DNA of 64,000 nt from Isurus oxyrinchus (taxonomy: Eukaryota): NCBI GenBank assembly GCA_026770705.1, contig JANJGN010000138.1, positions 186,001-250,000 of the forward strand, read 5' to 3'. Positions 1 through 64,000 of the stretch are shown here, piece by piece. Numbering within the stretch: the first letter of the stretch is position 1; every line of letters starts with the position of its first letter. Below the pieces are notes generated by a model that saw only the letters and a program-made list of their open reading frames with translations, was not told where the DNA came from and made no database searches. The translations under genes and the position numbers were made by a program.

Positions 1-394
1 ATGCACAAAGTTTGCTAATGACCATCAGTAGCAAAGGGCATCCCCCGACCTGAGCTAGCCTGGTCTCCTTGTCAGTCGAAACGCCTGGCAAAGTGTTTCA
101 CTCTTTACTGTCCCCTCGCAAGTCATTCGATTGAACTAAACTCCCACAGAATGGACTGTCCTGATTCAGGAAGGCTGTTCATCAATAGTTTGTCAATGGC
201 AATTAGAGATGGAGAAACAATTACTGAACTTGGCATCGATGACCTAGAAAGAATTCTAAAGAAATTTAAGGAATCAGTAGGTGCTAATCTGTGGGAGGTT
301 TCCTTGTTGTTGTTTGCAGTGGTTTTACGAGACTTCATGGGGTCCAAGATACAATTTTGTGTACTCCAAAGCTAACTCCTTGTTTAATGCACGC

Positions 395-627
395 NNNNNN
401 NNNNNNNNNNNNNNNNNNNNNNNNNNNNNNNNNNNNNNNNNNNNNNNNNNNNNNNNNNNNNNNNNNNNNNNNNNNNNNNNNNNNNNNNNNNNNNNNNNNN
501 NNNNNNNNNNNNNNNNNNNNNNNNNNNNNNNNNNNNNNNNNNNNNNNNNNNNNNNNNNNNNNNNNNNNNNNNNNNNNNNNNNNNNNNNNNNNNNNNNNNN
601 NNNNNNNNNNNNNNNNNNNNNNNNNNN
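395..627. other. Assembly gap (run of N)
   Basis: Continuous n characters from 395 to 627. Confidence 0.99.
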
Positions 628-1510
628 GTGGTGTTGTTGGCCCTGCTGGCGGAGCAGGACATGGCCTGCAATGGTTTCTAGAATATTGCAACGATTCAGT
701 GTGTATGACTATGTCAGCCTTTTGCTTGATCAGTTTGTCTGATTGTTCAACCATTCATATTGTGGAAACATTCTCGTGAGTCTTTTTTGCATTCATGTCT
801 TGGTAATATCATCCACGAACGAACATTGAAAGTCTCTAGAGATGGAGGGACATCACAGAACACGACAGGATTCGAATCATCTTGATTTTAAAAAGGGTCC
901 CAGTCTGTAATGTTAGCCTAGTGTAACTGCCATTTACGTTTGTGTACGAACACTGTCAGTAATCAAAGAGATTACTCACTACCAGCAATAATACAGTAGG
1001 TTCAGGAATATTAATACCACAATAGCATCATACGCAATAAAGTTAGAATAGGATCAGCATCAATAAAGCTAAATTTGGGTTGCTAACAAAAACGTTAGTG
1101 TAGCGTTGGCGCCAATAACAGAAAGATCTAATTTTAAATATAGAGTGAATGATTACACTGTTCAAAATTTCTGTTGAGCATCCACCCTCAAATGTTTAAC
1201 CCAATGTCCAGGAGGAACTTGCACTCAAGAGATTTGGCCTGTGCACATTAAGCATTAACTCTGCGCCTGTAGTACATTCCATTTCGTGATTGTAAAGGAT
1301 GGACGTTCATGAACTGAGATGCGCCATTTCCCAATTGCTGCTCCCGGGTGCGCTGAAGCAGAAAATCTACCAATAATTGTTCAGTGACTGTAAGTAAAAC
1401 GATGTTTCATTTTTTCGTGCTCGGGCATCGAGTAACCAAAAAAAAAATGCGTTTGTTAATGAGTCTAACATGCACTTCAGTTGGATCAGAATTCACCTGT
1501 TCTTGATAAA

Positions 1511-1580
1511 ATTTTACAAGCGGCAATCCTCCTGATAAAGGACATGTTCTATCCTCTTCTCGCAACCTTTGGTGTTCCTG
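1511..1580 (+). pseudogene. Orphan exon 1 of a GPR139-like GPCR with the start codon mutated (ATG>ATT)
   Basis: Translates ILQAAILLIKDMFYPLLATFGVP+G, followed by donor gtcagt. It has the same 70-nt length and phase as exon 1 of the intact gene (MIRPTILQVKQIYYPILAAFGIP+G|gtaagt). Upstream ~1310-1400 resembles the reverse complement of ~50915-51010. Confidence 0.8.
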
Positions 1581-3229
1581 GTCAGTCGGAGAATCCTGCT
1601 GATGAAAATTTGTTCGACTTCATGACAGTTTTCGCCCCTATTAGATATTTTAATAACTTTCTGATTGCACCGTCATTATATAATCACAGAGACGTTGGAG
1701 TAAACCACTAATACCAGCAGAAGAGCAAATTAGGCGCGGGAGGCGAGGCTCTATGCATTTAATAAAATATGAGCGTCCTTGAAATTTATTTCATTATCGC
1801 AGACTTCTCACTCGCTTTTAAAAATGAGCTGCTCATTAAACGCTATCTGGTTGTTTTCCGTTTAGAACCTTGCTAACTGTCCTTAATATTGAAATTACTC
1901 TGGCGACAGGTGAAGTTTTGGAAAATCATTGAAAGGTAATTTGTAAAACATATGCTTCAAGAACCAATCATGCGGCTCCCAGAGCTTCCACTTGCTGCAA
2001 AGCATCCCCAAAGAATCTCCCAGGTGCCTCAATGTCACCGGAAAATCCCTCTGCCACATTCTGGGATGTATTCCTGATTTAGCTTTGCCAAAGAGGAGCG
2101 TTAGGTGAAATAGGTGAAAGACTTTCTTTTGCACCTTCCGTCCAGGCAGCCTGTTTAAGCGTGAGGTGTTCAAAGTGCATTTATAAATGATAACGACCAA
2201 TATCTCATTCAATATTCTTTTCCGAATTGCTGTGTGATTCGTTACTGAAACTTTGCAGAATGAGGAGAAGTATAAGCAAAGCCTAACGGGCCAGCGGCAT
2301 CACATGAGTTGCACGAGGCATGGGCAGTGTTGAATAACATTTGGCAGCTATTTCCGGAAATATAAAGATTCAAATTAAATATTGGGCAGCTGAAAAAAAC
2401 ACAAATGGTAGGGGCGCAAAATTGGACCGGCGGGTCCACCTCTGATATTGCAGTCAGTGGAACTGAACATCAGGAAGTCCTGTGAAATGCCTCCAGATCC
2501 TCTACCGCTTCTCTACAGAGGCCTGAGGCAAATCTGTAGCTAATTTTCGAGCTCCTACCATGAAAAGGAGCATAATGTACTGGGCCGTTAGGTTACAATA
2601 GCAGATAAGAGATTGGGAAATGTGGCAAGGAAGACCTTGGCCTTTTAGACCCCCAGCGACTATTCCGCATTATTCTTGGGTGATGTTTAATGCTCCCGTA
2701 CATTAGGTCATGCGAACACAAAGAAGAAAATAAATACTGTGGATAGTGCAGTAAATCTGAAACAAAAAGGACAGATTTCTGAAACAAAGTAGAAAATGCT
2801 GGAAATGGAAACAGGTCAAGCAGCAGATGGTGGGCAGGGGAGCAAGTCAGGAGGGGCATCAATACACATAAAAAGCCAACTTCGTGAGACTACATGGTGA
2901 GATTATAGGCAAGTTAACAGGTCAGACAAGGAAGAAAAATAAAATACGTTTTGGGTTCTGATGAAATGTTACAGGCTTGGAGAGTTAACTCTGTTTCTCT
3001 TTCTACAGTCACCCCCTGACAGAAATTGCCTTTCCAGCATTTCTGCCATGCCTTCAGTATCAAGTACCTATGTTTTGCAAGGTGTCCGCTGCCCTTCCTA
3101 TATTCCTCTACAATTCTTGCTTATGACTAACAATAAATACGCCTCCCACTGTGTTGTCCCTGTGCGCTTTACGTGATATTCTACTTTTCAGGCAATGTTT
3201 GATACTTCTGCCTTTGTGGTCAACATTTT

Positions 3230-4730
3230 ATTTTTTATTGAATCACGGGATGTGGTATTCCTTCGCTGTGCCAATACTTATTCTCCCACCTCGTTGCCTT
3301 TGAAAGGTGGTGGTTACTTGCATTCTTGAAACAGTGAGGTCCATGTGGTGAACGTACAGGCAGAGTGCTGTGAGGGAGGGAATTATAGAATTTTGAACCA
3401 GCGACAGTGATGGAAGAGTGCTTCTTTTCCAAGCAAGGATGTTGAGTGATTTGAACGGACACTTCCATGTGGTGTTGTTCCCGTTGAACTGCTGCACTTG
3501 TACTTGCAAACGTTAATATTTGTGTGTTTGGGAAGTGTTGTTGAAGGAGCCTTGGTTAATTCCTGTTGTGTATCTTATCGATGGCACACGCTGTTACGAC
3601 TGTGTGTCCTTGATGGGGGTGGGGGGAGAGTGACTGTTTGCGTGTGTGATGCTAATCAAGGGGAATGCTTTTTCCTGAATGGTGTCAAGCTCCCTGCCTG
3701 TTGTGGGTGCTGCACTCGCCCAGGCAAGTGGGGAGTGTTCCATCACACCCCTTATTTGTGCCTTGTAGATGATGCTTTGGAAGGCAAGAGGTGAGCTACT
3801 GGTAGCACGATTTCTATCCTTGGACCTGCTCTTGTTGCCACAGTATTTACGTGGCAGGTCCGGTTCCAATCCTGGTCAATGTTGATAATGGAGGATTCAG
3901 TGATGGTAATGGCATTGAACATCAAGTCGCGATGGTTGCATTATCTCTTGTTGGAATTGAGCATTGCCTGCCACTCGTCAGCCCAAGCCAGAATGTTGTT
4001 CATGTTTTGCTGCATTTGGACGTGGATTACTTCAGTACCTGATGTGTCGAGAATGGTGCTGAACATTGTGCAATCATTGGCACCATCCCCACTTCTGACT
4101 TTACGATTCAAGGAAGATCTTTGAAGAAGCAATTTAAGAAGCTTGGTTCTAGGACACTATCCTAAGGAATTCCTGCGCTGATGACATGGAGCTGAGATGA
4201 GTGACCTCTAACAACCAGAAACATTTTCCTTTGTGTCTGGTAAGACTCCGACCAGAGGTCAGCTTTCCACATGATAACCATTGACTCCAATTTTGCCAGT
4301 GCTCCTTGACACCACACTCGGGCAAGTGCTGCCTTGATGTCAAGGGCACTGACACTCACCTCAACTCAGGAGTTCTACTCTCTTGCTTGTTTTTGAAACA
4401 ACGGTGCAATGAGGCCAGGAGCTGCGTGGCCCAGGCGGAACCCTAACTGCGAGTCGGTGAGTAGGTTATTGCTAAACAATTTCCACTTCATAGCACTGTT
4501 GATGACCCTTCCTGTTGCTTTATTGATGACCAGTGTAGACTGGTGGGGGTCGTGATTAGCTGGGGTGGATTTGCCCTGCTTTTTGTGTCAAAGACATACC
4601 TGGGCAACCTTCCATATAGCTGCGTAGATTGCCGTGTTGTCGCTGTACTGGAACAGCTTTTCTAGACGTCTGACAATTTCTTGGGCACAAGAATTCTTTA
4701 CTAATGCCAGAATATTTTGAAGGCACACAA
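3230..4730 (-). mobile_element. Decayed CR1/L2-clade LINE, 3' part of ORF2 (reverse transcriptase)
   Basis: Minus-strand fragments ALDIKAALARVW (LDxKxAFDxVWH), SAGIP, ANDCTMFST (FADD-like) and IYKAQIRGVMEHSP. Many stops and frameshifts. Confidence 0.85.
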
Positions 4731-4959
4731 TGTTTCCAAAATGCTGTAAAACATTGCATTCAAGAACATCTCCCTCCTCCCCTCCTCCCCCAACCTTATT
4801 TCCACTCGTTCCAGGCTGTGGGTAATGTCTGAATCAAAAACAAAATGTGCCGGGAAAACGCAGCAAGATAGATAGCATCTGTGGAGAGAGAAGCTTGGTT
4901 AACTTTTTGAGTCTTTGTGACTGCAGCTTCAATACTCAAAGGACGGAAACATACATCAG

Positions 4960-5575
4960 ACCAGTTAACCTAATATCACTCATTGTGAAACTGCCAGAAT
5001 GCATTTTTAAGGATGAAGAAACAGGAAATGAAGGGAAGAAAACATAATTCAATCAGCCAGTGACAGCATGACAGGGAAATGTGAATGATGCATTTAGCAA
5101 AGCTCGATCAGGATGTAACAATGAAGGTGGCTAATGGATTACTAGCAAATGTAGAGCATCTGGGCTCCCAAAACAGATTTTGTATGGTACCACATTAAAG
5201 CTTAATATATAAAAAGTAGGCAGTGAGGCAGTGAGGATGGGGAAGAGATGATATGTTAGCAATGGAAATGGGCTGAACAACTAACAGATCACAAAGACTT
5301 GTGATAAATGGACCAATTTCAGGATCACAAATTGCACATACTGGAGGGCCACGGGAATACCTGCAGGGTCTTCACTATTTACGATTGGTCTCAATCAATT
5401 CGATGAAGGATCAGACTTGGTTTGAGCTAAATTCGTTAACATACAAAGGTAGATAGGATATTAATTTGTGGGGACGATGCAACGGGTCTGAAAAGGGGTT
5501 TTAATTGCTTCATTGCGTTGGGAAACAATTGACAGATTAAAGACAACATGCAGAATTCCGAGGTCGTTCAGATTG
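4960..5575 (+). mobile_element. Highly decayed CR1 LINE RT fragment
   Basis: Begins with 'RPVNLISLIVKL' (YRPVSLTS-like) and shows CR1-like nucleotide similarity through the FADDTK region. Confidence 0.6.
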
Positions 5576-5617
5576 TCAGGAAGAGAAGAAAAGAAGACGA
5601 TATAAATGGATACCAAA

Positions 5618-5845
5618 AGAAAAAGTGCTGGAAAAAGTCAACACTACTGACATCAACTGTGAAGTGAACGGCAGAGCTAACGTTTCAGCCCCATATGGCT
5701 CTTCCTCAGAACGTTCTGAGTAAGTCATATGGTGTCTAAAAGTTAACTCTGCCTTTCTGTCCATAGATGCTGTCAAAAATGCTGAGTTGTTTCACCACTG
5801 ATTGTTTTTGTTTCATATTTCCAGCCTCCGTACTGTTTTTCCTTT
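5618..5845. repeat. Palindromic (inverted) Penelope-like terminal-repeat fragment with a hammerhead-like motif
   Basis: Inverted arms around the perfect palindrome ctcagaacgttctgag (5705-5720). The minus strand reads CTGAGGA-ag-AGCC-atatgg-GGCT-GAAACGTT. Confidence 0.6.
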
Positions 5846-6169
5846 ATCTTACGATCATTGCTTCCCGCTCAGCACTGCACCTAGACCAACTGAACATTTG
5901 TGTAGCATTTCTATCTTACTCCGCTATTTTTGTGATTCTCACAGTTTGGAATGTTTCCGCCAATGAGCCTTCTTGCTTTAAAATGGTTAACATCACAATT
6001 TCCAACAACAAACATCATATGGAATTGTTTACCCATTCGCAAGATCCATCTCTGTGGGTTTTGATCTTCCCTCTTCAATTCCTACAATTCAACACACCAC
6101 CGAAGTGAACACAATCAGCAAGGGTCAGTGCAGATAGTCGGAAACAACAATCCTCACCTCCCAAGCCAC

Positions 6170-9100
6170 AGGTTAGGCTTGCCACCCTTCTTTTTCTCCC
6201 TCTCTCACATTGTCGATGTCACTTTAAGCTTAATTAGATGTGCCCAACGGTATGTGCAGGCAAATTTTCCGTGTGCTTGTATTTGTGCATGTGTGCGTTG
6301 TTTTTGTTAATTGCTTCTGCGTTGTTCTTGTTTATTCTGGTTTTCTAAGATGCTCGTCTGCAAAGGCTTTTACAAGTTCTATCTAAAATTATTCACGAAA
6401 ATATCTTCTGACACCTATTCATGTCAAGACTTCCAGATCCCACCAACTCCGAATGGAAATGTCTCGGCTCCCGTCATCTGCATAACTTGTGTCAACGAAT
6501 TTGAATCCATGACCTTTAGTTATTGATCTACACACAGAGGGGATTTTTTCCTTGTTTACCCTCCCCAAATCTCGCATGATGTGGATAACCACTATTTGGT
6601 GATTTTTCAAAATGTTTTGTCCAAAGTATAACAACCCGGGGTTGTCCAACAACACCTCATAATATAACAATTTCATCCTTGAAAACGCCCCAGTGAACGT
6701 TCTCGAGCCCCTTTCTGATGCCTTGCTGAAGAGTGGTGAACAAAACTAACAAGATTGCTTACGAATGTGTAAATGCAGGACTTCAAGTTCTAGCATGACC
6801 CCGATGGCTTAACATGCTCTTTCTCCAATTAGAAACCAAAATAGTCAATATGCTTACTGAGCTACATTATGAGCGTTGTGTATATGGAGGGAAATGTCTC
6901 ACTGCCCATCCACACTTTACAAAAACCTTGCTTTTACAGTGTAGCGACTTTCCATATTTGTCCTCCAAAAGTTCGTAATAACATTGCTTACTTCCTCGTA
7001 TTGAAATCTATCTCCACTTTAAACGTGTTTTATTATGTGTGCGTCTTACTTCCTGAACTATTTTCTGAGCGTGTCATTGTTTCTCTGGAAGTCTTTCTCT
7101 TTGCCATGTCCAACTAATGAAGCAAAAATATTGCGACGCATGTCTCTGCCCGTCATTCTCTACCTTTTGAATGTCTGTCTGTTTGTCTCTCTGTTTCCCT
7201 CTCTTTGATCTCTATGTGCAACATTTTCATTTTCCCATCAGACTGATGGATAGGCGCAGGGCTATTCTCATATCCTCTTATCCCCTCAGTATTCAATAAT
7301 ATATTGATCTCAGGTTTAAATATTTTGAGCTCTCCCAATCCCCTGTGTTAGGGCACTTCAATGATACATAAACATTTGTTGAATAGGTTTCTCCTCATCA
7401 CTGATTACAGAGAGTATACAGTAATCTTGCTGAATCTCTGCTTTGAATATTGGCATGAATCTAGGGACCAAGCTATAATTAAAACATAGGACTTTCAGCC
7501 TTTAGAAAATGCTGGCTTCACTCAGCAGCTCAGACAACACCTTTGGTTTACAGAGCTGAAAGATTGAGATTTTCTCTCTCCCAGGAAGCAGTAGTGTCTG
7601 GAGAGCATAACAGGAATTACTGTTGTTACTTCAGATTTCCAATATCTGCATTTGCTACGAACATAGGAAATAGGAGCAGAAGTAAATCAAATGGATCTTC
7701 GAGGCTGTTCCTCCGTTCACCAAGATCGTGGATGATATGTTTGTATTTCGCATTCCACATTCCCATCTGCGCCGAAAACCTTTGAATCTTTTGCCTTGCA
7801 AGAATTTATTTACCTGTATTTTTTTAAATTTTAAATTACAGTACCTCCATTGCTTTCTGAGGCCGAATGTTCTGAAGTCGCATAGTCACCTGAGAGAAAA
7901 AAAAACATCTCATTTCCACTGTCCTACAAGGAACACACCCCGTCTGTCCGACCAATACTCATAAGGCACCCGCTCATTCCAGGTATCAACCCAGTAAACC
8001 CGCTCTGAACCGCCTCAAACTCACTTACATCCTTCCTAAAGTAAAGGGAAAAAAAAGGCATACAGTACTCCAGATTTGGACTCATGATTACCCTGTATTA
8101 CTGAAGCTTAACAGCCTTTCTTTTGTCTCCAATTCCTCTAGAAATAAAGGATAGCATTGCATTCGACTTCTACATTACGTGCTGTACCTGCATAATAACG
8201 TTTTGTGACTCATGAACCAAGGCACCTAGATCCCCCTGCAGCTTGGAACTCTGCAGTCGTTCTCTGTGTAATTAATAATTTGTTTCTTATTATTATTATT
8301 TTCCCTACCAAAGTGAACAACTTCATATGTTCCAAAATAATTATCCATCTGTAGGTTTTTGCCCAAAAACTCAATCCATATATTTCTATTTGCTTGTTCC
8401 TTTTGCAATCTTCAGAACTTTCCCAACTTTATCTGTGCCACCTGAAAAATTATCTATCATGACTTAAATCTCCTCACCTAAGCGATTGATATAAATTGTA
8501 AAAAATCATGATCCCAGCACCTATCCCTATCCAGTCGTATTTCCTGCCAATCAGACAAAGACCCACATATGCATACTCTCTGTTTTCTGTCAGCCAGCCA
8601 GCCTTCTCTCCATGCCAATATCTTACCCCTATACCATGAACATTTATTTTCTGCAATAACCTTCGATTTGGCAGCTTGTCTAAGGCCTTTTGAAAATCGA
8701 AGTATATTAAGCATACGTGCTCCTCTTCATCCATAACACATGCTTATCCTTCAAAAAACTCTAATAACTTGGTTAAACATGATTTGCCTTTCGAAAAACC
8801 ATGCTGAGTCTTGCTTTCACATGAGGCTAGTGAACGCGTGTTCTATCATCTCTACCGGATGCATTTCCTCTTTCAGATAGGGACTCCATACTGACAATTA
8901 TTCATTTTGTTCAGGTCCCTTACAACAAATGTTGTCCAGAAGAAAGAGAAAGATGCCGATGTGAACATCCTGCCACTCCATCTCTCACTGCACTCTGAGT
9001 GCACCTACACCACATGGACTTTAGCAGTTCAAGAAGGCAGCACATCACCAAGTTCTCGAGAGTAATTTAGGAGCAGCTGTAAATGCTGGCCGAGCCAGCG

Positions 9101-9990
9101 ACGCTCACATCCCATAAATGAAAAATAAATCATACCGACCAGGTGTGCAAAATGAGCAATATGATTGTGGTGATTATTTTTTTAAGACAGGCAGTGCTGG
9201 ATGCATGTAATAGAGCACCCAGCAGAGTCATGAAATACATCAAACAAAGCGAAAAGGACATCAACATGTGAACTGGTCGGTTACATTGTATTTGCAATGT
9301 TCGCTGAAGTTAAAAAAGTGCATTTTACAAAAAAAAACATAAACTGTTTGATCATATTTACCGGTGAATTTCAATTCCCATCACAGCAGGTGGAATAAAA
9401 TGTTTGTCAAGTGAGAAAGAGCCTTTTGCGTGTCATGAACATTCAGAACATCCACGCGATGCAAACGGCTAATTTCCGGGCCTTGGGTGAAAGAAATTGT
9501 TCATGGACACAGCAAAAAGTAAAATTACACAGAACGTCGCTCTACGAGGAGTAAAAAAGCCTCGCATTTCCTCTTAAAATAGAGACCTCTCCTTTTTCTA
9601 CACTGTCCCTTACTTCTCGACTCCATCCGATCATGTCCCTTCGGGACCGGATATGATTCAGGAAGGTCTCCTCGCTTTCTTCTCAACTCCAATGGAAACA
9701 GGACCAAACTGCATAAATAAGTTAAACCCATCATCCTCGCAAAGAATTGACTGACCTTTCTCTGCAATGCTTCTTATGCATTTGGTATGACAGGTGATGT
9801 ATGCCAGGTGGACCAAATGCACAAGGGAAACTTAGCCATTTATCACAAAAGTTCAGGCAATTTGTATTTTTTCCAAGAAGGCTTTTGCACTGAACTCCGA
9901 GGCATTGAATCCAATAACACCTTAAGGGATTTTTAATTATCGTAAAATATTTATTAACAGAAGGAAAAAAAAAGGTAAATACACACAATA
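6170..9990 (+). repeat. Segmental duplication copy 1 (paralogous to ~59300-64000)
   Basis: Colinear similarity, e.g. 6185 cccttctttttctccctctctcacattgtc vs 59311 accttttcctccttctctcacactgtc, and 9905 attgaatccaataacaccttaag vs 63918 attgattccaataacacctttag. Confidence 0.85.
7660..8810 (-). mobile_element. CR1 LINE 3' fragment
   Basis: ORF fragments CLIYFDFQKALDKLPNRRLLQKI and EVVHFGREN are typical CR1 RT motifs. Confidence 0.85.
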
Positions 9991-12202
9991 TTTAAGTTAC
10001 ACGGTTATTTAGGCGTAGCATTTCCCAAAATTCTTAGTTAAACAGGTTGCCAACTCCACTCCCCCTATAAGACAGCAGCCTAAAATAGATTTGAAGCTAC
10101 AAAATCAATGATGCAAAGATACCACACCAAGTATTCGACATTGGATTACCAAAGCCTTTAAACGCAACTCTTTGTATTTGTATAAATAGCAAACGTCTGC
10201 TAAAGTGACTGTTTCCCAAGGAGTGCTTCATATAGTGTACCTTTGAATCTGACATGGCAATGCTCTCTATACAGTATTTCATCCGTTTGTATATACGTTT
10301 CTCTCATTCTAATCTCTAAATGCCATTGTTCTACAGGACTTTGAAAGTTTAATTTTCTCGTTTTGTAAAAATCAGTCAGAAAGTCAATAAAGTCCGTTTC
10401 CTTTTAGGAAAAATAAACATAATAACCTTCCCCTGTCTATCTTGTTAGTTGCAAAAATGCTACTATCCATTTGATACCCAACCACCTTCCACTTATCTGA
10501 AAATGCAAATTTCCTTCACACCCTGCACCTCATCCATATTTACTTATTAGCATTTCAGATGTCTTCCTGCTCTTAATTTATTTCGATAATTTCAAACCTG
10601 CAGTCTATCTGACTCTAATTCAATTACTTCATTCACTTAGGCAGGAACACCCACATTCACACATATAAGCCGACAATAATATTACGAAAAATATTATCGT
10701 TTCATGACGATTTTTTAAAAATATGGTGACCAACACTGTACACAGTTTTCCAGATGTTTGCTCACTAATCTTCTGTACAGCTGCACTAAAAGTTCCATTC
10801 TCCCTCAATAAATGCCACCATTTAATTTGCCTTCCTAATCACTTGCTGGACCTTGTATGCAAGCTACTTTAATGATTTATGAACTAGGACCTCTGGAGCG
10901 GATATGATCAGTTGAGGAAACTATTTCCGCTTGCTTGGAATTTGGGAATAAGGAACACAGCACAACAAATAGACAGATTTCAACGTTGAAATTAGGAAAC
11001 AATAGAGACAGAAAGGGTGCTGGAAGTTCGGAGCTCCGTTCTGTACATATTAATTGGAGGCTTTATTTTAAAGCTGCGATCGATAATGTTTTATTAGAAA
11101 ATATATTGACCTACATGGCAAAAGCGATTTGGCTCCCAATTTGCCATGATATCTTTTAATAATAGAACAGAACCTAGGGAATAAATGGCCTCACCAAAAT
11201 CAAAGCTTATGGAAAAGTGGATCATCTTTTGACTCAGGACGCTTCAGCCCCTGAACTCAAAAATGAGTTCATCAATTTAAGTTCTTAATATCCTTCTTTA
11301 TCTTCTTTCTTGTTTATTTCCTTTGTGGGCTGCGTTCGGTTTCCTTTATTTAATTGTTCCTTCAATGTTGCCTTTGGACGACTTCTATGCAGCTTTTCAT
11401 AACCTCACTTAGACACGTATTGTGTTCATTTGAAGACAGTGCATTTTAGACTGTATTGTAAGGGGGTCTGAGTTCAATAATTAATAAATCTTGCTAAAAA
11501 ACAAAGGGCTTTGGTGACATCATACCTCTAATATTATTTGCAGTTTTGATCTGCATCTTTAAGGAAGGATACTAGTGATTTGGAGGCGGCACAGAGAATC
11601 TTCACTGATTCGTCCCCAGGATGAGGGGACAGTCCTATAATGAGACACTGAGTACAATGGAGTAGCATTCTGGCTCTGCCACGTGGTAATTACCTATGTT
11701 ACTTTCCGGAACCACCAAAACAGCCACCCATCATGCACCTGGCTTAATTTCCATGGCTATTGATCCTGGCATAAGGCTCAACATTTATTTGCACTATCAC
11801 TGTGCAGATTAAGCCATTCCCAGTTAGCTCGCAGGCACATGGTAATTTTAGCTATAAAAGTCCACTTAAGGGAAAACCTGGATTGTTCTATAAATTGAAC
11901 ATTCTTACAAGTCAATAAGCAACGGATTGATAAATGTTTCATCACAATATTCAGCGCTGAAGCCATCCCACAACTGGGCTGGTGCTATGAGATGTCATTT
12001 TGATAAATTACACCCGCAGCCACATGGAACAAATGGATGGGTTATGTCTTTTAGTTCCCTGGTTTTATGTGGCGGGTGGGGAGGGGCGTCGCGGGAGCAG
12101 CATTAGAGGTTAGCAGTATTGTATATAAATTCCAAATCTTTACTGGAAAGATAGGAATTTTTATAAAAGGGCTTGCTCAGGAAAAAAAGTACTCCTGTGT
12201 AA

Positions 12203-12289
12203 AACCTGTGCTCCATCCGCTTAAAGCGGGTCACCATCCTGCGGAAAGATATCCAGCTGTCCCACCGCATCCGCGGGGAGCGACCCTAA
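12203..12289 (+). pseudogene. H3: 5'-truncated replication-dependent histone H3 remnant (C-terminal 28 codons)
   Basis: Translates NLCSIRLKRVTILRKDIQLSHRIRGERP*, compared with the H3 C-terminus [28 protein letters not shown]. Confidence 0.9.
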
Positions 12290-12317
12290 AATTGGTTTCA
12301 GCACTATATCTAACAAC

Positions 12318-12360
12318 GGCTCTTTTCAGAGCCACAAAATGGACAAAGGGAAGGGCTGTG
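12318..12360 (+). promoter_or_regulatory. Histone mRNA 3' stem-loop plus histone downstream element
   Basis: Perfect GGCTCTTTTCAGAGCC at 12318-12333 with AC-rich flanks, followed by the purine-rich aaagggaagggctg (HDE-like). Confidence 0.9.
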
Positions 12361-12900
12361 ATCTGTGACTGCTGAGACCAGCATTTCACCACCCCCTAAT
12401 TGCTCTTTGCAACTGCGATTTTAATAAGACCCAGTGCTTTGCTAGACCAATTCAGGGGGACAGTTTAGAGCTCTGTGTCTGGAGTCACATGTTGACCAAT
12501 CCATGGTCAGAAGGAAAAAGCTAGAACCAGTGATCTGTCTTTGAGTCCAGAAATGAGGTTGATCTTCAATTAATGGAGGACGAGTCTGCTATCTGACCTA
12601 CAATACAGCAACAGCATCTGCGGGACCTGCCAGGACTTCACATTTCCACAACAGGCACTATGTGAAGCAGTTTCTCAATTCGCAAAATCAATCCCTCTCC
12701 CTTTGTACCTCTCACTGGAATTTATGTGACTTAATATCTCACCGAAAGAAATCGAATCTTCAAAGCTTTGAAAGCCCTGTGCAGATGAACGTTCTCAATT
12801 CGGACTTTCATACAGCCCAATAAGAGATGAACAATAATGTTTGCAGCAAAGTAGTGGGATACAATTTGGAAGTTTACATTGCAAAGCTCTAGTCAGTGTT

Positions 12901-12974
12901 GGCGTTGTGACTTAGTTGGTTAAAGCGCTTGTTTAATGTAAAAGCGATTCTGCTTTTCATTGTCAGATGTGTCT
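12901..12974 (+). pseudogene. tRNA-Thr(AGT) pseudogene
   Basis: ggcgttgtgacttagttggttaaagcgcttgtttaat... matches vertebrate Thr-AGT GGCGCCGTGGCTTAGTTGGTTAAAGCGCCTGTCTAGT. The B box is destroyed. Confidence 0.75.
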
Positions 12975-13620
12975 TTATCGATTAAGTCGATGCATGGCTT
13001 TAAATAAAACCATTGACGTCCAAAGGCAGCATTGATAATTAGGCGACTATATAATGAAGCCTGATAGGATCATTGTTTCCTTGGGAAGTCATGCGGGAAG
13101 AACATTTTAAAATATTGCCGGTGATAACTGTGGGCAAAGTTTGAATGATTTATGCTACTGCGCTTTAGGAAGGAACAAACGGGGAGAGATAAATGTTGGT
13201 GCTTTTTTGATGAAGTCCTTCGGCTGGCAGATCTATTTCCATCCCTACAATTTGTGATTTGGACTACTTAGAAGCTTTGTTGATTTCAATGTGATGTCAT
13301 CACACGTTCCCACTACAAACACTGTTAGAAATTGTTTATTCATTTTTTAGCTTCCGACTCCAATTATATCTTCCCGAAACCAATGCAATCTTCAAAGCTT
13401 TAAATGCCCAGTGCAGATAACTGGCTAACAACAGTTGCGAGGTCACACTCCATGTGTCAGGAGTGAGTAGTCGGTGCAAATTAGAATAATTGTAAAATGA
13501 AGCCAAAGGGAGGCTGCTGGTCTGCTTGTGAGGAAAAAGGAGCTGCAGAAGATGAGTCACCTCACAAGGGAATGCATAAAAAGCTTGTGACGCCTCTTTT
13601 TAAGTAGTGATGGCTGCTCT

Positions 13621-13693
13621 CACTGGGCATCTCTTTTGTTAGGGCACCAGACTTTTAATCTGAGCGTTCAGGTGATAAGTCCATGTCTGGCTG
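13621..13693 (+). pseudogene. tRNA-Lys(TTT) pseudogene
   Basis: Anticodon arm cagacttttaatctgag is identical to Lys-TTT. The D and T arms are degenerate. Confidence 0.75.
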
Positions 13694-14565
13694 TTCACTT
13701 TCGGCTTAAGATGTTCCCGCCCGGTGAAACGACTAAATAAAACAGCCTTGGACACTGAATTCTTCAAGGGAAGCTGAGGAACTGGCGGCGTTACTTTGAT
13801 TTCCAACAAAGGATCCACTCTCTTGCAATTGTGGTAGCCTCGATCAATTTAAATTCTTTCCTGGGTTTCCAGGTACTCCTTGTGTGAAGAATGTTTCCTG
13901 ACATTCCTCTTGCTTGGCTGGCACCTGTGCTGTGGAACTGTGACCAAAACAAAAGTCAACATTCAACCCCATTCTTCCTGCCAGGTGAAATAGCTTCTCT
14001 GTGTTTAAACTAACAATTCACTTTTACAGGTTAGAAGCCTCGATCAGATCATTCTTCTATAATGAAGAGAATAGAAAAAACAGTTAATCCCTGAAAATAA
14101 AACTAAAGATTTCATAAGGATCGGGGAGATGGCCGGTGGATTGATTGAGGCGAATTTCTCCTTCAACGAACCAGCACAGACAGGATGGGCCAAATGGCCT
14201 ATTTATCGGCTGACCCCATTGTATGCTAATACGAATCGTGGATGATGAAATTTAACTGCAGATCTAACCTGCTTAACTCCAGAGCCCACTGGTCAATCAG
14301 CGCTGCTTCCTTTCCTAGCTTAGTATAATCCTGATGTATCTTCTGAGCAGTGTCTGCAACAACATGAGAAATAGGGACAGGTGTGTCATGTGTCTCACGG
14401 CTTCACAAACCGTCCAGACATTCTTGGGTGAATGTCCACCTCAATTGCTCCTTCCTCAAAATTCTTATTTCGTGCTGCCCTACAGCCCCATAACAGATGA
14501 AGAATTCTCTATGAACTTACAGCAAAATAGTGAAATACGGTTCAAAACATAGCTGTTTGTGATTT

Positions 14566-14640
14566 AGCAGTGTGGTAGAGTGGGTCATGTCTTACATATA
14601 GTCATGCAGACGATCCTGAGTTCAGATTTCAATAGTGCTG
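14566..14640 (+). pseudogene. Degenerate tRNA-like sequence, isotype uncertain (paralog at ~17786-17853)
   Basis: Acceptor-like ends agcagtg...tagtgct, A-box-like tggtagagtgg, T-arm-like ctgagttcaga, followed by a T-rich tract. Confidence 0.35.
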
Positions 14641-15399
14641 TTATTTATTTAAAATTAATCAGGCAAAGTGCTGAACATTTTCAGGTCGTGAGGAAGCAAA
14701 TAGAATGAATGTGAACATAAAGAAGCACAATAGGATCGAAATTCCCTTTGAAAAGAACGTGCACCAGTATGCTTATGTATCGCTCCCTTTTCAGTTCATC
14801 CCAATGTACCAGTGCGTTTGCCATATTACGTGAATGATAACTGCTTTGGGGTCAGTGCAGAAGTCGTGCAGGATATAACATTTTCTTTTCCTCTCTGTCT
14901 TTATCCATTGCATGCACTTACACAAAGAGGGACACCAAGGATCAATCTACGAACGTCTCAAGGGATTTGAGACGTTTTTCCAGCAAAAAAAAACTAGATT
15001 TTAAAGACATCTCAATCAACCACTAATTTTGGAAAAATAAATGTTTTTCTCCGCTTTCATTCCACCTGGAAACTGTTGTTGGGATGAACCTCACTGAATA
15101 GACGGTGACCGATAAGGTTTGGTCCACTATGGGAAGCTTTGAACTGAGGATGGCACAGGACACCAGGGTAGGACTGCAGCGACCCTCGGAACACATTGAC
15201 AGCCTTTTATTTTATTGCTAATTGAATTTAAGATTCGCTGCTGAGGTCATCATTTATATTCGGGGCCTCGTTCCCAATTAGTGTTTAATTGTCCACCGCC
15301 TTTCACGACTGGAAGTGACAGAACTGCACAGCTTAGATCCGATGTCATGGTTATGGAATCACATCAAAAGCGATTGTCTATGAGGACAACAGACATGGC

Positions 15400-15905
15400 A
15401 CAAAAAAACGAAGAATGGTGTAATGGGAATAACATAAGTAGGATTTCTAAGTGTTCCTAAGAGTTCAGCCTCAGCTGGTGCATCCCGTCTGGTTCTGGGC
15501 GCTACAATTTAGGAAGGATATTAAGGATGCTGGAAGGAGTGCAGAAAAAAATTCACGAGATGGCTGCTGAGATGAGGAACTTCAGTTAGGAAGATAGATT
15601 GCAGAGGTTAGGACGGTTTTCTGGGAAAAAAAGAAGGCTGAATGGAGATTTGATAGAAGGATGGAAAATCACGAGCGACCTGAGCAGATTTGATGGGAGG
15701 AAAGTGTTCCCGTTCGTGAAAGGATCAAGTTCGAGCTGTTGCAGATTTAAAGTAGTTGCTAAAAAAAAAACTGAGACGAAGAAAAATAAAACTTTATTTT
15801 TTCTCGCAGGAAGAGGTTAAGGTCTGGAATGCAGCGCCTGTGATTGAGGTGAAATGAACTGCAAGGCAAGAATTAAGAAGGGACTGTCATCTGGAAAGGA
15901 AGAAC
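15400..15905 (+). mobile_element. CR1 LINE 3' fragment
   Basis: KRRLNGDLIEGWKI (RRLRGDLIEVYKI-like) and ttctgggcgctacaatttaggaaggatatt. Confidence 0.75.
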
Positions 15906-16069
15906 GTTCATGCTTGCAACTTAATATCTCACCTGAAGAAATAGAATCTTCAACGTTTTGAAAGCCCAGTGCAGGTGAAAGTTTTCAATTCGCACAAATG
16001 AACAATAATATTTGCAGCGAAGAAGTGGATGCAATTCAGAACTTTGCTTTGTAAACTCTGGTCAGTGTT

Positions 16070-16143
16070 CGGCTTGTGACTTGGTTATTTAAAACGCTTC
16101 TTTAATACACATGAGATACTCTGTTTAAATGTCAGTGGCACCT
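16070..16143 (+). pseudogene. tRNA-Thr pseudogene (paralog of 12901)
   Basis: Same position within the duplicated unit; ggcttgtgacttggttatttaaaacgc...gtcagtggcacct. Confidence 0.55.
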
Positions 16144-16832
16144 TTATCCTTTCAGTCAATGCATGGTTTTAAATTTAACCAATGACGTCCTGAAACACAG
16201 TAGGGAATTAGGAGCCGATGTAATGAAGCCAAACAGGATCACCGTTTCCTTGGGAGGTTCAAGTGGAAGGAACAATTTGAAATATTGCCGGCAAAAATGA
16301 TGAGCGAGAGTTGAATTTTTTGCGTCACTGCATGTTCGCCAGGAATGAATGAGGAGGGATACGTGTTGCAGTCCTTTTTGATGAGACCCTTGGGTTGACA
16401 CTTTCTTCAACCCGACACTTTGTGATTTGCACAATGTATAGCGTTACTCCGAATGAGCTTCGTGGTTTTCAGTGTGACCGTGTCACCGGTTCCCACAACA
16501 AGCACCATATGATTTTTTTAATCCACTTGAGAAATCTACCTCTGTCCCTTTTGTAGCTTCCCACTCCAATTATATCTTACCAAAACCAACGAATACTGCA
16601 AAGGTTTAAAGGTCTAGCGCAGATGCCTGGGCAACAGGAGTTGTCAAATCATACATTGCTGGTAAGGAACGAGTAGTTGGTTCCAATTAGAATAACTGTG
16701 AAATGAAGCCAAAGGGAGGCTGCCGGTCTGCCTGTGAGGGGAATTCGCTGCAGAGGATGAAATACCTAACAGGAAAATTGAACAATAGCTTGTGATATCT
16801 CTTGTTCGACAGTGATGGGGAGTAGAGGCCGA

Positions 16833-16905
16833 GGAGCTCTAGAGAGCTCTGCAGCGCATCAGACATACAACCTGAGGGTCCAGCCTTGAAGTCCCAGTAT
16901 GTGGG
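16833..16905 (+). pseudogene. tRNA-Lys pseudogene (paralog of 13621)
   Basis: gcatcagac...ctgagggtccag...aagtccc matches the 3' half of tRNA-Lys. The anticodon loop is mutated. Confidence 0.6.
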
Positions 16906-18639
16906 TTGCCTTTTGGATCAAGCTGTTGATTGCAAGTGAAACGACAAAAGACAGAACAATGGACGCTGACATCTTCAAGGAGAACTGAAGTAACGTTTCG
17001 TTTATTTCCAAGGAAAGATCCACCCTCTCGAAACTGGGGTAGCCTCGATCAATTTATGAATTGTTATTGGGATTCCTGATGCTCCAAGTTTGATAAGTGC
17101 TTCCTGACATATCCGTTATTTGGCACAATCATTGTGGACCTGTGGCAAAACAAAATGTTAAAATGCAATCCCGTTCTTGCCACCAGAGGAGAAGACTTCT
17201 CTGTGTTTAACCTAACAATTCATTTTAACAGGTTAAAAACTTCAACCAGATCACGCTTCATTCTCCTGTAATCAAGGGAACAGAAAAAAATATGAATCCC
17301 TGAAAGTAGAAAAAAAAATTGTGCAGGGATGGAGGGAAGTCGGGGGGATTGACAGTGGGCGAATTTCTCCCTCAAAGAGCCAGTACAAGCAGGATAGGGC
17401 AAATGGCCTCTCGCTGTTCTGTATAAATTCTATGTTTATTCCAATCTAGGATGATGAATCCTTAACTCCAAAAAAAACCTAATGAATTCGGGAATCGCAC
17501 TGGTGAATCAGCACCGCTTCCAATCCAAGCTCAGTATAATCCTGGTGTTCCCTCTGAGCGGTGTCTGTAAGAACATGAGAAAAAGGAGCAGGTGTATCAT
17601 GTGTCTCACGTCTTTTTAAACATTCCAGAACTTTCTGTTTGGATATCCGTTTCAATTGCTCCTTTCTGAAAATTCTCAATTCGTGCTGCTCTACAGCCCC
17701 ATAGCAAATGAATTATTCCAAACGAGTTTGCTGCAAAATAATCAAACACAGTTCAAAACAGGGCTGGGTGATGTTGCTTGTAACTTAGCGCCGCGGATCG
17801 TTTCTTACATTTAATATTGCAGACGGTTCAAATTTCGGTTCTCAATAACGCGGTTATTTATTTCAAATTAATTAGGTAAAGAGCTGAACATTTTCAAGTC
17901 GGGAGGAAGCATATAGAATGACGTGCAAATGTAAAGAAGCACAGTAGGGTCGAAATTCTCTTCGAAGCGAACATGCACCCTTGCTCTTAAGAATTGCTCC
18001 CTCTTCTTTTCATCCTAATGAACTTGTGGGTTTGCACTGTTACCCTAATGATAACCGGTTCGGGGTTATTGCAAAAGTTATGCAGTGGATGCCATTTTCT
18101 TTTCCTGTTAGACCTTTATCCGCCGCACACACTTAAAAAAAAACGATATTACGGGTACATTTACGAAAGCCTTAAGAGATTTCAGAGGTAATGGGTGAAT
18201 GGGAGAATAGACTAGCAGATGTTTTTTTTTTTACTCTATGGATATAAATATAAAAAGTTGCGAAAACAGGAACGGGCCGAATAGGGACTAAAACGGAATT
18301 TCACGCCTGGAACCAGATAATTATATCGTGTTTGCCAAGAAAGAAAAACACGGCCAAAGGCAGAGTGAAACTCGAGGTAGTTGTGAAATTGGATGCTCGA
18401 CAATTGTAGAAAGAGGCGGCATTATAAACCTGGCTTTTCTTAAATGTTGATAATTCACCTGGATTGGTTCAGAGGCAGGGTGTTGAGGAAAGAAAGTTTG
18501 GAAATTGTGGAGGGTAGTGGGCCGCAAATTTCCAATCCTGCTCAGTTATAACGGACGATGCTAGAGAATTTTAGAATTGCAAATGTTATACCATTCTTCA
18601 CAAAATTTAACTAATTATCATTTTGTAAACCACACACGC

Positions 18640-19080
18640 ATCCTCCCTTTGGCTTCATTTCACAAATCTTCCAACTTGCATCAACTATTCATTTTAACCA
18701 GTGGAGTGTGACGTAACAATTGTTATCCTGGTCTGTGCAATGGACCTTCAAAGCCTTGAAGGGTGTATTTAATTCAGGGAGCTATTATGTTGCAGAAATT
18801 GAAAACGGAAGCTCCAAAGGCACAGAGATGGATTTCTCAGTGTGTAATCCATTTATTATGGTGTTTGTTTGGGCAAAGTGTGATACTATTCCCTTGAAAG
18901 CAATACAGCTCATTCGGAATAACGTTTAAATTGTGTGAATCACTAAGTTTAGGGAAGTAAATGTATCTGCCAACCCCAGACCATCATTAAAACGATCCAC
19001 CATTTAACCCTACCCACTCTTTCTTGCATAACGTGCAGTAACATAAACCAGTGAATCTCTTCCCTTGGTCTGCTAAACCT
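18640..19080 (-). repeat. Inverted partial copy of the Thr/Lys duplication unit
   Basis: cctccctttggcttcatttcaca is the reverse complement of tgtgaaatgaagccaaagggagg at ~16697-16719. Confidence 0.65.
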
Positions 19081-20979
19081 GTAATAAAACAAAGTGCTTC
19101 CTTAAGTAAACACCTCTAAATGTAATGCTGGTCCATTCAGACTTCTTAATATCGGCACATAAACGCAAATTTTTTTTTCGGACGTTGTTACGTTGATGTA
19201 ACCTTCATAACATCTGCCTCCATGTTATTTCTTACTGGGTTTAACAGGTTTGGTTTCGTCACGTTTCTATCTTTGCCCCTTCATATTACATTTGGGCGGT
19301 TGCTATGCAGCCATTCACAACCCCATCTGGACATACCTTTTGATTCTTTACCATAACCATTACAACTCTCTGTGGATGTTGCATGAAGAAACATGTTCTC
19401 CCCTTCCCTCCACCATCACAGACATTCGCCTTTGTACCTCCTGCCCTTTCCTGCTCTCCACGTTTTTAATACTTGGTATATTTCTATCTTTCTTCATTTC
19501 TGATGATAAGTCATCGACCTGCATAGTTCACTCTGATACCTCCACTGGTGCCTCCGACCGCTGAGGATTTCCAGGATTTAAAAAAAAATATTCCCAGCAA
19601 TCACGCTGCATTGATTTACTATCTGAAAGATCGGTGGAATGAGATTCAATCTGAATATAAAAATAACTAATTTACAGGGTGACTTGGAAACTTGATTGTG
19701 GACAAAATTGACATCCCTTTCCAAAAACAGGCACAGAGTAGATTGGCTGACAGGCCTCCTTCTGAGCTGCAGGATTTGATGAATCACGGCTTTAATATCT
19801 GCGTTGACTGGGAGATTAGAAAATAGCTTAACACGTGAAGGTGATGAACAAACGGTTCCAGGTAATTGTCTGATGTTTTGTACCGAACATGTAACACATG
19901 TAAAAGGATTTCAAGCACAACATAGGTTTACAAATGTCTGCTATATTAACTCCGAAAACCCTTAATTAACCTCGCTTCCACTTACACTCCCGTTAAGGAA
20001 ATAGTAAAATAAATATATTTAAACAGACCCAGCAAGTCGACACAATACTCTGGGCAGAAGTATTCAAAGTGGCTATTCCAAGCTTCGGTCTGTGTAGACA
20101 GCAGGCTTAATGCACAAATGCTGAAGGCTGTTTACACTTCCAGTCGACCTTAGAATGCCTTCCTTGTCATCGTTCTCCTTTATACATGTTTGTACTTTAT
20201 AATGTGAGCCCCATTGTTCCCAGGTGTCTTTGGAACTTTACCTTTCTCATAATATGAATCATATTGCTAATCATAGTGCTAATAATATCTGGAACCTTTG
20301 CGAAAAAAATAAACACGCTGATTGTTTGCCTTCTCTGCCTAGGTGTAACATCCAACCATCTCATTGAAATTCAAACTACTGTGATTTAACTGCAAATTCT
20401 GCTTAGCTCACATTCTAAGACGTCAGCCATGTTTTCCCATTTAGCATTTAAAACCTAGCTTCATTGATGATTTAAAGCCTCCAGACAAGCTGTCTCCAAT
20501 GCAATTACATCACCCACACACTCAGAGAAACTAATCAAATCCGACTATTACCAACGCTTACAATAAATCACAATAATGTTATGAGAATTATGGTACGTTC
20601 GTGACATCAGGAATTCCGTCCCTTAAGCTATGAGCCCCTCTAACTCTCTCTTCTTTCAAACACTCAAATCTACTTATTAGGTGAGACAGTTCGTCATTTT
20701 CCTAAATAGCTCCATATGAAGCTTGGGTTTAAATGTTGATATATAACGCTCCTTTCAAGTACATTGGCAAGAGGAGGGGTGTGGATTGTTATTTTGTGAA
20801 ATGCAACAGATACATGGGAGATTCTGCTGTGTTGTTCAGTTCAGCGGGTTTCAAAATGAAATTGTGTGGATCCCTTAAATGTTAATATGTCCCTCCGGTC
20901 AGAGCTCGAGTTGTGGAATATTGATGAGGGTCACTCCTCAATCTGGGATGACGAGCTTTATCTAACGTTGGCTCCCATT

Positions 20980-21480
20980 TTTAGCAGCAGATACCACAGG
21001 ATATCCACGTTCATCATGCCGGACCTCCACCATCGATTTGTAATTTGGTAATTTCCATGATGTGACCAGGAATGCACACAGTACTCAAATTGTGGCCTAA
21101 CTAATAATTGATAAAGTACCTCCATAACCTCCCTGATAGTATGTGTTATGCCTCGTCTAATAAGCGAAATGATTCTACTTGACTTCTTAAACACTTCATT
21201 GGCCTTTCAAGTAACATTCGGGAATCTGTAGAGATTCGATCCAATGTCCATCACTTCCTCTATATCTCCCAATACTCTCTTCATTAATTGTGTATTCCCT
21301 TCGACTTGTTTGAGTTCCCCAGCTGTATTCCATCGCTCTCCCCCGGGTTGAATTCCATTTGGCACTTTTCTGACCATCTAACCATTCAATTGATAACTTC
21401 CTGCTTTCAAACCTCGTCACTATCAAACACAACCACTGTTCTTGTTGCCTGAAAACTTCATGAAGATTCCCCCTATATAT
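20980..21480 (-). mobile_element. CR1 LINE fragment
   Basis: LYQLLVRPQFEYCVHSWS is the CR1 LYKxLVRPHLEYCVQFWS motif. Confidence 0.8.
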
Positions 21481-21769
21481 ATTGCCAAATAGCTAATATG
21501 TGCCATGAAGAGCACGGCTAAATATGCATGTGGCTTTTTTTCAGGAGAGAAATCTGGTTGGTACAAATCCATTTCCCAAACACCCGTAACGCTGATGTTT
21601 TCAGGATTCACTTCGGTGCTCGGGCGCTCTTTAAAATGTAAGTTCTCCGTTCGCTCTGCCATACAGCCTGATAAACAATTCCCAGTGATGTTTGCAGCAA
21701 AACAGTGCAACGGATTGGAAAACTTTGCATTATAACTGCGCACCGTTGATTGGTGACACATAACCTCCT

Positions 21770-22560
21770 GGGCTCAGAAATCAATGCCGCCCCCGTCTAA
21801 TTCCAACCAATCTGGAACGCTTCGTTATGAAGGCAGCCAGAAGAGGGTAAACGCGAGTCAAAACAAGAGTGAGCTCACCCCACAATGTTGCTCTGTGACT
21901 TGGGAAGCGGCGCTGTTGCATAACTGTTAATCAGGTAAATACATCAATCACACGGGCAGTTGGCCTGTTACTTACCACTTTCCCAACTTGCTCTGATCGC
22001 CTCAAGTCATCGATTAAGGGCCAGGCGGAAATATATTTCAGTTCCCTGACATTGCAACTCCCCTGAATGATCGCACGAAGTGTAAATTTCTACAGGCATT
22101 CGGTAATTTCTCGTTTAAGCCACCGTCTTGCATTTATCATGAAATCCACACGCTTCAATTCCAACATCCTGGAGATACGGCAACATTTCGACACTATTTT
22201 TACTTCAGTGCTTGAAGTGCTTATTCTTATTAAATTTAGCATCGTTCTTAAGGCAGTTGTGAATGAACAACTTGCACTGGTCAAGTGCGACATGCCCATC
22301 ATCGCAAGAAATAAATAGAAAAGAGATTGCATAGATATCAGCCTATTGATGAAGGCAGATTTTGCAGCTGAAGGTTTGCTTTGGACAGATTATTTTCATC
22401 ATTGACAAGAAGGAGAAGTTATCTGTTGCGGAACAGCTTTGTGAGGGTCGGAAAATTCAGCAGCTCTGGGAGAAACAGACACTCACAGCTCGCTGGTAAT
22501 CTGAAGTTTCAACTGGACAAACAGGAGAGTTCCAGACTGTGCACAATCAATCAGCAAGGA
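21770..22560 (+). repeat. Local duplication copy 1 (paralog at 23050-23860)
   Basis: Colinear similarity, e.g. ccaggcggaaatatatttcagttccctg vs ccaggtggaaatatacttcagtttcctg, and aaataaatagaaaa in both. Confidence 0.8.
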
Positions 22561-22629
22561 ATAATGCTGAATCCTCCACTCACTGCCAGTTGAATTTGAA
22601 AACCAGATACTAGAGGAGATGCTTCAAGT

Positions 22630-22702
22630 GGCCGGTTGCTCAGCTGGTTAGCGCGTGGTGCTAATAACGCCAAGGTCGCGGGTTCGATCCCCGTATGGGC
22701 CA
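22630..22702 (+). tRNA. tRNA-Ile(AAT), probably impaired (A9 deleted, D-stem mismatch)
   Basis: ggccggtt-gctcagctggttagcgcgtggtgctAATaacgccaaggtcgcgggttcgatccccgtatgggcca. The B box is intact and a TTTT terminator lies at 22708-22711. Confidence 0.9.
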
Positions 22703-23049
22703 ACCGCTTTTATTCGACTTCGAAGGAATTCAAGTTATTAACAACCCTCTGCACGACAACAATAACTCGCTTCGCAACAATTTCACGCAAATACTGCATC
22801 TGTCAGCAAAGTCTATCCATTAACAAATTTCTCAACAGTTGGTCAGCTGCTGGCCAGGCCAAAAAGGCATTTGCTTCTTCGAGATGTCTTTTTAAAAAGC
22901 AGCACAATATACTCCTAATTTGTTGTTAATTGTTCTCAAACATGACCGGAACAAAGTAAAATACTGAACTGCGCAACGTCTACTTCATTGCTGAGCTACG
23001 TGTAAGCAACGGATAAACTAGGTCGCTGAGAAACCAATGTTTTCCCGTC

Positions 23050-23860
23050 TAACTTGTCGTAATTCCAATCTCTGTCTGACAATGTAGCCACGAAGGCACC
23101 CAACAGAGGGTAAACCCAACGCAAAATAACTGTGAGCTCTCCCCACGGTTTAGTAGCTTTTCTGTATGATTGTTCCAGGGATGGATTTGTAAATCACCAA
23201 GGGCAGTCGGCCTGTTATTTGTTCTCATCATTTACTGGTTCCGCAACTTGCTCTAATCGCCTAAAGCCGCTTACTGAGAGCCAGGTGGAAATATACTTCA
23301 GTTTCCTGCTCTTGCAACTTCCCCGACCTTTACTACCAAATTTAAAATTCAACACGCACTCGGTCATTTCTTGCTAAAGAACCCGTCATAATTCGTAAAC
23401 ACTGTGACTTCTCATTCGCAATTCAGTTCCAATTGCAAGCTTCACTTGCATCAACCAGAGGACAGGGCAACATATCAAAACTAATTTTACTTCAATGTTT
23501 GAAGTGCTTTCACTGTGTCAATGTAGCAATCCTTCTCAAGGCAATTTCGGATGAGCAACTTATACTGGTCGTGGAGGCATATCCATATCTCATGAAATAA
23601 ATAGAAAAAGGGTGATTGGATAAGATGTCAGCCTGTTGATGGCGAGAAGTTTTTCAGCTTGAGGTTTGCTTTCGGCGGAATATTTTCAACATTCAGAAGG
23701 GGAGCGTTGAAGTTGCTGAGCAGCTTTGTGAAGATCGGAACAATAAGGCAGCACTGGGGAAAACTCATTCCCTTCCAGCTCGCCGGTAACCTGGAGCTTT
23801 CAATTTACAAATACGGTAGTTCCAACGTTCCAGCTGGTGCGCGGTCAGTCAGCAAGGACT
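23050..23860 (+). repeat. Local duplication copy 2
   Basis: Paralog of 21770-22560. Confidence 0.8.
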
Positions 23861-24137
23861 GAGTGTCGATCGTCCTTGGGTCATTCTTCAGTAACATTCC
23901 AGACACAGATTCCGAGTGACACCCGCCCCCCTGCTGCCTTGATACTGTGTCAAAGAAGCTTACTGGAAGGATATTGAGCGTATATTGTTTTCATGCTTTG
24001 AAAAAGTGTCTGTAAGTATGATAGGTAAGAATCATGGTGCATTATTCTCAGTCGGAACACATCTGAACATTCCCTATACATACTGTGATATTTATCTGGC
24101 TGTCGCTATTACTGATCTCGATTCCCTCTTTCATACG

Positions 24138-24720
24138 GAGAACCTATTGACAATCATGATTCTCGCCTGAAGAAACTCCGGCCTTTCCAAATGTATCTCT
24201 GTCAGTATGGTGTCTGGCAAAAACAGATCTACTGATCATGTTCTTCATATATTAGACTATCAAACTTTCAGCAAAGTCTAACACATTCATTCCTCTGCAA
24301 CACTGTCATTGTTATGGCAGTACCAAACTTTAAATGGAGCAGGCACTCCGTCATTTCGCGCTGAAGCTCCCGTCATAAATTGACATTGAAGTGGCCGCCT
24401 TACTTCTCATTCTCAATTTAGCTCCATTTCCGATCTTCAATTGTCACTGTCACTGTCAATGATTTATGGCCAGAATTTTAAAGCAAACTATGTCACTGTG
24501 AAAACTGCTACAGTGACCATAACAGCGGTCTCTGTGCTGATCTATGGGGAGAATTTGCCATTTCGGTTGCCTAGGAACACAAATGTTCATTTATCAGCAA
24601 CTGAACAAACTGCGAAAGGAGTGATCAACAAACTGATCATTAACAATGTTCACTAGGATTCCCGCCTTGGCGCGGATTTTGTTTCCATCGTCTTCCGGGG
24701 TAGCGGACTTTTCGCATGTA
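24138..24720 (+). pseudogene. GPR139-like GPCR exon 2 pseudogene (TM1 to ECL2)
   Basis: NLLTIMILA*RNSGLSKCISV...TDLLIMF and IYGQNFKANYVTVKTATVTITAVSVLIY..LPF...IINNVH* align with ANVMTIVILSRGTCGLAKC and ICSHQFKARYCTVRTAVTVLTAISVL...IIDNVHWG of the intact gene. Confidence 0.85.
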
Positions 24721-26718
24721 TTCAGGTGAAGTTCCAGGCCGCAGAATTTTGGATAAGCATAGGTATATATGGGGTAGAAGATGGGAGGCTGGCCAGGTGA
24801 ACACTGGAATAGTCGAGCCGAGATTGCACAAAGGCATGGATGAGGGTTTCAGCAGCAGATGAGCTGAGGCAGGGTCACAGTTGGCCGATCTTTAGGATGT
24901 CCATGTACAGTGTGTTCATCTGATAACAGCCCGTCAGTCTGTCCAATATCATGCAGTTTTATCAGAGACGTTAGGGGTAAAATGGATACAGTGTCAGCCA
25001 TTATTGTTCAATATTAGGATTGTTATTGTACCTGTATCTCTGAAACATTATGTCACTGCGGGACTTTTCACATTTCACTGCAATCAGAAGCTGAACAAAA
25101 TGTCCCAGACTGTGGCCAAGCAGTGAGAGCCTTTAAAGCTGAAATTTGCTCCTTTAAGTGGCCCAATTGGGATCATTCCCTGCAGGTATTTCCTGTCATG
25201 CACCATTCATATCAATCTCTCCTGGCACTGGTTTCACTGGGAGGGATGAAGAGTCAGTGAACAGAGCGGAATGTCACAGTTGTTCTGTTCCTGACTCTCA
25301 CCCTCCCGGTAGTTTAGTGAGGACTCGGTCTCCCAGCTGTCAGTAACTCCAGTATCCGGATCCTGGTAAGTTCATTGTGGTTCAGTGTTTAGAAAACACA
25401 ATAACAAGCAAAGGTCATGGAAACTATCATAACTCAGATTCAGTAGGGGATCAGACATGTGGGCAATGTGCGCTGTCTACCTTCTGATTCAGGTTCCTGA
25501 ATGATACTGAAAAAGACATGATATCTGTTGCATTGTTGCTGTTATGGTCGTATGGCCTTTTGGATGAGGCGTTTTACTTCCATGTGTCGTGCAAGGTTAT
25601 CAAAAGCTTGGAGGTTGGTGTCCTGCAGTTTGTCTTGTGTTCGTTTCACGCAGATAGGTTGCCATGTACATGAGTTCCAGCACACTTTGTGTGTATAATT
25701 CTTTTTCTAATTAACGCGGTAAAATCTCTGGCTTTAATTCTTTTACGGTGGCGCTGAGTCCTAGGTTCCCAGTCAGCCTGGAATAGGTTTGGGCTGATCT
25801 TACCTATTCAAAGTTACAAAAAAATGTATCGAATCCCTTCAGCAATCGTGGGGAAGGATCTCCGTAAAGCAACCGTCAGTGGGTTAAATGTAGGCACTGA
25901 GTTGCTTCGGGAATTAAAGAGTGTTAGGAGTGAGTTCCAGAGGCAAACAGAGGTACAGAGAAAGAAAACGGAAAGATTGGCGAGGAGGAAGAGAAAGGAA
26001 TATGAATGGCGTTCACCATCTTTCAACTTTTACTCAATGAAAAATCAAAAAAGAAAAATAATCTCTGTGCCAAGGAGCTGCTAATAGTGCAGAAAGCAGT
26101 AAATAGGGCTGGATTTAGGAGAATCATCGTGTTCACAGAGGGAGAGGCAATGGGATGAGAAGCTAAAAATTACGAGGGGGCCGGGGATGAAAGGCAGGAT
26201 CCTGAATAGCTGCTGTCCGAAACCAAAGGAAATAAAGGGAAAAATAAATTTTCAAGCTGAACAAAATGGTGGCAGAGATTACAATGTAAATTACTGTGTG
26301 ATGTTACAGTCACGCTTTACAAGATGCGCGTTTAATGTCGAATTATTAATGAATTCTGCCTCGTTAGTCATTACTAAATCGAGTGTGGCCGGTTGTTCTC
26401 GGTTTGAAAATACCTTCTTTCAGCTAGCTGTCCTAGTTTCAAGGTACAATTCACTGATTTCACGGAAATTCCGATTTAGCCCAGTTTAAATGATAGAGCC
26501 AGCATCGGTGTTCGGACACATACGGAACTGTCGGCTGACTTGGTGTGAAGGGCCGTTCCTGTCAAGGAACTCCCATGTTCCGGATCTCTGAAAACAGCCG
26601 CGTTTCCTGAATCTCCCTGTCGCTGATACGACATATTTATCTGCACTGTCTCCTACATCTGAATTTTAAAGTACATTTCCAATTTCGTGTGTTTTCTACT
26701 TTAAAAGTAATAAATGCA

Positions 26719-26790
26719 CTCCTCGTCGGGGAATTGAACCCCGGGCTCCCGCGTGACAGGCGAGGATACTTACCACTATACTAACGAGGA
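26719..26790 (-). tRNA. tRNA-Asp(GTC)
   Basis: Reverse complement TCCTCGTTAGTATAGTGGTAAGTATCCTCGCCTGTCACGCGGGAGCCCGGGGTTCAATTCCCCGACGAGGAG. Acceptor, anticodon and T stems pair, and a TTTT terminator follows (aaaa at 26703-26706). Confidence 0.95.
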
Positions 26791-27481
26791 ACTAGCTAAC
26801 TTTATTCTACGGGACTGGTGCTAACTTTAGTAACAGAAGAAAATGCTGAATGTGGGAATGGAGAGGTTGCGGGCTTCATTCAGTTTTTTCAGAGACTAGA
26901 AGGATGACCGGATATCTTATCTGATTGAACTCGCTGTTCTTTAATTGCTATTAGGAACCTTATGATGCGTAATAACCCACAAATTGATAGAATGAAAGAA
27001 ATTGAATTGTCCTCCGATTAGCACGTTCATATCGTGAAAGATTCCTCTGTTGTGTAGTGTCTCGATTTACCAATGGGGAAATCTGACCGCCAGTGAGATC
27101 CGCGGATGTAATACTCACACCAAACTTTCAGTTAAATTGCCAATATGGGAATTGTCAGTGAACACGCGGCACACCCCTGTGCTCAGTAATGCGCATGAGT
27201 GACGAGAAAACGTCCATCCTGCACCTGCAGTGAAAGTCTAGGAGAGTTCGGAGACAATGAAATGTCATCAATTCAGGTTATCTGTTTTGTGGCAAATCCT
27301 GTCAAAATAACACTTCTTCTGACCCCAATTTGGGACTTTTTAAACGGATAGTGATTTATTTTTCATCTTGAATCATTTCCCGACCAGGAACACAATGAGG
27401 GAAAAATACCCAAATGTTAAAATGGAAGGTGAATATATAGATGTTCACCCTGCAGTGACTGGGAGATCCCCACTCTCATTG

Positions 27482-27598
27482 TAAAACAAAAACAGAATTA
27501 CCTGGAAAAACTCAGCAGACCTGGCAGACCTGCTGAGATTTTCCAGGTAATTCTGTTTTTGTTTTGGATTTCCAGTATCCGCAGTTTTTTGTTTTTAT
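27482..27598. mobile_element. Short inverted-repeat retroelement fragment with a 13-bp target-site duplication
   Basis: Arms aaaacaaaaacagaattacctggaaaa.ctcagcag and ctgctgag.ttttccaggtaattctgtttttgtttt. Flanked by cccactctcattg (27469-27481) and cccactcttattg (27599-27611). Confidence 0.8.
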
Positions 27599-28127
27599 CC
27601 CACTCTTATTGCGTCCAGCCTCCTGCTGGGCCGCCGTCTTGCATTTGTGCAGCAGCTGTTTATTATTCGGTTCAGCTCTGTCTCTCCCGTCACTGGTTCT
27701 CCATCCTGTCGATGGTGCTGTCTCATGAACTCCGAGAAGGTAACGCATTCGCTTATTAAAGTCACAAGAGAGACGCTCTTTTACTGAAACATTTGGTCCC
27801 AGACCGAGTGTTTAGTTCACCATCCAACAGCTCCTGGGAATTACATGCAATATATTTACTTTCTTTATAAATGCCTGGCTACTGGTTGATATGTGCACTC
27901 ACCGTTGACTGTCTCAATGACCATTAAGGGTAAAGGCTTCCTCCCGTCTGCTGTAGAAGCTGTGCCCCTGCAGCTTGAGTTCAGAAGGACATCACTAGTG
28001 AAAAGTGCATGCACCAGGCGGCTTATAACCAGATTTCTCTTTTCTAAATATTTCAGAGTCTCCAATTTTTCCTGTGCAACAAAAATATTTGACGATGTTG
28101 CACTTTCACTTTCTCTTGCCCAGGTTT
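27595..28127 (-). pseudogene. BEN-domain-encoding exons (28127-27903 and 27731-~27595) of a spliced pseudogene
   Basis: Exon tttcag|...|gtgagt encodes ...KRNLVISRLVHALFTSDVLLNSSCRGTASTADGRKPLPLMVIETVN. The next exon encodes EFMRQHHRQDGEPVTGETELNRIINSCCTNARRR. Together these fit the BEN pattern (LxxxLF..L..S..G...KxxL...IxxxCxxARR). The second acceptor reads cgg instead of cag. Confidence 0.7.
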
Positions 28128-28609
28128 CTGAAAGTTAGGGAATTAATTTGAGATCCTGATAGTCTGATGGCTGCAAATGCGTGTTGCTGCTAAATCACGA
28201 TAGGGTGTGAAAACTAGACAATGTGCTTTCATGTCCTGAGTGAATTGTACTTGCCTCAAATCTTCATTCCCACTCCCATTCTTCAATCCTGCCTCCAGGA
28301 GGTATTCTTTGTGTGAAAATGCGGCTCTGCATCTATGTAATTTCGGCATTAATAGGTAGTTGATTGGCAGTTACCCCCTGAGGTCGGTATAATGCTCGGA
28401 ATAACTGCTGGTCGCTTTGAAAAATATTATTAAAAATGTTTCAGTGATGGACATTGAACCATCGTAAAGAGAGAGTCAAAGCGTTATCGCTGCGATTTCT
28501 CATTTAATTTCCCAATCTGGTGACAAGAATTACTCAAACCGTCGAGGCTGAACTAGGCAGACCACTATATGCCTTACAGAGCGATAGAGAAAGGACTTTC
28601 TTCATTCTT

Positions 28610-28912
28610 TCCAATGTAACATCCCTGACAAGGCCGGCATCCCCATCCCTTGAGAATGGTTAAGTGTCAACCAGCTTACTGCAGACCAGGCTGGGCAAGG
28701 ACAGCAGACTTCCTTGCACATGGGACATTTATGAACCTGCTTTTTTTTTTACAACAACCGACGATACTCTAATGTTGGCCAGCATTATTTAAATTAGTTT
28801 TATATCCCAGAATGTCTCAACTGATTTGAAATTCGGTCAGCTGGCATAGTTGGATTTGAACTTTAGTCCCCTGAGCATTAGCCTCTCTGGATTACTAATA
28901 CAGTGACGTCAC
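28610..28912 (-). mobile_element. tRNA-derived SINE (HE1-like) with a LINE-related tail
   Basis: Minus-strand head gtcactgtattagtaatccagag...gttcaaatcc (B-box-like). The tail is similar to the LINE 3' ends at ~3250 and ~55180. Confidence 0.55.
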
Positions 28913-30394
28913 CAGAGAAAAAGGCCAGTCAATAGATGTAGGTACCATCGTCTCTGATCAATTGCTTGTGAGCATATTCTTGGCAAAGTCAAGGGTGAGA
29001 ACATGATGTGATCTCTCAGTTTGACCTAAATTCACATATTGTTGGGAGGGTTCCACAAGCACTCATCGACTTCTCATCTTCACACTTGCTGTCAATTGCC
29101 ACTGGGACCAAAGGGACTAAAAATCTCCCGCATGAGCTTTCCAGGATTCACAGCTTCAATGGAAAGGGGAAAGTCGCTGGTTGCTTTATCTTGCTCTCGA
29201 GAGGAATCCAAGGGCTATAGATTCAGAAGCTGTGGAGGGGGCAGAAGGGCGGGGGCCACGTGGGGATGATCCACGTGAATTTCATTACGTACAATTGCAG
29301 GATCTCTATTCACAGAACTCTGTTTTCAGGTGCCTCAAACAATTCATCATAATGTGCAGGGACCCGGCAATCACAGACTGTAGAGGAAGCTGCTGATTTG
29401 TGGAGTGCAGCATGGAACAGGGAATTCTTACCCAGCTTGTCACAGAGAGGACATGCTAGTGCCTTGGTCCAGCTGTTCCATTGAGCCCGTGGTCTATGGT
29501 ACTCTGCACACAGGATACCATTCTCCTGCCTCTCGGCTTCTATTTCAGCTTGTCATGCTCGCTGTCTGACCATTGATATTTATGGAGATGGATAAAGTGG
29601 TGTTGGATCTGCGATGCTGGACTGTGCATGTGCGTTACCCACCCATGTAAGTTCAGCTGTTACCAAAGGAAGCTCAGCAGAATGTGACTTTGAAAGCAGC
29701 TGGTGAGGGGCTCTGATTGGCCTGATGTGGCTGTTGTCATTCTGACTGGGGGCTAAACGTTGAGACTCAGCCTCATGCTGCCATTCGTCCTTCCCTCTGG
29801 CTGCCTCACTTGGCTCCTTTCCGCTGTCACTGTACAGAGTGGCAGTTTTCACCAATGCCGACCACTGCTTGGTGCCACTGGTGGAGGTTCACACCGTCCT
29901 GTTGGTAGGTCGTTCCTCCTCCTGATCATCCTCCAGCTTGGCCATTAACCCTGCACACTTCTGTCGGCTAGTCTACAACCGAGGCCCAGGTGAATGACGC
30001 TGCTTTCCCTTTTTTCTGTGTTGAGCCACTCCCATTGCCATGGAGTCCAGCGGCAGGACGGTGCACACTGCCCTTGGTCTACACTTTTTTCACCTTCTGT
30101 GCGCTCGCTCCTGCAGCACGGTCAGCAGCAGCGCCCAGCTGCAGATCAACAGGTTGCTGAGCGGTCCTCAGCTCCTTCTTTAACTCTCCAAGAGTAATAT
30201 TTGAATGTCTCAGAAATCAGTCAATTCACAATGAATAGGATAGAATAAAAGGGTTCTTTGTTTATTCCAGCTATTAATATCTGCCTCAGTAACAGTGCAA
30301 TGATCATTGTTTGTGCTGCAGTCTGACAACAAGAACCTGAATAATTTACATGATTTCACTATTGCAGGTGGTCAAGTTGATCCTCTGAGCAGGG

Positions 30395-31042
30395 ATGGCT
30401 CATACCAAACAGATAGCCTGGAAGTCCACCAGCGGCAATGCGCCCAGGAAGCAGCTGGCCTCCAAGGCAGCCCAGAAATATGCCCCCTCCACTGGCGAAG
30501 TGAAGAGATCTCATCGCTACAGGCTGGGTACAGTCGCACTCTGAGAAATCTGCCAATGCCAGAATTCCATATAGAGTTGTTTATCCGCAAAGTGTCCTTC
30601 GAGCGCCTGATGAGGGAAATTGCCCAGGGCTTTGAAACTGACCTGAGGTTTCAGAGTGAGGCAATTGGAGCATTGTAGGAAGCCAGTGAGGCCTACTTGG
30701 TTGGCCTGTTTGAGGACACCAACCTGTGTGCCATCCATGTCAAAAGAGTGACCGTTATGCCAAAAGACACCCAGCTGGTACAATGGATCCGGGGGAGCGT
30801 GCTTAAGCTCTGTGCTGTATTACATCTCCTCCAGACTATTTTGAAGTGATATTCAAACATTTTCTAAAACATTATTGGACTGTAGGTTTGGCTTCTTGTG
30901 GACGCTGGGCCTTTATTTTGTATTTTTGTTAGTTTTGAGTATTGATCGTGTCTTAAAGTGGAAATAGTGAAACATTTTGTAAACTGTCCTTCGAACTCAT
31001 GCTCAGGATGGAAAATAAACTTTAGTATCTTTTTAAAAAAAA
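30395..31042 (+). pseudogene. H3F3: Processed histone H3.3 pseudogene (CDS 30395-30806, 3'UTR, poly(A) remnant)
   Basis: [34 protein letters not shown]... carries the H3.3-diagnostic S31 and (A)IG at 87-90 (FQSEAIGAL). It is intronless, with stops and frameshifts. AATAAA at 31014-31019 and an A-run at 31035-31042. Confidence 0.92.
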
Positions 31043-33829
31043 TGAAATGGTCGTGTTTGACCTATACACTCCCATCTAAACGGGAGTATTGAAGAAATTA
31101 TTGTGCAGAGTGTTTTTTTTAAGCAGTTTTCTGGCTAGTTTTACACTCTACGTTGTTCGCCATGACCCCAGGCCTATTTACTAGCCTCGCTTTTCCCTGT
31201 CACTGCGGCCTACCCTATGTTACAGGAGGAGAAAATAAAGAACAAATGCTTCCACTTATTCTCAAAATTTTCCCCAAGACCTTTCCTCACCCCTTCCATT
31301 TGACACAGAACGTCCCCCCTTCCTCTCGATTCTTCTTGTCGCTCATGGTAGACAGCGGCTCAATCCTGGTCAGCAGCTCTGCGCTCTAGAAAACCAGACA
31401 TAACTTATGGGTCGCTGCAGCTTGCTCTGCCGGGGATACTGAGTCCTTGGCAGCAATAAGGTCACTGATGTCCAGATGGCCAAAAGGGATGCTAATCACA
31501 GTGGACAAAGTCTGATATGAACCTGCTGATGGACTGAGAATGGACAATGGTCAGAATGGCAGCATTGGTCAGAAAAGACTGAAAATTAGGGGAGGGAAGC
31601 AAAAAGATCTAGGAACACGTTATGACAAGGATTGATGACTACACCAATCTAGAGTTTTGTTTGACCTCTATTGTACTGCAGATGTTTCTAGGCCATTTTC
31701 AAGTGGGTGTAATTATTAAAACTCAAGTGGACATTTTGTCCACTGTAAACTAAGTTGAAGAAAACATCTCCCTATGTGCGGGGGTGGCACTGAGAAAGGA
31801 TGGAAACTGAAACAATTCTCGAATAAAGCAGGAGCAGCAGATGAAGAGACTTCCGCGGTTGAGATAAACATGTCACGGGGACCATCTCCCAAATGTGCTG
31901 CAGGCCTTTCAGATCCCCTTGAGGTGATGGCTGGCCTGCGGTCATATTTTCTTTTCTCTCTATCCCGAAAGCAGGGAGTCCAATTTCTAGCCCAGGATGC
32001 ACCATGCAGTCTGACTCAGCACAGGGCTGAGTGCTGCATTACTAGCGGCCTCATCATGTGGAGGAGGTTTCAAACTGCAGCAGCCATGTGCCCCGTCTCC
32101 CTAAAGATCACATTCGGAGGATGAAGCAGAGAATTCTCTCACTGTAACAGCTCTTACACGCGGAAAGATTCTGTTAATGGGCCACTTATTTCAAAGAATA
32201 TCCCCAAAAAAATCACGGTAGAAGTTTCAAGCCAGTTCTTCCCCACTCTCACCCGCCTCCCCCATTAAAAACAACTCCAGGCTGGTCTCGCTTCCCTCCA
32301 CCCACCCTCTATCAACATGCCATCCTGGCTCCCCGTTCCCCATCTCCATGCATGCCTGACTCCTCAATTACCCCCCACCCCCTCACCCCTACCAGGCCCC
32401 AATATCAGAATAATTGTTTGCATTTGCCACTCCTCGCTCTCTCGGGATCCACATGGTTCCGGCCTCTACCTCTACCCGTCACCTCTACCCGACTTAAAAC
32501 GTTGTGGCCTCTCCCGGCTCGGGCCAAAGGCTCCAACCTCTCATATTCTCGGTCCCGCTCGCTCCTGATTCACCTGGAACTTTTACAATTACCGAAAACA
32601 AGCAGAAAAAGGGCACCGAACAGCACAGTTTGTGGAAATGCCCCTGGGAGCAGCAGGTACTGTGGGTGCGGCCTCTGGACCACACAAAGCATTTTTAATG
32701 TGCCCACCTTTGTGTGGCCGGGAGGGGCAGAGGCCAATCCTCTAATACTGACCGTTCCAGGTACAGGTTGCATTCCCACTTCCTGTCTCAGAGAAAGAGA
32801 GGATTAGACGATGGTTGGAGAACTAACAATGCGCAGGGTTGCGGGGAGAAGGCAGTTGAATTACACGTGGTGAAATGTTCATGTTTCAAAATCCTGTATA
32901 AATTGTGGTTCGTTCTGCTATCACTTTCAAAAATTAATGGCGGGAATAGCTCCCCGTTCACAACATTCTAAAAATGACAAATGAGACTTGAACATGTGGC
33001 GAGGCTGTTAAGTAAGTAGGACACAATTGTAGGTCGGAAAGTAAGTTGTGAAGAGGGCGTAAGAATCTTGATATGTTACGTGATTGGACAAATGGACAAA
33101 GACCTGGCAAATGGAGTAGAAAGTAGTAAAACATGAGGTTGTCTATTTTGACAGGACGGATAAAAAAGAGGCACATGACCCAACCAGTGAGACATTGCAG
33201 AACTCTGAGATGCAAAGGAGTCTGGGTGTCCTAGTGCATGAAATTTTTGGTTTCCGTGTGCTGCTAAACTCTCATTGAAAATCGGACAGTCCAGAGTCCC
33301 AGGCGAGATCCTTCCTGTCTCTGAGACCAGAATGGTTGCTTTTGAATAGTTCCCATTCGCTGAAAAAGCCTCAGTTAAACCTATTTCATTGCTGTAGAGA
33401 TCGCGCTCTCTCACCCATTTGCTGACATGTTCTCTACTTTCCTACTGAAATCATAAAATTAACTAAATCTTTCCGTTTAACTCCCACTTGAGAGGTGAGT
33501 ACCTATTAATTATTGCACGGTCCCAGCAAATTCGCTAGCCTCCTCAATCCTCCCATGTTTCTGCAAGATTGCTTTGTGAAAATGGGCTCACAAACAGCAA
33601 ATGCCCTGTGGGGAATGATCCCAAATTGAGCTTCCTAAAAGGACAAGTCCGATTTTTTCATTGTTCTCTGACCTTTTCCCCATCTCCAGTTCTTTTGTTC
33701 AGATGCTGATCAAAGTGAATTGCAGAAAATGTTGATTTCAGTTGCTGATTTGCAGTGGGAAAACAACGCATGAGGTATTTAGTCCCACACCGAACGCTGC
33801 TTGTTAGTGAGTCGGAGATGAAAGGTACA

Positions 33830-34170
33830 GAATGAATCCCACACTCACAGCTAGTAACAGAGATTGATATTTACCGAATCAATCTCAGACCTACCGATGG
33901 AAGCAAAGACTGATATTCATCGAATCAATCACACATTTGCAGATAGTGCCAGGGATTGCAATTGATCGAATCAATCGCACAATTACAGACAGTATCAGAG
34001 ACTGACATTTACATAATCAATTCCACACTGGCAGATAGTCACAGGGACTGAAATTGATCGAATCAATCCCACAATTACAGACAGTATCAGAGACTGATAG
34101 TCCCAGAATCAGTACCACAATCACAGACAGTACCAGAGACTGTTATTTATAGAATCCATCCGCACTCACA
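33830..34170 (+). repeat. ~41-bp minisatellite (gaatcaatcccacaattacagacagtatcagagactgatatttac-like)
   Basis: About 8 degenerate tandem units are visible. Confidence 0.85.
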
Positions 34171-34778
34171 TGCATAGAAAAGCATTGCAGGGTCACGGGG
34201 AGTGGCAGTGAGTGAATTGTTCTCTTTTGGAGTTGTCGCTATTCTAGGATTCTGATGGAAAATACTGGAAAAACTAAATAGCTCTGACAGTTTTGATGCT
34301 TCGATAGCGGGTCTATTTGTTAAAACTTCTATCAAGGTGAAATGTGAAACCCCAAATCCTGTCTCCAGAGATGCTGCAGGACCTGCTGAGTTTTTCCAGC
34401 ACCTTCTGTTATTATTTCAGATTCCCAGCGTGAGCAGTCTGTCACTGTATGAACAATAAAACAATCCCTGTGCAGGAATCGATATATTCAAATAAGAAAT
34501 TAGAAGCAGCAGATGGAAAATATTTAGAGAATTGCTGACTGTTACAAATCCGAGGTATTCTATCCTGGCTCCACAGTAAAGCTCAGGAAAAGCCTTCATT
34601 ATCATCAAGAAGGAATACATCTGAGTTACATTTTAAATGGAAGATAAATGCAGGTGGGAATTAATTATATTTCTATTAAACCCGCCCATGTGTTTGGAGC
34701 AAAATCTCACTGAAACGGATCAAATTCAGCTTCAAGCTTGGGGTTTCTGATTTAAGAGGTTAAAAAAAAACAAGAAAT

Positions 34779-34852
34779 TGTGGCAGCTGGGAATCGAACT
34801 GGGGGGTCAAATAATTGAAAAGCAGCTATGGTAACCACTGTACCACCATCGA
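34779..34852 (-). pseudogene. tRNA-Gly(TCC) pseudogene
   Basis: gggaatcgaac..gggtcaa....gcagctatg.taaccactgtaccacca matches the reverse complement of Gly-TCC. Confidence 0.8.
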
Positions 34853-35099
34853 TAACTAACGACATTGGCACATAACTATAAGTCACAAAAGTCTTAACAA
34901 CAGGGGCAAAATGACGAATAAAGCAAAAATGATGCTGAGCCACAGAAGGAGATATTAGATCAGATGACAAAAGCTTAGTCAAAGGGGAAGCTGTTAAATA
35001 ACATCTTAATGATCAGAAGGGGCTGTAGAAGTGGAATAGTTTAGGGAGGGAATGCAAAATTTTAGACCAGGTCGGCATTACACACGGTTGTCAATTTGT

Positions 35100-36255
35100 A
35101 GAGCATAAAATCCCATCTCTAGTTTTCCTTGAGAAAATGCTGCTGAACTGCCTTTTCCATTCCACGTGGTGTATGTACACCCACAGTGCCGTTAGCGCTG
35201 GGGTGGGGGGATGGGGCTGGAGGGGGGGGGGTGGTGGGGGCGGAGGGGATTTTATAGGGTATTGATCCAGAGGTAGTGAAGGAACAGCGATATGTTTCCA
35301 TGTCAGAATGGTGTGAGGGTTGGAGGGGAACTCCCAAGTAGCGGTGTCCCCGTGCATCTGCTGCCCTTGTCCTTCTAGATGGTAGTGTTCGTGGTTTTGG
35401 AATTTGCTGTCCAAGGAGTCTTGGTGAGTTCCTACAGTGCATCGTCTGGTTGAAGAACACTGCTGCTACTGTACTCTCGTGGTGGAGGGATGTTGGGTGG
35501 ATAGGGTGCCAGTCAAGCGGGTTATCTTCTCCTGGATGGTGTCAAGCTTCTGGATGTTTGTTGCTGCACTCATCCAGGCCAATTGAGAGTACTCAAACAC
35601 GCTCCTGACTTGTGTCTTGTAGATGGTGAACAGTCTTTGGGGAGTCATGAGGTGAGTTACTCGCCACAGGGTTCCTCACCTCTAACCTGTCTTGCAGCCA
35701 TTGCCTTTGTATGGCTAGTCCAGTTCAGTTTCTGGTCAATGGTATCCCAGGATTTTGTAAATGAGAGATTCAGTAATGATAATGCCATTGGACTCAAGGA
35801 GCAATGGTTAGATTCTCCCTTGTTTGAGGTGGTCATTGCCTGGCGCTTGTGTGGCACGAATGTTACTTGCCACTTGTCAACCCAAGCCTGGAAATTGTCC
35901 ACGTCTTGATACATTTGCACGTGGACTGCTTCGGTGTGTGATGATTTGCGAATGGTGCTGAACATTGTGCCATCATCAGTGAACATCCGCACTTCTGACC
36001 TTAAGATGAATTGAAAGTCATTGATGAAGCATCTGAAGATGCTTAAGCCGAGGTCTCTATCCCGAGGAACTCCTGCAGTGATGTCTTGTAACTCAGATGA
36101 TTGACCTCCAGCAACAACTTAACTTTGTGATGGTATGACCCCAAGCAGCAGAGCGTTTTCTCTCTGCTTCCCATTAACTCCAGTTGTGCTTGGATCCTTG
36201 ACGTTGCACTCGGACAAAAGCTGCCTTAATGTCGACGTTAGCCAAACTCATCACA
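35100..36255 (-). mobile_element. CR1/L2-clade LINE 3' fragment (same family as 3230-4730)
   Basis: DIKAAFVRV, MFTDDGTMFSTI and IYKTQVRSVFEYS motifs. Confidence 0.85.
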
Positions 36256-36304
36256 CCTGTAAAAGGGAAAGTATTGAAGACAGACATAATGAAGAAGGAA
36301 AAAG

Positions 36305-36745
36305 AAACAGTCCATAAATCAAGGCAGTCAGAAACACTGAATCCCTGAAAAGAAAAAGAAAGTGTGCAGGGATCAGGGAAGGCGGGGAAGTGATAGCAGA
36401 ATAAATTCTCCTTCAAAGAACGAGCACAGACACGATGGGCCAAGTAAACCATTCTATGATTATACGAATCTGGGATTAGGAAACTTGAACTTTAAATCTA
36501 ATTTACTGAACTCTGGAATCACACTGGTGAATCAGCATTGTTTCCATTCCAAGTTCGATATAACCCCAGTGTTTCCTCTGTGTGGTGTCTGTAAGAACAT
36601 GAGAAATAGGTGCAAGTGTATAATGTGTCTTCCAGCTTCTTAAACAGTCCATAACTTCCTGGATCAATATCCGCCTTAATTTACCTTCCTAAAAATCACA
36701 ATTCTCGCTGCCACCCAGTCCCATAGTAGATGAAGTATTCCCAGT
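36305..36745 (+). repeat. Partial copy of the Thr/Lys-unit flank
   Basis: cactggtgaatcagca...gtgtctgtaagaacatgagaaa is shared with ~14290, ~17500 and ~57810. Confidence 0.75.
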
Positions 36746-39700
36746 GAGTTTAACTTTGTGTGTAGAATTATTATCTAATTCCCGCAGGGAAATATCTGGC
36801 TTTAATTCTTTGACTGTGACCCTGGGTCAGTGGCAATAGTTTATGGACTGATCTTACCCGCTCAACGTTATAAAGAAAATGTACCGAATCCCTCCTGCCA
36901 TCATGAGGAAAGACTTCAGTAAAGGGACAGTCAGTGGATTAAACATACGGGCTGAGCAGCGGTTTAGTGACAGAAATTGATGAGGTTTAGGAGGGAGTTC
37001 AAGGGCCAACAGAGTTATAGGAAAAGAAAACGAAAGATTGGCGAGGAGTAAGAGAGAGGAATATGAATGGCATTCACCATCTTTCATATTTTCACAGAAT
37101 CACAGTGCAGAAGAGGCCCTTCGGCCCATCGAGTCTGCACCAACACGTGAGAAGCGCCTGACCTACCTACTTAACCCCATTTACCAGCACTTGGCCCATA
37201 GCCTTTTACAAAGGTGACCAAAGTAAAGAAACCTAGGGTTACCTTCTTGCATTCACAAATGAAACTGAAAAGGTGGTTCAATGTGGTACTGTAGGGGTGC
37301 CGCCTTCCTTCAGTTACTTCAGAGGCAAGGATGAAATGATACGCTCTCTCAGTGAACTCTCTTTGTTTCAATTCCAAACTGGATTTATAATGCTTCATTA
37401 CCCAAAAATTTACATAATTGTTGAATATTAGAAATTGAGTTGCCCCGTGGTCAGGACAATTATATCTTGAAGAATTCCTCCTGAGACTAGTGGCTCAATT
37501 TCTCAATGAGAAAATGTGCCAATAGTGAAATCTCAGTATTTAATACTCACACTAAACTTCCAGGAAATCTGCCAGTGTCGGCGATCGTCAGGCTTCCGAT
37601 TTATTTCTCTATTTCAATTATTTATTTATTTCAGGATTTTTGTTTGTTGAAGCATCCCCGCCAGGCTGGCCGGCAATACGCATTTCAAAATTACTCCAAT
37701 TTTTTTGAATTTGGGTGTAACATTTTCAATCCTCCACTGCTCTGGAACCAATGGGTGACCCTCTCTCTCTGTCTCTCACCAAATATCGATCGTTACCTGC
37801 CCTTCTCTCTTACACATGTTCACAATTGCACTTTGCGGTTTAATACATAATTGATTGTTTTTACAATTATTCTCGTTTGAGTGATTCGGATTTATGAGAA
37901 CACTGTATACAATACAAATACGATGCATAATTGTGTATTATAGTTATGTAGATGAATGTTGCTTACAGTATTCCAGATGCAATTAATTTTGAGCTCGATA
38001 TCTGTGTCAGGAGGGTGCAGAACACATTTGTATGGCGGGCTGTCGGCGAGCTCCAGTCCAATGTTTGTGGTAGAAACTCTTTGTAGGGACTTCAGTCTGG
38101 CTCGAATTGTTTAGATAACAATTTACTTTTGAATTATTGGAAATACTAATCCAGTTGCATTATGCCATCCAATTGGCATAAGTCCTGGTCTCTCTGATCC
38201 ACTGCTTGTGTGCATGCTCACGGAAATATCAAGGATGAGGGCGTGATGTGACCTCTCAGTGTGACCTAAGTTCACATTATGGAGAGAGAGCTCCACAAGT
38301 ACTCACCCCCTTTTTACCTTCAGGCCTGCTGTCGGAGGCCCCATTACCCTTCAAGGGAGCAACATTGTGCCACATGAACTACAGCTTTCCAGGATTCACA
38401 GCTTCAATAGAAAGAGTAAAGTCACAGATTAATGTCAACCCAGAGGAATCGAAGGGCTATAAAATCAGCAGTTATGGGGTGGGGATGGCTAAAGAGGGGG
38501 CAGGGGTGATACACATTAATTGAATGACATCCAAGTGCAAACCTCTGCCTGGGTTAAGGGTGGTCAGTTCCAAGTTTACAGAACACCGTTTACAGGTGCC
38601 TGAAACAATACATCATAAGGTGCAGCAATCAAGCACTGTAGTGCCGTGTCCTTGCCCAACTGTTCAATTCAGCCCGCCGCCTCTCCTGCACTGTATGCGG
38701 TGACGATTATCCTGTCTCAGGGCTTCCATTTCACCCAACGTCCCTCGTAGGGCCAAGTGTGCTCGTACATCTGCCACACCTTGGAGTCTGACCCCTATTA
38801 TGTATGGAGGTGGGTAAAGTGGTGTTGGATCTGTGATGCTGGGCAGGCCTTGTCCATTTAGCACCCATGTACGTTCACGTGTTACCCAGTGATGCTCAGC
38901 CTTTTGTGGCTGCGAATGCAGCTGGTGAGCTTCTCTGTATCTCATTGCATGATGTGGCTGTTTTCATTCTGACTGGGGGTAAACGTTGAGCCTCAGCCTC
39001 GTGCTGCCTTGTCCCCTTCCCTCTGGCTGGGTCATTCAGCTCCTTTCTGCTGGCACTGTGTGCAGTGCCCGTTATCATCAATGCTGATCATTGCTCAGTT
39101 CCTCTGGTGGGGGTTGACACAGTTCTGGCTGTAGGTGGTTCCTCCTCCTCCTCATCCTCCAGCTTGGCCATTATCCCTGTGCACAGCATTCGGCTAGTCT
39201 CCAACCTAGGCCCGAGTGAATGCCACTGTTTTCTCTTTCCCTCTGGAGGGCCACTCCCAGTGCCATGGAGTCCAGTGGCAGGAGGCTGCACACTGCCCTT
39301 GGTCATCACATTCTTCACCTACAGTGCGCTCGCTCCTGTAGCACATTGAGCAGCAGTGTCCAGCTGCAGTTCAACAGCTCCTTCCTTAACTCTGCAAAAT
39401 TAATATTGGAATGTCTCGGAAATCAGTCACCTCATAATGAATAAGATTGACTAAAAGATTCTTTGTATAACGCTTATCACAGATATTAATATCTGAATCT
39501 GTAACAGTGCAATGGTCACTGCCTTGGGCTGCGCTTTGCAGGCAAAACATATATCATGTCCCTGAGTTCATTACCAACTGATCAACTTTGACCTGTAGAC
39601 ACTCACTAAACGGAAGTATTGAAAAAAACAATTGTGCAGGCAGAATAGTAAACATTTTTCTGTCCAGTTTTAACCTGTTTGGCATGTTCCCAGGCCTATT

Positions 39701-42700
39701 CATTTGTTTAGTTTCACCCTGTCAAATGGGCTCAAGTTCACCTTCTATGTGCTACAACAGAAGAAAATAAAAATCCTACCACTTACTTTCAAAATTGTCC
39801 TGAAATAATTCCCTCTTCTCTGCCAGTTGACCAGGCCCATCCAACCTTCCTCTCGATCCTTCTGCTCGCTCATGACAGACACGGCACAATCCTGGTCAGC
39901 AGCTCCGCGATCCAGAGAACCAGACATAACTGTTGGGTCACTGCGGCTGGATCTGCCGGGGGTGCCGAGTGCTCAGCAGCACTAAAGTCACTGATGTCCA
40001 TACAAGAGGTCCTGATATGGCGAAAAAGCATGATAATAAAAGCGGAAAAGTCTGGTAAGAACCAGCTGATAGAGTAAGAATAGTTAATGACAGAAAGGAC
40101 TGAAAATTAGTGGCGGGAAGCAAAAACATCTGGGAACACTTAATGACAAGAATTGGGGTGACTGGACCATATTTTGTGATCTCTATTTGAACGTAAATGT
40201 TTCTAGGCCATTTTTAGCTGGATGTAATTATTAGACTTCAAGCGGGTGAAAACAGTCTGTCTACTCTTGACTGGGAAACAGTCTGTCCACTCTAAACTTA
40301 ATTGAAGAAAACATCTCTCTATGTCTGGAGATAATACTGAGAAATGTTGCAAAATTTGATAATGTTTGATCAAATTTCGAGCACTATTTGAAGAGGTTCC
40401 TACAGTTGAGATAAAAAGATGTAGCGAGGATCATCTCCCGAATGTGCTGGAGGTTTTGCAGGCCGCTTTGTGGTGAGGACTGGCCTGTAGTCATTTTTTT
40501 TTCTTGCTCTGCATCCAGAAAGCAGGGAGTCCAATTTCTAGCCGAGGATGCATCATGCAGGCTGATTTAGCAAAGGGCCGAGTGCTGCATTACTAGCGGC
40601 CTCATCATGTGGAGGAGGTTTCAAACTGCAGTAGCCATGTCCCCCGCCTCCTTAAATATCACATTCCAAGTTTAAAGCAGAGAATTATCTTACCTTTACG
40701 TATCAGGTTAACGGACCATTTATTTCAAAGAAAATCCGAAAAAAAACACGATGTTTGCCTCAAGCCAGCTCTTCCCGCCACCCCCTCACCGCTTACCCCT
40801 GCCCCCACAACACCGCCGCCTCCGGGCCCTCTAAACCAACTCCATGCTGGCCTTGCTTCCATCTTCCCACCCCATATATTCGTACAGGCCTGGCTTCCTC
40901 TTCCCCATTTCCATGCTAACCTGCCCACCCCTTTTCCAGAAGCTCCAATATAGGCCTCAATCTCTCGCATTCTCGGCCCCACTCACTCTCGATCCACATG
41001 GAGCAGCTCCACTTACTGATCACAAGCAGAAATGCGGCACACACCAGCACAGGAAGTTAAAAGGCCCCTGGAAGCAGCAGATACTGAGGGAGTGGCTTCT
41101 GGACCACGCAAAGGATTTTTAATGTGACCATCTTTGTGCGGCTGGGAGGAGCAGAGGCCATTAGCCATCTTCCAAGGTATAGGCTGCATTCCCACTGGCT
41201 GTCCCGGTGCAAGAGGGGATGAGATGATGGTTGGAAAACTATCAATACGCAGGGATGCGGGCAGAAGGCAGAAGAATGGACCTTGTTCAAATGTTTATGT
41301 TTTAAAATCCTTTCTTGATTGTGATTCACCCTGTTATCACTTTCAAACTTTACCGAGCAGGAATAATTCCCCATTCACAACAATCCCTGAGCCAAAACAT
41401 TTCTAAAAGCGACAGATGAAACTTGAACAACCATCAAAGTAGATGGGGAAGTAAGGATCACACAAATTGAGTTAGGAAAGTTAGTTGTGAAGGGAACGGA
41501 AGGATATAGATAGGTTACATCAGTGGACAAAAAGATGGCAAATGGAGTGTAAAGTAGGAAAATGTGAGTTTGACCATTTTGGCAGGACAAAAAAAAAGGG
41601 GCATATATTATAAACGGTGAGAGATTGCAGAGCTCGGAGTTACAGAGGGATCTGGGTGTCCTACTACATGAAAGATTTTGTTCCTTTCTGCTGTTAAACT
41701 GTCGAAAGCCATTGAAATTCGCCCTGTCCCGAGTGCCAGAATGGTTGTTCTTGAAAAGAGCCTCATTCGCTGAAAAAGCCTCAGTTTCGTTTTAAAACTC
41801 TTTCACTTCTGCAGTGGTCAAGCTGTCTCATGCATTCACTGACCTGCTCTCTTGTTTTCGACTGAAAACTCAAAATCAACTCAATCTTCCCGTTTAATTC
41901 TCACTTCAGATCTAGCTGCAGAGTGATCCTATGACAGGGAAATCATTTTGTTTTACACAAGATGGGCACAGAAATCAGGCGTTGAGAGCGGACACAGAAA
42001 CACAGGAACATCATTTTAACCCGCAAGCCGCTTTCACACACTCTGTCTTCCATAATGTTCACAGCCAGCAATATGTATAATTAATATGAAAATACAAATG
42101 TTGTGCTCTGGCCCTTCAGTAAGCGTATTCCACGTTGTTTTGTAGGGCAAGGGAGAAAAGGGAGAGAGAGCGGAGAGAAAGACAAAGTCAGGGTGAGTTC
42201 AGGCAGTGAGACACAGACAGTCAGGCAAAGTATCGGTTGCAGAATACGTTGTTGAATCCAGTTTTACGAAGGTACAATTGGAAAGGTAGAAAATGTTGTC
42301 TCATTTCTCATTGATATTTTACCAGGGAAAAATGCATTATTAATCACACACTCAGGGTCAGTGCCAGAGAATTACCTAAAGCCTCATATTTAACCCCGTT
42401 TTCCCTGTTGTAATCTCTGCCGTCTTACAGGTGAGAGTTGCTGGGTATTGCTCTCAGTAACGGAGAGTTTCACTTCGATTAAATGAATCTGGTGGTCTCC
42501 CTGTCAGATATTAACTATTGCATGGCTCCAACAAATCACTCCCTCTGTCATTCCTCCCATGTTTCTGCAGGATTGCTTTGTGAAGATGGGCTCGTGAAGA
42601 GCAAATCCCCTGCAGAGAATGATGCCAAACTGGAGTTCGTAAATTGACAAGCCCCTCACTTTTCAATGCTCTGTGATCTTTTCCCATTCCCAATCCTTTT

Positions 42701-42824
42701 GCTCAGATAGTGTTCTAAGTGAATTGCAGAAAATGTTGATTTTACTTGCTGATTTGCAGCAGACATCCACACATGAGGTATTTGGTGCCACCTGAACGCT
42801 GATTGTTTGTGAGTCAGAAATTGA

Positions 42825-43035
42825 CAGATACAGAATCAATCCCACACTCACGGGTAGTAAGTGAGACTGATATTTACACAACTAATCCCACAAACATAGA
42901 TAGTACCAGAGACTGACATTGATAGAATGAATCCCACAATCGCAGGTAGCACCATAGACTGATATTTACAGAGTCAATTCCACAATCACAGATAGTGCCA
43001 GAGATTGATATTAATAGAATCAATCTGCACTCAGA
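42825..43035 (+). repeat. ~41-bp minisatellite (paralog of 33830-34170, fewer units)
   Basis: Repeated aatcccacaatcacagatagtaccagagactgatatttacag-like units. Confidence 0.8.
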
Positions 43036-43669
43036 TGAATAGTGAAACTTTCCAGGATTACAGGGAGCAGCAAACCGTGAATTGCACCTTCAGAGGGCCA
43101 GCACAGATTGGACAGTCCGAATAGCCTCTTTCTGTGTTGTAGCTATTCCATGATTCAAATAGAAAATTATTGGAAGAACGTAGTAGCTCTGGAAATGTTG
43201 ACGTTTCGATAGCAGATCGTTTTATTAAAACTTCAATCGACTTGAAGTGTGAATCATCCATTCATCTCTCCACAGATGCTGTCGGAGCACAGATGAGTGT
43301 TTTAGCAAATACTGTCATTATTTCAGATTGCCAAATTGAGCAGTGTCTCACTTTTTGAACAATAAAACAATCCCTGTGCAGGAATTCATATTCCAATAAT
43401 AAATGGGAAGCAACAGAGGGGGAAATTCAGATAATTGGCGAATTTTACTAAATCGGAGTAATTCTATCCCTGCTCAATGCTACAGTTCAGGGAAAGTCTT
43501 CATTATCAGCAACGAGGAATAAACCTGAGTTACATTTTAAATGGATGAGAAGGTTGGAAATATTTTTTATAAAAATTGAACCAGCTCGTATTTTTGGAAC
43601 AGAATTTCACCGAAACAGATCACATTCAGCTGCGAACTTCATATCTCAGGGGTTTAGAAACTAACAGAC

Positions 43670-43741
43670 TGCGGCAGCCGAGAATCGAACCCGTGTCAAT
43701 TACTTAGAAGAGAGTTATGCTCACCACTATACCACCATCAC
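43670..43741 (-). pseudogene. tRNA-Gly(TCC)-derived pseudogene whose anticodon now reads TCT
   Basis: tgcggcagccgagaatcgaacccgtgtcaattacttagaagagagttatgctcaccactataccaccatcac vs the reverse complement of Gly-TCC. The anticodon stem is disrupted. Confidence 0.85.
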
Positions 43742-44379
43742 TGGCTGCCAAGGGCGAAATGGACCGGAAAGTTCCAAGCCTCTGAACAAGGGTTTTAACA
43801 TTAAAAAAAAGCAAAGTTAACGTTGAGCCACTGAAGGAGATATCACATGGATCAGCACAACTGGATCCTCCCCCTCCCATTCCAGGTTCCGCTCCAGCCT
43901 TAAAGCGGGCATTTTGCGAGCAGCAGGACTTTCAGCTCTTAGCTCAAACTGCAAAGATTAGTATCTATATGCCTGACTATGCAGTCCTATTCTACAGCTA
44001 ATTTCAATCTTTTACTTTGCCTACTTGAATGAGACCCTTTAGGACTGCATTCATCCACGGTGTGGTCACTGCTCTCTTTTATGTAAGCTGCAAGCAATTA
44101 CTTCCTGTTGGACAAGCGCAAGGGTTGAGGCTCCTCCATTGCTACTTGCTGGATCCAGTTACTTGCCTCACTGGTAGTCACACCCTCCTGTTTTTGACCA
44201 CACACCAATTCTGAAGTACATACGGATATCATCCTTAATGTTCTAATCCTGTCACATGAAGCGAATGCGCCAGGTATAAGTGAGAGGTTCTGTTATTAGT
44301 TGAGGAAATGGTGGTACATTATTAGTAAGCATATAAAAGAATTGGTTTCCACCCATGTGGATGGAAGGACAATTAAGTT

Positions 44380-45540
44380 TGTGTCGGTGTTCTCTGGGTT
44401 TTGTGACTAAACCAATGTTAAGAAAGACTGGCTCCATATTCCTCCTTTACTCAGGGAATGAGTATCAAATTGTACCATGGTTCCAGAGAATGAACGTCGA
44501 GCTGTAGTGGCTGTAAGCTGAATAAGCATTCTTTGTATCTATTTCTGACAGAGGTATTGCTCCAGGAAATCTCTGGTGAAAAATGGCTGAAGCCAGAAGC
44601 AAATTTTCACCCTTTGATTGCAACTATTTTTCGGTAATTCGAACCGTAGAAGCAGTGGAAAATGAGGTGGAAATGTGGACTTGAGTTACTTCGTTTTCCA
44701 AGAGGAAGAAGGGCACCGCTTTGAATTCGGCAGCACCAGGAAACAGTAAGATTAGGAGTCAATTATTTTTGGAGCTGGTTTGGACACTTAGGAGGGACTA
44801 ACTCTTCTATGGCAACTGTTGGATAGGTTTTATATTGAAGGTGATTTGTTAGAAGTCTAGATAGGGTGGTCAATGTTTGATGAATTTGTGATGACAGACC
44901 ATCAGTCCATGGAATAGTATATTCTGGAGTTTAATAGATGTTATGAGAGATTGACAAAGTTTGCCCTAAATGTTTCGAGTCTGTGTTTCTATTTAAGTTA
45001 TGAGATTTCACATATTTCTAGCACTGATAGGTTTTCCATTACATGGAGCAGACTCTTTTAGAACAAATGGCTATTTTCCTGAAAAAAGGCGGGAGTTCAT
45101 TCATTTCAGACAATTTTCAGTTTAATTGCAGATACTTCTGCATTGATTAAAAGTATGGAGGCCTCAATGATTGCTGAATTTCGAGATCGACTGAAAGTAG
45201 GTGCTGGCATCAGTGCAACTATAGAGTTACTGATAGGCAGACTGAAGATGGCTGCACCTTTAGCCAATTTTGGAATACTGAGCAAATGTAGGCCTGGAAT
45301 GGCAGTGGAGACTCTTTAACCCTAGAAATTCATGAGGAATGATAAACAGTTGTTTGTTGTGATTCCCAATATATTGTCAAAAGCACAACAATCGAGTCTT
45401 TTAGGCAACGTGTAAAATGGAGAAGACCGATGTTGAGTATGATGATGATTGGCCTGGGAATTTGTATTGGTTGATGGAAGATTGAGGCGGAAATGAGCAT
45501 TTTGGTAGATGTGCAGTGCTGCAGGGTGATACCAGATTCT
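44380..45540 (-). mobile_element. Possible decayed tyrosine-recombinase ORF (DIRS/Ngaro/Crypton-like)
   Basis: Ordered degenerate motifs on the minus strand: HEFLGLKS, LPISNSIVAL, RNSAIIEASILLINAEVSAIKL, KCPNQLQK*L, FDTHSLSKGG (HSLRxGG-like). Confidence 0.4.
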
Positions 45541-45589
45541 GCCTTGCATATTCATATGTTTTGTGGTGTAGAGACAGAAACAGAATTAT

Positions 45590-47060
45590 TACAGTGCAAG
45601 AATTCGGCCATTAGGCTCATCGTGCCTGCAGCGGCTCTGTGAATGAGCACGTCATCTAATGCCATTCTCCTGCCTTCTCCTCGTAACATTGAAAACGTTT
45701 GTTTTCGAAAAAAATACCCAATTCCCTCTTGAATGCCTCGATTGAACGTGCCTCCACCACACCTTCATGCAGTGTGTTCCAGACCCAGCCACTCACTGGT
45801 TTAAAATGTTATTTCCTCATGTTACTTTTGTTTTGTTTTACCAATTATCATAAATATGTGGTCTCTTTCTTTATATTCCTTCCAGCAATGGGAACACTTT
45901 ATCCCTAACTTACCTCACCAGTCACCTCAGGGTTTTGGATACTTCTATCAAAGCTCCTCCCAGCTTTTTTTTATCCAAAGAAAAGTGTTTCAAATTATCT
46001 TACCTCTCTTCATAACTAATGAATCCTACACATTATTCCCGTATGCCTCTACTGCTCTCTCTCTCTCTCTCCAATGACTTAAATCCTTGCCAAAATGTGA
46101 GGCCCAGGACTGACCGCAGAACTCTAGTTGAGGTCTAAGTAAAGCTCAACTTAATCTCAATGCTTTTCTACTCTATGTTCGTATTAATAATGGCGAACAA
46201 ACGTTATACTTTATTAACTGCCCTCTTAAACTATCCTGCCACGTTTAACTATATTTACACATATACACCTATATCCCTCTGCTCCAGAACCTCCTTTGCA
46301 CTTGTATGCTTTACTTTATATGCTCTTTTTACCAAAGTGTACCGGCTCACATTTCTCTACTTTGAATTCATCTGCCACTTATAAACCAATTTCAACAACT
46401 TGTATATGTCCTTTTGCAGCTCTAAGCTGTACTCCCCACAGTGTACAAGGCTTTCAAGTTTTGCATCGTCCGAAAATGTTGAAATTGTTCCCTGTGCACG
46501 ATGGGGGGAAACATTAATCTTTTTCAGGCGAAAGCAAGTGTGCCATGTGGACGTCTGGGGAACTCCAACATAAGCCATCCTCCAGCCTCAAAAACATGCA
46601 CAAACCATTACTGTCTGCTCCCTGTCACACAGGCAATTTTGTAAACATGTTGTTACATTTACTCCATTAGCAACATTTTTGCTCTCACATGACTGTTGTG
46701 TGGCACTGTATCAAATGTGTTCAGGAGTCCATGTACATCAACAGCTTTGCCTTTAACGACCCTGTGTTTTACTTTAAAAAAAATTCAGTAAGTTAGTTAA
46801 ATATGATTGCGCCTTCAGAAGTCTATGCTGGTTTCCTTAAATAACTCTCATTTGTCTACCTCTATTGATTCTGTCGCTAATTGTACTTCCTAGAAGTTTC
46901 CGATCAGCGAATTTAAACTGACAAATCTGTAGCTTAATCCCTTATCAATGTTAAGTCTTTTGGTGACTTTTTTTCCCTCCTGTTTCAGTATGGCCTAGCC
47001 AGCATATTCTTCCTTCCTAAAATCAGGTGCAAAGCATTCATTTATTATCTCAGATGCCCT
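45590..47060 (-). mobile_element. CR1 LINE 3' fragment
   Basis: VGVPQTS and ISTFSDDAKLES (FADDTK-like) motifs, plus a CR1 3' tail. Confidence 0.8.
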
Positions 47061-47589
47061 GCACTCCCTGCAATCCTTTGCCCCCGTGTGTAAATCCTCT
47101 TTCCGGTCCCTAAGCAGCCCTGCCCTCCTTCTACAGAGGAACAATTTATGATGGATCAGGGGTTACTTGTCGATAGAAAACGTTGCCAAAAACCTGTCAG
47201 GACGTCCGCGCAGTTTGGGATATGTAACAGGAACTTAAATTCACTGCACTGGACATTGGAAGTTTTGGGACCTTAGCTGTTTACTAAACTGGCGCTTCTT
47301 ATTGCAATTCCTGCCGTGCAACGTCGTTAAGGCCAACACAGAGAGGTTTTCTCCACTGTTGCAACATGTTAATGCCACGTACCCTGAGAGGCAAGCGCGC
47401 TGCAATAGGAAGAAACAATTCTAATCCCCGTGGAAAATCAGCAAACATGAAACACATGATACGAAATGGGACAATGTTTTATGATATAATTTAAATAAAA
47501 CAACATATTGTCGTGGCAGCAGAAAGGCCACATTCAAACCTGGAACACTGGCGAAAATTTAACTATGGTCAGAATAGGAAGACTTGGTT

Positions 47590-50500
47590 TCATTTTGCAT
47601 TTTTTATCAGTATCAGAATTATTGTCCAAGGAGATTTCACTATTTTCTTCTGCTCCTCCCGGAATTTACTTTGTGTAGCTGCATAGATAAACGTGTTTGT
47701 GCAGCAACTCAAATACATGAGCATTTGTCCAGTTTGAGTAGCGATGTATGCAGGAGCTGTATAATGCGGTCGTACATGAATGACCATACCACTGACTAAT
47801 GTACAAACGACTGTTGTCAGCCACAACAGTATAAAAGTTCCCGATACAGTGAACAGTAATATAATCGATTTTTTTCTGTTCTGTATTTCCGGATCACTGT
47901 GATTCTCGCTGCTGTGGACCCGGAGATCCCTCCGGGCTCGACTGGATAATAAAATCCGTCTGACCGTCAAACAATTAAAAAGTAATATCAAAGTGAAAGG
48001 AATCCAAGTCAATAAAATACTTTGTAGCCAAGTAAATGTTACACCAAAAGGAGATGTATAAAATTCCAGGCTGGGTTGGAAACCCCAGTGAACATTGTCA
48101 ATTATTCGCATAGGTTCAAATGCAAACCAAAAGGGGATGCACTGTAAACATGAGAGGACAGAGATTGCTGTTAGAACTGTCACCGCAGTTCTCACTGTGC
48201 AATACCTTGCCTTAAATTGGTGACTACAGATAGACAGAAATCGGTCAAATGTGAAGCAGACTGTAAACCATACCGTTAAGTACAGGTTGACATTATTTGT
48301 GTACATTATGAACTTGCAAATGGGTGTATAGGACAGGATTATTTGTGGAAAATGCTTACTCAGGATGTTATACACGAGAACATTATTGAGCATGACCAGT
48401 AAATCAGCTATTGCCATGGACACCATATAGAAATAAACACATTTTGCAAGGCCGCAGGTTCCTCTGGAGAGAATCACGATTGTCATCACGTTCGCTGTGG
48501 GAAAAGGGGAGAGGAAGTAGGTAACATGGACACTCACAAACATTTCACACAATATTACAAGAAATAGTACTGTGCATTTCTACCTAGCGTTATATACACC
48601 TATCGATTTATAATATTGTAAAGTGTTCACGAAATTCCTAAAATAAATAAAGGAATATGCACTCTAGTGTGCTCATTTTCAAGAGCAGTATTTTTGAGAT
48701 GGCCCCTTGCTGAAGCAGAGACCGGAACGAGGTTTCTGGCGGTGGGATCCACAAATTGGACACCAGACTTCTGAGAAATGAACCTGTGCATGGAATTGGT
48801 AAGGAAATGGAAACTAATTAGGAAGTATAAACAGATTGGGAGATAGGATTTTAGTCTGTGGTCAAAACAAGCAGGAGTGTAAAAAATTCAATTGCTTTTC
48901 AGCAGAAGCGATGCAGGCCCAAGCGCTCTCGCTGAATCTGTGAATGGGAACCATCTTAAAAGACTGAAACCTGAGACAATCTGTGAGCCAACCAGGCAAG
49001 CTGAAGAGCTGGGAGTTATTTCTTTTTAATCAGAGCTGATCATACTGTGTACCAGAGAGCCTTTGAATGGTGGGATGACAGTGCCTCTGGGAAAACTCTG
49101 CCATCAGGAGCGTTGTGACCCGAGTGAAAGATGCTACACAGAAGTGTGCCTTGTTGATGATTATCATACCCGTGGAGCTTGGATGGAGTCAAGTGGCTGT
49201 TGGAGATCACTTGAGAATCAGACCCTGTGGGAAGAAGAGTACTTGAGCACTGTTGGAGCAAGGTGGAGTTGTGAGAGACATTGGGACTGAACACAGAGCC
49301 AGATATGTGCTGAGGACTAGCCGAGAAATCCATCAGGCTTACCATTGTTGTATCAGCTACTACAACTATAATAAACGCTTTCTACTGAATACAATTATAA
49401 ATAGATTATTTTTTTTTTTTGCCTATGGTTTATTTTTTACAATAAATGTTAAAAGAAGTGAAATCTTGTCCATTGTTTCCTTCCATCGAATCCTTTGAGA
49501 AGTTCTTTTCCATCAGGTAATTGATACTCAAGTGGACTGTAACACTATGCACAGGGACTGGGACTCTGTCGTCCTCCCGGTAAATTTCAGTCTGATGTTT
49601 TCATGGTGCTGAGAGAAGGGTCACTCAAATTCAGTTCACAGGATGGCAACGTGGAATCGCTCCAAGCTGCTCCTACTCCCACCGACATTTATGCATTGAT
49701 GCCTCAACTGGAGCTAATGTTGACTTCGGTTAACAGTGTAAAACTGGCAAAATCTGATCAACCGTCCGTCAAACATCTCTCGCGATTCCCTTTCAAAGAC
49801 CATCGCCACTGGCATTGGATTGAGGCTCAATTTACATTTAAACTGTACAGTGCAGGTCACCCGTGAGTACCTCATAGAGACAGTCCACTTACCGATAAAA
49901 ATTTTCGTAAGGGGAAAATAGGATATTTCTATAAATTGTTGTATTTAAATGGTCAAATAATAAACAGATTTCCTGACATATAACCTACCTGTCGTCAGGC
50001 CGTTCCCGTGTGATACATCGAGTGAATTTGATAAATTGCCATGAGGCTCCATGTTACACTAAAGAGAATTTTACAACCGGTTTCTCCTGATTATTTGGCG
50101 ATGGGAATCTCGGGAAGGACACCAGATGCCAGCGGTATTCAATATAATTTCCAATCCATTACAGGAAGCAATAAATTGAAATAAAATATTCAGCTGAAGA
50201 AAACAACTATCCAATTGAATTCAACACATCGCTCTTTGACTTTTTATAATCGGTCTGATGGACCCGGTCATGAACTAAACAGGAACAGATGGATCCGAAA
50301 AGATTCTTTGCGAGGGAGGAATGAGGAGCAGCTTCCTTTTCCTCAAAATATTTTCCTGTTCCCTGCTGGGCGGAGGACGCTGCAGTACTTGGAAGTATCA
50401 CTGTAATGTCGACAATGGGCAACAGGACATATGAGATTGCTTTTATAGACACTAAGCAACACATTCTTTAATGAGCTATGAACTGTTGGAGTGGCGGCAA

Positions 50501-50795
50501 TTCAAACCCCCTCTCCTTCAGTGTGAGGACGAAAATTCAACTCCAGGTGCCCACAATCTGCCGAGCAGAACCACGGCTCACAGGCCCTGTGAACAGCTAT
50601 ATTTCCTGTTGATATTCAGCAATTCATCCCGGTATGATATGACTGGGCAGTGAAACATTCCCGCAATCAGCCTCATAATCACTAGCAGTGAAATAATCAG
50701 CAGTTACCAGGCAACAATGACTTACCGGGAATACCAAAGGCTGCGAGAATTGGGTAGTAAATTTGTTTTACTTGTAGAATCGTTGGCCGGATCAT
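47590..50795 (-). CDS. Rhodopsin-family orphan GPCR, GPR139/GPR142-like; exons 50795-50726 and 48494-47590; 324 aa
   Basis: Exon 1 MIRPTILQVKQIYYPILAAFGIP+G|gtaagt joins exon 2 after ttttcccacag| in phase 1. The frame is open with 7 hydrophobic segments and the motifs MAIADL, FTFDRFLSIC, WIPF and CCTNTFIY. Confidence 0.9.
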
Positions 50796-53739
50796 TTTTG
50801 TAGAAGAATGCAATAGATCACTCAGTTTTCTGAATTGCATTAAAGATCCGCAAATGTTTCCCCATTTATAGGCCAATTCGTGTCGTGGTGAGGAGATCAG
50901 CTTACACAATAGTTTGTGTTATTTATAGTCACTTAACAAACAAGTGGGTAATTTACCTCTTCAGAGACCCCGGTCCGTCAATGGGGAAATTGGCCAGCTC
51001 AGTTTCAAAAATTTCGTAATTTAAATTAATGATCGTGAAGCAACACCAGGCGGAATGTGCTCTGCGCATGCCCCCCTTGAATGTGGAAAGGAATACCCCT
51101 CTGTACAGTGTTGGATTCCTGGGGCTTCATATTATTCTTTTGCGATCTTGACTCATCCATTGCAGAATGTAAATTTGTTATAGACTTTAATTCTTAAACT
51201 TAAACTTCCTGTCTTCTGTGGCGAAACCTCGTGATGACTCAGCGTTATTATTGCTGATGATGATATTACTCTTGATATTAAGAACACTGGCGATGTCAGT
51301 ATATTTATGCTGTTGCTATCAGTCATAATAAACTCTAACATTAATAGTGGGAAACATATTGGAAAATAACGCGTGCTGACTTTAATCTACCATTATCAAT
51401 GCGAACTCCACTCAAAAATGGGGATGCTTTGCTCCAACATTATTAGTTGGGAAATACAAGCAGAAAATGCTGGGAATTCTCAGCAGATCCTGTAGCATCA
51501 GTGGAGAGTCAATCAGAGTTAATATTTCAGGTAACGGTCAACATTGTCTTTTTCAATTTCAGGTTTCCAGCATCGCTGTATTTTATTTTTGGATTATTGT
51601 TTTTGAACTTATTCCAGAATGTTCACAGTGACTCTATTCTAGTGTTGATCGTGATATTGGCATAACATCAGTGGTGGTAACCCAACTGTCGGGTTACAGG
51701 ACAGGCTTCTGCTCAACTCCTACTCGTGATTTCCTTTCACTAACATTACTGTTGGTGACGTCACCGTAACTTTTCTTACGGTGAATTTAATATTACTGAG
51801 GAAGACCCAGCACGAGCATTAATAGTTGTGTCCATGCGGAGAATCATTACAATATTTCGAGCTGTAACCCTACTCCATCGTTATTTTGAGGCCCCTACGC
51901 TATGTTATTCGTGATGAAATCACTCAAACATTGCTGCAGGTGATCCAGTGCCTCCAAGTCTTTTTCTTGTTTTGTTTTATTTCCTCCCTAAATCAGAGCG
52001 CCCGATTATAAGGTAAAATTCCGCATCGCCGTAATTAATGCGGTTATATTTTAATCAATACTCTGGGTAAAATGGGAAAGCCCCTATCATATGAAAGCGA
52101 TGCTTCTTGCAATCCTCTTTCACATTTGGAGTATTTTTAATGGTTTGATTAAGTATCATGACACATGCACTCTTGGGCATAACTAAAAGAGGAATAAGGA
52201 ACATTCTCAGATACATTGAGGTTGTAACTGGGCTTGGAGAATGAAAGGGTAGCATGACATGTCACTGAAAAAGTGTTGATAGATCAGAGCAATATATTAT
52301 TCGCTCAAATTTAATGCAGGAGGAATTTTTTTATCCTTAAATATGCACAGTTGATATTGACGTTTACACCGCACACACAAAGCGGAGTCGCAAAATGAAA
52401 CAGCACGTCAACCTATGAAGAATATCACTGCTTCCAATTGGCGAGACACCGCTTGTGTGTCACACCAATCGAGAGCGAACAAAACAATAATAATTCACTT
52501 AGGCACAATGGATTTACGAACGACAATATTCGCTTTCAAGAGAGGGGCTAAATGTAGCTATTAATCTAAGAGCAGATGTAAGGGACAGCTGCAGCTATCT
52601 GCCAAAAGCATTCAGTTATCCAATATATAGCGGGTAGGAGGACAAAATCCATCTGTTTCTCAATCAAGCAGCAATCACTTGAAACGTGTTTAGTTTGTTG
52701 TGCAGCAGCCATTTGTGGCATGTGACAGCGGTTAATTCAAGGACGCAGCTCTCTACATCTTGCAACCAGGTGAAAAGGCTGCTTGTGTTTTAGAAGCGAG
52801 GGGTCACTAATTCATTCATTGAACTGTTGTTTCTTAATTCCACCTGCTATAAATCAAAGCCATTGTGAGTGGCGAGTGTCATCCGAATTTAAGTTGTGTT
52901 TGCAGCACTTGCTACTGGCTTCACAACATCGGAGGCGATGCTTGTATCAATTTCTGCGTCAATATCATTTTCATTCTCAGCCCTGCAGTGACGCACGGAG
53001 CTCGTAAACAGAGAGTGGGTCTTGCATAATTATCATTGCCCGCAAAAGTCACCGCTTTAAAAGTAAGAAAACTGGTATTTCACTTCTCCCAGGCTTTGTT
53101 CTGTAACCGATCAAGAAAAGAGAGGGGGATGGTGGAGTGCGGTGTGGCGGGGGAGCGGGAGAATTTTTCCTCCCTCAGAAACATACAGGAAAAGACTGGC
53201 CGCAGCTGTCCTTACAGGTTAAAAAAAGAAACAGAGAATCCTGGGAATACTCGGCGGGTCTGGCAGATTCTGTGAAGAGAGATAACAAAGTTAACGTTTT
53301 CATGTCGATGACTTGGTCAGAACTGAAAGATTTATTTCTTGTTTGTAGGGAATGTGCCGCAAGTTTGATTGTCCAGAAATCACACTGAGGAATTACTTAC
53401 CATCGCGATCAGGTTTCTAGATTGTTGGGGGCGGGTGACAGGTGTACGTGGGGAATGTGGAGGGGCGGGGAACTTCTAGTCATGGCTTAACTTGTGTGGA
53501 TCTATAAAGCAAATTATTCCCTATTGGCTGTGTATAAAGAATCTGAAGCAAATGTTTTGGATGCACTTTATGCATAAAATGTGTGCTAATCCCTCGGAGT
53601 TCGCCTGTCTTCCATTGTCCTGATTCTTCTGTGTAGTGCAATAAGTTTCCCCCCCCACCCGCCCCCCCCCCCCCCCCACCCTCCCCCGCAGATATCGCGT
53701 ACTTTGGGTAAGCAGGGCATTAAAGCAAGGTTACCCATA

Positions 53740-54630
53740 GAGTTATAGCATGGTCATAGCACAGAAGGAGGCCATTCAGCACATTGTCTCCCTGCCGGTT
53801 CTCTGCAGCAGCAACTCAGCCAGTCTCACTCCTCCGCCTTTTCCATGTCGCCCTGAAAATGTTGTGTTTTCAGATAATTATCTACTGCAATTGAATCTGC
53901 CTCCACCACACACTGAGCCAGTAGCTTCCAGATCCAAGCCACTTGTTGCATAAAGAAGTTTTTCTTCATGTCGCCTCGGGTAATTTTTAAAATCAGTTTA
54001 GGGTTCTCGACCTCCCGCCGATGGGAGCAATTTCACCATGTTAACTATCTACATCCCTCATGATTTTGAGCACGTCTAAAAAATCTCCCCTCAAACTTAT
54101 CTTCTCCAAGAAGAACAGCCACAGCTTCACCCATCTATCCACATATCTGAAGTCTCCCATCCTTGGAATCATTCTCGTAAATCTTTTCTGAACCCTTTGC
54201 AAAATCTTCGTTTAAGTTGAACCAGTATTTTATGAAGGTTCACAACTTAGTTCCTTTGGTACTCTGCCCTGATTAATAAAACCCAGGATTCGGGGCCTAG
54301 AGCTGCTTTCTCAAACTGCCCTGACAACTTCAATGATTTATGCAGATACACATCCAGGTCCTTCTGCTCCTGCAGTCATTTATAATTACGCCCTTCATTT
54401 TATGTCACCCATCCTCGTTCATTTGACCAAAATGTATCACTTCGCACTCCTGCACATTAAAGTTCACCTGCCCCGAGTCTTACCATTCCACCAGCCTATC
54501 TATATCCTCTTGAAATCCATCATCATCTCCACAAAGTTTACAATACTTCCAAGTCTTGCATCATCCTCAAATTCTGAAATGATATCCTGCACACCCAGGC
54601 CTAGGTTATTGATATCAATCAAGAAATGCG
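53740..54630 (-). mobile_element. CR1 LINE 3' fragment
   Basis: FLIDINNLGLGVQDIISEFEDDARLG (FADDTKLG-like). Confidence 0.8.
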
Positions 54631-55164
54631 GTGGCCCAGCTACATTCGCCACCCCGGCACACCTGCAGCACACCCGCACCTCCCACCCCCGCCTCTCCCA
54701 CCCTTCGCCCCCCGCTACCATAGTCAGAAGTAAATAACCTTTTCTGTAATTCATGCTTTAATAGTCTTGAATTCAAATATTGAGCTGTGGCATAATGGAA
54801 TTCTAACTATACTAACGACACCACATGGTTCGAAATGAACTGTTTCAGGGAAGTGATCGTGTTCACTAAAAAGCATAGTTTTACTGAAATTTGGGGGCTC
54901 AAATGATTAACACAGAGGGAAAGAACGTAAGAGTCGATTTCGAAATGCTATAGCCAACTCGTTTGATTAGAACTCCTGCACCTCAACATCTCAAACGTCA
55001 TCACTGCATTTGTATTACTCATAGTTTTATTAATAACTACATCAAGTCGCAGGTATATAACACTTCTAAAATAGCTGATAAGAAGAACTTGTGAACTCAA
55101 CCAGAAACACCAGTTTCAAGTCCGCTCCTGGGTGTGATGGCCAATAATTATTTCTATTAATTTA

Positions 55165-56315
55165 CAGGATATTGTCTTCGCTAGATCGGCCAGCATTAAC
55201 TACCCAACCTTAATTGCCCATGAGAAGCTGGTGAGCTGCCTTCTTGAACGCCCGCAGTTTTTGTGGTGTAGGCACATCATCAGTGCTGTTAGGAATAGAG
55301 TTCCAGGATTTTGATCCAGCAACATTAAAGAATGTGCGATATATTTCTAAGTCAGGATGGTGAGCGGCTTGGAGGGGAACATCCAGGTAGTGCTGTTCTC
55401 ATGTATCTGCTGCATTTGTCATCCTAGATGGTAGCGGTTGTTTGTTTGGACTGTGATGGTTAAAGAGCCTTTGTGAATTCCTACATTACATCTTATAGGT
55501 GGTACACACTGCAGCTTCTCTGCTTTGATGGTGCAGGGTATTAATATTTGTGGAAGGGGTTCCAATCAAGAGGGCTACATTGTATTGGATGGTGCAAATC
55601 TTGTTACTTGAGCTGCACTCATCCAGGAAAGCGGAGAGCATTCCATCACACACCTGGCATAAGCATTGTTGATGGTGGGCAGTCTTTGGGGAGAAAGGAA
55701 GTGAGTTACTCGCCGCAGGGTTCCTAGCCTCTGACCTGCTCTCATAGCCACAGTAATTGTGTGGCTAGTCGAGTTCATTTCTGTTCGTTATTAATTCCCA
55801 GGATGATGATAGAGTGGAATTCATTATCGTTTTGCCATTAACTGCCGATGTACAATGGATAGATTCTCTCTTTCTGGAGATGGTCATTGCCAGGCGCTTG
55901 TGTGGCACAACTGCTACTTGCCACTTGTTAGTTCAAGCCTGGATATTGCCCAGGTCTTGCTGCATTTGGATATGGGCTGCTTCAGTATCTGAGGAGTTGC
56001 AAATAGTGCTGAACATTGTGCAATCATCAGCAAATATCCCCACGTCTGACATCCTGGTGGAAGGAAAGCCATTGATCAAGCAGCTGAAGATAATTGGGCC
56101 GACAACACTGCCCTTGGGAATTTCTGCAGTGATGTCCTGGAACTAAAATGGTTGACCTCCAACAATCATAATCATCTTCATTTGTGCGAGGAATGATTCG
56201 AATCAGCAGACAGTTTTCCCCCTAGTTCCCATTGACCTTAATTTTGCAAGGGCTCCTTTATGTCCCACTTGGTCAAATGTTGCCTTGATATACAGGGCAG
56301 TCATTCCCACCTCAC
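55165..56315 (-). mobile_element. CR1/L2-clade LINE 3' fragment (same family as 3230-4730)
   Basis: RAGQRLGTLRRVTHFLSPQRL motif and a FADD region (gctgaacattgtgcaatcatcagcaaat on the + strand). Confidence 0.85.
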
Positions 56316-56934
56316 ACGGGGAACATCACTGAAGACAAACAAATCAAACTGTTCAAGCCAATGACTTTTCATTGGAACTGTACAAAGCTCCGAATGAGAT
56401 TTCTTGCTTTCAGCGGGAAGGTATCTCACTTTCCCAAAACAAACACCATATGAATTCATTTACTCACTGGCGAAATAAACCACACTGGTATTGTATATTC
56501 CTGGAATTTCTGCAACTTAATATTTCTCCGAAAAACATGCAATATTCAAAGTTGTGCTTGTCTCTACTGCTGTTCGCTGGGTGAGGTGAGAGTGACTGCA
56601 CTCTATATCAGAGTAGCATTTGACCGAGTGTGGCATTAAACCACCCTACAAAAATTCGATTCAATGCAAATTCTGGGTTAAACTTGCTGCTGGATTTAGT
56701 GCTGGAGCTTTTTGAGGAAGGCATTGGGATTTTTATGATTCTCAGAATATAGAACGTTACTCCCAATGAGCTTTCTTGCTTTAGTAGTGTTAATATCACA
56801 CTTTCCCATAAAAAAACACTACATGGATATTTTTTTTACCCATTCGCAAAATCCAACTCTGTGAGCTTGGAGCTTTCCTCTCCAATTTCTTCACCTTAAC
56901 CTTTCGGTGCAATAAACACAATCTGCAAAACGTT

Positions 56935-58035
56935 GAAGGTTCAGTGCAGACAGCTTTGCACCAACAGTTGTCATATCACAAGCCTCGAGTGAGGAGCGAG
57001 TAGTCAGTGTCAATTTGGAGATTTGCGAAATGAAGACAAAGGGTGGCTGCTGGTTTGCCTGTGAGGGAAAGGTGCTGAATAGGGAGAATTACCAAGCACG
57101 GGAATGCAAGCAAAGGGAAGGCATCTGTGGGAAGCATGTGTGATCCAGCTGGATATCTCAAACAGTAAAACATAAAATCTGCGGGTCTGTGGTTCGAGTC
57201 CCGGTCCAAACGCTGCCTTCTGACTGCAGGTGATTTCCCCCTCTGCACCCCATACCCCCCACCCCACGCCGTGAAGCTACTGGGAGGAAAAGGGTAAGGG
57301 ATGCTGAATACTTCAAGAGAGCAGAAGAGACAGATACTTCTTCATTTGAAAATAAATACTTCCTTCTGGAAATTATTGTAGATTCGATCAACTTCGAAGA
57401 ATTATTTCTAGATTTCCAACTGTCCTAAATATGAAAAGAGCATCTTGATTATTCTCTTGTTTGTGAATCAGTGGCAAAATTATGACCTGATTTCACCCCG
57501 CACCTACCGCCAGGGAAAGCAGTTTCTCTCCTTTTAACTTAACTTGTGGTTTAACCGGAATGGAAACTTTGATGAGATCACCCTTCATTCTTCTTTTCTC
57601 AAGAGAAAATAAAGAGGATGTAGCACTGAAAAGGGAAAAAAAATGTGTGAGACAAGGCGGCAGATTGGCAATAGGTGAATCTCTCCTTCAGAGAGCCAGC
57701 ACAGACAGGATGGAACAAACGTTTCGTGCTGTATCCATTCTATGATTCTACCTTTCTATAATTATCAAACCTGAACTCCTGAAGTAACCGACTGAAATCT
57801 GAAATCCCACTGGTGAATCAGCACTGTTTCCACGCCAAGGCCAACATACTCCTGGTGGTTCCTCTGAGTAGTGTCTGTAAGAACATAAGAAACAGGAGCA
57901 CGTGTATCATATAGATTTCACGGCTTCTCAACCAATTCCCGATCTTTCTGGTTGATCTTCTGCCTCAACTGCACCTTCCTGAGAATTCTCAATTTCCCCT
58001 GTCGTACAGCGCCATCCCAGATAAAGAATTCCTGA
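56935..58035 (+). repeat. Third copy of the Lys part of the Thr/Lys duplication unit
   Basis: gagtagtcagtg...aaagggtggctgctggtttgcctgtgaggg and the downstream flank match 13465-14500. Confidence 0.75.
57146..57212 (+). pseudogene. tRNA-Lys pseudogene (anticodon arm partly deleted)
   Basis: gctggatatctca...aatctgcgggtc.gtggttcgagtccc, at the syntenic position within the unit. Confidence 0.55.
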
Positions 58036-59042
58036 TGAATGTCAAGCCACAGAAGAGGTGAACAATGATATCTACTGCACATTAGTAGGCTACAGCTCAA
58101 GACATTGTTTGAGAAAGCTTGTTTGCAAGTTGTTATGCCTACTTTAGTTGCATGGATTTGTATTCTAATTGCAGCACCAAATTCCGGACAGTTGTCTGAT
58201 TGTCGATTGTAATGAGTGTTAACTCGGATATGACAGCCTGGAAGTTGTGGTTTTCAAATGATTTGTTCTTATACATGTGCACTGACGGTTTCTGAGCCCT
58301 GTACCTGGAGACATATATCCATTTGCTTTTCTATAGCCCCTTGTTTTTCATCAAATAGAAAATACTCTCACTGCTCAATTGGTTTCTTCAACATATGTTC
58401 CTTGGTATTCCCCATACCATTACTTACTGGCTCTGTATCTATTGTCCATTGTATTCCCATTCGATCTCCTGTGTTCCGAATACACACTCACAGCCTGAGG
58501 AAGCTGATTCTTTCGATCCATTGTATCGAATCCACAAGCCCTTTTCTAGGTAGTTTCCCAAATCTAAATTGCAGAATGAACAGGAAAATACAAAATGATA
58601 GCCGAATATAAATGGATTCTCTTTGTGTTTTTGTCAACAAAATTTTTATTTCCTGTTGTTGATTGTATGACAGCAGGTTTTCAATGTACAAATATTTGTA
58701 ATTAACATTGTGATGTTTGAAAATGTATTTTGTGTTTCTTGGTGTGCCACTTATGAATTAATATGTGTGTAAATGTGTTATCACTCAATGCACTTGTGTG
58801 TATTTGCGCTGTGTGTAAGTATATTTAGGAGTGATTGCGGGAAAAAAAGTTACAGGGAGAAAAAAATGTTTCCGCATCAAACCAGATTCAGACCGAATGA
58901 GGAAAATACAGATCTCTGTAACCAGCAGAATGTTAAAGTACACTTATATTCAGCACAAGAAGTCAAAATCAGACCAAAGAGGGACACTTTCTGAGTGTTG
59001 CTTTGGGCGGAGATCAGTGTGGTTTATTGACTACCAAGTTAT

Positions 59043-59124
59043 GTAGTTGTGGCCAAGTTGTTAACACGATGAACTAGAAATCCATTCGGGTATCCTCGCG
59101 CAGATATGAATCCTGCTCACTGCA
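59043..59124 (+). pseudogene. tRNA-Ser(AGA) pseudogene
   Basis: gtagttgtggccaagttgttaacacgatgaactAGAaatccattcgggtatcctcgcgcagatatgaatcctgctcactgca aligns over 82 nt to Ser-AGA. The B box is mutated. Confidence 0.85.
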
Positions 59125-59299
59125 CAGCTTATTTTCCTTGCACAGTTTCAAAATTTGACCAAGTTCCTTTTACCTGAATCATGCCTTACGTCGGATGATA
59201 CCACAGACTTTGCAACAACATAAGTTGGTTTCCTTATTCTTATTCATCTGCGTGTATTCACGAAATTCCTGTCATGAATACAGCAAATATCAGCTAAGT

Positions 59300-62200
59300 T
59301 AATGACACCCACCTTTTCCTCCTTCTCTCACACTGTCTAAATCACTTTATGTCTAATTATATGTGTCCTACTGTGTGCACAGGCTTGTTTGTGTGTCCAT
59401 TTGTACTGTACCTGGGTGCGTTGTTTTTGTTTATTGCTCCTGCATTGTTCCTTGTTTATTCAGCTTTTGTAAGACGCCCTCCTTCAAAAGCCTTTCCAAT
59501 TTCCTTCTAAAATTATTCACTAAAATATCTTCTACCACCTTTTCAGCTAGGGTGTTGCAGATTCCACCGACTGGGTGGAAATGTCTCTGCTAACATCCTC
59601 TGTATATCTTTTGGTCAAAGACTTTGTATCCATGGCCCTTATGTATTGACCTACAAGCAGAGGGGCTGTTTTCCTGTTTACCCTCCCCAACCCTCAGGTG
59701 ATCTGGAAAACCACCATTAGGTGATTTTCTAATCTTCCTTGTCTGAAGTGCAACTGCCCGAACTTCCCCAGCCACAGCCCATGACTGAACTGTATCATCC
59801 TTGAAAACCTCCCTGCGAGCGTCCTCTGCCCCCTTTCTCATGCATTGCTGAAGATCGGTGACCATTCCTAACCACAGGGTTCCTTATGAATGTCGAACTG
59901 CAGTTCCTAATGTTCCAGCATGATCCCGATGTTTGAATAGACTATTTCTCGAATTATAAACCCAAATAACCTATATGCTTTTCGAACTACTTTGAAAACT
60001 TTGTGGCATTGAGACAAATGTCCCTTTGCCCATCCACAATTTACAAAAATCTCGCATTTAGAGTATAGCGACTTTCCATATTTGTCCTCCAAAATTCAAA
60101 ATTTCGTCACTTAATCCATCCTATTGACATTTGTATACTTTTAATGTGTTATTATTATGTGTGCATCTTATTTTATGAACTCAAGGTCTTTGTTTCCCTG
60201 TAATCCTTGCACTTTGCCACTTTCAACTAATAAAGCAATAGTATTGCGACACGTATCTCTGTCCTTAATTCGCTACCTGACACTCTTTGAATGTTTGTCT
60301 GTTTGTCCCTGTTTCCTCTCCTTGAACTCTCTAATTAATAAAAAAAAATCTTCCAGTCGGACGGATAAATAGGCGCAGGACATTCTCATATCCTGTGAAC
60401 TCCTCAGTATTCAATAATCGATGGATCTCAGCTTTGAAATATATTGAGCTCTCCCAATCCTCTAGGGTAGGGAGCTTCAAAGTTTCACAAACATTTGAAT
60501 GAAGAAATTTCTGCTCACCACTCATTATACTAAACTCCAAAGAGAATAACCTCATTTTATTCAATCTCTCCTCTGAATCCAGGAATGAATCTAGGGATCA
60601 AGCTATAATTTTAACATGTGCAGTAAGACCTTCAGAAAATGCTGGCTTTATTCAGCAGGTCAGATAGCATCTTTGGCTTTCCAACGTGAAAGATTAATAT
60701 TGTTTCTCTCCAAAGAAGCTGTCATGTTTGCAGAGTATGGCAGGAATTTTCTATTTTTACTTCACATTTCCAATATCTGCAGCTACTATGAACATACGAA
60801 ATAAGATCAGGAGTTTGCCAATTGGCCCCTGGAGGCTGATCCTCCTTTCACCAAGATCATGGCTGATTTGTTTGTATTTCGAGTTCCACATGCCAATCTA
60901 CCCCAAACCCTTTGAATCACTTGCTTCACAAGAATCTGTCTATCACTTTCATTAAAATATTAAATGACTCCGCCTCCATTGCTTTCTGAGGCAGGGAGTT
61001 CCAACATCGCATGACCATCTGAGAGAAAATAATCCTCATTTCTGCCCTACAAGGAACACACCTAATTTTGGGAGAGTACCCCCTAGCCTTGGGCTCAGCC
61101 ACAAGAGGAAACATCCTTTCCACGTCCTCAAGGCCAGTTAGGATCTTATATACTTCAATCAAGGCACTCCTCACTCTGCTAAAGTACAATGGAAACAAAC
61201 CCAGCCTGTCCAAACTATCCTCATAAGAGAATCCGCTCATTCCAGGTATCAATATAGTGAACCCCCTCTGAACAGTCTATAACTCACTTACACCAAACCT
61301 TAAGTAAACTGCAATACAGTATTAGAGATGTGGGGTCATCAATGCCCTATAGACTTGAAGCATAGCATCCTTACTTTGGTGACTCATTCATTCTGTTAGA
61401 CTTCTGTATTACTTGCTGTACCTGCATGCTAACTTTTTTTGACTCATGAATGAGGATACCTAAAACCCCCTGCATCTTGGAACTCTGCAGTCATTCTCGG
61501 TTTAATTAATGATTTTATTTAAATTCTCCATGGCAAAGTGAACAACTTCATGTTTTCCAACATTATAATCCATCTGCCAGAATTTTGCCCATTTACTCAA
61601 CCCGTCCTTTTTCCATCTGTAAATTACTTCTGTCTTCTTTACAACTTTCCTACCTATTTTTGTGCCTTGTGCAAATTTAGCTTGCAGGCCTTCACTCCCC
61701 TCATCTAAGCCATTGATGTAAATTGTAAAAAGTTGAGGCTCCAGCATATATCCCAATCAGACAAAGGCACATTTTAACTTACTCTTTGATTCTGACAGAC
61801 AGACAGACTTCTATCCATGCCAATGTGTTAGCCCTATAACATGAGCATTTATTTTCTGCAATAACCTTTGATGTGGCACCTTCTCAAATGCCTTTTCGAA
61901 ATCCAGGTACAGCACGTCTACAGGTTCCCCTTCATCCACAAATCAAGCTTCTCCTTCAAAAAACAAAAACCTGTAATATATTGGCTAAACGTGATTTTCC
62001 TTTCACAAAACCATGCTGAGTGTGACTTTTGCGAGAATCTGGTGGACCACCGTTATATCATATTTACTGGAAGTATTTCCTCCTTCAGAGAGGGACTCCA
62101 TACTGAAATTTATTCATTAATATCAAGTTCTTTACATCAAAGGCTGCCCATAAGAAAGAGAAAGATTCCGGTGTCAACTTCCTGGGACACCCTGCCTCAC

Positions 62201-64000
62201 AAAACTCTTCGTGAACCCACACCACATGGATTGTAGCAGTTCAGGAAGTCAGCATGCGACCTGGTTCTCTATGAGAATTAGAGATAAGCAATGAATGCTG
62301 GTTTAGCCAACGTCGCCCACGCCCCATCAATGAATTAACAATCACACCGGCCTTCAATATAAAATGAGAATATGATTGTGGTGATTCTTTTTTTCACGTC
62401 GACGGTGCTGGCTGTGTGTCTTGGAGCAGCGAAGGAGGCAGTGGGATCTGATTTTTGCGCAAGTTTCTGGAGAGTTGTTTAAGTCGTTAATAGCAGCGAT
62501 TGAAAATGCCTTGGGTTTGACTGCCTCGAAACTGGGAGTTTAACAGTATTTTTCGTACACATCTACAAGTACAGATTGCATTTTGTACTGGGTGACCAAT
62601 TCCACTTTGCTTCCTTGCTCCATGGTTCCTAGTTTTGCGTCGCTGAGAAAATATTACGCCGGTTTATCTCCTGCTGCTTGCAATACCTGCTCTTTGTGTA
62701 AATCTCGCATTCTTACTGACAGGCTCTGCTTCTAGTGTTCTTCCCTTTCGCTCCCCTGTGTCCTGTACACACAGTTCGAGGAGGAAATTATTTCAATTCA
62801 TCCTATCGAATCCTGTAGCCATTTCAGTTGCTGGCCTTTCAAATCGAAATGATACAATGGATATGGTTTTATTTTGAATATTTAAATGGGTTCTCTGCGC
62901 ATTTCTAGAAACAAAAACTGGCATCTTTATAGCTCTTTTAACACAGCTGATGTGGCGTTTCCAACTTGGGTTACATTCGCTTCGAGGTATGTCTATTTGT
63001 AAATAATATTGTGATATTTGCAAATGGATTGTTAGTGTTTATTATTCGGGAGATATGTGTGAACCTGTGTAATATTTCTCAATGTACTTGTCTATTGAGG
63101 GGTATGGCAACGTAAATAAATCCGAATGAAGTCAGATCAGGCGAATTAATGAACAGAAAATAGAGATAGATCTCAGTAGACCTGTAAACAGCTGAGTCAT
63201 AAAATACATCACGCAACGTCAAAAGTATATCAAACTGAGCTCTGGTCGGTTCAATTATATTTGCAATGATCGCTGAAGGATCAGAACCATTTCCTGGTGA
63301 CCTAGTACATTCGCCAGTTCTGCCCGTTCAGGAAAGTACCTCTTAGATAATTCTTGTCTGTGAAGTACAATTCGTTCACACCATAAGGATCTGCTGCACG
63401 TGCAACCAAACGTTTGTCAAGTGAGAAAGGACCTTTTGCGTGTCATCAACATTCATAATATCCGCACGATGCAAACATTTAATTTTTTTGCTCACGGGTG
63501 AAAGAAAGTCTTCAGGGGGACAGTAAAATGCAGATTTCCACAGATGAGCGCCACTCTGGGAGAAAAAAAACCGTCATCTCCTCTTAAAATGGCGAACTCT
63601 CATTTTTCAACATTGCCGCCAATTCTAACCTCAGCACGATCAAGTCTCCTTGGGATCACCTATGAGTCAATTTGATCAGCTCCATTTCCTCTAAACCCCA
63701 ATGGGTGCAAGCCCAAACTGTCATCATAAGATAAACCCTTCATCCTAGGAATGAATTGAGTGAACTATCTCTGAAATGCTTCTTAAACATTTGTTATGAC
63801 CTGGCTGATGTTATGTGCCAGTTGGGCCAAATACACAAGGGAAACTTGGCCACTCTATGACAACGGTTTTGGCAATTTGTATTTATTAGAGAAGGCTTTT
63901 GCAATGAACTCAGAGGAATTGATTCCAATAACACCTTTAGATATTTGAAATTAAGTTAAAACATTTATTAACAAAAGGGAAAAAAAGAAACAATAAATGC
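59300..64000 (+). repeat. Segmental duplication copy 2 (paralog of 6170-9990), including CR1 at ~60790-62020
   Basis: Colinear similarity. It carries an extra ~0.75 kb at ~62430-63190. Confidence 0.85.

Follow-up and report, generated by a model that had tools for sequence, protein, structure and literature searches.

A decayed BEN-domain gene among tRNA genes of Isurus oxyrinchus: very probably a dead fragment of an En/Spm-type transposon

Introduction

A 64-kb stretch of the genome of the shark Isurus oxyrinchus, referred to here as the window, carries the remains of a spliced BEN-domain gene inside a repeated unit of tRNA genes. This raises the question of what kind of gene it was and how so many copies of it came to lie beside tRNAs. 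An earlier note, made from the window alone, proposed a lineage-specific, amplifying BEN gene family embedded in tRNA clusters. Searches of the 4.98-Gb assembly that contains the window lead to another answer. The feature is very probably a dead piece, lacking both ends, of an En/Spm (CACTA, CMC) transposon with two genes, the second of which encoded a BEN protein, and the amplified copies appear to go back to one such dead fragment rather than to an amplifying gene family.

Exon structure of the BEN gene

The BEN domain is encoded on the minus strand by two exons. Exon A (27903..28127) has AG..GT ends and is separated by a 171-nt intron (27732..27902), with a GT donor and a dead acceptor, from the last exon, exon B (27595..27731), which encodes the C-terminal helix of the domain and the stop codon and begins after CGG. 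These splice sites and the joined reading agree with the earlier description. An alternative acceptor 2 nt downstream was rejected because it shifts the frame. In an alignment of 106 rows (the window and 105 loci, duplicates removed), the donor recurs among the copies, as do the two acceptor positions. Nevertheless, the phase 1-1 assignment and the length of 225 nt were mistaken: exon A measures 226 nt in 68/106 copies and 225 nt in 11/106, its ancestral form being of phase 0-1. The window copy has lost one T from a T run near 28085; this 1-nt deletion makes its phase 1-1 reading artefactual, along with the first ~13 residues.

Further upstream, a small exon (~28252..28412, minus strand) that had been overlooked can be inferred from dispersed copies, and its 3' end matches a join in P0001, a predicted basking-shark protein; in the window its acceptor is mutated and its frame broken. 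The long exon (29066..30185, minus strand) contains several stops and frameshifts. Of the limits first given for it (~30190-28950), the start stands, since the acceptor at 30185 is conserved, but the end does not: no conserved donor was found at 28950 among the aligned copies, whereas a GT donor at 29066 is present in seven of the eight other aligned amplicon copies and reads AT in the window. Thus, the long exon most likely ends at 29066. Two other segments taken for exons, 31480-31300 and from 32100, have no conserved splice pair or frame in the compared copies. Sequence at 32178-31890 is common only to one dispersed copy, and the 5' part of the BEN gene region (31045..31888, minus strand), common to many dispersed copies, is rich in indels, with no coding frame demonstrated. 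At 32780-32593 the donor is conserved in part, and two dispersed copies show weak homology; this segment, proposed earlier as an exon, may be the first one.

The window copy, with its frameshift, stops and dead splice sites, is a pseudogene, as was first proposed from the AG>GG acceptor and the stops. No processed (intronless) copies occur among the aligned copies.

Identity of the BEN domain

The assignment of exons A and B to the BEN domain holds, as judged by profile comparison, with a match to NAC1 that extends over the whole domain. A profile of 13 exon-A pieces matches NAC1 BEN structures at E 1.9e-5, the next match lying at E 0.51. P0001 (XP_078415413.1, a basking-shark RefSeq predicted model and the only close protein match found) joins exons A and B and matches NAC1 BEN at E 3.3e-8, last helix included. 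Its counterpart in Isurus oxyrinchus is 82-87% identical and frameshifted. Moreover, the Atlas neighbours are BEN clusters (0.94). Pfam BEN (PF10523) alone gives E 0.03-0.12, below the cut-off, and a PF10523 search of the genome recovered the host BEND genes and missed the transposon BEN family. Other searches gave little: word-index protein searches returned no match, which is weak evidence, and a HMMER library search returned only two. A structure model of the BEN protein was of poor quality (pLDDT 64, pTM 0.33); with this model, Foldseek placed NACC1 BEN first (E 0.097) and VIA-align gave no match at Z >=5. Among 124 frames scanned with Pfam, H3 and a GPCR were the sole matches at E <1e-4, and no BTB domain was found. 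No evidence points to a viral origin.

The intron positions provide a second line of comparison. The exon-A profile matches a host BEND4-like exon at E 2.3e-6. Like exon A, that exon has an acceptor of phase 0, and its donor is of phase 1 at the aligned codon, so both intron positions of exon A are shared with it. A host BEND5-like exon has the same phases, with a weak alignment. The names BEND3, BEND4 and BEND5 are those that we take to apply to the host loci L051-L056.

Dispersed copies and the transposon

The family is widespread, with at least 145 genome matches (150 of 226 candidates scored), far above chance. In a tree of the BEN region (midpoint root), 99 amplicon rows separate from 7 dispersed rows with support of 100/100. 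It is the dispersed copies that reveal the element. Twenty-one such loci were examined, of which the BEN gene led to 15 and the transposase to six; they lie on contigs C1, C2, C3, C6, C7, C9, C10, C11, C15, C21, C23 and C24. The old copies that carry the features of the element are spread over at least ten contigs of chromosome scale. They have a sharp common right end, with an inverted match on the left (CCCTACCAGAAAA). The left terminal block is present in 11/21, the right in 11/21 and both in 6/21; BEN-gene sequence occurs in 17/21, a transposase remnant in 9/21 and both in 5/21. Two of the six loci that were found through the transposase alone carry BEN-gene sequence as well. Read from these fossils, the element consists of a 13-bp inverted end, a subterminal block, the transposase, the BEN gene in head-to-head orientation, a second block and the other end. 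One copy, C23a, shows the complete order of left end, transposase (opposite strand), BEN gene and right block, and a 2.4-kb, internally deleted copy retains both terminal blocks. None of the copies is intact by itself.

The enzyme is recognised from decayed sequence. Transposase_21 matches were obtained on two decayed copies at E 7e-6 to 3e-5, with 23.6-25.8 bits against a curated cut-off of 28.6. The transposase remnant adjoining the BEN gene matches no Pfam family itself but is 69% identical in DNA over 901 bp to a Pfam-positive copy. A PF02992 genome search gave no match, and its control was silent too.

A further 20 loci were defined by their ends. The 13-bp inverted ends, 2-9 kb apart, are present in 10/20; some non-coding BEN-gene sequence is retained in 5/20 and the transposase in 0/20, a composition that marks these loci as internally deleted derivatives. 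All 40 left-block candidates scored, of 320, lie on chromosome-scale contigs. A 14-mer end motif showed no genome-wide enrichment (99 vs 131 in the control). Ten two-ended loci, 25-35% diverged, include two with a candidate 2-bp target-site duplication and one with a candidate 3-bp duplication; three more two-ended copies comprise one 3-bp match, one near match and one without any match. The ends read CCCTA, one copy beginning with CAC, and animal EnSpm elements can have CCC ends. Because transposase, inverted ends and a second gene are present, but CAC(TA) is absent and the target-site duplication is mixed, the element is named En/Spm-type.

Both subterminal blocks are rich in palindromes. 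TGATCA occurs 32 times at each end vs ~6 expected, with both strands counted and in copies that are related and not independent; related palindromes are likewise enriched. By analogy with TnpA of maize Spm, the BEN protein of the active element may well have bound these repeats as a helper or regulator, a role that we consider somewhat better than even.

Selection in the transposon lineage

Deep dispersed pairs have a dN/dS of 0.51 (0.38-0.67) vs ~1 in shifted frames, which indicates that the BEN gene was under selection while its lineages diverged. This result bears on the alternative that survives best, namely that a host NACC/BEND4-like gene was taken up by the transposon as inert, Pack-type cargo with no part in transposition. 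The shared intron positions, the fact that the most similar domains are those of host NAC1 and BEND4-like genes, and the absence of the BEN gene from most copies that have ends would all suit such a capture. Inert cargo fits poorly, however, with a frame kept under selection among deep lineages, with a head-to-head position that is fixed in copies on different contigs and with motif arrays at both ends of the element, and such an inert capture is considered unlikely.

The window copy and its tRNA unit

Homology to the dispersed copies runs from ~32790 to 27172, delimiting a 5.6-kb internal fragment (27172..32791, minus strand) that holds the BEN gene together with sequence on its 5' side and its 3' flank. 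It has neither of the transposon ends nor the transposase, and no terminal block or transposase match was found anywhere in the 64 kb. The fragment is situated between tRNA-Asp(GTC) of the amplified unit (26718..26791, minus strand) and, upstream, tRNA-Gly(TCC) (34786..34850, minus strand), with a 46-bp tandem array at 33815-34161 between fragment and tRNA-Gly. In other words, the tRNA-Gly/Asp setting first described is real for tRNA-Asp, tRNA-Gly being present in the window only as a decayed remnant. An older second unit lies in tandem at 37280..43741 (minus strand). At 67-77% identity, it has neither the BEN exons nor the H3 insert, and includes its own tRNA-Gly remnant at 43677-43741.

Inserted sequences are also seen in the BEN region. 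An abundant palindromic mini-repeat (27483..27602) was inserted directly past the BEN stop codon, and a SINE-like interspersed repeat (28590..28917) lies in an intron, where it is common to the dispersed copy L033. That copy has two insertions in common with the amplicon and is likely its closest dispersed relative. Also present is a processed histone H3 retrocopy (~30360..31045, plus strand), antisense to the BEN gene and with a poly(A) signal and tail, which is carried by 10/74 long amplicon loci. The retro-insertion counted among the lesions of the gene is genuine, but its site is non-coding, upstream of the long exon, and it therefore does not damage the coding sequence.

Amplification and decay of the fragment

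The amplified copies lie mostly on contigs of 0.2-5 Mb, in addition to clusters on C17, C20 and C35; on two contigs they are ~50-900 kb apart. Sequence like tRNA-Asp accompanies 67/74 long loci, as expected from the proposal that paralogs sit beside tRNA genes. At the last acceptor, the 99 amplicon rows read GG in 85, GC in 7, AG in 4, GA in 2 and TG in 1, most of the non-GG forms being one further change from GG. All four AG copies fall within the youngest group, and their long exon contains a stop, a pattern in keeping with CpG decay and not with retention. Neither a terminal block nor a transposase turned up in 74 amplicon loci, each only 7.5-10 kb long. These shared losses suggest a single ancestor for the amplified copies, a fragment that already lacked the last acceptor, both ends and the transposase.

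Outside CpG sites, amplicon divergence is 0.077 at 0-fold, 0.095 at 4-fold and 0.094 at intron positions; with CpG sites included, dN/dS is 0.69 (0.53-0.90). The amplicon copies evolve near-neutrally, an approximate neutrality that leaves room for some early selection. The BEN frame is retained in 22/106 copies, four of which also keep all three splice sites. No open long exon exists in the 27 loci that have this exon, the longest open run being 180 aa, and the intact paralogs that had been sought did not appear among the BEN-family copies examined. When compared with paralog L008, the contigs of four possible RNA runs matched only repeats, apart from one 170-nt contig on exon B; they have no splice joints, leave exon A uncovered and are uninformative on expression.

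These data also weigh on the view that a host family of BEN genes expanded within tRNA clusters and has a few functional members. Its introns are host-like, the retained frames, the few copies with complete splice sites and the dN/dS below 1 with CpG sites included could be read as traces of function, a basking-shark model exists, and ~105 of at least 145 matches were inspected. Against it, the oldest copies are flanked by transposon ends and transposase, the dead acceptor is common to the copies, no long exon is open and the P0001 counterpart in Isurus oxyrinchus is frameshifted. Such a family is very improbable, and the interpretation as an amplifying gene family is replaced here by that of an En/Spm-type second gene.

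The mode of multiplication is indicated by the flanks. Amplicon identity spans the tRNA and the flanks as one block, and the tandem unit pair of the window recurs elsewhere in the genome, both of which argue for segmental duplication of a dead copy. The divergence of tRNA-Asp is 0.094 vs 0.083 in its 5' flank; as the tRNA diverges no less than its flank, it does not stand out as the driver of amplification. It is scarcely credible that the amplified copies represent an element that targets tRNA genes and is mobile now or was so recently, despite the frequent tRNA-Asp-like sequence and youngest copies that are ~95% identical, because ends and transposase are absent from the 74 loci and the window, identity runs continuously across tRNA and flanks, the tandem pair itself was duplicated, and no dispersed copy adjoins tRNA-Asp (the nearest call is 14 kb off).

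For the transposon fragment, the following course can be proposed. One copy would have inserted between tRNA-Gly and tRNA-Asp and subsequently lost both ends, the transposase and the last splice acceptor. The dead fragment would then have multiplied passively with the tRNA-Gly/tRNA-Asp segment, by segmental duplication, to more than 100 places, the H3 retrocopy having probably been gained later, in one sub-lineage.

Comparison with known systems

En/Spm (CACTA) elements are described, in the parts of the sources consulted, as encoding the transposase TnpD and a second protein, TnpA/ORF2 (PMC4158355; bioRxiv 10.64898/2026.08.24.746577). The main text of the latter states that Spm transposition requires TnpA and that TnpA-like factors are tandem HTH proteins of flowering plants only; it refers to 'various accessory proteins' without naming them, and BEN is not mentioned (bioRxiv 10.64898/2026.08.24.746577). 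Terminal letters are given elsewhere as CA..TG 'in most cases' (PMC12730594). The shark element resembles En/Spm in its short terminal inverted repeats, two genes, Transposase_21-type enzyme and repeated subterminal motifs. Unlike En/Spm, it has CCCTA rather than CACTA ends, head-to-head genes and a BEN second protein instead of tandem HTH. In titles and abstract openings, no published description of BEN genes in En/Spm elements was found; the accessory proteins just mentioned, and Repbase entries, could include BEN.

With NAC1/NACC1 (PDB 8yzs, 7bv9), the shark sequence shares the whole BEN domain and its last helix, and with the host BEND4-like exon it shares the phase-0 acceptor and the phase-1 donor. 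In contrast to NAC1/NACC1, the shark BEN gene is without BTB in 124 frames and is transposon-borne, multi-copy and dead. Amplified tRNA-rich regions with passengers are found elsewhere: as far as the consulted parts of these reports go, sharks and rays have tRNA/histone gene clusters (bioRxiv 10.1101/2025.06.08.657570), and zebrafish Chr4R has four DUF4806/BEN-type genes (10.1101/2023.12.06.570431). The amplicon is comparable to both, but neither report describes, in those parts, a repeat unit with a BEN remnant of transposon origin.

Conclusions

The window copy itself is junk; its value lies in pointing to a vertebrate En/Spm-type family with a BEN second gene. It also brings a caution, in that a BEN gene model listed as 'uncharacterized' in a shark annotation can be a transposon fossil, and an illustration that duplication of tRNA clusters can multiply dead DNA a hundredfold. 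The BEN domain stands nearest to those of NAC1 and BEND4, and the introns match; it thereby becomes testable where BEN chromatin factors came from and what part second genes play in the CMC transposons of animals. A tentative and rather doubtful extension is that animal En/Spm elements use a BEN protein as an end-binding helper unrelated to TnpA, that the host BEN exons of BEND4, BEND5 and NACC type share ancestry with it, and that some vertebrate BEN factors were domesticated from such transposons. If this were true, the shark fossil would be the vertebrate link.

Other features of the window

An intact single-exon frame of 329 codons for a rhodopsin-family GPCR lies at 47590-48579 (-) and matches Pfam 7tm_1 with an E-value of 5e-22. 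At 12313-12359 (+), a histone 3' stem-loop is matched by Rfam RF00032; no intact histone frame is present immediately upstream of it, and the site is likely a decayed histone gene. A low-scoring tRNA-Ile(AAT)-like gene occupies 22629-22705 (+).

Two old local duplications, both at 70-75% identity, pair 12729-14975 with 15919-18189 and 6180-9972 with 59303-63986, and three LINE fragments are found (3364-4363, 35242-36233 and 55282-56314). In each of the two tandem tRNA units, a 46-bp tandem array (33815-34161 and 42829-43025) separates tRNA-Gly from the BEN remnant.

Sequences elsewhere

The element L186 (G000:C2:67749200-67752100) carries two inverted ends spaced 2.65 kb apart. The 6-bp flanks outside these ends are also reverse complements of each other, and the locus is perhaps an inverted duplication.

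The genome also holds host BEN genes (L051-L056), among which the one on contig C6 has four domains in an open frame of 758 aa, and those on C13 and C5 are single exons. Exon A, the BEN exon at 28127-27903 (-), is matched (E 2e-4) by P0002, a BEN-like protein of 108 aa from a 2.9-kb JGI/IMG contig, which is possibly a relative in another animal.
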